A stretch of 52,328 nucleotides of DNA from an uncultured Clostridia bacterium (GTDB lineage Bacteria > Bacillota > Clostridia > TANB77 > CAG-508). The position numbers and the translations under genes are program-made. The notes beneath the pieces were generated by a model, which saw only the letters and a list, made by a program, of their open reading frames with translations, did not search any database and was not told where the DNA came from. How positions within the stretch are numbered: the first letter of the stretch is position 1; every line of letters begins with the position of its first letter. This document shows, piece by piece, positions 1-52,328 of this stretch. Where the stretch lies: NCBI GenBank assembly GCA_947626235.1, contig CANQRI010000001.1, positions 1 through 52,328 on the forward strand, written 5' to 3'.

Positions 1-134
1 ATAAATAATCCATTTTGGCTTTCGATAACTTTAATATCATGAACTGCGAATTCGTTATCGAATGTTACAGAAGCAACTGCCTTCATTCTGTTTTCTGAAT
101 TTACTTTTCTTAAACGTACATCTGTTATTTGCAT
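1..134 (-). CDS. spoVG: SpoVG, N-terminal part (gene runs off the left edge)
   Basis: Minus-strand translation from the ATG at 132-134 gives [44 protein letters not shown], the conserved SpoVG N-terminus. SD AGAGGTG lies at 141-147. Confidence 0.85.
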
Positions 135-198
135 TTTGAGCACCTCTTTCTACTAGTATAAATATTTTGTACACATATTTGGTATGTACAATAATATT

Positions 199-225
199 AT
201 TCGTCAAAAAAATATTTTTTCCTTC
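199..225 (-). promoter_or_regulatory. Candidate sigma-H-type promoter for spoVG
   Basis: Minus strand reads GAAGGAAA, then 12 nt, then GACGAAT. This fits my recollection of the SigH consensus (RnAGGwWW-11/12-RnnGAAT). It sits about 65 nt upstream of the spoVG ATG. spoVG is a classic SigH target in Bacillus. Confidence 0.35.
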
Positions 226-463
226 TAGTTTTTACAAATTTTCAAAAAATTTTTTTACTTTAATATGCTACCTCTATAAAAATTTATCTACATATTAATA
301 TTAAAAACTTTTATACTTATTATAATTAACATATTTTCAAAAAAAATACATATTATATAACAATATATAATAAACTTTCCTCTTTGTATTTATTATATTT
401 ATTTCAATTTTACATTTTTAATTATTATCTAATATTAACAACATAAAAACTTGCAAAAAACTA

Positions 464-492
464 TTGAAAAAATAGTTATATCATTATATAAT
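464..492 (+). promoter_or_regulatory. Candidate sigma-A promoter for murC
   Basis: TTGAAA (464-469), a 17-nt spacer, then TATAAT (487-492). It lies 28 nt upstream of the GTG start, and AAAGGAG is the SD. Confidence 0.5.
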
Positions 493-520
493 CATACATA
501 GACTATTAACATAAAGGAGT

Positions 521-1903
521 GTGCTTAAATTGGTAATTATTGACGATTTAAAAAAATATAAACATATTCATATGATTGGCATTGGTGGAGTTAGCATGAG
601 TGGAATTGCCGGAATATTAAAACACCTTGGTTTTACTGTTACTGGCTCTGATAGAACACAATCTGACATAACAAATAAATTAATACTTGAAGGCATTCAT
701 GTTGTTATTGGGCATGACTTTGACAATGTATCTACAGCAAATCTTGTAGTATACACTGCAGCCATAAAACAAGATGACCCTGAACTTATTAAAGCTAGAG
801 AACTTAATATTCCTACTGTTGAAAGAGCAGATTTTTTAGGAGAACTAACAAAAGCATTTTCAGAAACAATTTGTGTATCTGGAACTCATGGCAAAACTAC
901 AACTACTTCAATGATTTCTGTTTGCTTTATGGAAGCTGGTTTAGACCCTTCTATACAAGTTGGTGCTACATTAAAACAAATAAATGGAAACTACAGAGTT
1001 GGAAACAGCGACTACTTTATTATAGAAGCTTGTGAATATGTAGAAAGCTTTTTAAAATTTTACCCTAAAGCAGAAGTTATTCTTAATATTGATAATGATC
1101 ATTTAGATTATTTTAAAAACATAGAAAATATAAACAATGCTTTTATAAAATATGTTAAATTGCTACCAAAAACAGGTTTGTTAGTTGTAAACATTGACGA
1201 TAAATACTGTTCAGAACTTCATAAATATACTCCTGCAAAAATTGTTACATATGGAATTGAAAATGAAAGAGCACATTTTATAGCAAGAAATATCACCTTT
1301 GACAAAAATGGTTTTCCTACTTTTGATGTTTACCATAATAATTTCTTTTATTGTACTATTGAACTATCAATTCCTGGGCTTCATAATGTTTCTAATGCAC
1401 TTGCTTGCATAGCTTTATGTGATGCTTATGGAATATCTAAACCAGATTTAAAATCTGCTTTAAAGAAATATACTGGTGCACATAGAAGGTTTGAATTTGT
1501 AAAATCATATCAAGGTGCTAATATATATGATGACTATGGTCATCACCCTACAGAAATTAAAGCAACTGCAATGGCTTTAAAGAAAAAGCAATACAACCAT
1601 TCATGGGTTGTTTTCCAACCTCACACATACAGCAGAACTCAAAATTTATTAGATGACTTTGCTACTGCCTTAACTAATTTTGATAATGTAATTGTTACAG
1701 ACATTTATGCTGCCAGAGAAATAAATACATACAACATTTCTTCTCAAGATTTAGTAAATAAAATTAGATCTCTTGGCAAAAATGCTTTGTATATTTCTAA
1801 TTTCAATGATATTGTAAATTATTTAAAGCAACATGTTCAAAAAGACGACGTTATATTAACATTAGGTGCTGGAACAGTATCTCAAATAGGCTCTATGTTC
1901 TAA
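521..1903 (+). CDS. murC: UDP-N-acetylmuramate--L-alanine ligase
   Basis: IHMIGIGGVSMSGIAGIL N-terminal nucleotide-binding motif, the GTHGKTTTTSM P-loop, DDYGHHPTEI, and a typical length of 460 aa. Confidence 0.95.
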   Translation: MLKLVIIDDLKKYKHIHMIGIGGVSMSGIAGILKHLGFTVTGSDRTQSDITNKLILEGIHVVIGHDFDNVSTANLVVYTAAIKQDDPELIKARELNIPTVERADFLGELTKAFSETICVSGTHGKTTTTSMISVCFMEAGLDPSIQVGATLKQINGNYRVGNSDYFIIEACEYVESFLKFYPKAEVILNIDNDHLDYFKNIENINNAFIKYVKLLPKTGLLVVNIDDKYCSELHKYTPAKIVTYGIENERAHFIARNITFDKNGFPTFDVYHNNFFYCTIELSIPGLHNVSNALACIALCDAYGISKPDLKSALKKYTGAHRRFEFVKSYQGANIYDDYGHHPTEIKATAMALKKKQYNHSWVVFQPHTYSRTQNLLDDFATALTNFDNVIVTDIYAAREINTYNISSQDLVNKIRSLGKNALYISNFNDIVNYLKQHVQKDDVILTLGAGTVSQIGSMF

Positions 1904-2166
1904 ACTAATAGGGACGGGGTTAAATAGTTTAATGGATTGATTACTATAATGCAAAACATTAATATATTATTTATTTAGTAACTCCCAGCTGCATAATAGC
2001 TTGTAAAAAAAATTTATTTATGCAAAACAAGTTTTACAAAATAAATTTTTTACAAGCTATAATTTGCTGGTCCCCACAAAATGTTACTAAATAAATAATA
2101 TATTAATGTTTTGCAAATAATTTTAATATATTTCCATTAAACTATTTAACCCCGTCCCTATTAGTT
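1902..2166. repeat. Family-1 long imperfect palindrome (MITE-like), copy A
   Basis: Termini TAAACTAATAGGGACGGGGTTAAATAGTTTA and TAAACTATTTAACCCCGTCCCTATTAGTTTA are inverted repeats. Internal arms are also complementary (GCAAAACATTAATATATTATTTATTTAGTAAC with its complement). It fills the whole gap between the convergent murC and spoIVB stop codons. Confidence 0.8.
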
Positions 2167-2168
2167 TA

Positions 2169-3491
2169 TTAGTTTAGTTGCATCTCCTTTAGCATTAAAT
2201 CTGCAAAAACACCATAACCAGTTGTTGGATCATTTACTAACACATGCGTAACAGCCCCAACAAACTTTCCATCTTGTATAATAGGCGAACCACTCATTCC
2301 CTGAATAATGCCACCTGTTTTTTCTAAAAGTTCTTCATCAGTAACCTTTATAAGCATACTTTTATTATTAGAATTATTGTTGTAATATATTTTTTGAATT
2401 TCAATATCATAATATTTTTTATTTCCTGTTTCTATTTCACAAATAATTTGTGCTTTGCCTGTTTTTATTTTATCTCTTGATAACACTTCCATTTCATTTT
2501 TATTTGATACCTCTAAACTACTTGATGTCTCTAATTTTCCAAATATTCCAAAACTTGTATTATTATATACTTCACCAAGCTTACTTCCACCATCTATTGT
2601 TCCCCTTAATTCTCCTGGAACTCCTTTTTGTCCTTTCATTATTGATAATATATGTGCTTTTACTAATTCACCACTTGCTATTTTTACTAAACTTCCTGTA
2701 TCTATATCTGTTATTCCATGACCCAAAGATGCAAATTGTTCTGATGTAGGCTCATAAAAAGTAACTGTTCCCACTCCTGCTGCTGCATCTCTTACCCATA
2801 ACCCTAATTTATATTCGTTTTCGCTTGTTTTGGCCGGAATAATATTTGCCACCATCTCGGTGTCATTCTCTTCTTTTACATATTTTACTTCTAATTCTTT
2901 TCCTTTAGATTTATTTACCGTTTCTACTAAATCATCTGTACACGTTATTTCTACGTTATCTATTTTTATTATTCTATCTCCTTCTTCTATTCCTGTATTT
3001 TCATATGGTTTGTTACCATCTATATCTGACATTCCAACTACTAATACACCTTTTGTGTATAATTTCATACCTATTGAATCTCCTAAAGGTATTACTGTTG
3101 TTTTGGGAATGACGCTAACTGATATATTTTTTAATGGTATAGTATCGAAAATACTTACCCCTAAATCTATTTTACCTGTAATATTACTTTTCGTTTCATC
3201 ATTTTGATATGTTTCACCATTTTCCAAATTTCCCGTTTCTCCTGAAACCTCTTCAATAGTTGTATCAACTTTGTATTGCTCTAAATTAGGGTTAGTTGTT
3301 GCTATTTGCTTTATATTTATTCCCCATAATCTTGATACTTCCACATTTTCTCCTTGCATAATTATGATACTATTAGGCATTAATGTAATATTTGCTACAT
3401 ACATATATATTATTAGCAAAAAAAATAATACAATTAACTTCTTAAAAATTTTCATAATAAAAATTTCCTCCGTTAATTGTATTTTACCCAT
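2169..3491 (-). CDS. spoIVB: SpoIVB signalling serine peptidase (PDZ + S55)
   Basis: N-terminal TM segment, a PDZ-like segment (GIEEGDRIIKIDN), GTVTFYEP...FASLGHGITD (catalytic His region) and GMSGSPII (catalytic Ser). The start may be the internal MKIFKK. Confidence 0.9.
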   Translation of the reverse strand: MGKIQLTEEIFIMKIFKKLIVLFFLLIIYMYVANITLMPNSIIIMQGENVEVSRLWGINIKQIATTNPNLEQYKVDTTIEEVSGETGNLENGETYQNDETKSNITGKIDLGVSIFDTIPLKNISVSVIPKTTVIPLGDSIGMKLYTKGVLVVGMSDIDGNKPYENTGIEEGDRIIKIDNVEITCTDDLVETVNKSKGKELEVKYVKEENDTEMVANIIPAKTSENEYKLGLWVRDAAAGVGTVTFYEPTSEQFASLGHGITDIDTGSLVKIASGELVKAHILSIMKGQKGVPGELRGTIDGGSKLGEVYNNTSFGIFGKLETSSSLEVSNKNEMEVLSRDKIKTGKAQIICEIETGNKKYYDIEIQKIYYNNNSNNKSMLIKVTDEELLEKTGGIIQGMSGSPIIQDGKFVGAVTHVLVNDPTTGYGVFADLMLKEMQLN

Positions 3492-3574
3492 TTTTAAATT
3501 TTAAATTCTTAATATATAACTTAAAACATATTCAATAAATTAATTTATTTTTATACGACACACTTTTAAATCAT

Positions 3575-5332
3575 TTAGCTTCCATTCATTAAACTAATTG
3601 ACTCATACAAATTATATTTTTCTCTTGCCATAGTAGTAAAATATTTTTCTCTTACTTTTTTAAATTGTTCCTCTTTTATTGTATTACTTGTAGGTTCTCC
3701 ATATTCATTTAAAATTGTAATTTCCCCATCTATAAATTCATCTAAATTATATAAACCTCCAACATTTACTATACATTCATAGCAATATAAATATGGTGTT
3801 GTATTATCAGCCTGTTGAGGCATAAAATATACTGTATTTCCATTAGATACATCTACCTTTTGCCTTGCTATTTGCAATTTGGTATATGCTCCCATTATTT
3901 TTATGTTTTCATTATTTTCTGCTTCTTCTATTAAATGTTTGCAATTTGGTTTATGATATGTATACTTGTCTATTCCATCTACTGTTTCCTTTGTTAATAT
4001 AACTATTGAACCTTCGCTTATAAATTCTTTATTTTGATTATTTGAAATTACACAATAATTATTATACATTTTTGTCCCTATTGGTAAGCCTTGCATATAT
4101 GTAGTAATGCATACTTCTGTATATATTTTTTCCCAATCCTCTTCAGTTAATTTTGGTAATACATATTCATAGCCACTTGTTGACTCTGCATTAAAATTAG
4201 CAAGTGATGCAATTAAACTTGTTTCTAATCTATTTCTCATTATAGCTCTTCTATGAGTTTCAAATATTGATGATGACTTTTCAGGATCATTTGTAGTACT
4301 ATTAAATTCAAATATTTTTTGATATTTTCTTATATTGGAATCTGGATCTACTTCATATGTATTATTAGTTTCAAATTCGATTGTATTTCCATTTTCATCT
4401 ATAGCATTCTGCTCTGTTATAGAGCCTAAATTATCTTGTACCCATTTTGAAAATTTATATGCTTCTATATAGTAATTAATTGCACTTCTATTTGCATTCA
4501 TTGTACTAGCTGCATAATTTATTGTATCTATATTATTTGCTGAAACCGGCGTCTTTTCAAAATTTTCATACCAGAAATATTGATGTTGAACTTCATCCCA
4601 ATAAACCTTTCTATTATTATAAAAAGTATATGGATATGTTCCCTTCGTTGTTGTAATATTTCCTGTTGTAGTATCTCTTTGTTTAATTATAAGTGTTTCA
4701 CTTAAATTTTCAAACCCAATATCTAAACCTTTATATTTTATATTTGTAATAAAGTTTTCGCGTCCAGTATTTATATAATTTATAGTAGTGCTATCTATAT
4801 TAGATGGATTTATTAAAAAACCCGTTTTTGTTACATAACTTCCATTTACCATTCCATATACAGTTATTGCATTATCTAAAGTATAATTAATTACACAGTC
4901 TATATTATCCTTTTTATATCTACAAGAATAATAAATATATGGCTGTAATCCATACTCATATTCATTAGCATTTCGCGTATTTGCATATCTTCCATATACA
5001 TAGTAGCCATCATATAATGTATTTACAATTACAGGAGTATAACTCCTTAATGTATCTGCACTGATATTTATACTTGAACTTAACGAATCATAAAAAGTAT
5101 TTATTTCTGCCTCTATATCTCTTATTTTTGAATCACTAACTGAAGAATATCTATTATTTACTGTATTTAATTGAAATGCTTTTATTGCATCATAAGTAGC
5201 ATTCATAAGTTTCATATTATAATCAGACTGCAAAGTAATAGTTTTTACTTGAGAGTCTAAATACACACTCATTATGAATGTTATTGGAACTATCATAACA
5301 ATAAATATAACAATTAAATGTTGTAACTTCAT
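3575..5332 (-). CDS. Large N-terminally anchored protein, last gene of the filament operon (function unknown; candidate tip or adhesin component)
   Basis: The ORF-track TTG start at 5359 lacks an SD. The ATG at 5330-5332 (MKLQHLIVIFIVMIVPITFIM) follows GAGAGG by 9 nt. It has a single N-terminal hydrophobic helix, then about 560 aa rich in N/Y/T with several Cys pairs. Confidence 0.6.
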   Translation of the reverse strand: MKLQHLIVIFIVMIVPITFIMSVYLDSQVKTITLQSDYNMKLMNATYDAIKAFQLNTVNNRYSSVSDSKIRDIEAEINTFYDSLSSSINISADTLRSYTPVIVNTLYDGYYVYGRYANTRNANEYEYGLQPYIYYSCRYKKDNIDCVINYTLDNAITVYGMVNGSYVTKTGFLINPSNIDSTTINYINTGRENFITNIKYKGLDIGFENLSETLIIKQRDTTTGNITTTKGTYPYTFYNNRKVYWDEVQHQYFWYENFEKTPVSANNIDTINYAASTMNANRSAINYYIEAYKFSKWVQDNLGSITEQNAIDENGNTIEFETNNTYEVDPDSNIRKYQKIFEFNSTTNDPEKSSSIFETHRRAIMRNRLETSLIASLANFNAESTSGYEYVLPKLTEEDWEKIYTEVCITTYMQGLPIGTKMYNNYCVISNNQNKEFISEGSIVILTKETVDGIDKYTYHKPNCKHLIEEAENNENIKIMGAYTKLQIARQKVDVSNGNTVYFMPQQADNTTPYLYCYECIVNVGGLYNLDEFIDGEITILNEYGEPTSNTIKEEQFKKVREKYFTTMAREKYNLYESISLMNGS

Positions 5333-5361
5333 TTGTTTTAACCTCTCTATATTAAACAAGA

Positions 5362-5411
5362 CAGTTTTAAATTCAATACATCTAATAATTTAGATGTTAA
5401 ATTAAAAACTG
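5362..5411 (-). promoter_or_regulatory. Intra-operon extended hairpin
   Basis: CAGTTTTAAATT...ACATCTAA-TAAT-TTAGATGT...AATTAAAAACTG forms an imperfect palindrome between the fifth MEN gene and the 585-aa gene. The minus-strand RNA would be followed by UCUUGUUU. Confidence 0.3.
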
Positions 5412-5438
5412 CCCCCTTTTCAAATATTATTATAGTAT

Positions 5439-5963
5439 TTATCTATTTCCATTTACTGTAACTATGCCACTATCTTGTGCTGCAATTTGTGATGCATCAT
5501 TTCCTGCAAGTGAATAAAAGAAACTTCTTAAAAGATCTGCTATTGTTTGATTTGTATTTTTTACACTAACAACAACTCTATCTCCTTCTTTTAACACTAT
5601 TTGGTTATTTTTTGCTAATTCATCTTCTACTTGAGCCGTATATAAAACATAATATGTATTTTCACCTATTTTTGTAATTTCCGTTTGAGTTGTTTTTACA
5701 CCAGGGTTTTCATCTAGTATTTGTAATGTAATCTCTGGTTCAACAATTAGACCACCTGAAGAAGCTGAACTAATAAATTGTGTCCAATCACTTTGCGTCA
5801 ATTTTCCAGTTGTTCTGACTTTATCTACTAAATCATTTGTAACCGTTTGCAAAGCTAATTGAGATATATCGTCATTTCTTTCAGATAGGGACATTAAAGG
5901 AAATACAAATAATAATACTGCAGCTAAACCTATAACTACAACAACAATTAATGTATTTTCCAT
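5439..5963 (-). CDS. MEN-family pilin-like protein 5
   Basis: The true start is probably the ATG 9 nt after AGGAGG, giving MENTLIVVVVIGLAAVLLFVFPLMS. The track's TTG start abuts the SD. It has a hydrophobic N-terminal helix and a soluble C-domain. Confidence 0.6.
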   Translation of the reverse strand: MENTLIVVVVIGLAAVLLFVFPLMSLSERNDDISQLALQTVTNDLVDKVRTTGKLTQSDWTQFISSASSGGLIVEPEITLQILDENPGVKTTQTEITKIGENTYYVLYTAQVEDELAKNNQIVLKEGDRVVVSVKNTNQTIADLLRSFFYSLAGNDASQIAAQDSGIVTVNGNR

Positions 5964-6015
5964 AATAATCAACCTCCTATTTCTTAAAAATTTCTCAAAT
6001 TACTTTATCTTCAGA

Positions 6016-6822
6016 TTAATTGTTAGTTATTAGAGTATATGTTATTACTCTTTTCTTATTTTTTCTTAATATACTTGTAGTTTCTCCATCAACTGTTATT
6101 GTGGTACCTGAAGCTTCTACTTCTCCGCTTTCGTCACGCTCATATATGTATTCTCCAAGTTCTTCTACAAATTTTGGATTGTTTACATTTCCACCATTAC
6201 TTTGTATTAATCTTGTAATTCCATCATATTTAGTATTTCTAGAAGCATTGCCATCAGGAGATACAAAAGTATCTCCATTTAAGAAACAATCTATATTATG
6301 CTTCATATCACTTTGCTTTCCAGACCATGGTTCACGCCTTTTTATTTCTTCGTCCACGTCAAATGAACAAATATCATAAATTCGATTATCAGTTGCTGAT
6401 ATGTCACCCCAATAATTTTGCCATCTATAATCTCCCCAAAGCACTCTACCAGAATATGTTGCTTTATAAGGAGATTTTGACCTGTACAAAATTAAGTTTC
6501 CATTGTTTGCACCACTATATGTAACTTCTCCTGTTTCCTTGTTATAAGTACCTACTTTAAATATTACTGTATAATTTTCTCTATAATATTTGTATAATGT
6601 TGGTATTACTGTTTCTAACCCAACAACTCTTTTTTGGTATTTTGACATAACTTCACTATCATCATAAGTATAGTAATCATAATAATTTGTTTCATCTTGC
6701 ATTTCTACAACTGCATCTGATGTAGATTTTGCTTGTGTAAACATTACCATACTAATTGTTAAAGCCATTCCAAATACAATAACAGCAAACGCTATTTTTA
6801 AAGCTTCTACAGCATTTTCCAT
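6016..6822 (-). CDS. MEN-family pilin-like protein 4
   Basis: MENAVEALKIAFAVIVFGMALTISMVMF N-terminus, AGGAAG SD, and a 240-aa Y/W-rich C-domain. Confidence 0.6.
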   Translation of the reverse strand: MENAVEALKIAFAVIVFGMALTISMVMFTQAKSTSDAVVEMQDETNYYDYYTYDDSEVMSKYQKRVVGLETVIPTLYKYYRENYTVIFKVGTYNKETGEVTYSGANNGNLILYRSKSPYKATYSGRVLWGDYRWQNYWGDISATDNRIYDICSFDVDEEIKRREPWSGKQSDMKHNIDCFLNGDTFVSPDGNASRNTKYDGITRLIQSNGGNVNNPKFVEELGEYIYERDESGEVEASGTTITVDGETTSILRKNKKRVITYTLITNN

Positions 6823-6850
6823 ATTCTTTTCTTCCTATTCTAGGTTTGGT

Positions 6851-7324
6851 TTATTTAGTACCTGCTAAATCTCTAACATGAATTGCACATACTAAATTAC
6901 TATATTTATCATATTGAACTGTAACACTATATGTTTTTCCTGATTTTATCTGTGATTTCATATCTACTGCTGATTTTATATATTTTTCTGGATCTTGTTC
7001 ACCATCACTACCTGCTTCTCCTGAATTCTGATCATCTTCAAAGTCATCACCCTCATCAATATATACTTGTCTTGTAACATCATCCTTGTTTTGTGCATTG
7101 TGTTGTCTTACAACTTCACATAAAGTTAATACTCTAGAACCTTTTACTGATGAACCTGCATATTTTGTAAACTGATCATTATATTGTTGCACCTCAAATT
7201 GATCTAATTGTGAAGTAGAATCAACATTAGATGTTTGCATAAATACTGCCATACCTAAACCTATAATTAATACCGCTAATATTATTGCTCCTGCGATAAT
7301 TAGAGCTTTTGACGCATTCTCCAT
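6851..7324 (-). CDS. MEN-family pilin-like protein 3 (smallest; candidate major subunit)
   Basis: MENASKALIIAGAIILAVLIIGLGMAVF N-terminus and a GGGAGGA SD. KA/LI fits an archaeal class-III-type cleavage motif ([KR][GA]/[LI..]). Confidence 0.6.
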   Translation of the reverse strand: MENASKALIIAGAIILAVLIIGLGMAVFMQTSNVDSTSQLDQFEVQQYNDQFTKYAGSSVKGSRVLTLCEVVRQHNAQNKDDVTRQVYIDEGDDFEDDQNSGEAGSDGEQDPEKYIKSAVDMKSQIKSGKTYSVTVQYDKYSNLVCAIHVRDLAGTK

Positions 7325-7377
7325 AATAATTTCCTCCCTTGTTTTTTATATATTAATTAAAATTTAAAAATTAATAA

Positions 7378-7818
7378 CTACATTTGTTCAATAAATAGAC
7401 TTTTTACGGCCTTTGTTTTTTCGTGATACTCTATGTTTGTACATTTAAAAGAAATTGCTCCAAAATTTTTTACAAATTCTATCGAACCCTGCCTTGCAAT
7501 GTTTTCCATTCTATATATAAATTCTTCATCATCCTTTCCTTTAAACTTTACTGTAATTATTATAGAATTTGTATCATTTTCTTGATATTCACCCTTTTCG
7601 TTTTTTGCAACCTCATTTTTTTCGTTTAAGTCTATTGTTTTATTAATTATTGAGATTATATCTGTTCCTAGCACCTCTACATTGTAATATGATTCGTAGT
7701 CTGAATTTACTTTTTGTAATTCTCTTAATTTACTTTGATAAACATTATTACAATATACAACTGCTGTTATTACTATAATCGCTATTATTATAAATGATAT
7801 TATTATCTTTTTCAACAT
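7378..7818 (-). CDS. Small N-terminally anchored protein in the filament operon
   Basis: MLKKIIISFIIIAIIVITAVVYC TM helix followed by about 120 aa of soluble domain. AGGAGG lies immediately upstream, so the start may be the TTG one codon in. Confidence 0.55.
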   Translation of the reverse strand: MLKKIIISFIIIAIIVITAVVYCNNVYQSKLRELQKVNSDYESYYNVEVLGTDIISIINKTIDLNEKNEVAKNEKGEYQENDTNSIIITVKFKGKDDEEFIYRMENIARQGSIEFVKNFGAISFKCTNIEYHEKTKAVKSLFIEQM

Positions 7819-7889
7819 AACCTCCTATATTTTATTATATCACTTTTATTAGTATAATTCAACTTTTTTAGCTTTTATTATCTATTTTT

Positions 7890-8471
7890 CTAATTTATTG
7901 GTGTAATTTTCATATATTTTATTCTATTTGTATCTGCACTAATTCGTATATTTTCCACAACACATTCGTAATATTTAGTTTTAGCTACCATTTTCCCTGT
8001 TGTAGGATCTGTAGTTTGTATTATTGAATTATCTTCTATAAACTTTATTTTATCACTATCACTTTTATTTTCAAAATAATTATATCTTTCCTTTTTACTA
8101 TTTTCCACATCTATTCTTACATAATTTGTTGCATCAGAATCTCTATCATCCAATGTATAACCACTATTTACATCATAAAATCCATAGTTTGTATTATTTT
8201 CTTTTGCACAATTTGCTATTGTAACTATGTCATGAGCAGTAATTAATACTCGTTTTGATTCTAATTCCTCATCAGTCATATCATCACTTAAATAACTTAC
8301 ATATCTTAAAAAGTTATCATTAAATTGACTATCTTTCGTAGCAGCCATTTTTTTTTGCGCATTTTCCGAATATTCAGAAAATATATTAAAAAGTGTAATT
8401 CCTACAGTAATTACCATAACCCCAAGTAATATAGATGCTGCCATTATTAATGCTTTTGATGCATTCTCCAT
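7890..8471 (-). CDS. MEN-family pilin-like protein 2
   Basis: MENASKALIMAASILLGVMVITVGITLF N-terminus and an AAGGAAAGGAA SD. Confidence 0.6.
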   Translation of the reverse strand: MENASKALIMAASILLGVMVITVGITLFNIFSEYSENAQKKMAATKDSQFNDNFLRYVSYLSDDMTDEELESKRVLITAHDIVTIANCAKENNTNYGFYDVNSGYTLDDRDSDATNYVRIDVENSKKERYNYFENKSDSDKIKFIEDNSIIQTTDPTTGKMVAKTKYYECVVENIRISADTNRIKYMKITPIN

Positions 8472-8488
8472 TTTTATTTCCTTTCCTT

Positions 8489-9247
8489 TTAGTTTGTAGT
8501 TGCTTCCTTGAAACTCATTTCGCTTACTCTTCCATTTAAATCATATTCTACATTTGTACAAGAAAAATATTTTGCCCTAAATGATGTAAGTGCGGAATTA
8601 AGTGCTGTATAAAGTTTTATATCTTTTTCTACTGCCTCTACTCCTCCAGATAATCCATCAACTTTCATTGCTTTATTGTATTGATCAATCAAATCTTTTG
8701 TATCCCTATGTAAATTCATATTTGCATTTATTTGATTTTGGTATTGAATTTGCAAATCTATTAATGTATCTATTGGTTTTCCCCTTGCATTATATGTTGT
8801 TTCAATATTTGATATTTTATTTTTTATACTATTTAAAGCATTAGTTAATTTATCTACACTATTTGGTGCTTTTACAGTATATGTGCCTTTTTTTATATCA
8901 TAATTTCTGCCATCACTTTCATCGTACCCTAAACTAGTTAATGTTATTTCATCTTCTATTGTAATATGTAGCTCAATTGGATCATACTGTTTGTCTTCAT
9001 TTGCCTCCATTATATTATAGTCTTCTGCTCTATTTATAATAGATACAATATCACTTCCATATAAAACTCTCTTGTCAAATTGTTCAAACCTTTTATTATA
9101 TTCTAATATATCTGCAAGCTCTTGTTCTCTTTGTTCTTCAGCTTTAGACTCATTCATTCTATTAAATGCCAACACTACCAAACCTATTACTAATAAGCTT
9201 ATTAGAATTTCACCTGCTATCAAAAGTGCTTTTGATGCATTTTCCAT
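8489..9247 (-). CDS. MEN-family pilin-like protein 1
   Basis: MENASKALLIAGEILISLLVIGLVVLAF N-terminus and a GAGGAA SD. The first 23 nt are nearly identical to those of the genes starting at 8471 and 7324. Confidence 0.6.
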   Translation of the reverse strand: MENASKALLIAGEILISLLVIGLVVLAFNRMNESKAEEQREQELADILEYNKRFEQFDKRVLYGSDIVSIINRAEDYNIMEANEDKQYDPIELHITIEDEITLTSLGYDESDGRNYDIKKGTYTVKAPNSVDKLTNALNSIKNKISNIETTYNARGKPIDTLIDLQIQYQNQINANMNLHRDTKDLIDQYNKAMKVDGLSGGVEAVEKDIKLYTALNSALTSFRAKYFSCTNVEYDLNGRVSEMSFKEATTN

Positions 9248-9291
9248 TTTTCCTCATTCCTTTCATCTAGTCTAAAGCATGTATATTTATA

Positions 9292-11370
9292 CTACATTGA
9301 AGATAATGTATTAAATGAATCAGTCATACTTGTTAATCCTATAAATACCAATGGAACAATTAAATAGCCAACAAATAATACTACCATAGGTGCAAAACCT
9401 ATTCCTTTTCCTATCATACCTTTTTTAGAAATTAACCTTTCATTTGATTCCTTTCTTTTTGCTTGATAATAGTCTCTTTCTGTATCTAACTCATCAAATG
9501 CATCCTTAATTGGTATTTTTTCAACTGCAGATTGAAGACTTTGAATTATACGTATAAAATCTTCATATGTTACATCTTCTTTCATTGCCTCTAATGCTTC
9601 CCAAGCACCACTTTCATAGTTATTTATACATTTACTTAATGGGTCTTTAAAGATATTGGCATATCTTTCAAGCCATTCTAGTATGATTTCAACATTAACC
9701 CTTTCTATTCTCATAAGCATAAGTATTATTGTTTGGAATTGCATTACTTCGTCTTCCATTTCTAGTTGACGCATTTTTGTTTGGAATATTAACATAAGTA
9801 TTGGTGCCATATAAGCAATCATAGCAATTACCATTGCTCCTAACACTTCTACCCAACTTAAATATTCACTATTTACAATTCCTATTTTTCCTATAACTCT
9901 TTCTGCTGCTTTTTCTATTTCAGCATCTTTAGCATGCGAATAAGTATCATTTATTCTTCCACTCTTCATTGCTGCAGCAATTTTATCTTGTTTTAAATTT
10001 GCCTCATTTTTAAATGCATTTATATAATCATTATCCGACTGTGTTAGTTCCATGGCACTTTTTTGCGCCTTTTCAGTCATCGCGCCTATAATGTCATACG
10101 TTGTTGTAGGATCTGTATAAACATTATTAATTGTTATTTGATGCAGTTGATTAAACAAGAATAACGAAACAAAAAACGATACAATACACAAGGTCAATCT
10201 ATTAACATAAATCCATTCAATTTTGTCTTTACAAGCTGCATCTTTCATTTGTTTCTTTATTTTTCTGTTTTCTTTAGTTCCCTCTTTTGGTATAAACAAA
10301 TCTACTATTTTCTTTACTGGTTTTATTCTATATAATTTCTCTTGCCATGGATTTTCAGTATTTTTTGTGTTCATAGATGTTGAACCATTATCTTTTAATT
10401 TTCTAGTTAATATGTAACATACAAATGTTAATACTAATAATAATATTTGTACTAACATTCCGTCCTTTCCTTGATAGAATGATGCTGTAAAGCTAAATTG
10501 TGATACTGCCCAATTTTTAATTGGCTCTATTGCAAGCATTGGCACTATTGCAATTACTGATAAACTTTGAAATACATAATTTAATTTATCTCTTTTTAAT
10601 ATTTCAAGTTGCATTTCTTGAGTAATATTATTTAAATTTTTTAAGTATAATGATGCACCATCAACTTTTCTATCGCCAAACTCTTTTGTAAGGTATGATA
10701 CTCCTGCAAACTCTTTTAAGTAACTATTTGGAGCTATATCATAATATTTTTCTAGTTCTGATTCTGGATCATTTGATATTAATACTTCATATATCTTTTC
10801 TGCTTGTCTTGACATTTCTGGGTTATCGTCGTCTTGGGCTGTTTGGTATATTGCTTCCTCTACCATGTTAAACTCATTGTAGGCATGTCTTATTTGTGAA
10901 AAGAAATGTATTTGTTGTTTTAACAAGTTGTTATCAATCTTATCTACCATTCCATCTATTACTGTATCTACCATAAATACTTCAAATATTAATAATATGC
11001 ACATTAATAATAGATTTTTGCTAGTTAATACTATTATTCCAATAGTTAATGGAATTATTATTAACAATGCTTTTGTTAAAATTTTTGAAGCTCTATTTCT
11101 TGTTAAATATTCATCGTCTAAATTTATTATTTCAAGCCTTCTTCTCAATTTTAGTATATATCTTTTTAAAAATGGTGTTTTTAAATAAAACATATACAAT
11201 TTTTGATACATTACTTCCATTGAGAAACTAGACTCTTTTGTTCCAGCTTGTAATTGATTTATATATTTTTTTTCTTTATTGTTTTTATTTATATAAATAT
11301 ATGCTATTATTATTGCTACAAGTAGTGCTGCTGCACCACCCATCATATATAGTAATATATCTTGTGACAT
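9292..11370 (-). CDS. Polytopic membrane protein resembling a fused TadB+TadC (two T2SSF-like modules)
   Basis: 692 aa with about 7 TM segments. Two cytoplasmic helical domains are each followed by TM helices, and each matches the T2SSF pattern by eye (for example EKIYEVLISNDPESELEKYYDIAPNSYLKEFAGVSYLTKEFGD, and FKDPLSKCINNYESGAWEALEAMKEDVTYEDFIRIIQSLQSAVEK). Confidence 0.5.
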   Translation of the reverse strand: MSQDILLYMMGGAAALLVAIIIAYIYINKNNKEKKYINQLQAGTKESSFSMEVMYQKLYMFYLKTPFLKRYILKLRRRLEIINLDDEYLTRNRASKILTKALLIIIPLTIGIIVLTSKNLLLMCILLIFEVFMVDTVIDGMVDKIDNNLLKQQIHFFSQIRHAYNEFNMVEEAIYQTAQDDDNPEMSRQAEKIYEVLISNDPESELEKYYDIAPNSYLKEFAGVSYLTKEFGDRKVDGASLYLKNLNNITQEMQLEILKRDKLNYVFQSLSVIAIVPMLAIEPIKNWAVSQFSFTASFYQGKDGMLVQILLLVLTFVCYILTRKLKDNGSTSMNTKNTENPWQEKLYRIKPVKKIVDLFIPKEGTKENRKIKKQMKDAACKDKIEWIYVNRLTLCIVSFFVSLFLFNQLHQITINNVYTDPTTTYDIIGAMTEKAQKSAMELTQSDNDYINAFKNEANLKQDKIAAAMKSGRINDTYSHAKDAEIEKAAERVIGKIGIVNSEYLSWVEVLGAMVIAMIAYMAPILMLIFQTKMRQLEMEDEVMQFQTIILMLMRIERVNVEIILEWLERYANIFKDPLSKCINNYESGAWEALEAMKEDVTYEDFIRIIQSLQSAVEKIPIKDAFDELDTERDYYQAKRKESNERLISKKGMIGKGIGFAPMVVLFVGYLIVPLVFIGLTSMTDSFNTLSSM

Positions 11371-11389
11371 GTTTTATTTCACCTCTATC

Positions 11390-13355
11390 CTATGCTTGAT
11401 TTAATGGTTTTCTTCCTCTTCTTTTTGGTTGCATATCGCTATCTTCTTTTTCTTCATCTTCATATCTTGCTACTTTCATTCCCCAATTTCTTTCTATGAA
11501 TTTAATAAAATCTTCTGCATCTGCATCATCCATATTGTTTAGCATTTCTCTAATGTTGTGGTCAGTTATTCTATTGGTTAATACATACTCTCCATCATGA
11601 TACTCTAATATGTTTTGATATCTATATAATTCTCTATTAGTTGTTTTTGTAAAATAATATGTAGCATTGTCTATAAATTTATCTAATTTTCCTTCTATTG
11701 TTTTTTCTTTTCTATGATCAAATGTATATTCATTTTTTTGCTCTACTGGTATACATTCAGTTACTCTTTCTATGTATCTTCTTCCTCTAAAGTCTTTTAT
11801 TAAGTGTATATCAAAATTCAATACTTGTACAACTTGCTCTTCAGCTGTTCTTTCATCTTTGAAAACTCCTGCTCTTAACATTGAGTTACGAAGTGCTGTT
11901 ACTAAGTCTGGAAAAGTTTTAGCGTGGTGAGTAAATAATGTAAATTTAGATGCAACTTGTGCAGATTGAATCATCCAAGATGCAACGGGGTCTGTTGCAA
12001 CCTCACCTATGATATTAACAGAACCATCGGTTTTCTTTTGAACGTCCAAACAGTCTTGTCCAGATACTGTTTCAGTTTCACGCATTGATAATATATTTCT
12101 TGTTGGATATATTTTTCTTAAGTGTAACTCAAATGCAGTTTCTGTAATACGAAGGTTCATTGTTTCGTATATATTTTCTATCATCGCCATAAGCATTGTT
12201 GTTTTTCCGACATCCTTGCTCTCCTGTAAGTGATATAATTCTTGCACCTTTTACTAAATATTTTAATAATTCAATTGCTTCTTCCTTTCCAGGGAATCTA
12301 ATAATTTGCTCTAATGTTGCACGCTTTACGTCGAATTTTCTTACAAAGAACGCCCATGTTTCAGACATACTTGGTCTTACAACAACAACACGAGAACCAT
12401 CTTTCATTTCATTAATTTTATAACCATTAGTATCTGATAATTGACCTGGGTTATTATATTTATAAATATTTTGACATACTCTTTTTAATTCTGCTTCTGA
12501 TCCAAAAGATAAAAACTCTAAACGTATAGATTTACCTTGGAACATTATCCAAATACTGTCGCAGGCACGTGGAACTTTATGATCTAGCATTTGGTCTATA
12601 TAATCTCCATCTGTTTGCGCAACTTGGCTTAAAAAGCTTTCTGGTAATCCAGATACACCACCTGAAATACCATCTATATTCATATCTCTTATTTCATCTA
12701 TTGTACTATATCCTTTATAATGTTGATATATTCTTTGTACTACTACATTTAATTTATCTTGGAAAGTTAACATTAAATTTTCTTTTTCATATATCTCATC
12801 TATTTCACTACTTGTTATTACATATGATGGTTTAGCTTCACCTTCAACATATTTTAATCTTGCTAAATCATATTTCTTAATTATTTCAGTTAATGCTTCA
12901 TATCCAAACTCTTGCTTGTACATATATAATATAATTTCAAATTTATCTTGAGCTGTTAAAAGTGATGGTATATCAAATGGAATTGCTTTAGAAACATTTA
13001 ATTCTGTAACTCCATATTCTTTTGACAATAAATCATATATTAATTCTTTTATATATTTTTTATCATTAACATCTCCATAAGTACAACCTTTTAACGCCTT
13101 TTTTAATTCATATTTCTTATTTTTTCTTCTTTTTAATTCCTCTTCAGATAAACCTATATCATAAAGATTTATTTTTGTTATTTCATCTAATCTCTTTTTT
13201 ATAAAAGCAGTCATAACTTCTAATGTATATGTTTTATCATCTACATTTATTTGTTCTTCAACTTTTGCATCTTGCTTTTTCTTTAAGTTTCTTATAATTA
13301 AAAATCCTGCCAAAACTAAAACTGCTAATATTAATATTATGTTTAAAAACTGCAT
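11390..13355 (-). pseudogene. CpaF/TadA (VirB11-class, T2SSE) secretion ATPase, frameshifted in Walker A (ORF pieces 12129-13355 and 11390-12247)
   Basis: The upstream piece ends ...GARIISLTGEQGCRKNNN*. The downstream frame reads ...SKDVGKTTMLMAMIENI. Removing 1 nt near 12207-14 restores TGEQG(V/C)GKTT, a canonical Walker A. The downstream piece also has DGSVNIIGEV (Walker B region) and FTLFTHHAKT (His box). The total span of 1966 nt equals 3n+1. Confidence 0.8.
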
Positions 13356-13376
13356 TTTTTGGCTCCTTTCTTAAGG

Positions 13377-14216
13377 TTATGCTTTCATTTGTAATTCTTG
13401 TATTTTAAATAATAAATCTTGTGACATTCTTTGTGTTTCTTTTATAAATGTTGCATTTCTATCTGTTTCTTTAGTACTTCTAAATCTTAAAAAGAACTCT
13501 GCAACCTTCGAATCTGATGTTGCTTCAAAAAATAAAGTATTGTATGGTATTACTGATATTTCCTTTTTTAATCTTATATATCTTGTTACATTTTTTGCAT
13601 TGTATTTTGAAAACTTATCATATCTGCCTATATTTAGCATTATATTGTTTTTCTTAAAAAAGTCATTTGTTTGTGTTAAGTTTATATAATCATCTATTAT
13701 TGCTAATTTTTGAGTTATATTTATTACTATTACATCTGCCATTTGTAAAATTTTATTTGCTTGTGCTGGTGGCATTTTTTTTGATATATCAACAAATACT
13801 AAATCATAATCTTTGTTGGCAACTTGTATAATTTGTGGATACAGATTACATATAGATTTGTATTCTTCATAACTTTTCGTATTACTAGAACATAATACAT
13901 CAAATCTATCTTTAAAAACTACTCTTGCATAGTTTGACACTATTGAATTTGAAGTTTTATTACTTGTTACTATTTTTATTAAACCTTCAATTCCTGATTC
14001 AAAACCAACTTGACTATTATTTGTTAGATTTTGGGCTATGCTGTTTTGTCTTGACATACTCCAAAAGCAATTTTCTAAAGTTTTATTATTAAATTCTGTA
14101 CTTATATCCAATATTTTTTTGTTGTGTTCTATTGACATGTAAGTACTTAATGCTACCATTGATAGCGTTTGTCCTGTTTCATTACTTTCTCTACTCCAAA
14201 ATGCTATAATAGACAT
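13377..14216 (-). CDS. ParA/MinD-fold protein with degenerate Walker A (TadZ-like) 2
   Basis: MSIIAFWSRESNETGQTLSMVALS occupies the place of xKGGxGK[ST]. It has a DLVFVDIS Walker-B-like segment. Its ATG lies 1 nt after the upstream stop, which suggests translational coupling. Confidence 0.55.
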   Translation of the reverse strand: MSIIAFWSRESNETGQTLSMVALSTYMSIEHNKKILDISTEFNNKTLENCFWSMSRQNSIAQNLTNNSQVGFESGIEGLIKIVTSNKTSNSIVSNYARVVFKDRFDVLCSSNTKSYEEYKSICNLYPQIIQVANKDYDLVFVDISKKMPPAQANKILQMADVIVINITQKLAIIDDYINLTQTNDFFKKNNIMLNIGRYDKFSKYNAKNVTRYIRLKKEISVIPYNTLFFEATSDSKVAEFFLRFRSTKETDRNATFIKETQRMSQDLLFKIQELQMKA

Positions 14217-14217
14217 T

Positions 14218-14931
14218 CTATACTCCTCTTTCTATTCTTTTCATTATCTTTCTAATTTGTGGGTAACTTTCTTCTCCTGTTAATTGTGTAGCTATATACA
14301 TTAAGCCTTCTTTATACTGATTACTCAAATTTCTAATTCTAATTTTTTCTGCTTTTTGATTTTCATATATAACTGTTTGATCTCCTAATTCAAATGGCAT
14401 GTTGACTGTGCTTTGCTCATCCCACGTTACTTTGCATTCTCTAGTTATATAATTTAAATATTCGTTTTCTTTTTTAGTTGCATTTCTTGAAAATATTATT
14501 TTTGTCATATTTGTAGGTTCCTTAAATGCACTGAAAGTCATTATTCCTCTTTTTATTGAATATAAATCCAATGATGTTACAAAGTAATTTTTATCACATT
14601 TTTCTATTTCAAAGTTCACTGCCATATTAGGTGTATCTACATCTATTAATATATAATCGTAATTAATTGGTGAGCTTAATGGTATTCCTAAATATTGTTT
14701 TATATAATTATAATTTTGAAATCCAATTGCTATATCTATTCCTTCATATTGTGTAACATACATTCTTTCTGGTTTTATAGTTGGAATAGTAAATCTAGAT
14801 TTTTGTGTTATTGATGCATCTATAAATAAAACTGTATTTCCCATTTCTACCAACAATTTTGATATATATAGTATAAAATCTGTTTTTTCACATCCCCCTA
14901 TAAAACCTACTTTTTTCATTATAAATTTCAT
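14218..14931 (-). CDS. ParA/MinD-fold protein with degenerate Walker A (TadZ-like) 1
   Basis: KKVGFIGGCEKTDFILYISKLLVEMGNTVLFIDAS, where GGCEKT replaces GGxGKT, plus a YILIDVD Walker-B-like segment. Confidence 0.55.
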   Translation of the reverse strand: MKFIMKKVGFIGGCEKTDFILYISKLLVEMGNTVLFIDASITQKSRFTIPTIKPERMYVTQYEGIDIAIGFQNYNYIKQYLGIPLSSPINYDYILIDVDTPNMAVNFEIEKCDKNYFVTSLDLYSIKRGIMTFSAFKEPTNMTKIIFSRNATKKENEYLNYITRECKVTWDEQSTVNMPFELGDQTVIYENQKAEKIRIRNLSNQYKEGLMYIATQLTGEESYPQIRKIMKRIERGV

Positions 14932-15016
14932 TCCTTTCTTGCTTGAAGGTACTTTACTTACATGTAAGTATTTTATTCTTTATAAGTTACCTCCTCTTAT
15001 ATTGCAATTTATAATT

Positions 15017-15943
15017 TTACTCTCCTAGTGATTCCAAATAACTTTGTCTTTCATCTGCTGCTCTATCAATTTCTTCTTCTACTCCAGATGCTATGTTGTC
15101 TTGTGCATCATCTGGCTCATAACTATTTATTAATGGATCTAATGTACCTTGTCTTATTGCTATATTTCTATTATACAATGTAAATAATGCATTTTTTGCT
15201 TCTTGTAATATGTTTGGATCTGCAAGCATTAAATTTTGTGTAGAAGCTTTTGGTACAAATGTTGTTGTTGCAGCTGTTTGCATTCCTGGTTCTACATATT
15301 TTGTTACATATAACATTGAACCCTCTAATTGATATGCTTCTATTATTGCATTACTCATTACTAATATTTCAGCCTCTGTCATGTTTAGCCATAAAGTTGT
15401 TTCTGATTCTGTTCCTGAAACTGCTGGAATTTCAACTTTCTTTTTAGATATTACAATATAATCTTCTCCACTTGGTAAACGAAATCTTATATCTATAACA
15501 TCTCCTGTTTGTATTTGCGTCATCAGTCTTAACATATTGTATTCTTGCAATCTCATGTCATCTGTTGTTGCATTTTCACTTTCTGTTATCATATCTTCTG
15601 TTACTATTGTTCCTTTAGTTAAATTTATTTTAGCAATTAAATTTTCTTTAGGATTTCCATCATCATCATAAAACGCATCCATTGTTATTGCATTAGTTGG
15701 TATTGCTGAAGAAGCTATTTTTTGTGTTGTGAATAATTCTTCACTAATACTGTCTCCTGAATTTACATCTTCAGATAGCATATATACCTCTTTTAATGCT
15801 TTTCTTTCTGCCTCTCTTTCTTTATTAATGTTGACTAGTTGATATACTAAAAAGCCTATTATACTTCCTGTAATAAGTAATGTTACTAATACTCCTATTA
15901 TTAAATACATATTTGCTTTTCTTTGCATTGGATTCATTGCCAT
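15017..15943 (-). CDS. CpaB/RcpC-like pilus assembly protein (TM + SAF + RcpC-like)
   Basis: N-terminal TM (YLIIGVLVTLLITGSIIGFLV), a SAF-like segment (IAKINLTKGTIVTEDMI), GDVIDIRFRL, and a strong AAGGAGG SD. It is the first gene of the operon. Confidence 0.6.
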   Translation of the reverse strand: MAMNPMQRKANMYLIIGVLVTLLITGSIIGFLVYQLVNINKEREAERKALKEVYMLSEDVNSGDSISEELFTTQKIASSAIPTNAITMDAFYDDDGNPKENLIAKINLTKGTIVTEDMITESENATTDDMRLQEYNMLRLMTQIQTGDVIDIRFRLPSGEDYIVISKKKVEIPAVSGTESETTLWLNMTEAEILVMSNAIIEAYQLEGSMLYVTKYVEPGMQTAATTTFVPKASTQNLMLADPNILQEAKNALFTLYNRNIAIRQGTLDPLINSYEPDDAQDNIASGVEEEIDRAADERQSYLESLGE

Positions 15944-15988
15944 ATCTATATTCCTCCTTATATTTTACAGATTATCATTACTTATTTT

Positions 15989-16017
15989 ATTGTACAACAT
16001 TTTTCCCTATTAAACAA
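15989..16017 (-). promoter_or_regulatory. Candidate sigma-A promoter of the filament operon
   Basis: Minus strand reads TTGTTT, 17 nt, then TACAAT, about 45 nt upstream of the CpaB-like ATG. Chance matches are common in AT-rich DNA. Confidence 0.3.
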
Positions 16018-16092
16018 TATAAAACGTCATCTGTAACATAAAAATAATATTGTTGTAACACTAATGTAATATATGTTTTTATACATAATTTT

Positions 16093-16121
16093 AGGACAGA
16101 TATTTATATAATATCTGTCCT
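16093..16121. terminator. Hairpin just downstream of the Cys-repeat gene
   Basis: AGGACAGATAT-TTATATA-ATATCTGTCCT forms an 11-bp perfect stem. The T-run follows only on the plus strand, so the orientation and role are ambiguous. Confidence 0.35.
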
Positions 16122-16126
16122 TCTTT

Positions 16127-16621
16127 TTACCTTCTATAGCAACACCATCTTGAATTATTTGATTCATTGTTCGCATCTCTTACATTTACTGCTATTGTAT
16201 TCGGTCTACCATTGGTAGAGTTGTTTTGTGCATTACTAGCTACATTTCCATTTAATTGAAGTGGATTTATTAAGTTCTGCCTATTATCATTAATAGCACT
16301 AACATCATTATTGGTATTATTCATACAAGTAAAGCAGTTTCTGCAATTACAACAATTCCTATTATTACAGCAATTTCTGCAATTGCAACAATTCCTATTT
16401 CTAAAAAATATTTCCGCAATAACCGCTGTTATGTATGATATTATTGTATAAGCAATAGCAAACACTAAAAAACTTTCATCAAATGCCGTAAATGCAAGTA
16501 TTAAGTATATTGCAAAAAAAGTTGCTGCTGTCAAAAATGCATTTCTTAATATTTTTTGTAATACTATTGATAATATGATAGTAGCTAATGGCAATATAAA
16601 AAAGAATAATATTATATTCAT
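16127..16621 (-). CDS. Membrane protein with a cysteine-repeat tail (NRNCCNCRNCC)
   Basis: Three predicted TM helices are followed by FFRNRNCCNCRNCCNNRNCCNCRNCFTC, encoded by an imperfect direct DNA repeat at about 16330-16400. An N-rich tail ends RWCCYRR. Confidence 0.55.
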   Translation of the reverse strand: MNIILFFFILPLATIILSIVLQKILRNAFLTAATFFAIYLILAFTAFDESFLVFAIAYTIISYITAVIAEIFFRNRNCCNCRNCCNNRNCCNCRNCFTCMNNTNNDVSAINDNRQNLINPLQLNGNVASNAQNNSTNGRPNTIAVNVRDANNESNNSRWCCYRR

Positions 16622-16696
16622 GACATCTTTCTCCTTATGTTTTTATTTTTTTGTATATAATATGTTACTCTTTTTTTATTAGTTACATTTTTTGCA

Positions 16697-17431
16697 TTAA
16701 TATTTTACTTGAACTAGATATAAAGCATGCGCTGGAAGTGTTTTCCCTGCTCTTTTTCTATCTCCCGAATTTATTATATCTTCAATTTCTTCAGGTTTTA
16801 TTTTACCCATACCTACATCTACTAATGTTCCTACTATTATTCTTACCATATTGTATAAAAAACCATTACCAGTTAATTCTATTATTATTCTTTCATTTTC
16901 TTCTGTTATTTTGGTTTTATATATTTTTCTTACACTTGACTTACTGCTTGTTCCACTAGCTTTAAAAGCTTTAAAATCATGTTCTCCTTCAAAATATTTT
17001 ATTGCTTTTTTCATTGCTTCTACATCTAATTTTACTGGCATAAAATATTCTAAACTTCTATAAATTGCTGTACCTTGTTTAGAATTATTTATTATGTATC
17101 TATACGTTTTTTTCTTGCAATTATATCTACTATGAAATCTTTCGTCTACTTCTTCTGCTTCTTTTATTCTTATTAATTTTTTTAATTTTGAATTTATCGC
17201 TATTGGAAATTTTTCTGTAGGGAAATTACTTGAGGTTTTAAAATTTGCAACTTGCCCTAATGCATGAACTCCTGCATCTGTTCTACCGGAAGCTATTAAT
17301 TCTACCTTTTCTCCTGTTAATTCTTCTATTGCCCTTTCTATTTCACCTTGAATATTTAATTTATTTGGTTGTTTCTGCCAACCATCAAAGTCTTTTCCAT
17401 CATATTCTATTGTAAGCTTTATGTTTCTCAT
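16697..17431 (-). CDS. truA: tRNA pseudouridine(38-40) synthase
   Basis: IEYDGKDFDGWQKQ and SGRTDAGVHALGQV (catalytic Asp motif); 244 aa. Confidence 0.93.
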   Translation of the reverse strand: MRNIKLTIEYDGKDFDGWQKQPNKLNIQGEIERAIEELTGEKVELIASGRTDAGVHALGQVANFKTSSNFPTEKFPIAINSKLKKLIRIKEAEEVDERFHSRYNCKKKTYRYIINNSKQGTAIYRSLEYFMPVKLDVEAMKKAIKYFEGEHDFKAFKASGTSSKSSVRKIYKTKITEENERIIIELTGNGFLYNMVRIIVGTLVDVGMGKIKPEEIEDIINSGDRKRAGKTLPAHALYLVQVKY

Positions 17432-17454
17432 TTTAATTTCCTCCTCAAGCTATT

Positions 17455-17520
17455 AAACTATCAGGGACGTTGTTAAATAGTTTAGCAAGCTAAACTATTT
17501 AACAACGTCCCTGATAGTTT
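17455..17520. repeat. Family-1 palindrome, minimal copy B (termini only)
   Basis: AAACTATCAGGGACGTTGTTAAATAGTTTAGC-AA-GCTAAACTATTTAACAACGTCCCTGATAGTTT is a near-perfect 32-bp stem. It lies between the truA start and the cdaA stop and overlaps the stop codon by 2 nt. Confidence 0.8.
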
Positions 17521-18424
17521 AATCTTTTTCTTCTTTTATTTTTGATTTAGATTTTCTTATTTTCTTAGCACTTACGCCTTCTATTAATCTATTTGTAACT
17601 ACATTTTTTATCAATATTTTCTTTAAAGCTTCCTCTTTTAAATCTGCTATTAAAGTTCCATCTTTTGCAACAGATATTTTTCCTGTTTCTTCAGACACAA
17701 CTATTGCTATTGCATCTGTTTCTTTTGAAATTCCAATAGCTGCTCTATGCCTTGTTCCTAATTCTTTTGCTATATCGTTTGTATTTGAAAGTGGCAAAAT
17801 ACATGCAGCAGATTGTATTTTATTTTCGCTTATTATAACAGCACCATCATGTAGTGGTGTATTAGGAACGAATATGTTTACTAAAAGTTGAGGTGATACT
17901 TCTGCATTTATTTCTACTCCTGTTTCTGCAATATCTTTAATTTTTATATCTCTTTCTATAACTATTAACCCACCAGTTTTAGTTTTGGCAAGTTCTTGTG
18001 CTGCTATTACTATTTTATATATGTCTTCTTTGGTTTTAGTTATTATATCTTTATCTATTCCAAAAAACCTAGTAAACTTATTAGTGCCTAATTGCTCCAA
18101 ACCTCTTCTTAATTCTGGTTGAAATATTACTATAATTGCAATGACTCCATACGTCATTACAGAAGTAAGTATAAAATTTAAGATATCTAGGCGAAGCCAA
18201 CCACTTAATACTGTGGCAATTATTAATAAAATAATTCCTTTCATTAATTGCCATACTCTAGAATTTTTTACTAACTTAATTAGCATATATACTAAAAATA
18301 TTACTATTGTTATATCTAATATTAATGATATTATTCTTAATGGATTTTGCATTAATTCATTAAAGTATGTTACTATGTTTAATTGCCAAAAGTTTGACAA
18401 TGCTTCTGAAAAACTATCTTTCAT
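17519..18424 (-). CDS. cdaA: Membrane-bound diadenylate cyclase
   Basis: Three N-terminal TM helices and a DAC domain with TPLHDGAVII and GTRHRAAIG. Confidence 0.9.
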   Translation of the reverse strand: MKDSFSEALSNFWQLNIVTYFNELMQNPLRIISLILDITIVIFLVYMLIKLVKNSRVWQLMKGIILLIIATVLSGWLRLDILNFILTSVMTYGVIAIIVIFQPELRRGLEQLGTNKFTRFFGIDKDIITKTKEDIYKIVIAAQELAKTKTGGLIVIERDIKIKDIAETGVEINAEVSPQLLVNIFVPNTPLHDGAVIISENKIQSAACILPLSNTNDIAKELGTRHRAAIGISKETDAIAIVVSEETGKISVAKDGTLIADLKEEALKKILIKNVVTNRLIEGVSAKKIRKSKSKIKEEKD

Positions 18425-18461
18425 TCTTATTTTATATTCCTTTCAAAGATATAATTTTTTC

Positions 18462-18611
18462 TTATTGTTGTACTAAATAAAATATTAATGTTCCTGCAAC
18501 ACTTACTACCATAAGTAAAGCTAGTACTGCTGCCATAACTTTTGTAAATACCTTTCCTGCATCTAATTTTTGATTTTTATTAACTTCTTTTTTATTATTT
18601 GTTTTTGCCAT
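18462..18611 (-). CDS. Small (49 aa) single-TM protein, not in the ORF track
   Basis: AAGGAGGG SD lies 7 nt upstream of the ATG. The product is MAKTNNKKEVNKNQKLDAGKVFTKVMAAVLALLMVVSVAGTLIFYLVQQ*. Confidence 0.45.
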   Translation of the reverse strand: MAKTNNKKEVNKNQKLDAGKVFTKVMAAVLALLMVVSVAGTLIFYLVQQ

Positions 18612-18779
18612 TATTATACCCTCCTTTGTATCTCACTATATCTGGTTATAACATAAATTTATAGTTTTTTCAATATTTTTCATGTAATTTTTACATTTAA
18701 TATTTTCCTTTTATAACATTTATTATAAATGCATATAAAAAATACATATTAGCTTTAATTACTAATATGTATTTCTATT

Positions 18780-18854
18780 TGGTGACCCCTACGGGAATCG
18801 AACCCATGATTCAGCCTTGAGAGGGCTGCGTCTTAACCGCTTGACCAAGGGGCC
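18780..18854 (-). tRNA. tRNA-Glu (anticodon CUC)
   Basis: Reverse complement: GGCCCCTTGGTCAAGCGGTTAAGACGCAGCCCTCTCAAGGCTGAATCATGGGTTCGATTCCCGTAGGGGTCACCA. It folds as a cloverleaf with a 7-bp acceptor stem, the CAGCC/GGCTG anticodon stem, the loop CT-CTC-AA, a TTCGATT T-loop and an encoded CCA. Confidence 0.9.
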
Positions 18855-18978
18855 AAATATTTTTTACTGCTTATTTATAATAGCATTTTTTTTCGCTCCT
18901 GTCAATCAATTTCCTGTATATTTATCTTATAATTTGCTCCATGCTTATTGATCATTCTATAATATTATTATAATCTTT

Positions 18979-19371
18979 TTAGTTAAGCTCTAAAATTTCC
19001 TTTAGCCTTTTATCTTGCTTTGTTAAATACAAATATCCTATTAGCCCCTCAAATGCAGTAGAATACATGTAATCTTCATTAGTTGCATTTTTAGGCAAAT
19101 GATGATTTTCTGCATTTCTAGATCTTCTTACAATTTCTTGTTCTTCTTCTGTTAATTTATCATAAATCTTCTTAAGAGTTTCTGCCTGTGCAGAAGCTTT
19201 TACATATTTAATAGATTCTATATGTAATTTATGTGGATTTAATTTAGTTGCATTTACTAATTTAGTCCTTATATATAATTCATATACACTATCACCAATA
19301 TATGCCCATACTAAAGGTTGCATCAAATTTACTTCTTCTACGCTCTTTTTTCTTTCTATTAATTCTTCCAT
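18979..19371 (-). CDS. mrnC: Mini-ribonuclease III
   Basis: WAYIGDSVYELYIR and FEGLIGYLYL motifs; 130 aa. Confidence 0.85.
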   Translation of the reverse strand: MEELIERKKSVEEVNLMQPLVWAYIGDSVYELYIRTKLVNATKLNPHKLHIESIKYVKASAQAETLKKIYDKLTEEEQEIVRRSRNAENHHLPKNATNEDYMYSTAFEGLIGYLYLTKQDKRLKEILELN

Positions 19372-19381
19372 ATTTACACCC

Positions 19382-20293
19382 CTATGCCTTTTCTATTGTA
19401 ATCTTTCCTAACTTTCCACTTCTAAAGTCATCTAATAATATATTTGAAACTTTTTCTTCGTCTACATTTCCACCAGAAATAATTGCTCCTCTCTTTTTAC
19501 CTATTAAATTCATTATTTCTAATATATTCTCATTTTCCATATTATCAGTATTACTTAATATAATATCTACCATATTTTCGTCTAATTTATATCTTTCTAT
19601 TAAATTACTTTTATAATTTTCTAATAAATATTTTAATAATCTATATGCTATTTCCACTTTTTCCAATACGTCATCTTTTATTGTACCTGTAAATGCTAAA
19701 TTTAATGCAACTTGTTCATTTTCGAATTTAGGCCACAATACTCCCGGAGTATCTAATAATTCTATATTATTATTTACTTTTATCCATTGTTTTTGTTTCG
19801 TTACTCCTGGTTTATTTCCTACTTGCGCAGATACTTTATTGGTCATTCTATTTATAAAAGATGACTTTCCTACATTTGGTATTCCTATTACCATTATTCG
19901 TATAGATTTTCCTACTCTACCCTTATTTTCTAATTTTTCTCTATCTTCATTCGCAATTCTTTCTATAGTTTTTAGAACTTCTTTTATTCCTCTTCCAGTA
20001 TTAGAGTCTGTGAGTACTGCTGGTATTTTTTTTGAATTATAGTAGCTAACCCATTTTTCATTTTGCTTTTCATCTGCTAAATCACTTTTGTTTAATATAA
20101 TTATTTTTTTCTTATCTTTTATGTATTCAGCTAAATCTGAATTTGTACTTGACATAGGTATTCTGGCATCTATTATTTGAGCCACTATATCTATTAGCTT
20201 TAAATCTTCTATTATCTGTTTTTTGGTTTTAGCCATATGACCTGGATACCAGTTTAAGTTGACTTTTGAAGAAATTTTATCATTACTATTCAT
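19382..20293 (-). CDS. rbgA: Ribosome biogenesis GTPase A (YlqF)
   Basis: NWYPGHMAKTKKQI. The GTPase motifs are circularly permuted, with NKSDL ahead of GIPNVGKSS and DTPG. Confidence 0.9.
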   Translation of the reverse strand: MNSNDKISSKVNLNWYPGHMAKTKKQIIEDLKLIDIVAQIIDARIPMSSTNSDLAEYIKDKKKIIILNKSDLADEKQNEKWVSYYNSKKIPAVLTDSNTGRGIKEVLKTIERIANEDREKLENKGRVGKSIRIMVIGIPNVGKSSFINRMTNKVSAQVGNKPGVTKQKQWIKVNNNIELLDTPGVLWPKFENEQVALNLAFTGTIKDDVLEKVEIAYRLLKYLLENYKSNLIERYKLDENMVDIILSNTDNMENENILEIMNLIGKKRGAIISGGNVDEEKVSNILLDDFRSGKLGKITIEKA

Positions 20294-20319
20294 TTATATC
20301 ACTTCCTATTTTTTAGTTG

Positions 20320-21519
20320 TTATTCTTTAATTCTAGCTACATAACTTTCAACAGTTAAATCTATTTTATTTTTAAATTCATCGTAATCTAAAATAAATAC
20401 TTTAGGATTACTACTCTTCACATTATAAACTCTATATATATAATATTGTTTCTTTATAGATTCCATAGTTTTTAATTCATTTGCACTTATATAAAAATCA
20501 TTAATATCATTTTCTTCAGTAGATTTTACCTCAATATATTTTTCATGTACATTATTAAATTCGTCAATATCGAATGAAATAATGTCATATCCTGTAGTAT
20601 CATCTTCTTTTGACATCCATTTAATCTTTTGAGCTAAATCTTCTCTTCCTAATTTTGTTAGTCTTTCCATTTCATAATCAATAACTAATTCTTCTCCTAA
20701 CAATCCATTCTTAGTATTTGATTGAACCTTTTTTAAATAATCTATCTTTTGTATAGTTTTCTTTGTTATATTAGTATATTTATTTTTCTTTTTATATTTA
20801 GGAATATCTACCTTTTCAAGAAATACTTCACTTCTTTCGTCAGTACTATCATTTTCTTTTAAGGTTTCTTTTATCATTTTATCAGCTTCTTGAGCTATAG
20901 TATATGATGATTTAATATGCCCTACTACATTATCTACAATATCCATATAAGTGTTTTCAACCATATTTTCACATATCTCATCATATACATCTTTGAAATT
21001 TAATAGATCATCAATAAGTTCTTCTTCTGAATATTTTCGTTTTTCATAATATTTAGAAATAATTGTTCCTGCTTCATAACCTTTAGCTAAACTTTTTGTT
21101 CCTTTTAAATCTATGTAACCTGTGTTAAATTTATTATCATCAATTAAATTTCTAAAGTATTCTGCAACCTTTTTAATGTTATTATATTTTTCTTTTCCAT
21201 ATAATTCCTCAAAGGTAGTAATCCCTTGCCCAAGAACTAAATAAAATCCAGACATATCACTTTTAAATAAATAGCAAATATAAATTCCTTTTGTAGCAGA
21301 TACTGTTATATTTTTATTAAATATACATAGCCATGGTATTTCACTTTTTTGTCCTGCTCCTACAGATGCCTTTATTAAATATTTTTCTTTATCAAAATAC
21401 TTATATAAATATTTTGGCAATTTTTTTACAAATTCTAAATAATAGTTTTTATTTGAATCTACTAACACTGAATTATCTTTTAAATATTCATTTAATAATA
21501 TGTCAAATTTTTCTTTCAT
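20320..21519 (-). CDS. McrB-N-like (DUF3578/MrcB_N) + DUF3883 nuclease-like fusion protein
   Basis: N-terminus: YLIKASVGAGQKSEIPWLCIFNKNITVSATKGIYICYLFKSDMSGFYLVLGQG. C-terminus: GEELVIDYEMERL...GYDIISFD...KYIEVKST...FYISANEL...YYIYRVYN, a PD-(D/E)xK-like DUF3883 pattern as I recall it. Confidence 0.65.
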   Translation of the reverse strand: MKEKFDILLNEYLKDNSVLVDSNKNYYLEFVKKLPKYLYKYFDKEKYLIKASVGAGQKSEIPWLCIFNKNITVSATKGIYICYLFKSDMSGFYLVLGQGITTFEELYGKEKYNNIKKVAEYFRNLIDDNKFNTGYIDLKGTKSLAKGYEAGTIISKYYEKRKYSEEELIDDLLNFKDVYDEICENMVENTYMDIVDNVVGHIKSSYTIAQEADKMIKETLKENDSTDERSEVFLEKVDIPKYKKKNKYTNITKKTIQKIDYLKKVQSNTKNGLLGEELVIDYEMERLTKLGREDLAQKIKWMSKEDDTTGYDIISFDIDEFNNVHEKYIEVKSTEENDINDFYISANELKTMESIKKQYYIYRVYNVKSSNPKVFILDYDEFKNKIDLTVESYVARIKE

Positions 21520-21765
21520 AATTTTAACTCCTTTACAAATTTTTCCAAAGGTATATCTCCTAACATAAATTATAATTCAAAATTTCATTTTTTGAGACAA
21601 ATCTATATTCACAATACTTCACAATTTTTATTCTCTATACTATTTCTTACAATAATAAATCTAGAATGATTATATCAAACTAGACTTTTTTACACAATAT
21701 TTTAATTTATTATCTAAAAAGGAAATTATTTAATAAATTTCTTCTATAATTAGTCTTTTTATTAT

Positions 21766-22740
21766 TTAAGCTTCGTTTTCTTCACTAATAAGTATAACTT
21801 CGTTAAGTTTTCCATCTTTAAATAATTTATTTATGTTATTAATTATTTTTCCTGAAATTTTAATGTTATCCTTATTTATCATTTCTTTTACAACTGAACG
21901 AGCAGCATTCTTTAATATTTTTTCTATACTTTCACTCGACGTATCGTATTTAGAATATTCTTCATCGCTTAAATCTGATAAACTACAATATAATGAATAT
22001 TTTTTATCTGTATCGCTATATGTATAATAATAATATGAAGAAACAATTCCTCCAAAACTGTTAGTTCCACTGACATTCATAACAATTTTTTTATTATCAT
22101 GATCAAACCAAGCACTTGTTAATCCAAAAGACATTGGATTTTTTAATCCTTCAGATATTTCGTTAGATAATACAGCTAAAATATTTTCAGTTAATACATC
22201 ATTCTTTTTGCTACCATCTGCTTTTTCATATGCTTCAAAATATTTTCCCTCTACCAGTAAATCATCTACTGATACATTCAATTTTTCTATACCTTTTATA
22301 GCAAAATTAATTATACATATTAGAACAACAATTGCAATAAGTATTAATATTAATACTTTTAAATTTATCTTTCTAATTTTTGTTCTACAACCTTTTTTCA
22401 AAGAATCTACTATATTGTCAACTTTTATATCATTTTTTTCACCACATTTTGGACAAAATTTTTGGTTTATTTTTAACTCTTCACCACATTTTTTGCATAT
22501 AATTTTTTTATATTCTCCTCTTTTCATTCCGCATTTTGGGCAAAATTCCTGTCCTTCTTCCAATTTAGCACCACAATTTAAACATGCTGTTATTTCATTT
22601 GTATCTTTTTCTCCTTTATTTTTTTCATCAATTTTTACATCATCTTCATTTTGTTCTTCTTCATTTTGTATTTCTTCATCTTGTACTTCTTCCTCTTGTT
22701 CCTTTTCTTCATTTACTAATGTATCCTTTTCTTCTTCCAT
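21766..22740 (-). CDS. Double zinc-ribbon membrane protein
   Basis: An acidic N-terminus is followed by CLNCGAKLEEGQEFCPKCG and CKKCGEELKINQKFCPKCG. One TM helix (VLILILIAIVVLICIINF) and a roughly 180-aa extracytoplasmic domain follow. Confidence 0.6.
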   Translation of the reverse strand: MEEEKDTLVNEEKEQEEEVQDEEIQNEEEQNEDDVKIDEKNKGEKDTNEITACLNCGAKLEEGQEFCPKCGMKRGEYKKIICKKCGEELKINQKFCPKCGEKNDIKVDNIVDSLKKGCRTKIRKINLKVLILILIAIVVLICIINFAIKGIEKLNVSVDDLLVEGKYFEAYEKADGSKKNDVLTENILAVLSNEISEGLKNPMSFGLTSAWFDHDNKKIVMNVSGTNSFGGIVSSYYYYTYSDTDKKYSLYCSLSDLSDEEYSKYDTSSESIEKILKNAARSVVKEMINKDNIKISGKIINNINKLFKDGKLNEVILISEENEA

Positions 22741-22871
22741 ACATCATTTTCCTTTCATTTTCCATTATATCACAATCTAAATAAAATACTTATATAATTT
22801 TCAAAAAAATGTTTATTTCTAAAAAGCTTAACTTAGCTTTCTCTTAAATTCTGATTTTAAAAAAACTTTAC

Positions 22872-23687
22872 TTAATCATTTGAAGTGCTACTATTTTGCT
22901 GAACATTAGCTACTATTTGCAAAACTCTATAAATTAGTTCTAACAATGCAATAATCATATCATTAATATACTGAATATTATATAATTTAAATAGCTCTTT
23001 TATCATCACCAATTCATCATCTGTAGCCATATTGCTGTTTTTTAATACTTCATATGCTTTATTCTGTGCTTTTTTTTCAGTTTTAAGTACTTTTATTGAC
23101 AATATAAATGAAATTATGTATATTAACAATCCTAACACCGTAAACGCTAAAGTAAATACTACAGACTGACTTTGTATAATTAATACATCAATAAGTATAC
23201 CAATAATAACTAATGGAATAAATGCTATTGGTCCAAAATAAATAATCGGCGTTAATCTAACTCTAATTCTCATATCTGGATCATCTTCTTTATCCAATAT
23301 AGCTAAACATGATTTTTGAGAAGCCATTGCTAATGATGTTACCGAACTTTTCTTCCATGTCAACCTTCTTAATCTAATTTTCTTAAAATAATGACTATAA
23401 CTATTACCAAAAAGGAATGAACCACTTGTTTTTACTTTAATATGTTGTAATCCATTATCATCCAAAATTTTTCTTGCAATATCGCATCCTGTCATTTTTA
23501 AACTATTTTCTTTTTTATTATATTTATGATATTTAATTGCCAAAACTATTTGCACTCCTAAAGCAAAAACAGAAACTATTAATATTAAAATTAAAACAAT
23601 CCCCATTAACAATATTATTCCATCTGACACATTATTTAAGCTATATCCTACTACATTTTCTCCTATCATTCTAAATGTTTCTACCAT
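22872..23687 (-). CDS. YugP-like (Zn_peptidase_2) membrane protein lacking HExxH
   Basis: MTGCDIARKILDDNGL...VTSLAMASQKSCLAIL aligns by eye to the YugP family. QKSCL sits where that family has HEVGH. Confidence 0.5.
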   Translation of the reverse strand: MVETFRMIGENVVGYSLNNVSDGIILLMGIVLILILIVSVFALGVQIVLAIKYHKYNKKENSLKMTGCDIARKILDDNGLQHIKVKTSGSFLFGNSYSHYFKKIRLRRLTWKKSSVTSLAMASQKSCLAILDKEDDPDMRIRVRLTPIIYFGPIAFIPLVIIGILIDVLIIQSQSVVFTLAFTVLGLLIYIISFILSIKVLKTEKKAQNKAYEVLKNSNMATDDELVMIKELFKLYNIQYINDMIIALLELIYRVLQIVANVQQNSSTSND

Positions 23688-23708
23688 CTTTCATTCTCCT
23701 CTCTTTTT

Positions 23709-23935
23709 AAACTATTAGGGACGGGGTTAAATAGTTTAGCAAAAAATATCTATACTATTTTCAAAACAATAATATTATATTTTTCGAAGTGATTCGTGGG
23801 GACCTTTTTAGAAAATGTTATGAGCGATAAGCGAATTACATTTTCTTAAATGGGGCAACGAAGAAAAATATAATATTATTGTTTTGAAATATAAAATAAA
23901 TTTGCTAAACTATTTAACCCCGTCCCTAATAGTTT
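23709..23935. repeat. Family-1 long imperfect palindrome, copy C
   Basis: The termini AAACTATTAGGGACGGGGTTAAATAGTTTAGC and GCTAAACTATTTAACCCCGTCCCTAATAGTTT are inverted repeats, and the internal arms are complementary. It overlaps the stop codon of the 23934-24410 gene by 2 nt. Confidence 0.8.
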
Positions 23936-24410
23936 ACAATGTTCTGTAATTATTTTTATCTGCTCTTTCGTCCAATTGTCTATCATACTCTTCATTTTTA
24001 TAAAACCAGTCAGTTTTTTTATCTTTTGGATTTGCTTTTCTACCTTTATCTAGCAATATATCAAACAATGCAAATAGTGGTAAAGCAACACCTATTAAAG
24101 AAAAAAACATTGATGTGTAATCTGCGAGTGGTATAGTTTCACCATTTATCATCATCATTACTTTAGCAAATAAATCTTGCCCAAAATAATAACCATACAT
24201 TAATAAATAAAGTATTGCACCAATTAATTTTCTTCTAAATATAAATGGCACACATACTAAAGTTACGAATAATAATATTATTTCTACATTTACATCTATT
24301 GATTGAACCATAAAGTTTGAACCTATAGATGTCATTATTGTTACTACTACTCTAAATGCCCAAAAAGCTATCATAAAAATTACTACTAGCCAACTACTTA
24401 AATTTTTCAT
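23934..24410 (-). CDS. Hypothetical 4-TM membrane protein
   Basis: The ORF has four hydrophobic segments and a charged C-tail. I recognise no motif. Confidence 0.5.
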   Translation of the reverse strand: MKNLSSWLVVIFMIAFWAFRVVVTIMTSIGSNFMVQSIDVNVEIILLFVTLVCVPFIFRRKLIGAILYLLMYGYYFGQDLFAKVMMMINGETIPLADYTSMFFSLIGVALPLFALFDILLDKGRKANPKDKKTDWFYKNEEYDRQLDERADKNNYRTL

Positions 24411-24520
24411 TTGATTTGTCCTCCAATTACCCTTTTATATACTATATAATTATCTTTTTTACATATTATTACTATTTTTATATATTATTTAGAGGTCAGA
24501 AAAATCCGACCTCTTAATTT

Positions 24521-24841
24521 TTATTCTTCATCTATAAAATTAAATTCATCTTTAAATTTTTCCTTGAATATTTCAAATACTTTATTTAAAACATTTTCGT
24601 CATCTACACTTACATATGACTCTTCTTCTTCGTTTTCTGTATCTTCTACTTTTAATATTACTACTTCTCCTGCATCCTCTGATTCTTCTTCTTCAACTGG
24701 TAATAATATTACGTATTCTTCTCCATCTAGTTCTATTAAATCAAGAAATTCAAAAGAAACTTCCTCCCCATTTTCATCATTTAACACTATTATATTGTCC
24801 AACTCCTCATCTGGAACATTTAAATTTTCATCTTCATTCAT
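24521..24841 (-). CDS. DUF1292 family acidic protein
   Basis: IVLNDENGEEVSFEFLDLIELDGEEYVILLP...VVILKVE pattern, in the conserved position after ruvX. Confidence 0.8.
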   Translation of the reverse strand: MNEDENLNVPDEELDNIIVLNDENGEEVSFEFLDLIELDGEEYVILLPVEEEESEDAGEVVILKVEDTENEEEESYVSVDDENVLNKVFEIFKEKFKDEFNFIDEE

Positions 24842-24935
24842 TATTTTATTCTCCTTTCAAATATATATATAAAATTGCATTTCTACAATTTAATATCATT
24901 TTTATTATTATTTACTTTTTTGTATATGATATACT

Positions 24936-25358
24936 TTATTTATTTTTCATTTTATTTACATAAGTTTCTAATATATAAACTGCTGATATTGTGTCTACTA
25001 TATCGCGTTTTTTCCTTTTATTTACATCAAGAAAATTCATAGTTTTATGGGCTGCTACTGTTGTTAACCTTTCATCTATTTCTTCTATTTTTACAGTATT
25101 AAATTTGCATTTAAGTTTATGAATAAATTCTTGCGTTATTTGTGCTCTTTCTGACTTTGTTCCATCCATATTTATTGGCATTCCAACAACTATTGTATCT
25201 ATTTCATACATTTCTAGAATTTCTTCTAGTCTATGTAAAAGTACTTTATCATTATTTTGATGATGTATAGTTTCCAGACCTTGCACAGTTATGCCTAATG
25301 CATCAGTTATAGCAATTCCTACTCTTGCTTCACCATAATCTATACCTAATTTTCTCAT
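24936..25358 (-). CDS. ruvX: Holliday junction resolvase-like / pre-16S rRNA nuclease (YqgF)
   Basis: LGIDYGEARVGIAITD and VVGMPINMDGT motifs; 140 aa. Confidence 0.9.
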   Translation of the reverse strand: MRKLGIDYGEARVGIAITDALGITVQGLETIHHQNNDKVLLHRLEEILEMYEIDTIVVGMPINMDGTKSERAQITQEFIHKLKCKFNTVKIEEIDERLTTVAAHKTMNFLDVNKRKKRDIVDTISAVYILETYVNKMKNK

Positions 25359-25442
25359 CTTTGCCTCTTTTTTATTTTATACTTATTTAATTTTAACTTA
25401 ATAACTTTCAGTTTTATAATTTTATGTTTCTCAATTTTACAA

Positions 25443-25694
25443 TTAATTAATTTCTATATAGTTTTTAACCATTTTTTCTAATAGTTCATCTCTTTCTATT
25501 TGTCTTATTAAATTTCTTGCATCATTATGACTTGTTATATATGTTGGATCTCCTGATAAAATATATCCAACTATTTGATTTATTGGATTATATCCTTTTT
25601 CAGCTAATGCCTCATATACTTTTTTTAATATTTCCTTACTTTTATTGCTATCATCTTTTCCTACTTTAAAGCACATCGTTTCATCTATTGACAT
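25443..25694 (-). CDS. ireB: IreB family regulatory phosphoprotein (UPF0297)
   Basis: 83 aa with [37 protein letters not shown], in the conserved ireB-ruvX-DUF1292 order. Confidence 0.85.
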
Positions 25695-25706
25695 AGCTTA
25701 CCTCCC

Positions 25707-26804
25707 TTAAATATAATTTATTGCATTTTCTTCTGTTCTACTATCCAAAAATTCTTCTAATTTTTTAGTTACTCCTTCTATTTGCGTTCCTTTATAATAT
25801 TTAGTAACTACTACATTTATTTTAGGTTTTGCAGTTAAGTTTTCTTCATCATCTTCATATAAATCTCTTTCATCAGCTGGTACTTCCATTGATTCTATTT
25901 TTTGTTTTATATCATTCATAAAGTCTGCTACACCATTTACTTCTACACCAGAAAATGCTATTACAAATTTTGGTCCCATGTATCTTACAAATATATACTC
26001 ATCTGCAATATTATTTTTTATTAAATCACTTATTTGTGTAATTACTGCATTTCCTGTATGCCTACCTATGTTTTCATTTATATCTGCTATGTTTACAATT
26101 TTAAACATGCATATTGCAGATGTTGCATATACATCTATCAATCTTTTTCCCTCTGAATATAAATATTCTGCTGATTTCAAACCTGTAAATTCATCTGTTC
26201 TTACTATATTTTCTACTACGCCTTGTTTTTCTATAGACCTTAACGCAGATATTATATTATTCTTTACAACTTCCAATATTGTAGTATCTACATTATCAAA
26301 ATCATGAGGAATTCCACTTTCTATAATCCAATAACCAATGTATATGTTATCTATATATAAAGGAAAAAACATTGCTGATTTAGCTCTTCCAAATTCTAAT
26401 TTTTGGTATGGTAATCTTTCGCCTTCTCTATCTACTGTTATATACTTTGGCGTAGCTGTTTGTATACTGTCTTTAAATATTTCTTCTTTATGAAGATTTC
26501 TTAATGTATCCCAATGTTTTTGGTCTACATTTGTTGCCTTTATTGTATATTCTGTACCAGTATATACCACTATAGTAGAATATTTTATATCATATTTTTC
26601 TATTAGAATTTCATTTATTCTTTTTATTTTTTCATCTGCTGACTTTTCTTCACCTATTGTATCCATAAACTCTTGTAGCACATTTAAACTTGTTATTCTC
26701 TGGTTCACGTTTTTATATACATCTATTTTTTTATAAACAGACATATTATATACCATCAAAAAGCCAATTATTACTACTAATAGTATTATTACCGCTATTA
26801 TCAA
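25707..26804 (-). CDS. Membrane-anchored sensor-like protein with a degenerate GGDEF domain
   Basis: N-terminal TM and a GAF/PAS-like middle region. The C-terminus reads DEFTGLKSAEYL...FKIVNIADINENIGRHTGNAVI...FVRYMGPKFVIAF, so MGPKF replaces GGDEF. Confidence 0.6.
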   Translation of the reverse strand: MIIAVIILLVVIIGFLMVYNMSVYKKIDVYKNVNQRITSLNVLQEFMDTIGEEKSADEKIKRINEILIEKYDIKYSTIVVYTGTEYTIKATNVDQKHWDTLRNLHKEEIFKDSIQTATPKYITVDREGERLPYQKLEFGRAKSAMFFPLYIDNIYIGYWIIESGIPHDFDNVDTTILEVVKNNIISALRSIEKQGVVENIVRTDEFTGLKSAEYLYSEGKRLIDVYATSAICMFKIVNIADINENIGRHTGNAVITQISDLIKNNIADEYIFVRYMGPKFVIAFSGVEVNGVADFMNDIKQKIESMEVPADERDLYEDDEENLTAKPKINVVVTKYYKGTQIEGVTKKLEEFLDSRTEENAINYI

Positions 26805-26838
26805 GATGTTTCCTTCCTTTCTTTTAGATTTATTACTT

Positions 26839-29800
26839 TTAATAATTATTTTTCATTCTATTTAATGTATTATTCATTTGTGGTGAAAATCCTCCCTTAT
26901 CGTATTGCCCATATTGAGTTTTTTGATTTCTATTTGTTCTTTCATGCCTTGTACCATTTGCTATTAATGGATATACCATGTTAGCTAATTTTCTAAGTTC
27001 CATAAGTATTTCTTTTGAATAACCTTCTGTTGAAATTTCACAATTCACTAATCCTTCTAAATATTTTGAATATGCTTGTGAGTCAAAAGGAATTACAGTA
27101 TATTTTACGGTTTCTCTATTAAATAACTCTGTCATAAAAGACATTGCTGGATCGTTATAAAAGGCCATTCCTCCGATAACTGTTTTTTCTGTTAAACTTC
27201 TTACTCTTACATACTTATTTATTATTATTCTTAATTTATTTTGGTCTAACACACCTTTTGCTTTTAAATCTCTTAAATATGCTGTAAGTGGTTGTATTGT
27301 AAGTACATCCATACTTTGTACTAAATATAACTCTTGCAATCTTGATATATACCTATAGTCTGATTTAAAGTCGCAATCTACTAATATTAGTGAATACGCT
27401 CCTAATAGTGTATTTACTACATTATCTATATTTGTAACTTGATCATCTGCACCAGGTACAGATGTGTATACATCTAAATTTGGATTTACTTTTATTCCTT
27501 CTGTAGCACCTTGTTGTAACCTTTGCATACAATTCATTGCTTTTTTTCTTAATTCTTCTTCATTTTTTGTGTATATATAATATGCATTCTTATTTTGTGT
27601 TAAATCTAATATTGCTACTTTTATTCCTTGTCTTGATAAAATTTGTGCTAAATTATCAACTATAAATGATGTTCCATTTTTTGATGTTCCCACAAATCCA
27701 ACTATTTTTTGATCTCCACTTACTAAATTATTTGTGTTTCCACTACTTATTGGAGTTTGTGTTTCTAAATGTTCTTCCTGTGCATTTACATTATTATAAT
27801 TTTGATTAGAAGTATAATTTGATACCATATTTTCTGAATTATAATTATCAAAACCTGGTAACGTTCCATTATTCTGTTCAGTTTGACTATTTTCTTCATT
27901 GTAATCACCAAATCCTGGTAATGTTCCGTCATTACTTTGTTCAAATGTATTGTTATCTACATTGTAATCATCAAATCCTGGCAATGTTCCATCATTATTT
28001 TGTTCAAATGAATTTTCTTCTTCATTGTAATTATCAAAACCTGGTAATGTTTCATCATTATTTTGTTCAAGTGTATTGTTATCTACATTGTAATCATCGA
28101 ATCCTGGTAATGTTCCATCATTATTTTGTTCAAATGTATTGTTATCTACATTGTAATCATCGAATCCTGGTAATGTTCCGTCATTACTTTGTTCAAATGT
28201 ATTGTTATCTACATTGTAATCATCAAATCCTGGTAATGTTCCGTCATTACTTTGTTCAAATGTATTGTTATCTACATTGTAATCATCAAATCCTGGTAAT
28301 GTTCCATCATTATTTTGCCCAACTGAATTTTCTTTTTCATTGTAATCATCAAATCCTGGCAACATTCCATCATTATTTTGTTCAACTGAATTTTCTTCTT
28401 CATTGTAATCATCAAATCCTGGTAATACACTATCATTCATTTGTGTACTATAATCATCACTAAAACCTGGCAATACACTATTATCTGCATTATTATCTTG
28501 AAATCCTGCTAGAGTATCATCAACTGCACTTACCTTTTCTTGCTCAACTTTTTTAGGTCTTCCTCTTCCTCTTCGTGGTTGTGTATCTTCTGTTTGAACT
28601 GTGCTGTTTTGAGTTACATTCTTTTTAGGTCTGCCTCTTCCTCTTTTAACTTGAGCAGGTTCTGTTTGTTCATTTAACATTGCATTTCCTTGAGGCACAT
28701 TTTCACTTTGTTGTTGACTGTTTGCGTTTAAATCTTGTTGTACTGTCTGTGGATTTTTGACTTGTACTGTATTTTTATTTTCCACTTGAGACATTTGATT
28801 TGCTTGCGTTTTTGCCATTTGTGGCATTGGCCTTGCTTGTGCATTTGCAATTTGTGGTTTTGTTTTTATTGAGTTATTGGCCATCTGTGCCATTTGATTT
28901 AGTTGACCATTTGACATTTGTGGTTTCTGACTAACTTGATTATTTAGCGCTTGTGGCCTTTGATTTGCTTGCGTATTTGCCATCTGTGGCGTTCTATTTA
29001 CTTGTGTGTTTGCCATTTGCGGCGTTCTATCTACTTGCGCATTTACCATTTGTGGCGTTTTATCTACTTGTGGGTTATTACCTAATTGATTATTTGACAT
29101 TTGAGATACCTGCCTTTGCTGGATTTGGTTATTTGAGATATTTTGCTTTGCTGTTACTTTCTTCACATTTTCTGTGGTAACTTCTGTTGGAATTATAACT
29201 GGCTTACTTAAAACTGCATTATTTTTTTCTGTTTTTAATGATTCTATTTTTAACCCTGCTTTTTCAGCTTTCTTATCTGTTTTTTGTTGTTTCTCTTGTT
29301 TTTTACTAAATTTAGATTGTGGATTTCTATATTCATTTTGTTTATTTGCTTCTCCTGAATATGCAACTACTTGTTGATATTTAGGACAGTTAGCTTCTAA
29401 TACGGCTTTTACATTTAATGGTAAAAATTTAGTAATTAACCTTAACTGTGCATCTGTATATTGATTAGCAATACTGTTAAAACTTTCAACATATTTTTCT
29501 TCGTTTTTTCCTAATTTTTTGTAATGTGCTAGTATATTTTGAATTTCTATTTCACTAACATTTCCTTCACTTTCAGCTTTATATTCAACCTCGTTTGAAG
29601 AAATTTTGTAATATACCTTGGCTTCTTTTTTACTTCTTGGTTTGTTAATTAAATTACAAACCTGCTCTATACTTCTATCTTGTCCAATTAATGCACTATA
29701 AACGCCTATTCCAAATAATTTTACTAAAATATTTTCGCCTTTTGTTCTTCTATCTGTGGAAATAAGTATTATTGGTATATCTTCTCCCTGTATATTTGAA

Positions 29801-30051
29801 GCCTCATCACTTATACTGTCTAATTTTTCAAATATGAAATTATCTATAGTATCATAATTTTTACTTGCAAATGGCTCTAAATCTTCACTTACTACTATTC
29901 TATCATATGACTTATCCTTTTGTAATTCTTTTATAATTGCGTTAAAATAGTAAACATTTTTACTAGATATAATTTCTTTATACATCTGTTGATATTTTTT
30001 TACTATTGCCTCCGATATTGACTCATTGCTAACCGCAAATAAAACTTTCAT
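26839..30051 (-). CDS. Giant TadZ/CpaE-like protein: receiver-like N-domain, Q/N-rich repeats, two AT-hooks, LPGF repeats, degenerate ParA/MinD C-domain
   Basis: MKVLFAVSNE...DRIVVSEDL...IPIILIST is CheY-like. KRGRGRPKK and RRGRGRPKK are AT-hooks. There are 12 L(P/A)GF units. The C-terminus IVGFVGTSKNGTSFIVDNLAQILSRQGIKVAILD...LILVDCD is ParA-like and lacks the GK[ST] lysine. Confidence 0.6.
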   Translation of the reverse strand: MKVLFAVSNESISEAIVKKYQQMYKEIISSKNVYYFNAIIKELQKDKSYDRIVVSEDLEPFASKNYDTIDNFIFEKLDSISDEASNIQGEDIPIILISTDRRTKGENILVKLFGIGVYSALIGQDRSIEQVCNLINKPRSKKEAKVYYKISSNEVEYKAESEGNVSEIEIQNILAHYKKLGKNEEKYVESFNSIANQYTDAQLRLITKFLPLNVKAVLEANCPKYQQVVAYSGEANKQNEYRNPQSKFSKKQEKQQKTDKKAEKAGLKIESLKTEKNNAVLSKPVIIPTEVTTENVKKVTAKQNISNNQIQQRQVSQMSNNQLGNNPQVDKTPQMVNAQVDRTPQMANTQVNRTPQMANTQANQRPQALNNQVSQKPQMSNGQLNQMAQMANNSIKTKPQIANAQARPMPQMAKTQANQMSQVENKNTVQVKNPQTVQQDLNANSQQQSENVPQGNAMLNEQTEPAQVKRGRGRPKKNVTQNSTVQTEDTQPRRGRGRPKKVEQEKVSAVDDTLAGFQDNNADNSVLPGFSDDYSTQMNDSVLPGFDDYNEEENSVEQNNDGMLPGFDDYNEKENSVGQNNDGTLPGFDDYNVDNNTFEQSNDGTLPGFDDYNVDNNTFEQSNDGTLPGFDDYNVDNNTFEQNNDGTLPGFDDYNVDNNTLEQNNDETLPGFDNYNEEENSFEQNNDGTLPGFDDYNVDNNTFEQSNDGTLPGFGDYNEENSQTEQNNGTLPGFDNYNSENMVSNYTSNQNYNNVNAQEEHLETQTPISSGNTNNLVSGDQKIVGFVGTSKNGTSFIVDNLAQILSRQGIKVAILDLTQNKNAYYIYTKNEEELRKKAMNCMQRLQQGATEGIKVNPNLDVYTSVPGADDQVTNIDNVVNTLLGAYSLILVDCDFKSDYRYISRLQELYLVQSMDVLTIQPLTAYLRDLKAKGVLDQNKLRIIINKYVRVRSLTEKTVIGGMAFYNDPAMSFMTELFNRETVKYTVIPFDSQAYSKYLEGLVNCEISTEGYSKEILMELRKLANMVYPLIANGTRHERTNRNQKTQYGQYDKGGFSPQMNNTLNRMKNNY
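27841..28512. repeat. In-frame 60-63 bp tandem repeat array (LPGFDDYNVDNNTFEQSNDGT units)
   Basis: About 11-12 units are present. The units starting at 28081, 28144 and 28207 are exactly 63 bp and nearly identical. Confidence 0.85.
28972..29070. repeat. In-frame 33-bp tandem repeat (ANTQV(D/N)RTPQM units)
   Basis: Three consecutive 33-bp units of the form GTATTTGCCATCTGTGGCGTTCTATTTACTTGT. More degenerate copies extend over about 28790-29110. Confidence 0.75.
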
Positions 30052-30055
30052 TTGT

Positions 30056-30481
30056 TTAATCCCCCCAACCTCTTACTACTATTGCAAATATTAAAGGTAA
30101 TACTTGTGCAATAACAAATAGTGTTACGATTGATATCATAACCATAAAACCTTTGTCTCTAACATCCATTTTCCTTATACCTAAAACATATTGATAAATT
30201 GCACTAATTGCAATTCCTACAAAGCAAAAAGGTATACTATATATTTGTATTTTATTTAATAAGTATGCTGTGAACCCGTATGCATCTGAACCATATGCCT
30301 TTTTATAATCTTCTAAAGATTTTTCCTCTTTTTCTTTTAACTGTACTAATTGGCTTATTGAGGTATTTTTATCGTTAACATTGGTATTAGTTTGTTTATT
30401 TGATGTTGTATTTGATGCAAAAGCTACTGTACTTACCAGCATACAAAATATTACTGTTACTAGTGCGACTGCCTTTTTCAT
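30056..30481 (-). CDS. Small secreted/membrane protein (signal peptide + two TM helices)
   Basis: MKKAVALVTVIFCMLVSTVAFA signal-like N-terminus and two C-terminal hydrophobic helices. Its stop lies 4 nt before the 1070-aa gene start. Confidence 0.5.
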   Translation of the reverse strand: MKKAVALVTVIFCMLVSTVAFASNTTSNKQTNTNVNDKNTSISQLVQLKEKEEKSLEDYKKAYGSDAYGFTAYLLNKIQIYSIPFCFVGIAISAIYQYVLGIRKMDVRDKGFMVMISIVTLFVIAQVLPLIFAIVVRGWGD

Positions 30482-30633
30482 GCATTACTACTCCTTTCAG
30501 ATTTTTATACAATTTATACTTATAATATAATACAATAATATCCGAAAAATAGCAAGGAAATATTTAGAATTTTTTTTAATTTTTCTATATTTTTCCAATA
30601 TTTTTTATATTTAAATTCTTTTAACATAAATAA

Positions 30634-30672
30634 TACCCAAATTTTTGAAATAGATTTACAAAAATTTGGGTA
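30634..30672 (-). terminator. Hairpin downstream of sigK
   Basis: TACCCAAATTTTTG...CAAAAATTTGGGTA stem located 6 nt after the stop. The minus-strand RNA continues UUAUUUAUGUU, a weak U-tract. Confidence 0.4.
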
Positions 30673-30678
30673 TATTTT

Positions 30679-31377
30679 TTATTCTTTTATTTGTTTTGCA
30701 AGTTTTCCTATTGCTTTTGTTTCAATTCTAGATACATAAGAACGTGAAATTCCAAACATTTTAGCAATTTCATTTTGTGTTTTAGGCTTTTTTCCGTCTA
30801 ATCCAAATCTCATTTCTATAATATCTTTTTCTCTATCTTTTAAAACCTTCTTTATATTTTTATATAATTGCTTTATTTTCATTTTCAAATCTACTTCATC
30901 TTCTATGTTTCTCTCACTATTTTCTAGTACATCTTGTAATGTTACAACATTATCGTCTTTATCTTTTCCTATTGGATCTTCTAGCGAAACTTCTGCACCT
31001 ATTTTTTTAGTTGAACGTAAATACATTAAAATTTCATTATCTATACATCTTGAAACATATGTTGAAAGTCTTACCTTTTTATCTGACTTAAAACTATTTA
31101 TACCTTTTATTAATCCTATAGTTCCAATGGAAATAAGATCATCTTGCTCTACTTTTGTTGAAGTATATTTTTTGCATATATGTGCAACTAATCTTAAGTT
31201 TCTTTCTATTAATATATTTCTTGCTTCTTCATCTCCATTTTCTAAATTTTGTATATATATTTCTTCCTCTTTAGCTGTTAATGGCTCAGGAAATAAATTG
31301 TTACTTGAAATATATCCTACCACCAAAACTGCTGAATGTAAAAATGCTAAAAAACCTGATATTGAAAGGGCTAACAT
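30679..31377 (-). CDS. sigK: RNA polymerase sporulation sigma factor K (pro-sigma-K), uninterrupted
   Basis: A hydrophobic pro-sequence is followed by VGYISSNNLFPEPLTAKEEEIYI...ARNILIERNLRLVAHICKKY...DLISIGTIGLIKGINSF, which matches SigK rather than SigE. Region 4.2 reads QNEIAKMFGISRSYVSRIE. Confidence 0.85.
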   Translation of the reverse strand: MLALSISGFLAFLHSAVLVVGYISSNNLFPEPLTAKEEEIYIQNLENGDEEARNILIERNLRLVAHICKKYTSTKVEQDDLISIGTIGLIKGINSFKSDKKVRLSTYVSRCIDNEILMYLRSTKKIGAEVSLEDPIGKDKDDNVVTLQDVLENSERNIEDEVDLKMKIKQLYKNIKKVLKDREKDIIEMRFGLDGKKPKTQNEIAKMFGISRSYVSRIETKAIGKLAKQIKE

Positions 31378-31495
31378 GTATATACCTCCAAATTTTCACT
31401 ATACAAAATTATATGAATGTATTTTCCTATTTGTGCCTGACTAAATTCATATTTTTAATTTATAAAAATAAAATAGAAAAAAAGAGGTTTTATCT

Positions 31496-31978
31496 ATGCC
31501 TCTTAAAATGGAAGGATTGATTTCTATGTTTAAAACTTACTTAAAGTCTATATTTACACCTGTTGCAGTTGGTGTAATTGTTGGATTAATTATATCGCCA
31601 TTTATGGATTATAATTTGTTACAAAAACCACCTTTAGCACCACCCGGTATATTGTTTCCAATAATTTGGAGTATACTTTATGTCCTTATGGGCATATCTT
31701 ATGGAATATTGCAAAGTAAAAGCCTTGTGGACTCTGGCATCAATTTTGTATATTATTTACAACTAATTGTAAATGCTTTATGGCCTATAATATTTTTCGT
31801 TTTTAAATGGAGATTCTTTGCTTTTATATGGATTATAATTCTTGCACTTCTAATTATTTTAATGATAAAAAAATTCTACTCTAAAAATAAGCTTTCTGGA
31901 TTGCTACAAATACCATATTTGCTATGGACATTGTTTGCTACTTATTTAAATTTATCTATTTTTTTACTTAATGGATAA
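31496..31978 (+). CDS. tspO: TspO/MBR tryptophan-rich sensory protein
   Basis: Five TM helices with PPLAPPGILFPIIWSILYVLMGISY and LLWTLFATYLN. Confidence 0.85.
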   Translation: MPLKMEGLISMFKTYLKSIFTPVAVGVIVGLIISPFMDYNLLQKPPLAPPGILFPIIWSILYVLMGISYGILQSKSLVDSGINFVYYLQLIVNALWPIIFFVFKWRFFAFIWIIILALLIILMIKKFYSKNKLSGLLQIPYLLWTLFATYLNLSIFLLNG

Positions 31979-31989
31979 AGGAGATATTT

Positions 31990-32772
31990 ATGAATTTTTT
32001 ACTTGATGTTTTTAAAGGAATTGCCATAGGTACAGGTGCCATACTTCCTGGAATTAGTAGTGGTGTGCTTTGCGTTATTTTTGGCATATATGAAAAATTA
32101 ATAAATAGCGTATTAGGCCTCTTTCATGATTTTAAGAAAAATGCCACTTTTTTATTACCAATTATAATAGGAGTTGCCATTGGCTTTTTATTGTTTGGTA
32201 AACTACTTAATTATGTGTTTTTTCACTACGAATCTGAATCTAAAATGTTATTTTTAGGCCTTATTTTAGGCAGTATTCCTGCTTTGTTTAAAGAAGCTAA
32301 TGAAAAACACAAATTTCGTCTTTCTTTTCTATTTTATACTTTAATTAGTTTTGGCATTGGACTTATTTTGTTTCTATTAGAAAATAAAATGAATTTTGCC
32401 ATTGCCTCTAATAATACCAATTTTTTATTTTTGTGGTTTTGTGGCTTTGCAATGTCGTGTGGCATTATTATTCCAGGTGTTAGTAGTACCGTTATTTTAT
32501 TATGCCTTGGAAGTTATACTATTTATTTGCAATCTGTTGCTACCTTATATTTACCAGTTCTGATTCCAATGGGGCTTGGTGTTTTGTGTGGTTGTATTTT
32601 CTTTTTAATTTTAATTCGCTTTTTGCTAAAAAAATATTCTATTCAAACATATTATGCCATTATTGGTTTTGTACTTGGTAGTATTTTTGTACTATTCCCT
32701 TCTTCCTGCTCACTTTTTTCTTTAGTTCTTTTTGCTTTTGGTTTCTATACTGCTTTAAAATTAGAAAAATGA
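31990..32772 (+). CDS. DUF368 family membrane protein
   Basis: GTGAILPGISSGVL and a second IIIPGVSSTVILL half-repeat in a polytopic protein; AAAGGAG SD. Confidence 0.8.
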   Translation: MNFLLDVFKGIAIGTGAILPGISSGVLCVIFGIYEKLINSVLGLFHDFKKNATFLLPIIIGVAIGFLLFGKLLNYVFFHYESESKMLFLGLILGSIPALFKEANEKHKFRLSFLFYTLISFGIGLILFLLENKMNFAIASNNTNFLFLWFCGFAMSCGIIIPGVSSTVILLCLGSYTIYLQSVATLYLPVLIPMGLGVLCGCIFFLILIRFLLKKYSIQTYYAIIGFVLGSIFVLFPSSCSLFSLVLFAFGFYTALKLEK

Positions 32773-32774
32773 TA

Positions 32775-32816
32775 AAAGAATATTTTACCGCTTCGGCGGT
32801 AAAATATTCTTTTTTT
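32775..32816. terminator. Bidirectional rho-independent terminator
   Basis: AAAGAATATTTTACCGC-TTCG-GCGGTAAAATATTCTTT is a perfect 17-bp stem flanked by an A-run and a T-run. It lies between the convergent DUF368 and U32 genes. Confidence 0.85.
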
Positions 32817-32825
32817 GCATCAAAA

Positions 32826-34064
32826 TTATTTTTTTCTTCTTAAAATCCAATTTTTTTCTACTTTTATTGGTAATTTCATTTTTACTTTTTGTTCTGCTTT
32901 TCCTGGATTTACAACTTCTATTTCTTCTCCTGTTTCTATATCCCATAGCTTTTCAATATTAAATTTATATGTTTCTATTTGATTTGGAATTAGTATTTCT
33001 AATTCATCTCCAACTTTTAATTTATTTTTTATTTCTATAATAGTTTTTTCGTTTTCAAAGTCTACTACTTTACCACCAAATTCATAGTCTGAATTATACT
33101 GTTTTCCCTCATATTCTTGAATATCTTTATTATCTCTATCATTAAAATAAAAAGTTGTTAATCCTCTAGTTTTGGTTTTTTCTAGTTCTTTTAAATATTT
33201 TGAATAATCATAATTTTCAGGATTTTCCATATAATCATCTATTGCATTTCTGTATGCATTTACTACTGATGCTAAATAATACTCTGTTTTTAATCTACCC
33301 TCTATTTTTAAACTATCTATACCCATTTGTATTATTTCAGGAATTTCTTTAATTAAGCATAAGTCTTTTGATGAAAATATGTATGTGCCTTTTTCATCAT
33401 GTTCTACTGGCATTAAATTTCCTGGATTATTTGTTTCTTCAACATATACATTATATGCCCATCTACAACTTTGTGCGCAGTCCCCTAAATTTGCACTTCT
33501 TCCTGCTAAAAAGTCGCTTAAAAAGCACCTTCCAGAATAGCCAAAACAAATAGCACCATGAATAAATATCTCCACTTCTAAATCATCTGGTTTGTTTGCC
33601 ATTAATTCTTTTATTTGGTCTTTATTCATTTCTCTTCCTAAAATTACTCTTTTAGCGCCATTGTCATACCAAAATTTGCTTGTATGGTAACTTATAACAT
33701 TAGCTTGTGTGCTAATGTGAATATCTACATTTGGTGCGTATTCTTTTAAAATTTGTATTACTCCACCATCAGAGGCAATTATTCCATCTGGCTTTATTTC
33801 ATTTAGTTTTTTAGCTACTTTTATAATCTCCTCATATTTTTCATCCCAAGCAAAAATATTCATAGCTACATATACTTTTTTTCCTATGCTATGTGCATAT
33901 AATATAGTTTTTTCTACATCATCATCTTCTACGTCTACCCTTGTTCTTAAAGATAAACTTTTTGTACCCATATATACTGCATCTGCTCCATACAAAAAAG
34001 CTATTTTTGCTTTTTCAAAAGAACCTGCTGGAGCTAACAACTCTGGTTTTTTCATTTTCTTCAC
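32826..34064 (-). CDS. Peptidase U32 family protein (TrhP/YrrO-like, tRNA ho5U synthesis)
   Basis: KPELLAPAGSFEKAKIAFLYGADAVY and the Cys-rich CFGYSGRCFLS...CAQSC motif. It is adjacent to a YrrM-like methyltransferase, as in the B. subtilis yrrMNO locus. Confidence 0.8.
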   Translation of the reverse strand: MKKMKKPELLAPAGSFEKAKIAFLYGADAVYMGTKSLSLRTRVDVEDDDVEKTILYAHSIGKKVYVAMNIFAWDEKYEEIIKVAKKLNEIKPDGIIASDGGVIQILKEYAPNVDIHISTQANVISYHTSKFWYDNGAKRVILGREMNKDQIKELMANKPDDLEVEIFIHGAICFGYSGRCFLSDFLAGRSANLGDCAQSCRWAYNVYVEETNNPGNLMPVEHDEKGTYIFSSKDLCLIKEIPEIIQMGIDSLKIEGRLKTEYYLASVVNAYRNAIDDYMENPENYDYSKYLKELEKTKTRGLTTFYFNDRDNKDIQEYEGKQYNSDYEFGGKVVDFENEKTIIEIKNKLKVGDELEILIPNQIETYKFNIEKLWDIETGEEIEVVNPGKAEQKVKMKLPIKVEKNWILRRKK

Positions 34065-34091
34065 CTTTTCTATATAATTTTATCTACTATA

Positions 34092-34736
34092 TTAGGAAAT
34101 CTTCTTCCACCTTGATATAGCAAGTCCATCTCCTACCTCTAAAATTTCAGTTTCTAAATCAGGATTTCCTGTTGACTCTGCTATATATTCTCTTAAATTT
34201 CGTACTGCTGTACGCTGTTTGTGCTTGTTGTAATCACTCATTACATACCCTTTATATAAAATATTGTCTGCAAGTATCACTCCATTTTCATTTAGTAACC
34301 TTAAAGCCTCCTGCAAGAAAAATGGATATTTACCTTTTGCAGCATCTATAAATATTACATCATATTTTTCTGTTAAGGTTGGTAAAATTTCTACTGCATC
34401 ACCTTGCAAAACATTTATACTTTTTTCTAATTTCATTTGTTTTATGTTTTCTATTGCTTCTTCTGCTCTTTGCTCATCTCTTTCTATTGTGTCTATTGTT
34501 CCTGAATTAACTAAATATTTAGAAAAGCATATTGCTGAATATCCTACTGCAGTACCTATTTCAAGTATTCTTTGAGGCTTTATTTCTATAAGTATTTTAT
34601 CTACTACTTCTAATGTATCGTCCATTATAATTGGTATATGCTCATCTAAAGCCTTTTTCTTAATTATACTTAATTTTTCTTCATTTATATTTTTATCTTG
34701 CAATACTTTCACTATTATTACACCTCTATTTTTCAT
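34092..34736 (-). CDS. Class I SAM-dependent O-methyltransferase (TrmR/YrrM-like)
   Basis: ILEIGTAVGYSA SAM motif I, VIFIDAAKGKY and ADNILYKG. Confidence 0.8.
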   Translation of the reverse strand: MKNRGVIIVKVLQDKNINEEKLSIIKKKALDEHIPIIMDDTLEVVDKILIEIKPQRILEIGTAVGYSAICFSKYLVNSGTIDTIERDEQRAEEAIENIKQMKLEKSINVLQGDAVEILPTLTEKYDVIFIDAAKGKYPFFLQEALRLLNENGVILADNILYKGYVMSDYNKHKQRTAVRNLREYIAESTGNPDLETEILEVGDGLAISRWKKIS

Positions 34737-35523
34737 TACCCTCTACTAGATTTTTTTCTTTAGGTTCATTATCTTTTACTATATCAGCTAAAAATTGCTT
34801 TTCTTCACTATTCCAGTCATCAACTTGTGAATAAGCATATACTAAAAATAAAAATCCTTCTCTATCATAATATTTTTTGTACATTGTTAATCCCAATTTC
34901 ATTGCCCTGCCTTTATTATGAAATTGTTCTAATTTTCTTGTTATCATAGTAACTTCATGCTTATCTAATTCACCGGCTTCAAATTTTCTTTGTACTTCGT
35001 CCATATATTTTTCTTGTTCTTGCCATTCTTTTTGCTGCTTTTCTTGCTTTTCTTTTTCATACAATTCTACATATTTTTTAGTATCAATTCTTTTTCTAAA
35101 TTCTGCTATTCTATTTTCAATTGTTTTGTATGCCTTATCAGATTTATCTATAGTTTCCAAAATTTCATCAAGTTCTCCTATTGCAACTTCTTTTTCTTCT
35201 GTAAGCATATAATATAGTTCTGAAATAAATAAAGCAGACTGTATTTTATCAGGATATTTATATAATTTTTCTTTAACTTTTTCTATATTTCGTTTAGTTA
35301 TTTTTCCATTTAAAAACTGCTTTTGTAAATAAGCCATATATTCTTCTTGTTCTGCAAGAGTATAGCCTTCTTCTTTATTTTCTAGCGCATAATCATTCTG
35401 ACTTTTTTCTACATCAGAAATTTGATTTTTTCTTTGTATTATTCCACTCATTAAAGTAGCTTTTCTTTTTTTATCATAAAAATCCTTCATATTTTTAAAT
35501 TTTTCATGATCTAATTTTTTCAT
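34726..35523 (-). CDS. Hypothetical K/E-rich helical protein
   Basis: The likely start is the ATG at 35521-35523 (MKKLDHEK), which has an AAAGGA SD. The track's longer N-terminus would read through the typA terminator hairpin. Confidence 0.5.
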   Translation of the reverse strand: MKKLDHEKFKNMKDFYDKKRKATLMSGIIQRKNQISDVEKSQNDYALENKEEGYTLAEQEEYMAYLQKQFLNGKITKRNIEKVKEKLYKYPDKIQSALFISELYYMLTEEKEVAIGELDEILETIDKSDKAYKTIENRIAEFRKRIDTKKYVELYEKEKQEKQQKEWQEQEKYMDEVQRKFEAGELDKHEVTMITRKLEQFHNKGRAMKLGLTMYKKYYDREGFLFLVYAYSQVDDWNSEEKQFLADIVKDNEPKEKNLVEGNEK

Positions 35524-35557
35524 ATAAATTTCCTTTCTAAAGTACCCTATTTTTACC

Positions 35558-35608
35558 ACAAAAAGGTCAAACTGTGTATCCAAAGAACATACAATTTTGA
35601 CCTTTTTT
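35558..35608 (-). terminator. Rho-independent terminator after typA (bidirectional in form)
   Basis: GGTCAAACTGTGTAT...ATACAATTTTGACC imperfect stem, with AAAAA on one side and TTTTTT on the other. Confidence 0.65.
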
Positions 35609-35612
35609 ATTT

Positions 35613-37448
35613 TTACCTTCTTGCTTCTCTTTCTCTTGTTTTTGTATCTAATATTTTCTTTCTTAAACGAATATTTTTTGGTGTTATTTCAACAAGTTCA
35701 TCATCAGCGATGAATTCAATAGCTCTTTCCAATGACATTTGTAATGGTGGAACTAAACGAAGTGCATCGTCTGAACCTGAAGCTCTTGTATTAGTTAAGT
35801 GCTTTTCTTTACATACATTTATTGCTATATCTTCATTTCTAGAGTTTATACCAACAATCATTCCCTCATATACTTCTACACCTGCACCAATTAAAAGTTC
35901 TCCTCTTTCTTGTGCATTGTATAAACCATATGTTACAGATGTTCCTTGTTCCCATGCAACAAGTACACCTCTTGTTCTTGCTTGAATTTCACCTTTATAT
36001 GGCTCATAACTATCAAATATAGAGTTCATAACTCCTTCGCCTTTTGTATCAGTTAAGAATTCTGACCTATAACCTATTAAACCTCTTGCTGGTATTTTAA
36101 ATTCTATTTTTGTATGACCTAGTTCTGCAGGTTCCATGTTTACCATTTCACCCTTACGTCTTCCTATTTTTTCTATAACAGTTCCTATTGAGTCGTCTGG
36201 CACATTTACTACTAATATTTCCATTGGCTCACATTTTACGCCATCTATCTCTTTAAATATAACTTTTGGACGAGATACTAAAAGTTCAAAACCTTCTCTT
36301 CTCATTGTTTCTATTAATACTGATAAGTGAAGTTCCCCTCTTCCGCATACCTCAAAGCTATCTGCTTGGTCTGTTTCTTTTACACGTAAACTAACATTTC
36401 TTTCTAGCTCTTTAAATAATCTATCACGAATATGCCTTGATGTAATGAATTCTCCTTCTTTACCTGCAAAAGGTCCATTGTTTACGCTAAAAGTCATAGA
36501 TACTGTTGGTTCATCTATATTTACAAATGGAATTTTTTCTGGATTATTTAAGTCGCATATTGTTTCACCTATATTTATATCTGTAATACCAGATAATGCT
36601 ACTATGTCACCAGCTGTAGCTTCTTCTACTTCTATTCTTTTTAGCCCTTGATAAGTAAATAGTTTTGCCACTTTTCCTTGTGTATTTTTATCTTCCTTAC
36701 ATATTGCTACTGGCATTCCTGCTTTTATTTTTCCTCTTTCTATTCTACCTACAGCAATTCTTCCTAAATAATCATCATAATCTATGTTAGAAACTAGCAT
36801 TTGGGCTGTTCCTTCTATTTCACAGTTTGGTGGTGTAATGCTATTTATTATTGTATCAAATATACAGTTTACATTGTCGCTTTCTTCTTCTAAAGACATT
36901 TTTGCTATTCCGTTTTTTGCTGAAGCATATATAATTGGAAAGTCTAATTGCTCATCAGTTGCATTTAATTCTATAAATAACTCTATTACTTGGTCTACCA
37001 CTTTTGCTGGATTTGAGCCTGGTCTATCTATTTTATTTATTACTACTATTGGTTTTAAATTTAATGCTAATGACTTCTTTAAAACCTCTCTTGTTTGAGG
37101 CATTGGGCCTTCAAAAGCATCAACTAATAATAGTACTCCATCTACCATTTTTAAAACACGCTCTACCTCTCCACCAAAGTCTGCGTGACCTGGTGTATCT
37201 ACTATATTTATTTTTACTCCATTATACATTACTGATGTATTTTTTGAAAGAATAGTTATTCCTCTTTCTTTCTCTAAATCGTTTGAATCCATTACCCTTT
37301 CTTGTACTTGTTCATTTTCTCTAAACACATGGCTTTGTTTTAATAAACAATCTACTAATGTTGTTTTACCATGGTCAACGTGTGCAATTATTGCAATATT
37401 TCTTATGTTTTCGTTTATCATTTTATGTTCCATTCCTTTCACTTTCAA
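35613..37448 (-). CDS. typA: Translational GTPase TypA/BipA
   Basis: IRNIAIIAHVDHGKTTLVD, DTPGHADFGGEV and NKIDR motifs; about 600 aa. The exact start (MKVKG, MEHK or MINEN) is uncertain. Confidence 0.93.
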   Translation of the reverse strand: MKVKGMEHKMINENIRNIAIIAHVDHGKTTLVDCLLKQSHVFRENEQVQERVMDSNDLEKERGITILSKNTSVMYNGVKINIVDTPGHADFGGEVERVLKMVDGVLLLVDAFEGPMPQTREVLKKSLALNLKPIVVINKIDRPGSNPAKVVDQVIELFIELNATDEQLDFPIIYASAKNGIAKMSLEEESDNVNCIFDTIINSITPPNCEIEGTAQMLVSNIDYDDYLGRIAVGRIERGKIKAGMPVAICKEDKNTQGKVAKLFTYQGLKRIEVEEATAGDIVALSGITDINIGETICDLNNPEKIPFVNIDEPTVSMTFSVNNGPFAGKEGEFITSRHIRDRLFKELERNVSLRVKETDQADSFEVCGRGELHLSVLIETMRREGFELLVSRPKVIFKEIDGVKCEPMEILVVNVPDDSIGTVIEKIGRRKGEMVNMEPAELGHTKIEFKIPARGLIGYRSEFLTDTKGEGVMNSIFDSYEPYKGEIQARTRGVLVAWEQGTSVTYGLYNAQERGELLIGAGVEVYEGMIVGINSRNEDIAINVCKEKHLTNTRASGSDDALRLVPPLQMSLERAIEFIADDELVEITPKNIRLRKKILDTKTREREARR

Positions 37449-37516
37449 ACAGCAAATAGCTCTTTTGTAGCGTTTGAGTTATTCCTTTTTTCTAAATAAT
37501 TTTAAGCATTTATATA

Positions 37517-38602
37517 TTATTCTTCTTTATACTCATCTGAAGTACCTTCCAATTCTTTAATTGAAAGTTCTATTCTTTGTTTTTCTTTATCTACTTCTAT
37601 TATTTTTGCATTTACATATTCGTTTTGTTTTAACACGTCTTCTGGTTTGGCTATTTTCTTTTCTGAAATTTGAGATATATGTACTAAACCTTCTATTGCT
37701 GGTTCTAACTCAACAAATACACCAAAAGGCATCATTTTAGCAACTTTAACTTTTACTACATCATTTACTTTATATTTTTCATCTATATTATCCCATGGAT
37801 TAGGCCCCTTATTTGCATAAGAGAATTTTACTCTTTTATTTTCTTTATCTACTTCTAATACTTTTACTTGTATTTCTTGACCTTGCATTAATACATCTGA
37901 TGGTTTTACATTTCTTACCCATGATATTTCTGAAACATGTAAAAGTCCTTGAACACCGTCAACATCAACGAATGCTCCGTATGAACTTAAACTTGCTACT
38001 TTACCTTTTACAGTTTGTCCAACTTGTATGTTGTTCCAAAAATTATCTTCTTTTTGTTTCTTTTCTTCATCTACAACACTTTTTATTGAGCCTATTACTT
38101 TTCTATCTTTTGGATTATATTCAATAACTCTAAAACTAACTTTTTTATTCTTATAGCTTTTTTTATCTTCATCTCTAGGTATAGCTGACAAAGAATATGG
38201 TATAAATATTCTTGTATTTGCCATTTCCACTATTAAGCCATTATCAGTTACTTCTGATACTTTAGATTGTATTATTTCATTATTTTTTATTTTATTTTCT
38301 AAGTCTCTTTTGTATTCTGCACTTTTAAGTTTTTTATATGATAATAAAACATTTCCTACACCGTCATTTTGTTTTAATACTTCTGCTGTTATTTCATCTC
38401 CAATTTTTACGCCTTCTAATAAATTTACATCATCTTCTGTATATTCTTCTTTTGGAATTATACCATCTGCCTTATAACCTATGTCTATAAAAATTTCCCC
38501 TTTAGATGTAATGCTTATTACTTTTCCAGTAACAACCTTGTCCAATTTTGCGTCTTTTAAACTCTCATTATACATTTCTTCAAATGACATTTCTTTTTCC
38601 AT
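37517..38602 (-). CDS. rpsA: 30S ribosomal protein S1-like (four S1 domains)
   Basis: Repeated S1 OB-fold signatures are present (GKVISITSKGEIFIDIG, VKGKVASLSSYGAFVDV.GVQGLLHVSEIS, VKVAKMMPFGVFVEL). The start is uncertain; the ATG of MEKEMSFEEMY was chosen over the track's TTG at 38668. Confidence 0.8.
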   Translation of the reverse strand: MEKEMSFEEMYNESLKDAKLDKVVTGKVISITSKGEIFIDIGYKADGIIPKEEYTEDDVNLLEGVKIGDEITAEVLKQNDGVGNVLLSYKKLKSAEYKRDLENKIKNNEIIQSKVSEVTDNGLIVEMANTRIFIPYSLSAIPRDEDKKSYKNKKVSFRVIEYNPKDRKVIGSIKSVVDEEKKQKEDNFWNNIQVGQTVKGKVASLSSYGAFVDVDGVQGLLHVSEISWVRNVKPSDVLMQGQEIQVKVLEVDKENKRVKFSYANKGPNPWDNIDEKYKVNDVVKVKVAKMMPFGVFVELEPAIEGLVHISQISEKKIAKPEDVLKQNEYVNAKIIEVDKEKQRIELSIKELEGTSDEYKEE

Positions 38603-38741
38603 AATTTTAACCAATCCTTCTCTTTGGGCTAATACCCATATTTTTAGAAGTTGAATAATGTTTTTCAACTCCTATACAGACTTATTTATTATACAATAGT
38701 TTTTTATAATTTTCAATATAAATAAGCTTTTTTATTATATA

Positions 38742-39410
38742 TTAATCTTTTATATTTGTCAACATAATTATATTATTCATTATATCTTCTGTAACAAATT
38801 CTAAATCTTGCTTTTCTTCTTCACTATCTGAATATTTTTTTCCTTTATATTTGCTGTAATCTAGCGGTTTTCCATAATTTACATATATTCTCTTAAAAGG
38901 CTTTTCTCCTCCAGATATTCCTACTGGAATAACCTTTGCACCAGACCTTACTGCAAAAAATGCTGCACCATCTTTTACCTTCTCGCCTTTTTCTAACCCT
39001 TTTCTAGTTCCCTCTGGGAATAGTGCAATACATCCACCATTTTTTAGAACTTTTAAAGATGCTTTTATTGTTCCTATATCCTTTGTATTTTTATTTACAA
39101 GAATTACATCAAATGCCCAACCTAAAACTGCTAAAAATTTACTTTTTGTTAGCTCTGCTTTTGCCAAAAATATTAGCCTTCTTTTAGCTGTTATCATAAT
39201 TAATGGTGGATCTAAAAAGCTTTTGTGATTTCCACATACTATAATTGGCCCTTCTTTAGGTATATTTTCTCTTCCTATTACTTTCATTCTATATATTATT
39301 TTGCAATATGCATATAACGCTCCTTTTACTATTGCTCTTAATATAGCTTTTACCATTTCTTTCATTTTAAATTTATCCTCTCCATTGTTATATGGCATTT
39401 TAAGTGCCAT
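38742..39410 (-). CDS. plsC: 1-acyl-sn-glycerol-3-phosphate acyltransferase
   Basis: GNHKSFLDP (NHxxxxD motif) and FPEGTR motifs. Confidence 0.85.
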   Translation of the reverse strand: MALKMPYNNGEDKFKMKEMVKAILRAIVKGALYAYCKIIYRMKVIGRENIPKEGPIIVCGNHKSFLDPPLIMITAKRRLIFLAKAELTKSKFLAVLGWAFDVILVNKNTKDIGTIKASLKVLKNGGCIALFPEGTRKGLEKGEKVKDGAAFFAVRSGAKVIPVGISGGEKPFKRIYVNYGKPLDYSKYKGKKYSDSEEEKQDLEFVTEDIMNNIIMLTNIKD

Positions 39411-39420
39411 ATTAAACTTT

Positions 39421-40098
39421 TTATTTCATACCTCTTTTTTCCATAATTAGTGTAGCAACTTTTTCTTTAACCTGCTCTATACTTAAATTTGTTGTATCTA
39501 TGTATGTTGCATCATCTGCTATTTTTAATGAACCTATTTCTTTATGTTTATCATTTTCATCTCTTATTTGTATATTTTTCAAAACCTCTTCATATGACAT
39601 TTCTATACCTTTTTCTTGATTTTGAATATACCTTCTTTTTGCTCTTTCTTCTTCATCTGCATCTAAATAAATTTTTACATCTGCATTTGGAAATACATAA
39701 GTTGTTATATCTCTACCTTCCATAATAACATCTTTTCCTTTTGCTAAGTTTCTTTGTACTTCTACCATTTTTAGTCTAACTTCTACTATTGAAGACACTT
39801 GTGATACTATTTTTGTAACTTCTTTGCTTCTTATTTCTTTTGAAACATCTTCTCCATTTAATAAAATAACTAAATTGCCTTCTGGACCTAGTTCCATATT
39901 TATATTTATGTTATCTAATAATTTTATTATTTTATCCTTTTCTTCTACAGCCACATTATTTCTAATTGCTTGCAATGCAACACATCTATAAGTTGCTCCT
40001 GTATCTATATTTACAAGCCCCATTTCTTTTGAAATTAAATCTGTTACTGTTCCTTTTCCTGTACCTGCTGGTCCATCTATTGCAACTACAAATGACAT
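39421..40098 (-). CDS. cmk: Cytidylate kinase
   Basis: VAIDGPAGTGKGT P-loop, IDTGATYR and MEGRDI motifs. Confidence 0.93.
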   Translation of the reverse strand: MSFVVAIDGPAGTGKGTVTDLISKEMGLVNIDTGATYRCVALQAIRNNVAVEEKDKIIKLLDNININMELGPEGNLVILLNGEDVSKEIRSKEVTKIVSQVSSIVEVRLKMVEVQRNLAKGKDVIMEGRDITTYVFPNADVKIYLDADEEERAKRRYIQNQEKGIEMSYEEVLKNIQIRDENDKHKEIGSLKIADDATYIDTTNLSIEQVKEKVATLIMEKRGMK

Positions 40099-40156
40099 TT
40101 TATTTTCCCCCTTAATTTTATTCTTTTATTTTTAATAACTTATTTTTTATTCTCAA

Positions 40157-40987
40157 TTATTTTTTTGGCATTTCTATTGTTTTTGCTATTACTGTTATTT
40201 TTTGAAGATTCATTGTTGTTAATTTTTCTATTTCTTTTACACATTTTTCTTTAAAATCATTAAGTTCCGAAAATAAATTGTAGCCATATACTATAGATAC
40301 TTCTATATAAATTGAAGGTCCTTCTCCATAATTTTCTACCCTAGTTTTTAATATTTTTGATATTGCATCTGTTTTTTTAGCCAAATATTCTATTATTTGC
40401 CTAAATACAGTATCTGATATTGTAAAATTTCCCAAATAACTAAAAGTAGGCCTTATTATTGATTTTTCTGATATATATGGTTTTTTTCCACTACCTTTTG
40501 ACTTGAAAATTTGTAATGGATCTAAAATATAACCTGAAAAGTCTTTTTTTATTTCAAAAGTAGGAACTGGTATTACATGTTTTCCTTGTGTAACTCTTAT
40601 ATTTCTTGCAGTTTCCATTTCATTTTCAGTAGCTACATCTTGAATATATATTGTTTTTTCAATATCTGGCAGTCCTAAATTTTTAGCAATTTTTTGTACC
40701 ATTCCGTCAGAAGTACCTAATATTAGTATTGAATCTGGCTTATATTTTTTTATAGCTTTTATCATCTTTTTTCTTTCTTTTTCATCTATAAAAATTGCAT
40801 GCTTTACAGTTTCTATTTTAGTTGGTGCTTTTTTGGCAGATTCTCCTGCTACTACTTCATTTTCGTTTACTAAAAGCCCATCATCAATTATATATGAAAT
40901 GTTATTTTCTCCTGCGACCATCTGAGCTCTATAACTTTTTCCTGTACCAGATGGCCCAACAAAAGCTAAAACTCTTATCTTATCCAT
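40157..40987 (-). CDS. P-loop NTPase domain fused to an Asp23-like C-domain (conserved hypothetical)
   Basis: LAFVGPSGTGKSY Walker A. The C-terminal half resembles Asp23/Gls24 (IYIEVSIVYGYNLFSELNDFKEKCVKEIEKLT). Confidence 0.55.
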   Translation of the reverse strand: MDKIRVLAFVGPSGTGKSYRAQMVAGENNISYIIDDGLLVNENEVVAGESAKKAPTKIETVKHAIFIDEKERKKMIKAIKKYKPDSILILGTSDGMVQKIAKNLGLPDIEKTIYIQDVATENEMETARNIRVTQGKHVIPVPTFEIKKDFSGYILDPLQIFKSKGSGKKPYISEKSIIRPTFSYLGNFTISDTVFRQIIEYLAKKTDAISKILKTRVENYGEGPSIYIEVSIVYGYNLFSELNDFKEKCVKEIEKLTTMNLQKITVIAKTIEMPKK

Positions 40988-41088
40988 ATCTTCTCCTTTT
41001 TTTAGAGTAATATAACTTATGGTATTATATCATTTATATATTAAAAAGTCCATTTTTATTAATAAAAAACACAAACTTTTTATTTTGC

Positions 41089-41143
41089 AAAAAAATGCAC
41101 CTCATTTAGTTATGCCTTACTATGACATACTAAAATGAGATGC
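41089..41143 (-). terminator. Rho-independent terminator after dCMP deaminase
   Basis: The minus-strand RNA has a GCAUCUCAUUUUAGU...ACUAAAUGAGGUGC stem followed by AUUUUUUU. Confidence 0.7.
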
Positions 41144-41160
41144 GTTTCATTATTTTCATA

Positions 41161-41658
41161 TTACAAATTTATAGTTATATTTTTGGGCTCAATATCTAAC
41201 TTTTTATATGTAACACCACATTCGTCGAATAACCTTCTTGATGCAATATTATTTTCAGAATTTGCATATTTATCTGATAAATATACAACTTGCTTTATAC
41301 CTGATTGAATAATTATTTTTGCACATTCATTACATGGGAATAAATCAACAAATATTTTAGAATCTTCTAAATCTTTTTTACTTCCTCTAAAGTTTAGAAT
41401 TGCATTCATTTCTGCATGGCACACGTATGGATACTTTGTTTCTAAATTTTCCCCTTGCCTTGCCCATGGGAATTTTTCATCATCAAACCCATTTGGTGCA
41501 CCATTATAACCTATTGATAATATTCTATTATCATTACTTACTATGCAAGCTCCTACCTGTGTAGATGGATCTTTACTTCTCATGGCAGATAATTTTGCTA
41601 TTGCCATAAAGTATTCGTCCCAGCCAATGTAATCTTTTCTCTTTTTGTTAACGTCCAT
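41161..41658 (-). CDS. comEB: dCMP deaminase (ComEB-like)
   Basis: CHAEMNAI and PCNECAKII zinc-binding motifs; 165 aa. Confidence 0.9.
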   Translation of the reverse strand: MDVNKKRKDYIGWDEYFMAIAKLSAMRSKDPSTQVGACIVSNDNRILSIGYNGAPNGFDDEKFPWARQGENLETKYPYVCHAEMNAILNFRGSKKDLEDSKIFVDLFPCNECAKIIIQSGIKQVVYLSDKYANSENNIASRRLFDECGVTYKKLDIEPKNITINL

Positions 41659-41722
41659 TTGCCATCCTCCTTTTACATTTACTACTACATTTATTTGCTT
41701 CTTTTGTTCCCTATATTATTTT

Positions 41723-42625
41723 TTATTCTGCTGGTGTTGTTGGAGTTTGTTCTGTAGTTGTTCCTTCTTCTGAAGTTCCTTCGCTACCGCTTAAATCTAT
41801 TGATGAACTTGCAGATTGATTGTTTTGTAATAATGCTCCATATTTTTCATTAATCCATGCATTTATATCAAATGGTGTAAATGTTTGTGGCTCTCCATAG
41901 TCTATTCCATAAGTTTCTACAGATATACTTGTTATTACTGGTGGATCAACTGGCTTGTCTGCTCCTTCAGCATTTTCTTCTCTAGTTACAACTTCTACAT
42001 TAGCTATTTTATCTACTATATCTAAACCTTCTACTACTTTTCCAAAACCTGCATATAAACCACTTATGTCTGTGTTATCTGCATTCATTATAAAAAATTG
42101 TGCTGAACCTGAATTATAACCATTTCTCATTATAGTAAGATATTCATTATAATCTTCAGCCATAGAGGCAGTATCACTAAAGTTTTGTCTAGCCATTGCA
42201 ATTACACCTTTTCTAAGGTTTATACCATTTTCTACATCATTTGCAATAAACTCACCTTTTATAGTGTACTCATCTGTTCCTCCGCCATCTCTTAAATCAT
42301 CTAAAGTTGCATTTCCTGTTCCATCACCATTTTTAGAACCACCTTGTATCATAAAATCTGGTACAGTCCTATGGAATGTTTTTCCATTATAATAACCTCT
42401 ATTTGCAAGCCTAATAAAGTTTGCAACTGTATCTGGTGCTTCTTCTGGATATAACTCTACCTTTATTGTTCCAAAATTTGCTATTTCGATTGTAGCTAAT
42501 GGGTTTGGTATATTTCTAGTTAATTTTTTATAAACTCCATAACCTACATATCCTATAGCACCTATTGTTAAAATTGCTATTAATACTAAAATTATTGTTT
42601 TTAATACTCCATTTCCTTTTTTCAC
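41723..42625 (-). CDS. Membrane-anchored cyclophilin-type peptidyl-prolyl isomerase
   Basis: N-terminal TM, FHRTVPDFMIQGG, SAQFFI and a T/S/E-rich tail. Confidence 0.88.
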   Translation of the reverse strand: MKKGNGVLKTIILVLIAILTIGAIGYVGYGVYKKLTRNIPNPLATIEIANFGTIKVELYPEEAPDTVANFIRLANRGYYNGKTFHRTVPDFMIQGGSKNGDGTGNATLDDLRDGGGTDEYTIKGEFIANDVENGINLRKGVIAMARQNFSDTASMAEDYNEYLTIMRNGYNSGSAQFFIMNADNTDISGLYAGFGKVVEGLDIVDKIANVEVVTREENAEGADKPVDPPVITSISVETYGIDYGEPQTFTPFDINAWINEKYGALLQNNQSASSSIDLSGSEGTSEEGTTTEQTPTTPAE

Positions 42626-42711
42626 TTTTATTCCTCCTTGTAAATTCTTAACGAATATTTTATATATTTATAAGATTTATCATAAAACCTTACATTTTTC
42701 AATAAGCATTA

Positions 42712-43794
42712 TTATAATATTAAATTATCAAAAACAAATTGTTCTTGCATTCTTTTTAATGCTTGTTTAATGCTTTTAGCTCTTACTTCACCTATTCCAT
42801 CAACATCATCTAAATCTGGAATGTCAGCAATTAATATATGTTGGAATGATTTAAAGGTTTTTATTAAATTATCTACTATGTTACTTGGCATTCTTGGTAT
42901 TTTATTTAAAATTCTGTATCCTCTTGTAAATACGCCTACTTCATCATAATTGTCAAAATCTTCATATCCTAAAATTCTTCCTATTATTTGAGGCTTCATT
43001 AAGTCTTCTCTTGATAAGGATTCAATTTCTTTTAATACCTTTTCTGAACTTCTTTTCTTACCAGGTGCTATGTAGTCTTTTACTATTAATAATTCTTCCT
43101 TTTCTAGTCCCCCAACTAGTTCATCTAATTGCATTTGAAGAAGTCTACCTTCTTCTCCCAACTCATAAATGGACTTTTGGACTTCGTCCACTACTTTCAT
43201 AACCATTTCTGCTCTTTGTATTGCTGTTACTACATTTTCTAAAGTTGCTATATCATTAAATTCATATTCATTTAATAAACTTAATTTGCTATCAAATACT
43301 TTCTTATATTTTTCAACTGTTTGTAAAGCTTGATTTGCTTTTGTAACAACCTTACTTGTGTCTTCTAAAACATAGCTTGCATACCCCTTAAATACTGTTA
43401 TTATGTTTCTTCTTTGAGAAATACTTATTACTATTTCTCCAGTTTGTTTTGCTGTACGTTCTGCTGTTCTATGCCTCGTTCCTGTTTCTGTTGAAGTTAT
43501 ATCTGATGATGGTATTAGTTGAGCATTTGCATATAGAATTTTTTTAAAGTCTGCACTTAATATTATAGCTCCATCCATTTTTGCTAGTTCGTATAATCTC
43601 GATGGAGTATAATCCACATCTATTTTAAACCCTCCGTCTACTATATCTAACACTTCTTTTGTATCTCCTATAACAATTAACGCACCTGTTTTTGCTTTTA
43701 ATATATTTTCTAAACCGTTTCTTATTGGAGTTCCTGGTGCAATTAATTTTAATACTTCTGTGATAGAATCGTCTTTACCTAGCATCTTTTTCAC
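42712..43794 (-). CDS. disA: DNA integrity scanning protein DisA (diadenylate cyclase)
   Basis: GALIVIGD, MDGAIIL and GTRHRTAERTA in the DAC domain, with a C-terminal HhH (GIGEVRAKSI). It is adjacent to radA, as is typical. Confidence 0.93.
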   Translation of the reverse strand: MKKMLGKDDSITEVLKLIAPGTPIRNGLENILKAKTGALIVIGDTKEVLDIVDGGFKIDVDYTPSRLYELAKMDGAIILSADFKKILYANAQLIPSSDITSTETGTRHRTAERTAKQTGEIVISISQRRNIITVFKGYASYVLEDTSKVVTKANQALQTVEKYKKVFDSKLSLLNEYEFNDIATLENVVTAIQRAEMVMKVVDEVQKSIYELGEEGRLLQMQLDELVGGLEKEELLIVKDYIAPGKKRSSEKVLKEIESLSREDLMKPQIIGRILGYEDFDNYDEVGVFTRGYRILNKIPRMPSNIVDNLIKTFKSFQHILIADIPDLDDVDGIGEVRAKSIKQALKRMQEQFVFDNLIL

Positions 43795-43858
43795 TCCTCT
43801 ATCTTCAATATAGTTTTATAAGTATAAATTACTTTACAGTTACAATAGTTTGAATGCT

Positions 43859-45220
43859 CTATTTCAATATTTTTAGTGCATCTTCTATATTCCTAGCCCC
43901 TATTATATCTAATTTATACTTATCTTTCAATAGTTTTTTGTTATTTTCTGGAATTATACATTTTTTAAATCCTAATTTTTCTGCTTCTTTTAATCTTTTA
44001 TCTATCATATTAACCGTTCTTATTTCGCCTGTTAAGCCTACTTCGCCTATTGCAACTAAATCTTTTGGTATACTTATATTTCTATAACTTGATGCCACTG
44101 CTAAAATAATTCCCAAATCTATTGCAGGCTCTGCAATTTTTATTCCACTTACTACATTTAAATATACATCTTGTGATGATAAATGTAATCCTCCCATTTT
44201 TTCTAAAACAGCCATAAGCAAAGTTAGCCTATTATAATCTATACCATTTGCTGTTCTTCTTGCCATTCCAAATATTGATGGTGTTGTTAATGCCTGAAAT
44301 TCCACAAGTAGTGGTCTTGTTCCTTCCATGCTTGCCACTATAACTGACCCTGCTGGATCTCCTTCTCTTTCAGAAATAAGTATTGAAGATGGGTTTGTAA
44401 TTTCCACCATTCCTTCATTCTGCATTTCAAACATACCAACTTCATTAGTAGAACCAAATCTATTTTTTACGCCCCTTAAAACTCTATATGAAAAATATCT
44501 TTCTCCTTCTAGATATAAAACTGTATCCACCATATGCTCTAAAACTCTTGGTCCTGCTATATTTCCTTCCTTTGTAACATGTCCTATTATAATTGTGGTA
44601 ATCCCTTGTGATTTACATATTTTCATTATTCTTGCTGTTATTTCTCTAACTTGACTTACAGTTCCCGGAGCAGAAGTTATTTCATCACTATACATAGTTT
44701 GAATTGAATCTATTATTACAAGTTTAGGATTTATTTCAGATATTGATTCTGAAATAATATCTATATCTGTTTCTCCCAAAAACAAAATATCATCATTTTT
44801 TATATTTAATCTATCTGCTCTAATTTTTATTTGCTCCGCAGACTCCTCTCCAGACACATACAAAACCTTACCCTCTCCCGGTATTTTATTGCATATTTGA
44901 AGTATTAAAGTAGACTTACCTATACCTGGTTCTCCACCTAAAAGTACTAAAGAGCCTTTTACTATTCCACCGCCTAAAACTCTATCTAACTCTCCAATTC
45001 CAGTTTGTATTCTTACTGCTTCTTTTCCTTCTACATCTGTTAAAACTCTTGGTTTATTAATTCTTTCCTTTTTATTTGCACTACCATATGTACCGCTTTC
45101 TTTAGCAATTTTTTCTTCATAAAAAGTATTCCATTCATTACAAGCTGGGCACTTTCCTAGCCACTTTGCTGATTCATAGCCACAACTGCTACATACAAAT
45201 ACTGTTTTTGCCTTTGCCAT
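43859..45220 (-). CDS. radA: DNA repair protein RadA/Sms
   Basis: The true start is MAKAKTVFVCSSCGYESAKWLGKCPACNEW (zinc finger), preceded by an AGGAGGC SD. It has GEPGIGKST and GVKNRFGSTNE motifs and a Lon-like C-domain. The 20-aa N-terminal extension in the track is REP sequence. Confidence 0.93.
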   Translation of the reverse strand: MAKAKTVFVCSSCGYESAKWLGKCPACNEWNTFYEEKIAKESGTYGSANKKERINKPRVLTDVEGKEAVRIQTGIGELDRVLGGGIVKGSLVLLGGEPGIGKSTLILQICNKIPGEGKVLYVSGEESAEQIKIRADRLNIKNDDILFLGETDIDIISESISEINPKLVIIDSIQTMYSDEITSAPGTVSQVREITARIMKICKSQGITTIIIGHVTKEGNIAGPRVLEHMVDTVLYLEGERYFSYRVLRGVKNRFGSTNEVGMFEMQNEGMVEITNPSSILISEREGDPAGSVIVASMEGTRPLLVEFQALTTPSIFGMARRTANGIDYNRLTLLMAVLEKMGGLHLSSQDVYLNVVSGIKIAEPAIDLGIILAVASSYRNISIPKDLVAIGEVGLTGEIRTVNMIDKRLKEAEKLGFKKCIIPENNKKLLKDKYKLDIIGARNIEDALKILK

Positions 45221-45240
45221 ATTGCCTCCTTTCTTCCCTT

Positions 45241-45267
45241 CGCAATTGGGGACTGTCCCCAATTGCG
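45241..45267. repeat. REP-like perfect palindrome (family 2), 3' flank of the RAYT gene
   Basis: CGCAATTGGGGAC-T-GTCCCCAATTGCG has 13-bp arms. Confidence 0.85.
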
Positions 45268-45305
45268 ACAACTGGGTCAATTTGTACCACCCTTTGTAAT
45301 ATCCT

Positions 45306-46079
45306 CTATTTAATACTACCCAATAACTTTCTGTTAAGTCCAGTAACTCTGGATAACTGGCTTATTGATATATAAGGTATTTTTATAATATCTTTTAATA
45401 ATTCTTTAATAATCTTATTATTATACCTTTGTATATTTTGTATATTATCAAACCCAAACTTTTCTTTTAATGCTTCTTTTAATTGTTCATCTGTTAATTT
45501 ATTTTGCAACTCATATACAATTTCATCTGAAATTTTATTTTCTTCATTTATTTCATGGAATTGTTTAAACTTTTGCAAAGCCAATTTTTTATTTTCATCT
45601 AGCATGCTAAAGAAAACATCTATATCTACTAATGAACAATCTCCTTTTATATAATCCTTATAACTACTCCATTTATATTCTTCTTTTTTACTTAAAAATG
45701 CTTTTTCTGGATTTTTATGAATATATCGAATTGCATTTTTAAAATAATCTTCATCTTCTATTATTTTATTAAAATATCGATCTTGAAATAAATGTCCAAC
45801 TCTTTCGTATTTTTTATTAAAATATTTCGCGTACCTTGTTTGTATACTATTCATTATAATTGAAATATTTCCATCTTTATCATATATTTGCATATGTACA
45901 TGATTTGGCATTAAAACATAAGCATATAGTTCAAAATGATATTTATCCTTTGTATTTTTTATTTGTTCTAAAAATTTTTCTTTGTCTTGCTTATCTAGAA
46001 ATATCTCTTGTTTATTAACTCCACGTATAATAACGTGATTTATTCTTTTGGGGCCAAATCTTCTTAATATTCTAGGCAT
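45306..46079 (-). mobile_element. IS200-like Y1 (HUH) transposase / REP-associated tyrosine transposase (RAYT-like) with a C-terminal HTH
   Basis: YAYVLMPNHVHMQI (HUH motif), VGHLFQDRY, and AIRYIHKNP (catalytic Tyr motif). The C-terminal ISISQLSRVTGLNRKLL is HTH-like. Confidence 0.8.
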
Positions 46080-46360
46080 AATATTACCTCTCCTTTTTTA
46101 TTTGATTTCCCCCATGTTAGTTTTTATATCATATTTTTATTAATAATACCATATATATTGATAAATTTTCACACATTTTTCATATAATTATATATAATCC
46201 ATGTTATATGATGTATTTATATTTTCATATCTCTTAATTTTCATACTACCAAATATCAGAGGATAAAGTATTTTTATACTCTATCCCCTTTAAAAAATAA
46301 ATTCATAAAATAAATTTATATCTTAAATAAGACTAATAACTTTTTTAATCTTTACCAACC

Positions 46361-46414
46361 CTGTCCCAAATTGTCCCATTCGTCTCAGTTGGGGACAGTC
46401 CCCAATTGGGACAA
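46361..46414. repeat. REP-like palindrome cluster (family 2), 5' flank of the RAYT gene
   Basis: TTGGGGAC-A-GTCCCCAA (46389-46405) is nested inside TTGTCCCA...TGGGACAA (46371-46414). A direct TGTCCCA copy lies at 46362-46368. The central base is complementary to the one in the 45241 copy, so the two copies are inverted relative to each other. Confidence 0.8.
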
Positions 46415-48319
46415 TGTGATAACATACATTGCATGTGACCAACCTAAACCTATTACCCATTTAGACTGCATTGTACTATTGTCTATTTGTTCTGCTAAAA
46501 ATCCATGTTTTGTAGCTGTGTTTGTAACGAAATCTATACATTTTTGTGCTTCTTCTCTATTTCCTACTCTTAAATAATATATTGCCATCCATAAAGTGGC
46601 TATTGGCCATGGATTTTTTCCTCCTAAATATGAATCATTTTCATACCTTAAGTATCCACCTGTATATGTTCTTAATGTTAAATTTATTTTCTCTACCGTG
46701 TTTTTTATTTCTTTATCATTTAAGTCCATCATTTTAAATGGAACCACTGTAGCTAAAACGCTTACATCTGAATAGTTATCTTTATTATTTCTTTTTAATG
46801 TTGCAGATTCTTTATCACATAAATTTCCTAAACAATATTGTTTTATATCTTTAGCGTATTTCTGCATCTCATCTATTTTTTCATCTTTTTCTAATTTCTT
46901 ATAAATTCTAGCCATATAATCAAATGCAGAATATATTGCAGACATTGAATATAAATGTACACCTTCATAATTTTCCCATAAATCATAGCTTTCATGTTTT
47001 GAGAAAAAATCTTCCTGCTTTTTATCTTTTAAATTATTTTTATCTTCGCTCTTTTCATTATTTTTTCCATATACCACATTGTCTATATATTTCTTTAAGG
47101 CTTCTATTGCTTTTTCACACATTTCCACCGTATCTTTTAAAAATTCCAAATTTCTTGTACGAATATAATGCTCATATACGCCATATATTATACTTGCAGT
47201 TTCATCTATTTGATAACCCCAACAAGGTGCTAATTTACAGTCTGTGTAAAAACGTTGTTCCCACATTCCATTATCACTTTGTGTATTTTTACTAAATATT
47301 TTATAAAACTTTTCTACTTCTTTATTCATATTAAGAAGTTCTAATGCTCTATTTATAAATACAGCATCTCTTGGCCAGCAATATGAATATCTTCCACTTT
47401 TATCTTTTTTTTCATCAACTTCTAATGCCGCAGATATTCCACCAGTTTTACTATTTAATAATAATGGAAATAATAAAATGCTCCTTACATATATTTTCTT
47501 CATATCTTCTGTTATTTCTTTTATATTTGAATCATCTAATAATTTAAGTCCATCATGGTCTTTTACATATTTTCTCCAATATTTCTTGGTTTGTTCTAAT
47601 TCTGTATTTACATTCATTTCTCTTATTTTATTAACATTTTTTTCTATATCATCAAATCTAAAAAATCTATCTCTGTTGCTGTTTATGTATATAAATAATT
47701 CAAATTCTTTTGTTTGCCCTGGTTCAAATTTTCCTAAATCAAAACTAACTGCAGAATCATTTTGCATTGCTACAAAATCTTTATCTTCTAAAACTCCACT
47801 TTTTATTTCTTGCTCACTATTGTTTAATTTATATGATAGTATTGGGGTTTTAGAAAATATACAAAATGTGTAGTTATGACTATATTGCATAAATATATTA
47901 TCATCTATTTTGGTTCCAACCATATTGTTAAAACTTGAAAGTAACTTTGAATACACTAAAAAATTAATATTTAAATCTATTGAATTGTTATTTGTAAGTA
48001 TATATTTTTTTATTATTACATCTTGCTTTACAGATACAAAATCTGTTTGCAAAATGTCTAATTTGAAGTAAGTATTCTCTATTCTAGTATTTAATACATT
48101 TGTATTTTCTGAATAATATTGGTCATATATATTATTGATATCATCATGAAGATATATGTTGTTAGAGTCATTAACTTTTACTCCTGTATAAAAAGTGTCT
48201 ACAAATTGTCTACAATCTCTAGTTGGGTAAAATAATCTTAAAAGCTCACCTTTTTTACTAAAACTTATAACTATATCATCATTCCCTATTATTGCTTCAT
48301 TTAAATACTTATTATTCAT
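46385..48319 (-). CDS. Glycoside hydrolase family 15 (glucoamylase/glucodextranase-like)
   Basis: YCWPRDAVFINRAL and YDLWENYEGVHLYSMSAIYSAF (catalytic region), plus an (alpha/alpha)6-type C-terminus. The last ~10 codons (LSQLGTVPN*) lie in the REP palindrome. Confidence 0.8.
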   Translation of the reverse strand: MNNKYLNEAIIGNDDIVISFSKKGELLRLFYPTRDCRQFVDTFYTGVKVNDSNNIYLHDDINNIYDQYYSENTNVLNTRIENTYFKLDILQTDFVSVKQDVIIKKYILTNNNSIDLNINFLVYSKLLSSFNNMVGTKIDDNIFMQYSHNYTFCIFSKTPILSYKLNNSEQEIKSGVLEDKDFVAMQNDSAVSFDLGKFEPGQTKEFELFIYINSNRDRFFRFDDIEKNVNKIREMNVNTELEQTKKYWRKYVKDHDGLKLLDDSNIKEITEDMKKIYVRSILLFPLLLNSKTGGISAALEVDEKKDKSGRYSYCWPRDAVFINRALELLNMNKEVEKFYKIFSKNTQSDNGMWEQRFYTDCKLAPCWGYQIDETASIIYGVYEHYIRTRNLEFLKDTVEMCEKAIEALKKYIDNVVYGKNNEKSEDKNNLKDKKQEDFFSKHESYDLWENYEGVHLYSMSAIYSAFDYMARIYKKLEKDEKIDEMQKYAKDIKQYCLGNLCDKESATLKRNNKDNYSDVSVLATVVPFKMMDLNDKEIKNTVEKINLTLRTYTGGYLRYENDSYLGGKNPWPIATLWMAIYYLRVGNREEAQKCIDFVTNTATKHGFLAEQIDNSTMQSKWVIGLGWSHAMYVITLSQLGTVPN

Positions 48320-49977
48320 TTGCTAGATTCCTCCACAATTTTTACTATTTGCTGTTCTAATTCTTTAATTCTATTGTTTAACGTTACAATTTTATCATCT
48401 CTAACATCCTCGCCTAACATTTCTTCTTGTACTATTGTAGACATATCTTCTAATTCTTCTTTTAAAGTCTGAATTCTTCCTAATACTTCTAATCTTATAT
48501 ATTGTTCTTCTCTTACTTTTGCTTCTTTTATTCTTCCTAATCTATTTACTTGTTCTTCTAGCTCATATTGCTCACCATATTCTGGTATTATTACTGGAAT
48601 TCCTGTTGAACCTTGGATTTTTTGTTTTAATATTATTTGACCTTCTGGTTCGCCATGTACTAAAAATATTGTTTTTGGCTTACTTATAAATGAATACACA
48701 AAATTCATAAGCCATTCTTGGTCTGCGTGTCCTGAATAGCCTTCTATATATTCTATTCTAGCATTTACTGAAAGCTCATCGCCAAATATTTTTACTGTTT
48801 TAGCACCATCTACAATTTTTCTACCTAAAGTTCCTGGAGCTTGGTAGCCAACAAATAATATTGTACTATTAGGATCCCAAATATGATGTTTTAAATGATG
48901 TTTTATTCTTCCTACCTCACACATACCACTTGCAGATATTATTATCGATGGCTCATTACTTTCATTTAATGCTCTAGACTCATCTGCTGTTCTTGTAAAC
49001 TCTAACCCTCTAAATTCAAGTGGATTATCGCCACTATTTATTAATTCTTGAGTTTCTTCATCAAATAAATCTTGATTCTCTTTAAATATTTCTGTTGCAG
49101 AAATTGCAAGAGGACTATCTACATATACCTTTGTTTGCATTATTTTTTCGTATTTTTTATTAAACTCCTCATCATGTTTTTTATCTTTTAATGAATTTAT
49201 TTCATATAAAATTTCTTGTGTTCTTCCTACTGCAAATGATGGTATAACTACTGTTCCGCCTTTTTCCAATGTTTCGTATACAATGTCTAAAAACATTTCA
49301 GCTTTATTTTCATTTCTCATATGTAATCTACCACCATATGTTGATTCCATTACTAAGTAATCTGCATCATCTATCATTGTTGGTGAAGATAAAAGTGGTA
49401 TATCATTATTTCCTAAATCACCTGTAAATACAGCTTTTGTTCTTTTTCCGTTTTCATCTGCCCAAACTTCTATTATGCTTGAACCTAACATGTGCCCTGC
49501 ATCATTAAAACGAACATGTATATTTTCGTCTATATCCACTATTTCATCATATTTTACTGGTTCAAATATTTCCAATGATTTTAATGCTTCTTCAGCAGTA
49601 TATAATGGTGGTATTGGATCTAACCCTTTACGTATTCTTTTTTTATTTTTCCATTGAATTTCCATTTCTTGAATGTGTCCACTATCTGGTAACATTATTG
49701 AACATAAGTCGCATGTAGCTTTTGTTGCATAAATTTTTCCTCTAAACCCTTCATTATACAATTTAGGAATTCTTCCTGAATGGTCTATATGCGCATGGGT
49801 AAGTAACATGAAGTCTATTTCATTTACATCAAATGCAAATGGAGCTGAATTTTCCCATTCATTTTCTGCTTCTCCTTGATACATACCACAATCTACAATA
49901 AATTTTTTACCTGAAGCTTCCACTAAAAAGTTAGAGCCTGTTACAGTTTTGGTTGCACCTAAAAAAGTAATTTTCAT
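48316..49977 (-). CDS. MBL-fold metallo-hydrolase of the beta-CASP type (RNA-metabolising) with a coiled-coil tail
   Basis: LLTHAHIDHSGRIP, a beta-CASP region, and a GHADQ motif near the C-terminus of the core. Its stop overlaps the GH15 start (ATGA). Confidence 0.8.
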   Translation of the reverse strand: MKITFLGATKTVTGSNFLVEASGKKFIVDCGMYQGEAENEWENSAPFAFDVNEIDFMLLTHAHIDHSGRIPKLYNEGFRGKIYATKATCDLCSIMLPDSGHIQEMEIQWKNKKRIRKGLDPIPPLYTAEEALKSLEIFEPVKYDEIVDIDENIHVRFNDAGHMLGSSIIEVWADENGKRTKAVFTGDLGNNDIPLLSSPTMIDDADYLVMESTYGGRLHMRNENKAEMFLDIVYETLEKGGTVVIPSFAVGRTQEILYEINSLKDKKHDEEFNKKYEKIMQTKVYVDSPLAISATEIFKENQDLFDEETQELINSGDNPLEFRGLEFTRTADESRALNESNEPSIIISASGMCEVGRIKHHLKHHIWDPNSTILFVGYQAPGTLGRKIVDGAKTVKIFGDELSVNARIEYIEGYSGHADQEWLMNFVYSFISKPKTIFLVHGEPEGQIILKQKIQGSTGIPVIIPEYGEQYELEEQVNRLGRIKEAKVREEQYIRLEVLGRIQTLKEELEDMSTIVQEEMLGEDVRDDKIVTLNNRIKELEQQIVKIVEESSK

Positions 49978-49980
49978 AAT

Positions 49981-50075
49981 TTATATTTTCCTTTCCTTGG
50001 TTTTTATATGAATTTTTATTATTAAATTTTCCTTTGTTTTTATATGATTTTTAATTATTGAAATTTCCTTTGTTT
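49981..50075. repeat. About 2.5 tandem copies of a ~40-bp leader segment carrying an SD-like AAAGGAAA
   Basis: ATTTTCCTTTCCTTGGTTTTTATATGAATTTTTATTATTAA, then ATTTTCCTTTGTTTTTATATGATTTTTAATTATTGAA, then ATTTCCTTTGTTTA. Confidence 0.7.
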
Positions 50076-51717
50076 ATCTAATCCATAATTTTATTTTTTT
50101 CTTTAATTTCACTATTAATTCTGTTTCTTCTTTTATTTCTATTTGTACTGTTTTATCGTGTATATTGCCATCGTACATTTCAACCAACAATATTCCTTCT
50201 TCATATTTTAAAACTATTATTATATTTTGTAGTTTCATTATTCTAGACTCAAATATATTTTTTAGTATTTCGTTATTTATATTTTCATTTTCACTAAATT
50301 TTGTTAATATTTTCATCTCACAAGCTTTTTCTATAATAAGATTTTCAGTTTCTTCTAACTCTAATTCATATATTTTAGTTTCTTGCATTTTTTCTGGCAA
50401 TAATTTGAAATATCTTAATTCATAAATTAGCTTTTCTATTTCTTCCCTTTTAGTTGCATTTTCTATTCTTATTTTAAAGCATTTTAAAAATACTTTTTTT
50501 AGCTCTGCTAATTTTTCTCTTTCATTTTTAGCTTTATTTTGCTTTTCTTTATCCAATTTTAAATCTTCGTAAAATTGAATTGCCTTTAACACTTTTTCTT
50601 TCTTTGCTAAAAATTCTTTTGGCTCTATTAATTTGTTTAATTTCTTTATCTCTTCCAAAAGGCCAGTTCTTTGTTTTTCAAGCATTATGCCTAAATGACT
50701 TACACTGAAAATTTTATCTTTATTCTCTAATTTTTTATTTCTTTCTTCATATTCTTTTCTCAAAGCAAATTGATCATTTAATAATTTATCTATTTTTTTA
50801 ATTTCTTTATTTATGTTCTTTTTCTTTAAAGAAATATCCTCTAAAAAGATTTTATTATTTTGCATTTTTTCTAACTTTTCTTTTTCTTCTAAATATTTCT
50901 TTATAATTGTTTCCTTATATTTTGGATTTTTATTAGCATATATAACAATAATATTTTCTATAAATATTTTCCAAAATTCTAAATATAACTCTTCACCAAA
51001 TTCTTCTTTTAACTTTGTTTGCATAATTTCTATGTAGTCTATATCTTCTTCATCTTTAGTTTCACTTACAGTTAACCCAAAACTATTGTTATATTTACTT
51101 CTTAATATTTCATTATTTGGTATATATTCTTCATCATCACTTTCTTTAATATCATCTAATATTTCGTCCATAAATTCATTCTTATATAATATAAGTAAAA
51201 TTTGAAATATTGTATTATAATTTATATTATCCATATCTTTTAATGGAGTGTCCCATGACCAACCATTAAAGTCCCTTATGGTTTCTACTTGATTCATTCT
51301 ATTTCCTTGAATAAGCATTTCTTTTAAAGGTGCTTCTATTAGCTCATATTTTTTATCAAATGCTATTTCATTTTGTGATAGCTCTATTATTGCTTCAAGT
51401 AAAACATTTTCATTTTGTAATACTTTTATTGCACCGCTTTCTCTGTTTAATGTATACACTTTTTTATCTATATTTCTTATGAATTCAATAGAATGGCATT
51501 TTTCATCAATTATTCGTATTATTTTTTTCAAAAACTCTTTTTTAGTACATACATTAGTTTTTACTGTTATATAATCTTCATATGCATTTTCTATTTTATA
51601 AAACATGCTTAACAGAAGATTTTTTACATCTTCTGAAAAGTTTTTATTTTCTAAAATTCTTTCTAAAACATTATTATAATCTTTTAAATTTATTTTTGAA
51701 AAAATATCTTTTGACAT
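50074..51717 (-). CDS. Hypothetical 547-aa K/E-rich protein
   Basis: A long ORF immediately downstream of ftsK. I recognise no motif. The central ~200 aa are coiled-coil-like. Confidence 0.5.
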   Translation of the reverse strand: MSKDIFSKINLKDYNNVLERILENKNFSEDVKNLLLSMFYKIENAYEDYITVKTNVCTKKEFLKKIIRIIDEKCHSIEFIRNIDKKVYTLNRESGAIKVLQNENVLLEAIIELSQNEIAFDKKYELIEAPLKEMLIQGNRMNQVETIRDFNGWSWDTPLKDMDNINYNTIFQILLILYKNEFMDEILDDIKESDDEEYIPNNEILRSKYNNSFGLTVSETKDEEDIDYIEIMQTKLKEEFGEELYLEFWKIFIENIIVIYANKNPKYKETIIKKYLEEKEKLEKMQNNKIFLEDISLKKKNINKEIKKIDKLLNDQFALRKEYEERNKKLENKDKIFSVSHLGIMLEKQRTGLLEEIKKLNKLIEPKEFLAKKEKVLKAIQFYEDLKLDKEKQNKAKNEREKLAELKKVFLKCFKIRIENATKREEIEKLIYELRYFKLLPEKMQETKIYELELEETENLIIEKACEMKILTKFSENENINNEILKNIFESRIMKLQNIIIVLKYEEGILLVEMYDGNIHDKTVQIEIKEETELIVKLKKKIKLWIR

Positions 51718-51746
51718 TATTACCTCTCTTTTTCTTAAGTTTTATT

Positions 51747-52328
51747 TTATGATTCTTCTGTTGCAGATGGAGTTGTTGCCATTTTTAATTCTGCTAACCT
51801 TTCTTTTGTAAGTAATACTTCTCTTGGTTTACTTCCCTGATATCCTGAAATAACTCCTCTTTCTTCCATTTGGTCTATTATTCTTCCTGCTCTTGCATAA
51901 CCAACTTTAAATCTTCTTTGTATAAATGATGTTGATGCTTGCCCTGTTTCAACTACAACATCTATTGCCTCCATTAATAATGGATCTGTATCATCTCCAT
52001 CTTCTGCTTCACTATCCATTTCTCTATCTGTTTTACTTGAATTTTCTATACTATCAATAATGTCTTCACTATATTTTGCCTCTCCATTTGCTTTCAAGAA
52101 ATCTACTATTTTTTCAACTTCTGAATCTGATACAAATGCACCCTGTATTCTTACTGGTTTTGGTGCACCTGATGGATAGAATAACATATCTCCTTTTCCA
52201 AGTAATTTTTCAGCTCCTACCATATCTAATATTGTTCTTGAATCTACTTGTGATGATACTGCGAATGCTATTCTTGAAGGTATATTTGCTTTAATTATAC
52301 CTGTAATAACATCAACAGATGGCCTTTG
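51747..52328 (-). CDS. ftsK: DNA translocase FtsK/SpoIIIE, C-terminal part (runs off the right edge)
   Basis: The frame stays open to the edge: [49 protein letters not shown]. The gamma winged-helix reads [31 protein letters not shown]. Confidence 0.9.

What the first reader, a model, noticed from the sequence alone, without database searches (positions are those of the whole stretch)
3575..15943. 13-gene Tad/Epd-like type IV filament operon with a non-canonical subunit set, between spoIVB and truA
Seen: thirteen co-directional minus-strand ORFs with gaps of 1-80 nt, nearly all with their own SD. The recognisable core has four parts. First, a CpaB/RcpC-like protein. Second, two ParA/MinD-fold proteins with eroded Walker A motifs (TadZ-like). 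Third, a CpaF/TadA/VirB11-class ATPase. Fourth, a 692-aa membrane protein that looks like two fused T2SSF modules (TadB+TadC). Downstream lie five paralogues sharing MEN(A/T)-hydrophobic N-termini, plus two more N-terminally anchored proteins. Three components of described Tad/Flp loci are missing. There is no 50-70 aa Flp pilin with G/XXXXEY; I also scanned the intergenic gaps and found none. I recognise no TadE/TadF-type pseudopilins. No A24 prepilin peptidase is present anywhere in the 52 kb. Inference: this is a divergent and possibly undescribed branch of the type IV filament superfamily in a spore former. Its function (adhesion, DNA handling or a sporulation-linked surface structure) is unknown.
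Basis: partly seen in the sequence, partly recalled or inferred. Interest (0 to 1): 0.85.

Follow-up and report, generated by a model that had tools for sequence, protein, structure and literature searches.

The report
Published TANB77 Tad-like pilus gene cluster
This is a real 12-gene operon for a very divergent Tad-type surface-fibre machine of uncultured gut Clostridia. It was already described in 2024 as the "TANB77 pilus gene cluster", although how its odd pilin-like subunits are processed and assembled is still unknown.

Summary
The block is real, but it has 12 genes, not 13. The ATPase is one gene split by a 1-nt insertion in its Walker A motif.

The core parts are:
- a CpaF/TadA-class ATPase;
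- a 692-aa, 8-TM protein whose two halves match two separate genes at the TadB/TadC position in a Clostridium botulinum plasmid locus;
- a weak CpaB/SAF protein;
- two degenerate ParA/MinD-like proteins;
- seven bitopic pilin-like proteins.

No Flp, no recognisable TadE/F and no A24 peptidase were found.

It is not undescribed. The cluster is orthologous to genes 927-938 of the "pilus gene cluster" reported in 122 of 129 TANB77 species (Nat Commun 2024, PMC11680825). The last protein of that cluster stimulates dendritic cells through TLR4.

Points I did not find in that paper:
- The pilin-like proteins start at an invariant MENASKAL, with no room for a classical leader.
- The module also sits on 35 large Bacillota plasmids.
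- In this species the ATPase frameshift is conserved. The downstream frame is under purifying selection, and the 0-frame codon at the site is CGG, which is never used in the window. This suggests programmed +1 frameshifting.

No link to sporulation is supported. Novelty: already known. Interest: moderate.

The parts
15017..15943 (-). g1: 308-aa protein with an N-terminal TM helix and a SAF domain, CpaB/RcpC-like (published protein 927)
   Evidence: Pfam SAF E 0.015. NCBIfam TIGR03177 pilus_cpaB E 1.3e-6, 27.9 bits, below the 71-bit cutoff. Orthologues on plasmids are annotated as SAF domain proteins. Present in 81 of 86 loci.
14218..14931 (-). g2: 237-aa degenerate ParA/MinD-like protein (published 928, 'TadZ')
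   Evidence: Pfam CbiA E 0.064. The family profile hits MinD in PDB weakly (E 0.015, N-terminal 30 residues only). The P-loop is reduced to GxxDKTD. hhalign to the MinD-like region of the 1070-aa protein gives prob 77%.
13377..14216 (-). g3: 279-aa ParA-family-like protein with no P-loop lysine (published 929, 'CpaE')
   Evidence: The family profile hits PDB 3ea0 'ATPase, ParA family' at E 2e-5, then Get3, ParF and Soj weakly. Consensus N-terminus is FWxxxxxxTGxT.
11390..13355 (-). g4: CpaF/TadA-class secretion ATPase, 654 aa once repaired, with an N-terminal TM helix and a family-specific N-domain of about 260 aa (published 930). The gene is interrupted by a 1-nt insertion.
   Evidence: Pfam T2SSE 26.3 bits against a 24.9-bit cutoff. 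PDB CpaF E 2e-10; the Walker A, Asp box, Walker B and His box all align. Homologues are uninterrupted proteins of 634-660 aa.
12207..12209 (-). Frameshift site in the Walker A motif: GGA TGT C GGA AAA. The 0-frame codon is CGG. Skipping C12209 restores LTGEQGCGKTT.
   Evidence: The same extra C is present in the window, L008 and L009. Downstream substitutions are 22 synonymous to 6 non-synonymous in the +1 frame, against 2 to 26 in the 0 frame. CGG is used 0 times in 10,043 codons of 25 window genes. All 80 other species lack the insertion.
9292..11370 (-). g5: 692-aa, roughly 8-TM all-helical platform-like protein (published 931, 'TadC+TadB')
   Evidence: AF2 pLDDT 92. There are 1093 representatives at 50% clustering. 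hhalign: residues 61-291 match the C. botulinum pCBG 298-aa protein (prob 87-92%) and residues 342-677 match the pCBG 359-aa protein (prob 98%). No Pfam T2SSF hit in 70 members. No PDB sequence or fold match.
8489..9247 (-). g6: 252-aa MENASKAL pilin-like paralogue
   Evidence: hhalign g9 to g6: prob 99.7%. Starts MEN at the first possible start codon.
7890..8471 (-). g7: 193-aa MENASKAL pilin-like paralogue
   Evidence: hhalign g9 to g7: prob 99.8%, 144 columns.
7378..7818 (-). g8: 146-aa paralogue of the pilin-like family with a different N-terminus (MKK plus a hydrophobic stretch)
   Evidence: hhalign g9 to g8: prob 98.0%, 120 columns. Present in 79 of 86 loci. Substitutions between strains: 10 synonymous, 0 non-synonymous.
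6851..7324 (-). g9: 157-aa candidate major subunit. The 25-residue N-terminus (MENASKALIIAGAILLSILIIGLGM) is nearly invariant and is followed by a fast-evolving alpha/beta domain.
   Evidence: All 120 homologues start MENAS, although overall identity is about 40%. AF2: helix 3-31, floppy linker, confident globular domain. No PDB fold or sequence match. Substitutions between strains: 6 synonymous, 14 non-synonymous.
6016..6822 (-). g10: 268-aa MENAVEAL pilin-like protein, related to g9 only through the N-terminal helix
   Evidence: hhalign g9 to g10: prob 96.4% over 48 N-terminal columns.
5439..5963 (-). g11: 174-aa bitopic protein of a separate, better conserved family (orthologues start MGD/MSD; ...VFPLMS motif)
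   Evidence: 59% identical to the L001 and L004 orthologues (69% between those two), against 25-44% for the MEN proteins. Orthologues on plasmids. Not related to g9 by hhalign.
3575..5329 (-). g12: 584-aa N-terminally anchored large subunit, candidate minor or tip pilin (published 'pilin 938')
   Evidence: Orthologous to the last gene of the CAG:245 cluster. PMC11680825 reports a TadE/PilV-like fold for its N-terminal quarter and TLR4-dependent activation of dendritic cells. Plasmid orthologues are about 310-366 aa.
26839..30051 (-). Distal candidate component: 1070-aa protein with a CpaE/TadZ-like layout (N-terminal domain plus a MinD/ParA-like domain at about 783-950)
   Evidence: BLASTP to the 546-aa protein encoded two genes upstream of the cluster ATPase in C. 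botulinum plasmid locus L011: 7e-11 for the N-terminus and 2.7e-6 for the MinD region. That plasmid protein hits NCBIfam MinD at 4e-6. Pfam CbiA E 8.5e-5.
25707..26804 (-). Distal candidate regulator: GGDEF-domain protein
   Evidence: Pfam GGDEF E 4e-10. BLASTP 2e-10 to the GGDEF gene that follows the plasmid module in L011. A GGDEF gene also follows the module in L007.

Best explanation
This is the chromosomal 'pilus gene cluster' of the uncultured gut order TANB77. It is a highly divergent Tad (type IVc)-like filament-assembly operon of a monoderm bacterium.

Inferred mechanism:
- A membrane-tethered CpaF/TadA-like hexameric ATPase (g4) docks on one 8-TM platform protein (g5). That protein replaces the TadB/TadC pair.
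- ATP-driven movements of the platform extract bitopic pilin-like subunits from the membrane. The subunits stack through their near-invariant N-terminal hydrophobic helices into a surface fibre.
- g9, the small and fast-evolving protein, is the likely major subunit. g6, g7, g8, g10 and g11 are minor subunits. The large g12 is a tip or minor subunit exposed to the host.
- The SAF/CpaB-like g1 forms the extracytoplasmic collar. The two degenerate ParA-like proteins g2 and g3 (possibly with the distal 1070-aa protein) position or scaffold the machine, as TadZ/CpaE do.

The subunits have no classical class III leader. Either they are used unprocessed, or a 7-residue MENASKA leader is cut at a Lys-Ala site by a peptidase encoded elsewhere.

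In this species the ATPase is most likely still made, through +1 ribosomal frameshifting at an unused CGG codon.

What is shown: gene content, homologies, conservation pattern and synteny. What is inferred: the filament, the roles of the subunits, their processing and the recoding.
For: ATPase:
- T2SSE above the Pfam cutoff, and CpaF is the best PDB match with all catalytic motifs aligned.
- TadA family is the best NCBIfam hit.

Platform:
- The two halves are homologous to two consecutive genes that directly follow the ATPase in the C. botulinum pCBG locus. That locus also has an RcpC-like protein and 57-77-aa Flp-like pilins with a KKGG leader.
- PMC11680825 reports Foldseek similarity of the halves to TadC and TadB.

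Accessory proteins:
- g1 gives a weak CpaB signal.
- The g3 profile hits the ParA-family structure 3ea0 at 2e-5.

Pilin-like signature:
- The first 25 residues are invariant in 120 of 120 g9 homologues that are otherwise about 40% identical.
- There are five paralogues.
- The layout is TM helix, linker, then globular domain.

Conservation gradient typical of pilus systems (window vs L001/L004): ATPase 82-88% identity, TruA 77%, platform 68-77%, g11 59%, subunits 25-44%. g9 has more non-synonymous than synonymous changes between strains.

Distribution:
- Syntenic unit in at least 75 of 86 species and on 35 Bacillota plasmids.
- Published as a pilus cluster in 122 of 129 TANB77 species; orthology to that cluster shown.

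Recoding:
- The conserved extra C, purifying selection in the +1 frame, and absence of CGG from 10,043 codons.
- The 11 other genes are intact. The platform shows 64 synonymous to 7 non-synonymous changes.
Against: - Nobody has seen a filament. The published paper has no microscopy.
- The platform gives no T2SSF signal by Pfam in 70 diverse members, by an HMM against PDB, by Foldseek against PDB, or by hhalign against rhizobial TadB/TadC.
- The g9 model has a short N-terminal helix separated from the globular domain by a low-confidence linker, not the continuous alpha1 'lollipop' of classical pilins. It matches no solved pilin.
- There is no G(-1)/E(+5) motif, no Flp, no TadE/F by profiles, and no A24 peptidase in the window or within 10 kb of the cluster in about 86 species.
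- The ATPase gene is formally a pseudogene in this genome.
Confidence: 0.65

Rival explanations
1. The machine builds no long adhesive pilus. Instead it forms a short wall-spanning pseudopilus or contact apparatus used for cell-cell contact, mating-pair stabilisation or export of large surface proteins. This would resemble a T2SS pseudopilus or the accessory thin pilus of IncI plasmids. The chromosomal TANB77 copy would be a domesticated version of a plasmid module.
For: - The module lies on 35 large Bacillota plasmids.
- In Thermobacillus pTHECO01 it lies about 4-9 kb downstream of a T4SS coupling-protein gene and a replication-relaxation gene, across an inserted transposase.
- pBsph-type plasmids are reported as conjugative and also carry separate VirB4/VirB6/VirD4 homologues (PMC13239906 and PMC4363355).
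- Cell-wall hydrolase genes sit inside or beside the plasmid modules. Very large SLH and DUF5704 surface proteins follow them.
Against: - In TANB77 the cluster is chromosomal, sits at a fixed site next to truA, is inherited vertically across at least 80 species, and has no conjugation genes nearby.
- A small, rapidly diversifying major subunit fits an exposed polymer better than a buried pseudopilus.
- MOB-suite types all 35 plasmids as non-mobilizable.
Confidence: 0.15
2. In this particular genome the system is dead. The ATPase frameshift is a recent inactivating mutation that spread through the species, and the cluster is starting to decay.
For: - The 1-nt insertion breaks the P-loop.
- All 80 other species have an intact gene.
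- No substitution lies within about 85 nt upstream or 24 nt downstream of the site, so a recent recombination tract carrying the mutation cannot be excluded.
Against: - Two strains that differ at 3.5% of nucleotide positions share the insertion. Since they diverged, the downstream part shows 22 synonymous to 6 non-synonymous changes in the shifted frame.
- The other 11 genes have no stops or frameshifts. The platform is strongly constrained, with 64 synonymous to 7 non-synonymous changes.
- The 0-frame codon created by the insertion is CGG, the only sense codon never used in 10,043 codons, followed by the abundant GGA in the +1 frame.
Confidence: 0.15
3. The block is not a type IV filament system at all. 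A VirB11/CpaF-like ATPase works with an unrelated polytopic membrane protein, and the MEN proteins are ordinary membrane-anchored exoproteins.
For: No component other than the ATPase reaches any curated family threshold. The platform and the subunits have no PDB match.
Against: - The co-occurrence, in Tad gene order, of SAF/CpaB-like, ParA-like and CpaF-like genes with genes at the TadB/TadC position.
- The homology link to an Flp-bearing locus.
- Plain membrane anchors do not stay invariant over 25 residues while the rest of the protein drifts to 40% identity.
- The published structural matches to CpaB, TadZ, CpaE, TadB, TadC and TadE.
Confidence: 0.05

Closest known systems
TANB77 'pilus gene cluster', genes 927-938 of CAG-245 sp000435175 (Nat Commun 2024;15:10726, PMC11680825)
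   Same: Same 12 genes in the same order, with matching lengths. Every window gene has its orthologue in the Clostridium sp. CAG:245 scaffold (ATPase 84%, platform 68%, g11 58%). The flanks are the same (truA, DUF2651). The paper's annotation (CpaB, TadZ, CpaE, TadA, fused TadC+TadB, seven pilin-like proteins) matches what I found.
   Different: - This species carries a conserved frameshift in the ATPase gene.
- A search of the paper's text found no mention of prepilin, peptidase or N-terminal.
- The paper states that all cluster proteins except the ATPase have no or only a few homologues outside TANB77, whereas the module is also on 35 Bacillota plasmids.
Tad/Flp (type IVc) pilus systems, for example Caulobacter Cpa, Aggregatibacter Tad and the rhizobial plasmid loci L013 and L096
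   Same: CpaF-clade ATPase, a CpaB/RcpC-like SAF protein, ParA/MinD-like TadZ/CpaE-type proteins and platform gene(s) directly after the ATPase. Several minor-pilin-like genes lie in the same operon.
   Different: - One fused 692-aa platform with no detectable T2SSF signature, instead of TadB plus TadC.
- The ATPase has its own TM helix and an extra N-domain of about 260 aa.
- No 50-70-aa Flp with G/XXXXEY. The subunits are 146-584 aa with globular domains.
- No TadE/TadF signature, no TadV in the locus, and no secretin, as expected in a monoderm.
Split-platform Tad-like loci of Clostridium botulinum/C. sporogenes pCBG-type plasmids (L014)
   Same: The 298-aa and 359-aa membrane proteins are homologous to the N- and C-halves of g5 (hhalign prob 87-98%). 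An RcpC-like protein and a T2SSE ATPase lie upstream.
   Different: The pCBG locus keeps small pilins (57-77 aa) with a positively charged leader ending in KKGG. Its ATPase is 468 aa.
Archaeal Epd-type pili and archaella, the inferred ancestors of Tad (Denise et al. 2019, PMC6668835)
   Same: Pilins with globular domains and no conserved Glu5. The Lys-Ala just before the hydrophobic stretch (MENAS-K-A|LIIAG) fits the archaeal class III cleavage pattern [KR][GA]|hydrophobic, as I know it.
   Different: - The putative leader is only 7 residues with no net positive charge, and g10-type paralogues have Glu-Ala instead.
- No FlaK/PibD/EppA-type peptidase gene is linked.
- Phylogenetic placement of the ATPase was not done.

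Membership tests
Type IV filament superfamily | Hexameric secretion ATPase of the T2SSE/PilB/CpaF family | tested here: met
   Pfam T2SSE 26.3 bits against a 24.9-bit cutoff on the repaired protein. PDB CpaF E 2e-10; Walker A, Asp box, Walker B and His box align.
Type IV filament superfamily | Polytopic platform protein of the T2SSF (GspF/PilC/TadB/TadC) family | tested here: inconclusive
   No T2SSF hit in 70 diverse members. Nothing in the PDB by HMM or Foldseek. hhalign against thin TadB/TadC profiles is not significant, although the best alignments are collinear (P 0.004-0.017). The halves are homologous to two genes at the TadB/TadC position in pCBG. PMC11680825 reports Foldseek matches to TadC and TadB.
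Type IV filament superfamily | Pilins with a class III signal peptide: short positively charged leader, Gly at -1, usually Glu at +5 | tested here: not met
   139 of 152 MEN-family ORFs start M-E-N at the first possible start codon. There is no Gly(-1)/Glu(+5) and no G/XXXXEY. Only a possible 7-residue leader ending in Lys-Ala exists, and it is absent in g10-type proteins.
Type IV filament superfamily | Pilin architecture: highly conserved N-terminal hydrophobic helix followed by a variable exposed domain, present as several paralogues | tested here: met
   The first 25 residues are invariant or nearly so in 120 homologues, against 44% mean column identity. AF2 gives helix 3-31 followed by a globular domain. 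Five paralogues.
Type IV filament superfamily | Dedicated A24 prepilin peptidase | tested here: inconclusive
   None in the 52-kb window. A GxGDx[KR] plus multi-TM signature finds only the S. meliloti positive control in 1.9 Mb, which covers the window and 96 loci. The rest of the genomes could not be searched.
Tad/Flp (type IVc) pilus | Flp-type major pilin of 50-70 aa with G/XXXXEY | tested here: not met
   No such ORF in any frame of 3400-16200, and the gaps are at most 85 nt.
Tad/Flp (type IVc) pilus | TadE/TadF-type pseudopilins | tested here: not met
   No Pfam or NCBIfam TadE hit. hhalign of the g8, g9, g11 and g12 profiles against rhizobial TadE/TadG gives prob below 1%. The published Foldseek result suggests a TadE/PilV-like fold only for the N-terminal quarter of g12.
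Tad/Flp (type IVc) pilus | CpaB/RcpC and TadZ/CpaE accessory proteins | tested here: inconclusive
   g1: TIGR03177 E 1.3e-6 but far below its cutoff. g3 profile to ParA-family structure 3ea0 at 2e-5. g2 gives only a weak MinD hit. hhalign to the rhizobial CpaB and CpaE-like protein is not significant.
Published TANB77 pilus gene cluster (PMC11680825) | Twelve conserved genes in fixed order, with lengths of about 358/231/280/640/693/165/170/143/146/237/178/621 aa, and orthology to the CAG-245 reference | tested here: met
   ORF lengths in the CAG:245 scaffold L026 match the paper's Table 1 for all but the last gene, which is split into two ORFs in that scaffold (gene 7 is 177 aa against 170). 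Each window protein finds its positional orthologue there. Synteny holds across 86 loci.
Gram-positive conjugative T4SS | VirB4 ATPase, VirD4 coupling protein and relaxase encoded with the module | tested here: inconclusive
   None is evident next to the chromosomal cluster, but not every window ORF was profiled. On plasmid pTHECO01 a coupling protein and a replication-relaxation protein lie within about 9 kb upstream.

The most novel reading that the evidence does not exclude
This would be a type IV-like filament whose subunits are assembled without prepilin-peptidase processing. The subunits would be 'leaderless' pilins that enter the fibre with their native N-terminus (f)Met-Glu-Asn-Ala-Ser-Lys-Ala-Leu, with Glu2 playing the charge-neutralising role of the classical Glu5. 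That would break the rule that every type IV filament needs four universal parts: pilin, A24 peptidase, ATPase and platform.

A second novel reading, not excluded by the first: expression of the motor ATPase in this species depends on programmed +1 frameshifting at an unassigned CGG codon inside the P-loop.
Probability: 0.25. Interest if true: 0.8.

Novelty: already known. Interest (0 to 1): 0.4.

Why it matters
- The cluster is the signature locus of TANB77, a gut clade repeatedly linked to response to checkpoint immunotherapy. Its last gene product is reported to be immunostimulatory (PMC11680825).
- It would matter for that application, and for pilus biology, to know whether the cluster really builds a fibre, which protein is the major exposed subunit, and whether the subunits are processed.
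- The module also sits on plasmids of cultivable hosts (Paenibacillus, Lysinibacillus, Butyrivibrio, Clostridium). This gives a practical route to study a system whose natural hosts are uncultured.
- If the subunits prove to be unprocessed, the accepted minimal parts list of type IV filaments would need revision.

Tried and rejected
- Pfam and NCBIfam on all cluster proteins: only the ATPase passes a threshold.
- Pfam on 70 diverse platform homologues: no T2SSF hit.
- Foldseek of the AF2 models of g9 and g5 against the PDB: no match (best E 0.64 and 0.41).
- HMM searches of the g5 and g9 family profiles against PDB sequences: nothing.
- Internal repeat test between the two halves of g5: negative.
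- hhalign of g5 against rhizobial TadB/TadC and the Alicyclobacillus split proteins: not significant.
- hhalign of g1, g2, g3, g8, g9, g11 and g12 against the rhizobial CpaB, CpaE-like and TadE/TadG proteins and the pCBG small proteins: not significant.
- pXO16 'tip' conjugation locus as a relative: rejected. The platform has no Bacillus plasmid hit, and the literature describes pXO16 as a distant T4SS.
- Prophage origin: the platform has no hit in 50,697 phage records.
- Sporulation link: the adjacency to spoIVB is not conserved.
- Promoter and terminator scan: uninformative in this AT-rich DNA (86 promoter-like sites against about 100 expected).
- Sequencing error as the cause of the frameshift: rejected, because three assemblies representing two diverged strains share it in a non-homopolymer context.
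- A first genome scan with the platform alignment failed for lack of conserved stretches. The ATPase alignment was used instead.

Full report
**What is there.** The window is about 27% G+C. Between truA/DUF2651 (16127-17431) and spoIVB (2169-3491) lies an uninterrupted run of minus-strand ORFs. Gaps are 1-85 nt and Shine-Dalgarno-like sequences precede the starts.

The raw ORF list gives 13 ORFs, but two of them (12129-13355 and 11390-12247) overlap and are pieces of one gene. The DNA reads GGA TGT C GGA AAA. Removing C12209 yields a 654-aa protein with the Walker A sequence LTGEQGCGKTT. That sequence is found in 110 of the best 120 homologues, and all 80 related species carry an uninterrupted ORF with TGEQG[CS]GKTT. 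The cluster therefore has 12 genes, here called g1 to g12.

**The machinery genes.**
- *ATPase (g4).* The repaired protein just passes Pfam T2SSE (26.3 bits against 24.9). Its best solved relatives are the Caulobacter CpaF structures (E 2e-10), with Walker A, Asp box, Walker B and His box aligned across the frameshift. The best NCBIfam hit is a TadA-family model. It has its own N-terminal TM helix and a family-specific N-domain of about 260 aa.
- *g1.* It has a TM helix, a weak SAF domain and a weak CpaB signal (TIGR03177, E 1.3e-6, far below its cutoff).
- *g2 and g3.* Family profiles built from about 45 orthologues hit MinD weakly for g2 (E 0.015). For g3 they hit a ParA-family structure (3ea0, E 2e-5), followed by Get3, ParF and Soj.
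- *Platform (g5).* It is a confidently modelled all-helical protein with about 8 TM segments (pLDDT 92). The family is large, with 1093 representatives at 50% clustering and full-length relatives down to about 25% identity.

I could not show that g5 is a T2SSF protein:
- None of 70 diverse members hits Pfam T2SSF.
- Nothing appears in the PDB by HMM or Foldseek.
- No internal repeat is detectable.
- Profile comparison with rhizobial TadB/TadC is not significant.

However, the family profile matches two consecutive genes of a C. botulinum pCBG plasmid locus. The N-half matches a 298-aa protein (prob 87-92%) and the C-half matches a 359-aa protein (prob 98%). Those two genes directly follow a T2SSE ATPase, are preceded by an RcpC-like gene, and are followed by 57-77-aa pilins with a KKGG leader. 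This supports the reading of two fused modules at the TadB/TadC position.

**The subunit genes.** Seven genes after the platform encode proteins with a single N-terminal hydrophobic helix.
- By profile-profile comparison g6, g7, g8, g9 and g10 are paralogues (prob 96-99.8%). g11 and g12 are separate families.
- For g9, all 120 homologues start MENAS and the first 25 residues are invariant or nearly so, while the proteins are otherwise about 40% identical.
- Across 86 related loci, 139 of 152 MEN-family ORFs start M-E-N at the first possible start codon after a stop. There is therefore no room for a classical leader.
- No G/XXXXEY motif exists in any frame.
- The AF2 model of g9 has helix 3-31, a floppy linker and a confident alpha/beta domain, with no match to any solved structure.
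- One caveat on 'leaderless': MENAS-K-A|LIIAG fits the archaeal-type class III site [KR][GA]|hydrophobic, as I know it. Three of the four distant plasmid homologues examined keep Lys-Ala at the same offset (MSTNASKA|L, MGENARKA|L, MESPVVKA|I). g10-type proteins have Glu-Ala instead.
- No A24-like gene is present in the window. None lies within 10 kb of the cluster in about 86 species; a crude catalytic-motif scan recovered only the S. meliloti positive control. The rest of the genomes could not be searched.

**Conservation and distribution.**
- The ATPase has more than 7400 relatives in the protein database, the closest from gut metagenomes.
- A scan of one genome per GTDB species found at least 591 species with a relative. 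The best 80 are all uncultured gut Clostridia from humans, chickens, rabbits and ruminants, and include Clostridium sp. CAG:780 and CAG:245.
- The whole block is syntenic in 75-86 of 86 loci.
- Conservation follows the gradient expected for a surface-fibre machine (window vs L001/L004): ATPase 82-88% identity, which exceeds TruA at 77% and CdaA at 61-73%; then platform 68-77%, g11 59%, g1-g3 44-61%, and the pilin-like proteins 25-44%.
- The downstream neighbour is spoIVB only in some species, so a sporulation link is not supported.
- The platform has no phage hit.

**It is already published.** A full-text search found PMC11680825 (Nat Commun 2024;15:10726). That paper reports 'a stretch of 10-14 genes' conserved in 122 of 129 TANB77 species and numbered 927-938 in CAG-245 sp000435175. 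From AlphaFold2 plus Foldseek it annotates them as CpaB, TadZ, CpaE, TadA, TadC (first half) plus TadB (second half), and seven pilin-like proteins. Recombinant protein 938 activates dendritic cells through TLR4 and improves the anti-PD-1 response in mice.

The CAG:245 scaffold L026 has matching ORF lengths for all but the fragmented last gene, and each window protein finds its positional orthologue there. The finding is thus a further member of a described cluster. A search of the paper's text found no mention of prepilin, peptidase or electron microscopy. No other paper on it was found.

**What I found beyond the paper.**
1. *The module is not confined to TANB77.* The platform is encoded on 35 large plasmids (100-540 kb) of Paenibacillus, Lysinibacillus (pBsph type), Clostridium botulinum, C. 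argentinense and C. beijerinckii, Butyrivibrio proteoclasticus, Thermobacillus, Alkalihalophilus, Sporosarcina, Cytobacillus and Cohnella. The order SAF, ParA-like, ParA-like, ATPase, platform, small subunits, g11-like, g12-like is kept on three of the four plasmids examined; the C. botulinum locus L011 has one ParA-like gene between the SAF-like gene and the ATPase. Cell-wall hydrolases, SLH and DUF5704 giant proteins and a GGDEF gene are often nearby. On pTHECO01 a T4SS coupling-protein gene and a replication-relaxation gene lie within about 9 kb upstream. pBsph-type plasmids are reported as conjugative and also carry VirB4/VirB6/VirD4 homologues. A role in cell-cell contact is therefore a live alternative.
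2. *Two window genes about 10-14 kb from the cluster may belong to the system.* A 1070-aa protein (26839-30051) and a GGDEF protein (25707-26804) resemble proteins that flank the plasmid module in C. botulinum locus L011. The plasmid counterpart of the 1070-aa protein has a MinD-like domain, which is the CpaE/TadZ layout.
3. *The ATPase frameshift looks functional.* The extra C is present in the window and in two other assemblies (L008 from GCA_947593355.1, and L009). L008 and L009 differ from the window at 3.5% of positions in this gene, with no indels. Since the strains diverged, the downstream part has 22 synonymous and 6 non-synonymous differences in the +1 frame, against 2 and 26 in the original frame. 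The other 11 genes are intact in both strains, and the platform shows 64 synonymous to 7 non-synonymous changes. The 0-frame codon created by the insertion is CGG. It is the only sense codon never used in 10,043 codons of 25 window genes, and it occurs 8 times in 111,483 codons of the clade's g4 and g5 genes. The +1 codon is GGA, the most used glycine codon. A stalled ribosome at a hungry or unassigned CGG that resumes in the +1 frame would restore LTGEQGCGKTT. This is an inference; recent pseudogenisation is the rival.

**Verdict.** The gene count and the paralogue set need correction, the sporulation link is unsupported, and the cluster is already in the literature.

The most likely mechanism is a Tad-type assembly motor polymerising bitopic subunits through their conserved N-terminal helices (confidence about 0.65).

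Still open and of real interest:
- whether a fibre exists;
- whether the subunits are processed at all;
- whether the platform is a true T2SSF relative;
- whether this species recodes its ATPase gene.

Noticed in passing
window 12207-12209 (inside ATPase gene 11390-13355, minus strand): A 1-nt insertion in the Walker A motif is shared by three assemblies representing two strains. The downstream frame is under purifying selection. The 0-frame codon at the site is CGG, which is never used in 10,043 codons of the window. This makes it a candidate programmed +1 frameshift at a hungry or unassigned codon.
   Followed up: partly
window, 25 minus-strand genes; 86 related loci: CGG is the only sense codon absent from the sampled genes of this roughly 27% G+C genome. 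It is nearly absent from the clade's ATPase and platform genes (8 in 111,483 codons). It may be an unassigned codon, as reported, to my knowledge, for Mycoplasma capricolum.
   Followed up: partly
window 25707-30051 (minus strand): A 1070-aa protein with an N-terminal domain and a MinD/ParA-like domain, followed by a GGDEF protein. Both resemble proteins that flank the plasmid-borne version of the module in C. botulinum locus L011, so they may be distal parts or regulators of the system.
   Followed up: partly
L007, L010, L011, L012 and 31 further plasmid records: The same module sits on large plasmids of cultivable Bacillota: Paenibacillus, Lysinibacillus pBsph, Clostridium botulinum, C. argentinense and C. 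beijerinckii, Butyrivibrio, Thermobacillus and Alkalihalophilus. The published paper found no or only a few homologues outside TANB77 for all cluster proteins but the ATPase. These hosts offer tractable models.
   Followed up: partly
L014 (C. botulinum CDC_1436 plasmid pCBG, 62-68 kb) and L095 (Alicyclobacillus fastidiosus plasmid): Other Gram-positive Tad-like loci have an RcpC/SAF protein, a shorter T2SSE ATPase and two separate unannotated membrane proteins. In pCBG, tiny pilins with a KKGG leader are also present, and the two membrane proteins match the two halves of the window's 692-aa protein.
   Followed up: partly
window 6851-7324 (g9) compared with L008: Between two strains of the same species the candidate major subunit has 14 non-synonymous and 6 synonymous differences. 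Its neighbour g8 has 0 and 10. This suggests diversifying selection on an exposed protein.
   Followed up: partly
window 16127-16621 (minus strand): A DUF2651 membrane protein whose C-terminal tail carries repeated CCNCRNC-type cysteine motifs followed by an Asn-rich region. The gene is conserved directly upstream of the cluster in related species.
   Followed up: no
window 16093-16121: A perfect 12-bp-stem palindrome lies between the DUF2651 gene and the first gene of the cluster. It could be a terminator or an operator. On the coding (minus) strand it has no T-rich tail.
   Followed up: no
window 20320-21519 and 21766-22740 (minus strand): A protein with MrcB_N and NOV_C domains, which looks restriction-related, sits next to a protein with an acidic N-terminus and double zinc ribbons.
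   Followed up: no
window 18780-18854 (minus strand): The only tRNA gene in the window is tRNA-Glu with anticodon CTC.
   Followed up: no

Follow-up and report, generated by a model that had tools for sequence, protein, structure and literature searches.

A conserved clostridial operon encodes a CpaF-like ATPase and candidate filament subunits with a non-canonical N-terminus

Organization of the operon

The window analysed here is a 52,328-nucleotide stretch of DNA from an uncultured Clostridia bacterium. It contains a conserved operon of 12 genes on the minus strand (positions 3575–15943), which encodes a CpaB-like SAF protein, two ParA/MinD-like proteins, a CpaF-like ATPase, a 692-residue polytopic protein, four MENA proteins, a paralog of these with a variant anchor, and two single-pass proteins (Table 1). 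The MENA genes and the anchor-variant paralog are placed directly behind the genes of the ATPase and of the 692-residue platform candidate. Pfam families could be assigned to almost none of the operon's genes. The window was compared with 80 related genome loci (81 loci in total), and the operon is syntenic in about 70 of the 80. The same operon is carried by large plasmids of cultured Paenibacillus, Lysinibacillus, Clostridium, and Butyrivibrio (carriers include Paenibacillus polymyxa M1, Lysinibacillus sphaericus C3-41, and Butyrivibrio proteoclasticus B316), and the gene order is identical on plasmids of Thermobacillus, Lysinibacillus, Butyrivibrio, and C. argentinense. The annotated Tad locus of Streptomyces has a parallel order of SAF, TadZ-like, CpaF, TadB, and TadC genes, followed by pilins.

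Table 1 Features of the operon in the window
Feature	Coordinates	Strand	Basis
SAF-domain protein, CpaB/RcpC-like, 308 aa, N-terminal TM helix; first gene of the operon	15017..15943	-	ortholog Pfam, synteny
ParA/MinD-like protein, 237 aa, degenerate P-loop; TadZ/CpaE-like candidate 1	14218..14931	-	weak MinD profile match
ParA/MinD-like protein, 279 aa; TadZ/CpaE-like candidate 2	13377..14216	-	Pfam in orthologs, PDB match
CpaF/TadA-like secretion ATPase, own N-terminal TM helix, ~270-aa N-terminal extension; two frames	11390..13355	-	profile search
Candidate programmed +1 ribosomal frameshift site TGT CGG A, inside Walker A	12206..12212	-	C at 12209 skipped
Polytopic membrane protein, 692 aa; candidate fused TadB/TadC-type platform	9292..11370	-	position, model
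MENA protein 1, 252 aa, candidate minor subunit; E13 inside hydrophobic helix	8489..9247	-	family conservation
MENA protein 2, 193 aa, candidate minor subunit	7890..8471	-	homology, N-terminal conservation
146-aa paralog, MENA head-domain family, generic signal-anchor MLKKIIISF...	7378..7818	-	hhalign
MENA protein 3, 157 aa, candidate major subunit	6851..7324	-	most conserved N-terminus among the families
MENA protein 4, 268 aa, MENAVEALK..., candidate minor or tip subunit	6016..6822	-	shared N-terminus
174-aa single-pass protein, well conserved separate family	5439..5963	-	consensus MGDSL...FVFPLMS...SERTDDISQLA
Large single-pass protein, 585 aa, last gene of the operon; candidate tip/adhesin	3575..5332	-	start MKLQHL

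The Pfam SAF domain was matched by 18 of 26 orthologs of the 308-residue protein (best E = 2.2e-6), and a Pfam search with the window's own copy gave no match. The plasmid homologs are annotated as SAF domain-containing proteins, and the gene is syntenic in 68 of the 80 loci. The 237-residue protein, conserved in 68 loci, has a weak profile match to MinD (E = 0.03) and an empty Pfam search. Orthologs of the 279-residue protein contain CbiA (MinD/ParA) in 11 of 30 cases (best E = 4.9e-6) and AAA_31 in five; the protein matches ParA 3ea0 in the PDB (E = 0.0024), and its Thermobacillus homolog is annotated as ParA.

The profile of unsplit orthologs of the ATPase matches CpaF (8rkd/9e24) over residues 274–540 with E = 5e-9, and VirB11 only with E = 0.062. 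In the profile search against the PDB, the ATPase groups with CpaF, not with ComGA/PilB. Pfam T2SSE matches in its relatives are weak or faint. The full-length plasmid homologs, with identities of 36–58%, are annotated as TadA/CpaF.

The 692-residue protein is located behind the ATPase in all relatives, in the position held by TadB and TadC in Streptomyces, and has about eight predicted transmembrane helices. Its AF2 model (pLDDT 72.8) contains one arrangement twice, at residues ~120–284 and 506–677. The repeated unit is composed of a transmembrane segment with a long helix, several short helices, and a long helix with a transmembrane segment. The sole low-rmsd match of the model in Foldseek is the cytoplasmic domain of EpsF (2vmb_A; prob 0.95, TM 0.63, rmsd 3.6 Å, E = 2.3). 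No T2SSF sequence signal was found in the protein by Pfam, PDB profiles, or hhalign against four TadB/C sequences.

The two single-pass proteins close the operon. Homologs of the 174-residue protein are present in all divergent plasmid and Lachnospiraceae systems. The original prediction had counted it as a fifth MENA paralog after re-calling its start to the ATG at 5963, nine nucleotides behind AGGAGG. The re-called start is correct, whereas the kinship is not: the consensus of the family is MGDSLITIVAIFLAAILMFVFPLMS, so MEN is unconserved there, and HMM–HMM comparison with the MENA families was not significant (probability <6%). The 585-residue protein starts with MKLQHL, the consensus start of its family, nine codons inside a TTG ORF. 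Its homologs, of 321–378 and up to 1287 residues, are encoded downstream of the 174-residue homolog in all systems; a Pfam search with the 585-residue protein returned nothing.

The shared N-terminus of the MENA proteins

The four MENA proteins start with MENA(S/V)(K/E)AL, and the next ~20 residues are hydrophobic. Their N-termini are MENASKALLIAGE (252 residues), MENASKALIMAAS (193 residues), MENASKALIIAGA (157 residues), and MENAVEALKIAFA (268 residues). This pattern, predicted from the window, holds for its four ORFs and extends to 304 MEN... genes, two to five per locus, in the window and the 80 related loci. The genes start exactly at the methionine of MEN: in 284 of the 304, the frame upstream reaches a stop codon without another start codon, and a Shine-Dalgarno-like motif lies within 20 nucleotides of the start in 279, with a strong one (GGGAGGAAATTATT-ATG) in the gene of the 157-residue protein. 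Position 7 is alanine in 294 and position 8 leucine in 288 of the genes. Position 6 is lysine or arginine in 230 and aspartate or glutamate in 65, the acidic residue being typical of the whole 268-residue family. Small residues recur at positions 4, 7, 11, and 12. In an index-free HMM search, 141 of 144 new 50%-identity representatives begin with MENASKAL, and all 150 matches listed align from residue 1. The 157-residue family contains 5,968 50%-identity clusters at E ≤ 1e-3. The sharing of the MEN... start among the loci is far beyond chance.

Conservation of the MENA families decreases along the chain, with mean pairwise column identities of 0.77–0.99 for residues 1–8, 0.46–0.65 for residues 9–28, and 0.26–0.36 for the rest. 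The N-terminus of the 252-residue family scores 0.90 and its head 0.26. Residues 1–8 of the 157-residue family score 0.99, and 24 of its first 25 positions reach 90% conservation or more across 121 sequences, which have an overall identity of only ~40%. M1-E2-N3-A4-S5 is invariant within the clade. The C-terminal domains had been described as unrelated; this applies to the 268-residue protein, which shares only its N-terminal ~40–46 residues with the other MENA proteins (HMM–HMM probability 96–97%), but the 252-, 193-, and 157-residue proteins are homologous over ~80 residues (99.7–99.9%). The candidate major-subunit gene, encoding 157 residues, is duplicated in some loci (L008, L009).

The five paralogs of the original prediction thus become four MENA proteins, the unrelated 174-residue family, and an overlooked anchor variant, the 146-residue paralog, whose gene was found in 78 of 80 loci. 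Its head (residues 29–146) is related to the 193-residue (hhalign probability 97.7%) and 252-residue (98.8%) families. Its conservation pattern is inverted relative to the MENA proteins (0.46, 0.30, and 0.43), with a poorly conserved anchor. A promoter-like TTGAAT-17-TATAAT is located by this gene at 7862–7834.

Structure and processing of the MENA proteins

The AF2 monomer of the 157-residue protein (pLDDT 77.9) is composed of a helix of residues 3–31, modelled with low confidence, a disordered linker of residues 31–41, and a separate α/β head. Unlike in a classic pilin, no continuous helix packs on a sheet. The arrangement is close to the ordinary single-pass membrane protein that the prediction had set against a pilin. 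A Foldseek search of the PDB with this model matched no structure or pilin (best E = 0.76). No MENA member reached the threshold of a pilin Pfam family, and TadE (PF07811) and Flp (PF04964) gave no matches in Pfam searches; ComGG was matched below the threshold by 4 of 121 orthologs. The 121 orthologs matched 63 families at E ≤ 0.1, and Pilin_N (PF07790) is absent from the 25 most frequent of these.

The N-terminal motif is neither the bacterial G/FTLxE nor that of Flp, as had been noted, and the alignment has no glycine at -1 and no glutamate at +5. The archaeal-type K-A/L cleavage site suggested for it is not general, given the acidic residue at position 6 in 65 of the 304 genes and the E-G, E-A, S-A, or K-K that precedes the hydrophobic stretch in divergent relatives. 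An [A/G]-[L/I] junction after seven to nine polar residues is nevertheless kept in the divergent systems (MSTNASKA|L, MESPVVKA|I, MGGSLSEG|L, MDKGPVEA|L, and MGNDNASSA|L), with K-K|I in C. argentinense and E-Y|M in one Butyrivibrio paralog as exceptions. The near-invariant A7-L8 junction would fit a cleavage site as well as a structural constraint. Searches for Pfam Peptidase_A24 found no prepilin peptidase in the 52-kb window or within 10 kb of its relatives, and none is annotated beside the plasmid copies of the operon.

A candidate Tad-derived filament machine

Judged by its genes, the operon belongs to an unannotated system that is related to the bacterial Tad pilus but very divergent from it. 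This assignment is favoured by the synteny, the CpaF, SAF, and ParA/CbiA matches, and the twofold model of the platform candidate with its match to EpsF. We propose, with a probability of roughly 0.55, that the MENA proteins, one as major and several as minor subunits, polymerize into a filament or pseudopilus that derives from Tad and whose subunits have a non-canonical N-terminus. It would be built by a very divergent Tad-like machine of Firmicutes within the type IV filament superfamily. Polymerizing subunits are suggested by the several paralogs per locus with a common N-terminus and divergent heads, by a conservation of the first 28 residues that far exceeds that of the heads and has no counterpart in the anchor of the 146-residue paralog, and by the recurrent small residues and the duplication of the candidate major-subunit gene. 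The pilin identity put forward originally is thus favoured mainly by gene context and the conservation pattern; the AF2 model unlike a pilin, the lack of a pilin Pfam match, and a platform candidate without T2SSF similarity and with a Foldseek E of 2.3 weaken it.

Each subunit would enter the membrane N-in through its 21-residue hydrophobic helix. The 692-residue platform, driven by the membrane-anchored ATPase, would pull the subunits out. Stacked by way of N-terminal helices that are rich in Ala/Gly and almost invariant, the subunits would form a filament or a short pseudopilus across the Gram-positive wall, which might serve adhesion or aggregation. The 157-residue protein would be the major subunit, and the 252-, 193-, and 268-residue proteins minor or tip subunits. 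The 146-residue paralog, with the same head on an ordinary anchor, may stay membrane-bound and act as a base or primer, and the conserved 174- and 585-residue proteins may form a tip or adhesin module. The SAF protein could take the role of CpaB, and the two ParA-like proteins that of TadZ.

The MENA subunits probably escape classical A24 processing and retain most or all of the MENASKA segment, considering the translation from M1 in 284 of 304 genes, the lack of a nearby A24 peptidase, and the absence of G -1 and E +5. This argument is weakened by the fact that the genome could encode a peptidase at another site, as prepilin peptidases are often unlinked and common to several systems (PMC6668835). 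It is therefore possible, though we consider it a good deal less probable, that the MENA proteins are true prepilins of the same Tad-like machine, with a minimal seven-residue class III-like leader cut at A7|L8 by PilD, ComC, TadV, or an unknown enzyme. The frequencies of A7, L8, and K/R6 and the junction kept in divergent systems agree with such a leader, and the operon carrier B. proteoclasticus has prepilin peptidases on its chromosome (PMC2914790). PilD, ComC, and TadV substrates, however, normally carry Gly -1 and Glu +5 (PMC3244431). The acidic position 6 of the whole 268-residue family, the exceptional K-K|I and E-Y|M junctions, and the lack of an annotated peptidase near plasmid-borne copies also speak against cleavage, and the invariance of M1–S5 exceeds the need of a discarded leader.

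Less probable still is that the MENA proteins are bitopic and form no filament. In that case their heads would build a static structure, at the surface or spanning the wall, that belongs to a secretion or mating apparatus derived from Tad, and the N-terminus would be conserved as a platform docking motif. The anchor, flexible linker, and head of the AF2 model resemble such a protein, and the 146-residue paralog carries the same head on an ordinary anchor. The plasmid and Lachnospiraceae relatives adjoin genes of T4SS coupling proteins (Pfam T4SS-DNA_transf/TraG), a relaxase-like gene, and NlpC/P60 wall hydrolases, and then SLH or cell-wall-binding proteins and a giant DUF5704 protein; the function of the apparatus might be the export of the large surface proteins encoded downstream, or plasmid transfer. 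Near the window operon and most chromosomal relatives, however, genes for a coupling protein, a relaxase, or a hydrolase were not found, and residue-level conservation of the helix, several paralogs, and duplication are typical of polymerizing pilins. To our knowledge, CpaF-type motors are known from filament assembly alone (TFF superfamily; PMC6668835).

The three MENASKAL genes differ, as predicted, at only one to two of their first 21 nucleotides, which could also reflect recently duplicated generic signal-anchor proteins made similar by duplication or gene conversion rather than function. The motif counts, the breadth of the HMM search, and the conservation profile effectively refute this explanation: the same N-terminus recurs across thousands of 50%-identity clusters, all four families, and 81 loci, while the heads of the families have diverged to ~30% identity. 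The paralog families are orthologous across species, and the duplications are therefore old.

Comparison with known filament systems

The operon resembles Tad/Flp (type IVc) systems in its CpaF-related ATPase, in the upstream SAF protein with an N-terminal transmembrane helix and ParA-like proteins, and in the Gram-positive Tad gene order, with small proteins bearing an N-terminal hydrophobic helix behind the platform. It differs in that one membrane protein without a T2SSF signal replaces TadB and TadC, the ATPase has an N-terminal transmembrane helix and ~270 extra residues, and two short ParA-like proteins are encoded. The subunits have 157–268 residues and α/β heads, whereas Flp has ~60 residues, and the G/xxxxEY motif, TadE and Flp matches, and TadV are missing from the operon. 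Tad-like loci of Clostridia whose biosynthetic genes are distantly related and in which a prepilin signal-peptide motif cannot be recognised were reported in C. kluyveri, C. cellulolyticum, C. bolteae, C. sp. L2-50, and D. hafniense, with recognisable tadC and tadV (Imam et al. 2011, PMC3244431). Compared by description, those loci likewise lack a recognisable prepilin, but the present operon has no tadC and tadV homologs; the MENA family is undescribed in that paper.

The N-terminus MENASK-A|L of the MENA proteins resembles the class III signal peptide of archaeal type IV pilins and archaellins, the substrates of PibD/FlaK/EppA, in which a short leader carrying K/R at -2 and A/G at -1 precedes a hydrophobic helix. 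Their leader, however, would have only seven, themselves invariant, residues, with D/E at -2 in one paralog family; an archaeal-type peptidase was not found, and Pilin_N was outside the 25 most frequent Pfam families, as given above. Archaeal FlaJ/PilC-type platforms are single large polypeptides, as is the 692-residue protein. The ComG pseudopilus of Firmicutes is similar in being a type IV filament of monoderm bacteria whose subunits, one of them major and several minor, are encoded behind an ATPase and platform, and in the sub-threshold ComGG matches. ComG pilins have the canonical G|F..E motif and depend on ComC, features that set them apart from the MENA proteins, as does the ATPase family.

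A candidate frameshift in the ATPase gene

The ATPase of the window is encoded in two frames (13355–12210 and 12208–11390), which when joined give a 654-residue protein with the Walker A motif GEQGCGKTT; 535 of its residues are identical to an unsplit 639-residue ortholog. TGY-C-GGA-AAR is present at the shift position in 38 of 69 related loci, and the remaining 31 have in-frame TGT GGT AAA; a HiFi circular MAG (L022) also carries the shift site. The full-length ATPase thus requires a conserved candidate +1 shift at CGG, a codon with no use among the 15,752 other in-frame codons of the window. In +1 shifts of the prfB (RF2) and Ty3 types, one nucleotide is skipped at a slowly decoded 0-frame codon to yield the full-length protein. 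The ATPase site, conserved across species, is similar in this respect, but its slow codon would be the sense codon CGG, avoided by the genome, rather than a stop, the P-site UGY is unable to re-pair in the +1 frame, and the site lies within the Walker A motif of a putative pilus motor.

Organization and conservation of the operon

The four MENA proteins, so called for the common start of their minus-strand ORFs, are encoded in a tightly packed 12-gene operon between spoIVB and a DUF2651-truA-cdaA block. The window has a G+C content of about 27%, and nearly every gene in it lies on the minus strand. The gene order of the operon is kept in about 70 of 80 related loci, across which identity is about 80% for the ATPase, about 68% for the 692-aa membrane protein, and 31–40% for the heads of the MENA proteins. 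None of the operon proteins has a match above threshold in Pfam, NCBIfam or PHROGs. The operon escapes nearly all current annotation, with essentially no Pfam or NCBIfam families beyond weak ATPase, SAF and ParA matches. Gut Clostridia with small genomes often have it, as do large plasmids from cultured members of Paenibacillus, Lysinibacillus, Clostridium (including plasmids of C. argentinense and C. botulinum) and Butyrivibrio. A link to sporulation through the neighboring spoIVB was considered and rejected: the two are adjacent in 58 of the 80 loci, yet the operon has different neighbors in other relatives and in every plasmid copy.

Features of the window and of related loci (L-numbers). 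Operon genes are listed in operon order.
Feature	Position	Strand	Remark
spoIVB	2169-3491		flanks operon
Operon	3575-15943		12 genes
308-aa protein			N-terminal TM helix
237-aa protein			
279-aa protein			
ATPase	11390-13355	-	split gene
ATPase, N-terminal part	12129-13355	-	
Candidate +1 frameshift site TGT CGG A	12206-12212	-	inside Walker A motif
692-aa membrane protein	9292-11370		platform candidate
MENA, 252 aa	8489-9247	-	begins MENASKALLIAGE
MENA, 193 aa	7890-8471	-	begins MENASKALIMAAS
146-aa paralog	7378-7818	-	begins MLKKIIISF
Promoter-like TTGAAT-17-TATAAT	7862-7834		just 5' of 146-aa paralog gene
MENA, 157 aa	6851-7324	-	begins MENASKALIIAGA
MENA, 268 aa	6016-6822	-	begins MENAVEALKIAFA
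174-aa protein	5439-5963		
Large single-pass protein			
DUF2651-truA-cdaA block	16127 onward		flanks operon
Diadenylate cyclase genes, CdaA-type and DisA-type	17519-18424; 42712-43794	-	
tRNA-Glu(CTC)	18780-18854		
MrcB-like/NOV_C protein	20320-21519		
GGDEF protein	25707-26804		
1070-aa protein	26839-30051		weak ParA-like stretch
IS200-like transposase	45306-46079		
Plasmid loci with SLH/cell-wall-binding and very large proteins	L083 19039-25119; L084 15566-19939; L086 15842-21042		
Coupling-protein (TraG/VirD4), relaxase-like and NlpC/P60 wall-hydrolase neighbors	L083 1-4570; L085 4075-7146; L091 2467-3990, 19576-22007; L093 1-3280		

The MENA proteins share a conserved N-terminus

The original prediction described five paralogs with pilin-like N-termini and unrelated C-terminal domains. 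Comparison of family alignments built from the loci by HMM-HMM alignment upholds the common N-terminus for the four MENA proteins, each of which is preceded by a Shine-Dalgarno sequence. Homology among the 252-, 193- and 157-aa proteins extends over about 80 residues (probability 99.7–99.9%), so their C-terminal domains are not unrelated as had been described; the 268-aa protein has just its first 40–46 residues in common with the others. The fifth protein, of 174 aa, is unrelated to the MENA families (probability below 6%). Its start was rightly re-called to the ATG at 5963, 9 nt after AGGAGG, which gives MENTLIVVVV; the MEN is incidental, because the consensus of its family differs (MGDSLITIVAIFLAAILMFVFPLMS). 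A relative that had not been listed, the 146-aa paralog, lies among the MENA genes. Its head and the head of the 193-aa protein are homologous (97.7%), but its MLKK... signal-anchor is ordinary and poorly conserved; 78 of the 80 loci have this paralog.

A genome scan with the 157-aa protein yielded 521 confirmed relatives, from which the 80 loci, all of uncultured gut Clostridia, were kept. The window and these loci contain 304 MEN... genes, two to five per locus. M1 is the true N-terminus of the MENA proteins, since 284 of the 304 genes have no in-frame start codon upstream before a stop and 279 have a Shine-Dalgarno-like motif within 20 nt. Residues M1, E2 and N3 are fixed by the search pattern that defined this set, in which A7 is found in 294 members and L8 in 288, and position 6 carries K/R 230 times and D/E 65 times. 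Independently of the pattern, residues 1–12 are invariant or at least 90% conserved among 121 aligned orthologs of the 157-aa protein. When this candidate major subunit was used in an index-free HMM search against 1.84 billion representatives, the number of matching clusters (50% identity) was 5,968 with the cutoff at E≤1e-3 and 2,643 with the cutoff at E≤1e-10; among the matches listed, 150 of 150 align from residue 1, and 141 of the 144 new ones start MENASKAL. The MENA feature is real, strongly conserved and essentially unannotated.

Mean pairwise column identity in the MENA families is 0.77–0.99 for residues 1–8, 0.46–0.65 for residues 9–28, and 0.26–0.36 for the rest, versus 0.46, 0.30 and 0.43 for the corresponding anchor segments and head of the 146-aa paralog. 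Because of this difference in segment conservation, the MENA helix is constrained at the level of individual residues, as the core helix of a pilin is, and is not merely hydrophobic. The 252-aa MENA protein has a Glu at residue 13 inside the hydrophobic helix (MENASKALLIAGEIL), as do 26 of the 304 family members. It recalls the buried Glu of pilins, at a different position and in only one paralog.

Motor, platform and accessory proteins

The profile of unsplit orthologs of the ATPase matches CpaF in the PDB with E=5e-9 and VirB11 with only 0.062, and the Walker A, Asp box and Walker B regions align to CpaF over residues 274–540. In precomputed Pfam results, four of five relatives inspected have a weak or faint match to T2SSE, and the fifth has none. 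The operon encodes a secretion ATPase of the hexameric PilB/CpaF/TadA family, the window copy of which needs a +1 frameshift to be intact. A hydrophobic helix (MQFLNIILILAVLVLAGFLII) opens the N-terminal part of the ATPase, in which about 270 residues precede the CpaF-like region; membrane anchoring of the secretion ATPase is unusual for the CpaF-like family.

The family of the 308-aa protein shows the CpaB/RcpC features, an N-terminal transmembrane helix and a SAF domain encoded upstream of the motor. SAF (PF08666) is found in 18 of 26 orthologs (best E=2.2e-6), the window copy alone being below threshold, and plasmid homologs carry the PGAP label 'SAF domain-containing protein'; the profile of the family has no match among PDB sequences. 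CbiA/ParA is found in 11 of 30 orthologs of the 279-aa protein, which has no receiver-like N-terminal domain. Profile matches of the ParA-like proteins in the PDB are to ParA (E=0.0024) and, weakly, from the 237-aa protein to MinD (E=0.03). Both proteins are candidates for TadZ/CpaE, the atypical ParA/MinD-type protein of Tad systems.

The 692-aa protein, with about eight predicted transmembrane helices, is a likely, though not established, platform. Its AF2 model (81 sequences, pLDDT 72.8) contains an arrangement repeated twice, at residues of about 120–284 and 506–677, in which a transmembrane segment continues into a long helix, followed by several short helices and a long helix leading into a transmembrane segment. 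The sole low-rmsd match of the model in Foldseek is the cytoplasmic domain of the type II secretion platform EpsF (2vmb_A), with probability 0.95, TM score 0.63 and an rmsd of 3.6 Å over 123 columns, but with E=2.3. The window copy, three profiles and four plasmid homologs have no T2SSF (PF00482), other Pfam or PDB sequence match, and neither platform profile (A3 or A7) found anything among PDB sequences. The hhalign comparison of the family with four TadB/TadC sequences was not significant, a weak negative given the thin TadB/C profile, and neither was that of its N-terminal and C-terminal halves.

An annotated Tad locus of Streptomyces has a parallel order: SAF protein, hypothetical protein, CpaF, TadB, and a hypothetical protein in the position of TadC, followed by a small, Flp-sized hypothetical protein and two 'pilus assembly' proteins. 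A few clostridial tad-like loci are without a recognizable prepilin (Imam et al., PMC3244431), but these keep recognizable tadC and tadV, both of which the window operon lacks. The operon may be classed as a variant within the type IV filament/Tad superfamily.

Candidate +1 frameshifting within the ATPase Walker A motif

The ATPase gene is split at the Walker A motif, where the zero frame reads ...GGA GAG CAA GGA TGT CGG AAA AAC.... Omission of C12209 restores GEQGC-GKTTMLMAMI and a protein of 654 aa, 535 residues of which are identical to a 639-aa unsplit ortholog; the junction peptide predicted across the site is ...LTGEQGCGKTTMLMAMIENIYETMNLR. At the same position, 38 of 69 related loci have TGY-C-GGA-AAR and 31 have in-frame TGT GGT AAA. 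The split form is also present in a circular HiFi assembly (L022, a MAG). CGG is used in none of the other 15,752 in-frame codons of the window, and the trinucleotide occurs 66 times on that strand. Split loci have CGG 50 times in 144,325 codons, presumably mostly the shift site itself.

A sequencing error is rejected because 38 independent assemblies share the extra C and vary synonymously around it, and slippage on an A-run because three loci (L010, L036 and L061) have CGG AAA GAC and no A5 run. From the P-loop fold, we infer that a separately translated C-terminal fragment would be without the β-strand preceding the P-loop. For this reason, the site is most simply read as a candidate for programmed and conserved +1 frameshifting, with CGG as a 'hungry' (or unassigned) codon. 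A literature search that included CGG frameshifting found no report of a frameshift in this ATPase. If true, the conserved Walker A frameshift would be a rare case of bacterial recoding, and it would explain why automatic annotation splits the gene or names it a pseudogene.

Relatives in cultured bacteria and on plasmids

A tblastn search of PLSDB with an unsplit ATPase found 33 records with a match over at least 80% of the query, at 36–58% identity. Among the hosts are Thermobacillus composti, Cohnella, several Paenibacillus species (P. polymyxa M1 among them), Alkalihalophilus pseudofirmus OF4, Lysinibacillus sphaericus C3-41 (pBsph), Clostridium argentinense, C. botulinum, C. beijerinckii and Butyrivibrio proteoclasticus (pCY186, pCY360). 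The homologs are labeled TadA, CpaF or 'ATPase, T2SS/T4P/T4SS family'. The 157-aa protein has no tblastn match on plasmids, and the plasmid relatives were found only via the ATPase. When the Butyrivibrio platform served as query, the genome scan found close relatives in Butyrivibrio and nothing further.

Annotated plasmid loci encode, in order, a SAF-domain protein, two proteins of about 230–390 aa (one annotated ParA), the ATPase, a 665–690-aa hypothetical protein, small proteins with an N-terminal transmembrane segment, and homologs of the 174-aa and large proteins. In three of four loci, SLH/cell-wall-binding and very large proteins follow; the latter is annotated DUF5704 in two, and a GGDEF protein follows in two. 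The small proteins of divergent systems begin MSTNASKALYFGASLLL, (M)ESPVVKAIILAVTIF, MGGSLSEGLRTVFAVVL, MDSPVVKKIFLALAVLL, MGNDNASSALKFAIGLAV and MDKGPVEALAIVISVVV, and share the head motif Y.DN..V.GSEV. Therefore, Glu2 is not universal, the polar segment has 7–9 residues, and an [A/G]-[L/I] junction is usual, not constant. Scans of ten plasmid homologs and ten further pilin-like homologs against Pfam, NCBIfam and PHROGs found nothing above threshold, and a literature search (DUF5704, pBsph with pilus, DUF7288/DUF515, leaderless pilins) found no description of the system.

Some plasmid and Lachnospiraceae copies adjoin genes for coupling, relaxase-like and wall-hydrolase proteins. It is possible that such mobile copies serve cell-cell contact for transfer; these neighbors are absent at the window copy. 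No VirB4 gene was seen in the inspected stretches of any locus, and the window contains no VirB4, coupling protein or relaxase of a conjugative T4SS. Plasmids with full-length homologs are typed 'non-mobilizable' by MOB-suite. If plasmid copies act in mating, they would become candidates for the pilus that is missing in Gram-positive conjugation. One record, 'plasmid pHD02' of Paenibacillus sp. IHB B 3084 (NZ_CP013205.1; L099/L100), carries mutS, mutL, miaA, hfq, glnA, lexA and cotE and so resembles a piece of a chromosome. The operon of this strain is probably chromosomal, and a peptidase scan of the entire record is for this reason uninformative.

Assembly and processing of the MENA proteins

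The original prediction proposed to look, by structure prediction and Foldseek, for a long N-terminal α-helix plus a β-rich head; the model obtained is not that of a classic pilin. In the AF2 monomer of the 157-aa protein (121 sequences, pLDDT 77.9), a helix of residues 3–31 (pLDDT 55–67) is followed by a disordered stretch, 31–41, and a separate α/β head (pLDDT about 90). The type IV pilin fold, a long helix with its C-terminal half packed on a β-sheet head, is absent from this model, which as a monomer does not exclude a filament conformation. Foldseek found no meaningful match in the PDB (best E=0.76), and the family profile matched no PDB sequence. Of 63 Pfam families matched by the 121 orthologs at E≤0.1, the 25 most frequent do not include Flp_Fap, TadE, N_methyl or Pilin_N, and these four have no match in the ten divergent homologs scanned. 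Sub-threshold matches among the orthologs are to DUF515 (11), DUF7288 (5, best E=2.3e-5) and ComGG (4, best E=3.9e-4), and probably fall on the N-terminal helix.

We hypothesize, with a probability of about 0.55, that a Tad-derived filament or pseudopilus has the MENA proteins as its subunits. Their setting in the operon, how many paralogs there are and how they are patterned, the conservation profile, and the second copy of the 157-aa gene at some loci all fit pilin-like subunits. The pilin idea is retained as the best available reading, from context, although fold and motif give it no support and its details needed correction. The 157-aa protein would be the major subunit, the 146-aa paralog a membrane-retained base, and the 174-aa and large proteins a tip module. 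That the shared N-terminus is instead an incidental duplication is most improbable, and an unlikely alternative is a secretion or mating apparatus in which the MENA proteins are bitopic and static.

Within the filament reading, the odds that the subunits are left uncleaved by a dedicated aspartic A24 prepilin peptidase (Peptidase_A24; TadV/PilD/ComC) are slightly better than even. The canonical class III signal peptide is absent from the MENA proteins (no G at -1, no E at +5), which have a hydrophobic helix after a 'leader' of at most seven invariant residues, with A at -1 and, in one paralog family, D/E at -2. Peptidase_A24 has no match in ORFs of 90 aa or longer across the 52-kb window or in called genes within 10 kb in five relatives, and it is not annotated beside four plasmid copies; by a crude test, the GxGD[..]K peptidase motif is absent from 81 loci. 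Cleavage between A7 and L8 could be performed by a remote enzyme, because prepilin peptidases can be unlinked (PMC6668835). We consider such cleavage doubtful. D/E at -2 throughout the 268-aa family and K-K or E-Y junctions in relatives argue against a strict archaeal-type site.

If the subunits assemble uncleaved, type IV filament biogenesis would be able to dispense with one of its defining steps. To our knowledge, all type IV filaments studied so far need a prepilin peptidase and a recognizable class III signal peptide, and PilFind and TXSScan/MacSyFinder rely on these features. Tentatively, we speculate on a peptidase-independent type IV-like filament that would combine an intact fMet-Glu-Asn-Ala-Ser-Lys-Ala N-terminus with a Tad-derived motor and fused platform. 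Motor synthesis would be gated by a programmed +1 frameshift at an otherwise unused CGG in about half of the sampled lineages, and large Firmicute plasmids would put the machine to use again, possibly for a pilus that acts in mating or aggregation.

Other features of the window

The GGDEF protein and the 1070-aa protein of the window are encoded about 10 kb from the operon. The window also contains two diadenylate cyclase genes, an IS200-like transposase, an MrcB-like/NOV_C protein and a tRNA-Glu gene.

Follow-up and report, generated by a model that had tools for sequence, protein, structure and literature searches.

Spatial organisation in bacterial cells depends mainly on ParA/MinD proteins, which normally act through an ATP switch. 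In Bacillus, the nucleoid occlusion protein Noc, which is ParB-like and CTP-dependent, binds DNA and attaches to the membrane via an amphipathic helix. HMGA proteins and the HMGA-like domain of Myxococcus CarD combine AT-hooks, with RGRP cores and K/R flanks, with a strongly acidic segment. To our knowledge, almost nothing has been established about the cell biology of the TANB77 group. TANB77 bacteria, which are common uncultured inhabitants of the human and animal gut, have a reported link to cancer immunotherapy response (PMC11680825).

We analyzed a window of 52,328 nucleotides, the whole stretch of DNA under study, from an uncultured Clostridia bacterium (contig CANQRI010000001.1). One gene in it, called as a single ORF at 26839–30051 on the minus strand, which also carries all the parts of the gene described below, encodes a 1070-amino acid protein with a receiver-like head, a disordered linker and a pseudo-ParA/MinD domain. 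The protein is an expanded member of an unnamed, previously undescribed protein family, all members of which are annotated as hypothetical in databases. At least 593 species-level genomes of the TANB77 type carry the family, which is restricted to uncultured gut Clostridia, comprising these and some more distant relatives. Both end domains lie within a single ORF in all of the 74 related genomes, in which the protein measures 733–1337 amino acids (median 793).

Domain architecture of the family

The order of parts in the family is an alpha/beta plus helical domain, a linker, a ParA/MinD fold, a spacer and an amphipathic peptide. TANB77-branch linkers have two AT-hooks and then acidic LPGF motifs; both hooks, at least one acidic LPGF motif, an odd P-loop and the C-terminal amphipathic peptide are kept across the TANB77-type genomes. 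The distant relatives keep both end domains, with a linker of coiled-coil or G/S/Y-rich sequence. Since AT-hooks are absent from these distant members, the core function of the ancestor cannot have been DNA binding. A sequence-only reading of this DNA had divided the protein into five parts (receiver-like head, Q/N/P-rich repeats, AT-hooks, an array of short L(P/A)GF units and a ParA/MinD-like domain), and this anatomy proved right, each part being located by coordinates. The two AT-hooks, the twelve L(P/A)GF units and the P-loop GTSKNGTS were all present as it had described them. A defence-system role was also considered and was dropped because the PADLOC defence models gave zero matches.

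The ParA/MinD-fold domain comprises residues 778–1030 (26962–27720), as delimited by the AlphaFold2 (AF2) model and Foldseek. Its model (pLDDT 79, pTM 0.76) matched ParA, FlhG, MinD, BcsQ, Soj and NifH with a Foldseek probability of 1.00 and E values of 5e-11 to 1e-7, the best match being PDB 3ea0 (5e-11), which confirms the ParA/MinD likeness seen earlier in the sequence. The domain falls below the thresholds of the curated Pfam models (CbiA/ParA/MipZ): CbiA scored 23.0 bits (cut-off 25.4) and MipZ 14–18 (cut-off 20.7), and for 34 of 46 family members the CbiA matches were sub-threshold only. The hhalign comparison of the domain profile with E. coli MinD gave a local match of 20 residues, which we used solely to set the register of the P-loop (residues 788–795; 27667–27690). 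In this register, MinD K11 corresponds to T789, K16 to T794 and T17 to S795; D38 is kept as D816 and D40 is replaced by T818. The protein thus departs from the deviant Walker A motif xKGGxxGK[ST], as both the signature and the catalytic lysines are replaced. Nevertheless, the degenerate P-loop is nearly invariant across the family, and a Walker B-like D892 is retained. Being invariant and having a conserved Lys791, the P-loop might still accommodate a nucleotide or some other ligand. Our literature search on AT-hooks combined with ParA/MinD domains in bacteria, and on 3ea0, found nothing relevant.

Behind this domain lies an amphipathic peptide of the pattern F-x3-M-x3-L-x2-M-x3-Y (residues 1055–1070; 26842–26889), which is conserved in the family and helical in the AF2 prediction. 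The tails of distant relatives, at the same place after a short spacer, read KKKGLF(G) or KKFFG and resemble the MinD membrane-targeting sequence. The hydrophobic moment of the peptide is 0.40, compared with 0.21 ± 0.11 for shuffled versions, 6% of which reach 0.40, and the peptide is rather polar and N-rich. Because of this polarity and the shuffles that equal its moment, it may bind a partner rather than the membrane, an alternative to the membrane role considered below.

At the other end, an alpha/beta domain of flavodoxin/receiver-like appearance (residues 1–137; 29641–30051) was delimited by the AF2 model, Foldseek and conservation. It is 70–93% identical between species, which points to very strong purifying selection, and had 419 matches among 1.84 billion representative proteins. 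The AF2 model shows a beta-alpha repeat pattern at low confidence (pLDDT 64), and its Foldseek matches to REC and CpaE N-domains are weak (E 0.01–0.1; ComE REC at 2e-2, a CpaE N-domain at 3e-2, and the CpaE N-domains 4n0p and 4myr at 0.03–0.1). The receiver-like character noted earlier finds a faint echo in these matches but none in sequence comparisons: Pfam returned no family for this domain, receiver and TadZ_N included, even at E = 1; hhalign of its profile against CheY and Spo0F gave a probability below 1%; and PDB sequence searches with both end domains, as single sequences and as profiles, yielded nothing useful. An invariant Glu56 occupies the expected position of the receiver phospho-Asp, four residues before P60, in a register taken from the low-confidence model. 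The domain has neither the match to the receiver model PF00072 nor, in that register, the phospho-acceptor Asp of a receiver. It is an undescribed domain, in which E56, D70, R102 and R126 are invariant even among distant family members.

The N-terminal region extends further than the roughly 140 residues first proposed. While the alpha/beta part does end at residue 137, the conserved stretch reaches about residue 228 and includes a strongly conserved helical bundle (residues 165–229; 29365–29559; from AF2 and conservation) of five helices with a pLDDT of 86–95. The bundle could be placed in no family. We rejected a helix-turn-helix assignment for it because its Foldseek matches, RcsB and VpsT, had rmsd values of 14–17 Å and low probability.

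Between the two ends, the linker is variable except for certain elements. A motif KPV(I/V)IP(S/T) (residues 283–289; 29185–29205) is conserved amid the variable sequence. The Q/N/P-rich repeats noted before are present, but they form 11-residue units over about 100 amino acids (residues ~328–425; 28776–29070), within a Q/N-rich stretch of 165 residues, rather than 200 residues of decapeptides; Tandem Repeats Finder (TRF) gave a period of 33 nt, 8.9 copies and 70% matches, and the repeats are without conservation in orthologues. The first AT-hook, KRGRGRPKK (residues 469–477; 28621–28647), was identified by motif and by Pfam AT_hook (PF02178; 18.0 bits, cut-off 17.4), and the second, RRGRGRPKK (residues 493–501; 28549–28575), by motif. 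The segment thus has the R-G-R-P core and basic flanks of an AT-hook and passes the Pfam cut-off. Across the family, the hooks follow the consensus [PV]K[KR]xRGRP[KR]K, and 70 of 75 orthologues have exactly two GRP cores, with a median hook spacing of 23 amino acids.

The acidic array follows (residues 514–737; 27841–28512; motif and TRF), with twelve L(P/A)GF units between residues 514 and 734 at a period of 21 amino acids. The DNA behind it repeats in tandem with a 63-nt unit (9.4 copies, 87% matches, 27838–28426), and the net charge of residues 511–745 is −56. At least one acidic motif of the form EEEE-T-[IV]-LPGF-[ED][DE] occurs in 74 of 75 orthologues. Across these 75 orthologues the acidic LPG motif was observed 213 times, compared with 4.3 expected from shuffled linkers; the two-hook plus acidic LPG pattern is not due to chance. 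The LPGF count varies from 0 to 9 across the 74 genome-derived orthologues, the twelve seen here being the highest of that set, and two metagenome representatives have 14 and 15. Acidic I/L-P-x-F peptides are found in the C-terminal tail of FtsZ and in the SSB tail, and by analogy one may speculate that the LPGF motifs mimic such peptides.

Gene neighbourhood and the pilus and sporulation readings

Tightly coupled with the gene is its upstream neighbour, which encodes a 141-amino acid protein that has a signal peptide and, at its C-terminal end, two transmembrane (TM) helices (30056–30481, minus strand). The stop codon of this partner lies 4 nt before the start codon of the 1070-amino acid protein, whose Shine–Dalgarno sequence is inside the GWG codons of the partner. 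In about 74 of 80 loci, and likewise in distant relatives, the gene immediately before encodes such a small membrane protein, with pairwise E values of 1e-12 to 1e-21. From this sequence evidence, the two genes form a conserved two-gene module. No terminator-like site was found on the coding strand within the operon. Further downstream on the minus strand, genes for IreB, RuvX and a DUF1292 protein (24521–25694; Pfam E 2e-40, 4e-40 and 7e-17) are syntenic at all informative loci, again including distant relatives.

Immediately downstream (25707–26804, minus strand), nearly every TANB77 locus and some of the distant relatives encode a 1-TM protein whose GGDEF domain is degenerate, with YMGPKF instead of GGDEF. 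This neighbour raises the possibility that the 1070-amino acid protein serves as a scaffold for envelope or second-messenger signalling, acting with the GGDEF protein and IreB in the manner of the cellulose-secretion pair of BcsQ, which is MinD-type, and BcsE, a degenerate REC-GGDEF protein. The strong fold matches include BcsQ (2e-8), IreB is always downstream, and the invariant E56, D70, R102 and R126 suggest a ligand or partner pocket. However, the BcsQ match is no better than those of MinD, FlhG and ParA, the GGDEF gene is missing beside some family members (locus L081 and the P0364 contig), and a c-di-GMP-binding motif was not identified. As a signalling scaffold, moreover, the protein would have AT-hooks that go unexplained, and we regard this role as unlikely.

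The window also contains a TANB77 Tad-like pilus cluster (3575–15943; proteins 927–938 of Kim et al. 2024, PMC11680825), and the sequence-only reading had suggested that the protein serves this filament system, 11 kb away. It would then be a TadZ/CpaE-type localization factor, with the head locating a site in the cell while TadA/TadBC would be recruited by the degenerate ParA domain. The C-terminal ParA/MinD fold expected of a TadZ is present by AF2 and Foldseek, and together with a receiver-like head it makes up the TadZ architecture; CpaE and CpaE2 N-domains are among the weak Foldseek matches of the head. The second Walker lysine is lost, as in the TadZ Walker A-like consensus K/RGGxGxS/T (bioRxiv 10.64898/2026.07.08.737194), but GTSKNGTS matches only the G-x-S/T end of this motif and lacks K/RGG, and the Pfam scan had returned neither TadZ_N nor a receiver. 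The family and the pilus cluster are both typical of TANB77, and the cluster lies 9–11 kb downstream of the gene in the window and at loci L001, L003, L016 and L021. In the window, however, the gene is 10.9 kb upstream of the cluster with nine housekeeping genes in between, outside any tad/cpa locus, and Kim et al. 2024 (PMC11680825) left it out of the conserved cluster. The cluster encodes its own TadZ-like (14218–14931) and CpaE-like (13377–14216) proteins, to which the C-terminal domain showed no significant similarity by BLASTP, and the conserved operon partners of our gene are unrelated to pili. The suggested role in the filament system did not hold up; TadZ membership is not supported, and we consider it quite improbable that the protein positions the pilus machinery.

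A sporulation-related positioning role had also been suggested, as the gene was described as lying just downstream of sigK. sigK is indeed upstream on the same strand, at 630 nt, and sporulation genes are present (sigK here, Spo0A in a relative's contig). But the gene for the 141-amino acid protein intervenes, as does a strong terminator-like hairpin after sigK (30628–30677, minus strand; −17.8 kcal/mol, z = −5.5, then a U-rich tail), and a consensus scan gave a weak sigma-A-like promoter candidate, TTGCTA-17-TATTAT, 5′ of that gene (30527–30555, minus strand). The adjacency is not conserved: of the 67 loci that were informative, 13 have sigK immediately upstream in the same orientation, 9 carry it on the opposite strand and 29 lack it for at least 5 kb. 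The invariant downstream partners are housekeeping genes. We abandoned this suggestion, and a sporulation-specific positioning protein under SigK control seems very improbable. The 1070-amino acid protein is probably neither a pilus nor a sporulation factor.

A proposed DNA–membrane tether and its relation to known systems

Taken on its sequence features, the protein probably connects chromosome and membrane, tethering to AT-rich DNA being the best lead. As a full mechanism we tentatively propose, with less than even confidence, a degenerate MinD-like scaffold that would tether AT-rich DNA to the membrane. The scaffold would no longer act as an ATPase, its MinD-like domain serving as a dimerization or partner-binding module. 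We propose this because a ParA/MinD fold has had both P-loop lysines replaced while the motif stays nearly invariant, and because purifying selection on the N-terminal domain, which would be a regulatory or partner-binding end, appears so strong. The DNA side of the proposal stems from the two conserved AT-hooks and the AT-rich host DNA (25–30% GC): the hooks could bind the minor groove almost anywhere on a 27%-GC chromosome and would stand in for the ATP-dependent non-specific DNA binding of a true ParA. Placement at the membrane would be through the amphipathic helix at the C terminus, possibly together with the membrane protein encoded alongside, as suggested by the peptide itself, by the MinD-type KKGLF(G) tails of distant relatives and by the tight coupling to a conserved membrane-protein gene. 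The acidic LPGF array might offer a platform for multivalent docking or, like the acidic tail of HMGA, tune the AT-hooks. Because of the housekeeping context, the sigma-A-like promoter candidate and the operon free of internal terminator-like sites, we favour a role in ordinary growth and division, in which the nucleoid would be tethered or positioned relative to the membrane, compare Noc or a MinD/ParA landmark. A bolder version appears doubtful to us: a nucleotide-independent MinD/ParA descendant in which AT-hooks would have taken over DNA binding, the C-terminal helix and the dedicated 2-TM partner would provide attachment to the membrane and the LPGF array would be a multivalent hub for division or envelope proteins, together making up a hitherto unknown nucleoid–membrane tethering or division-site system specific to reduced-genome TANB77 and relatives.

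Of the described systems, MinD shares with this protein the fold of the C-terminal domain (Foldseek 7e-9 to 5e-8, TM ~0.7 on the target) and the layout, in which a short spacer leads from a globular domain to an amphipathic or basic peptide at the C terminus; the E. coli MinD tail, KKGFLKRLFGG, is close to the KKGLF(G) ends of distant family members. However, K11, K16 and the catalytic D40 of MinD are replaced and the Pfam score is sub-threshold, the family adds a 230-residue N-terminal domain and a disordered linker of 300–800 residues, and neither minC nor minE is a neighbour of the gene. TadZ/CpaE proteins are alike in the head, only weakly receiver-like here, the atypical ParA/MinD domain and the lost second Walker lysine, whereas the long AT-hook/acidic linker, the non-tad locus and the lack of K/RGG set the protein apart. 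With BcsQ–BcsE, the locus has in common a MinD-like protein paired with degenerate receiver and GGDEF domains, but the receiver-like part here is fused to the MinD-like protein and not to the GGDEF protein, there are no cellulose synthase genes at the locus, and the likeness does not go beyond the fold.

The combination of AT-hooks with acidic sequence is common to HMGA, CarD and this protein; here, by contrast, two globular bacterial domains flank the linker that holds the hooks, LPGF short motifs make up the acidic part, and there is no transcription-factor domain. Noc would share the proposed principle of joining DNA to membrane, a comparison that is entirely inferential; its fold is unrelated, and the DNA binding proposed for our protein is non-specific, via AT-hooks. 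If this proposal is true, a family with the ParA/MinD fold but without the Walker lysines, equipped with eukaryote-style AT-hooks and acidic arrays, would represent a different design for positioning or tethering.

Domain layout and conservation of the AT-hook protein

Every element that the sequence-only reading had listed is present in the 1070-aa ORF (positions 26839-30051, minus strand). Two AT-hook cores, KRGRGRPKK (aa 469-477) and RRGRGRPKK (aa 493-501), score 18.0 bits against the Pfam AT_hook model, with a cut-off of 17.4. A Q/N-rich stretch (aa 300-465) lies on the N-terminal side of the hooks, and twelve L(P/A)GF units with a 21-aa period occupy aa 514-734; this array has a net charge of -56 and appears in the DNA as a 63-nt tandem repeat (9.4 copies, 87% matches). 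GTSKNGTS stands at the P-loop position of the C-terminal domain (aa 788-795). Small corrections were needed: the Q/N/P repeats exist, but their period is 11 aa, not 10 (about nine repeats of the form xxQxxxxPQMA inside the Q/N-rich stretch, 33-nt period) and they are recognizable over about 100 aa instead of 200, while the N-terminal region is conserved but reaches approximately aa 228, not 140.

Searches with the C-domain and the N-domain returned 655 and 571 proteins, respectively, from metagenomes or metagenome-assembled genomes (MAGs) throughout, all unnamed or 'hypothetical'; the majority of these entries are fragments broken inside the repeats. The homologues share the P-loop of the target, its RGRGRPKK hooks and acidic motifs of the forms LPGF, LPGM and LPGL. 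Scanning one genome per species found the family in at least 593 genomes. The hosts among the matches listed are all uncultured gut Clostridia (e.g., Clostridium sp. CAG:273, CAG:508 and Candidatus Merdicola), which we take to be the GTDB order TANB77, and the nearest relative among these matches is a rabbit-gut MAG (92% identity).

Both end domains lie within one ORF in 74/74 loci that include the start. As these ORFs range from 733 to 1337 aa with a median of 793, the target is a repeat-expanded member. Exactly two GRP cores occur in 70 of 75 orthologues (median spacing, 23 aa) and at least one acidic LPGF-type motif in 74; the acidic motif, with the consensus EEEE-T-[IV]-LPGF-[ED][DE], was counted 213 times in this set, versus 4.3 expected from shuffled linkers. 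The conservation map consists of six blocks: aa 1-226, the motif KPV(I/V)IP(S/T) at aa 283-289, both AT-hooks, at least one LPGF motif, aa 778-1030, and the final 16 residues. Repeat counts differ sharply among close relatives (related protein P0241 and related loci L002 and L003, compared with window positions 27838-29070): a near relative has 890 aa with 2 LPG motifs, L003 has 1078 aa with 7, and L002 has 1208 aa with 9. In public databases, the family's gene calls mostly break off in the repeats, and the linker is either hypervariable or often mis-assembled.

The two end domains and the C-terminal peptide

Structure prediction confirmed the ParA/MinD-like fold proposed for the C-domain: the AlphaFold model (pLDDT 79, pTM 0.76) matched ParA/MinD-fold proteins with a probability of 1.00, including the Chlorobium ParA-family ATPase 3ea0 (5e-11), FlhG, MinD, Borrelia ParA, BcsQ and Soj. 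Pfam gave no above-threshold sequence-model match for this domain, with CbiA and MipZ sub-threshold. In the hhalign register against E. coli MinD, K11 corresponds to T789, K16 to T794, T17 to S795, D38 to D816 and D40 to T818. Thus, the P-loop indeed lacks the GK[ST] lysine, as noted earlier, and both P-loop lysines of MinD and its catalytic Asp are replaced, while D816 and the Walker B-like D892 are kept. Across the family, the substitute G-T-[ST]-K-N-G-T-[ST]-F hardly varies and is therefore under selection, not decaying.

The N-domain was modeled poorly (pLDDT 64), but strands and helices alternate over aa 1-137, and aa 165-229 form a helical bundle predicted with confidence. The receiver-like character ascribed to it is echoed by Foldseek matches that are weak (E 0.01-0.1) but point consistently to flavodoxin- or receiver-like folds (the receiver domain of ComE, the AdiA wing, and the N-domains of CpaE and CpaE2), whereas Pfam, PDB-sequence and hhalign searches returned nothing. 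In the model, the invariant Glu56, four residues ahead of Pro60, would take the position of the receiver's phospho-Asp. Even the most distant family members keep E56, D70, R102 and R126 without exception. An N-domain profile had 419 matches among 1.84 billion representative proteins, each starting at residue 1.

In more divergent members both end domains persist, and the P-loop of the pseudo-ParA domain reads GA[NH]KxGTTF. AT-hooks are absent from these proteins, and their linkers are long QRQAEIARQ-type coiled-coil-like repeats or G/S/Y-rich. Their C-termini (KKKGLF, KKFFG and RRGIFG) resemble the membrane-targeting sequence of MinD. The tail of the TANB77 branch, F-x3-M-x3-L-x2-M-x3-Y, is predicted to be helical, with a hydrophobic moment of 0.40 compared with 0.21 ± 0.11 for shuffles and 0.45 for the tail of E. 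coli MinD. From what is and is not shared, the family core comprises a head, a long flexible spacer, a MinD-like domain and a terminal peptide; the AT-hooks and LPGF motifs are an elaboration of the TANB77 branch.

Genomic neighborhood

The gene order in essentially all 80 loci is the 141-aa protein, the target, a degenerate-GGDEF protein with one transmembrane (TM) helix, IreB, RuvX and DUF1292; four distant relatives have the same module, in which the GGDEF gene is optional. The 141-aa protein (30056-30481, minus strand) carries a signal peptide and, toward the C-terminus, two TM helices, and is homologous across family lineages (pairwise E-values 1e-12 to 1e-21). Only 4 nt separate its stop codon from the target ATG, whose Shine-Dalgarno-like GGGGGA lies within its final codons. 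It ends in R-G-W-G-D (30056-30070, minus strand) and a distant relative's version in K-G-W-G-K; since the target's purine-rich ribosome-binding site falls within these codons, the peptide conservation may partly reflect translational coupling. The downstream gene follows after a 34-nt gap with an AGGAAGG site, and no terminator-like site was found on the coding strand within the operon. This GGDEF neighbor (25707-26804, minus strand) places its single TM helix at the N-terminus and has YMGPKF in place of GG[DE]EF, so it is probably no cyclase. A BcsQ/BcsE-like signaling scaffold acting with this neighbor is a less well supported reading of the target.

Adjacency to sigK had raised the idea of a sporulation role. 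Comparison speaks against it: of 67 informative loci, only 13 have sigK as the immediate upstream neighbor in the same orientation, and in 29 no sigK occurs over at least 5 kb; also, a hairpin (-17.8 kcal/mol, z = -5.5) and a sigma-A-like promoter candidate separate it from the target operon. A SigK-dependent sporulation factor is therefore less well supported.

The thirteen consecutive ORFs at 3575-15943 (minus strand), without a Pfam match at 1e-3, correspond gene for gene to a TANB77-specific cluster for a Tad-like pilus reported by Kim et al. 2024 (PMC11680825); CAG-492 species are said to be without it. Besides CpaB, TadA and a TadBC fusion, the cluster encodes a TadZ-like protein of 231 aa and a CpaE-like protein of 280 aa, together with pilins that include the 621-aa 'pilin 938' (window counterpart given as 594 aa). 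It therefore has two ParA-like genes of its own, whose products have no significant similarity to the target. In the window and four related genomes it lies 9-11 kb downstream of the target, beyond IreB, RuvX, DUF1292, a membrane protein, YlqF, mini-RNase III, CdaA, TruA and DUF2651; cluster and target seem to be neighbors by general synteny, not by sharing an operon. The cluster's own ParA-like proteins, the intervening genes and the synteny-like spacing argue against the suggestion that the target positions this filament system.

The TadA/CpaF-like ATPase (11390-13355, minus strand) is split into overlapping ORFs (12129-13355 and 11390-12247) within Walker A, where one frame reads ...LTGEQG and the other VGKTTML. 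Deleting one T restores GEQGVGKTTM; the split is thus a 1-nt frameshift, which either marks a pseudogene or arose in assembly. The second ORF ends (11390-11440, minus strand) in ...MQPKRRGRKPLNQA, a basic, AT-hook-like sequence with GRKP rather than GRP, possibly a second DNA-binding tail of the region. Immediately downstream of the cluster on the coding strand, a 440-aa ORF (2169-3491, minus strand) looks, by eye, like a SpoIVB-type sporulation peptidase. Between a conserved 158-aa membrane-protein gene and ylqF, the segment 20320-23687 (minus strand) encodes an MrcB_N + NOV_C protein, a double zinc-ribbon protein and a 271-aa ORF. These genes have counterparts in 0/86 related loci, and the flanking genes adjoin each other in the closest relative (locus L001); the segment looks like a strain-specific insertion. 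The window also has two diadenylate-cyclase domain genes (17519-18424 and 42712-43794, both minus strand), one CdaA-type and one DisA-type.

A putative scaffold compared with known systems

The best-supported mechanism, we infer, is a MinD-derived scaffold that works without ATPase action. It would attach to the membrane through the terminal helix, the 2-TM protein co-encoded with the target, or both, and the pair of AT-hooks would bind to the chromosome, which is very AT-rich (25-30% GC). The receiver-like head may be the regulated or partner-binding end, and the acidic LPGF array a docking platform or HMGA-like modulator. A defense-system signature was looked for and none was found. All sampled family members are annotated 'hypothetical', and we found no paper joining AT-hooks with ParA/MinD proteins in bacteria.

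The TadZ/CpaE architecture suggested earlier fits the domain order, and TadZ-like is a fair description. Membership, however, appears to fail by locus, by sequence models and by motif, which does not conform to the TadZ consensus K/RGGxGxS/T, leaving a pilus TadZ less well supported than the MinD-derived scaffold. We rate the target as a ParA/MinD-fold positioning or scaffold protein of a known kind, with TadZ-like domain order, in which the undescribed N-domain and the unprecedented HMGA-like linker are new.
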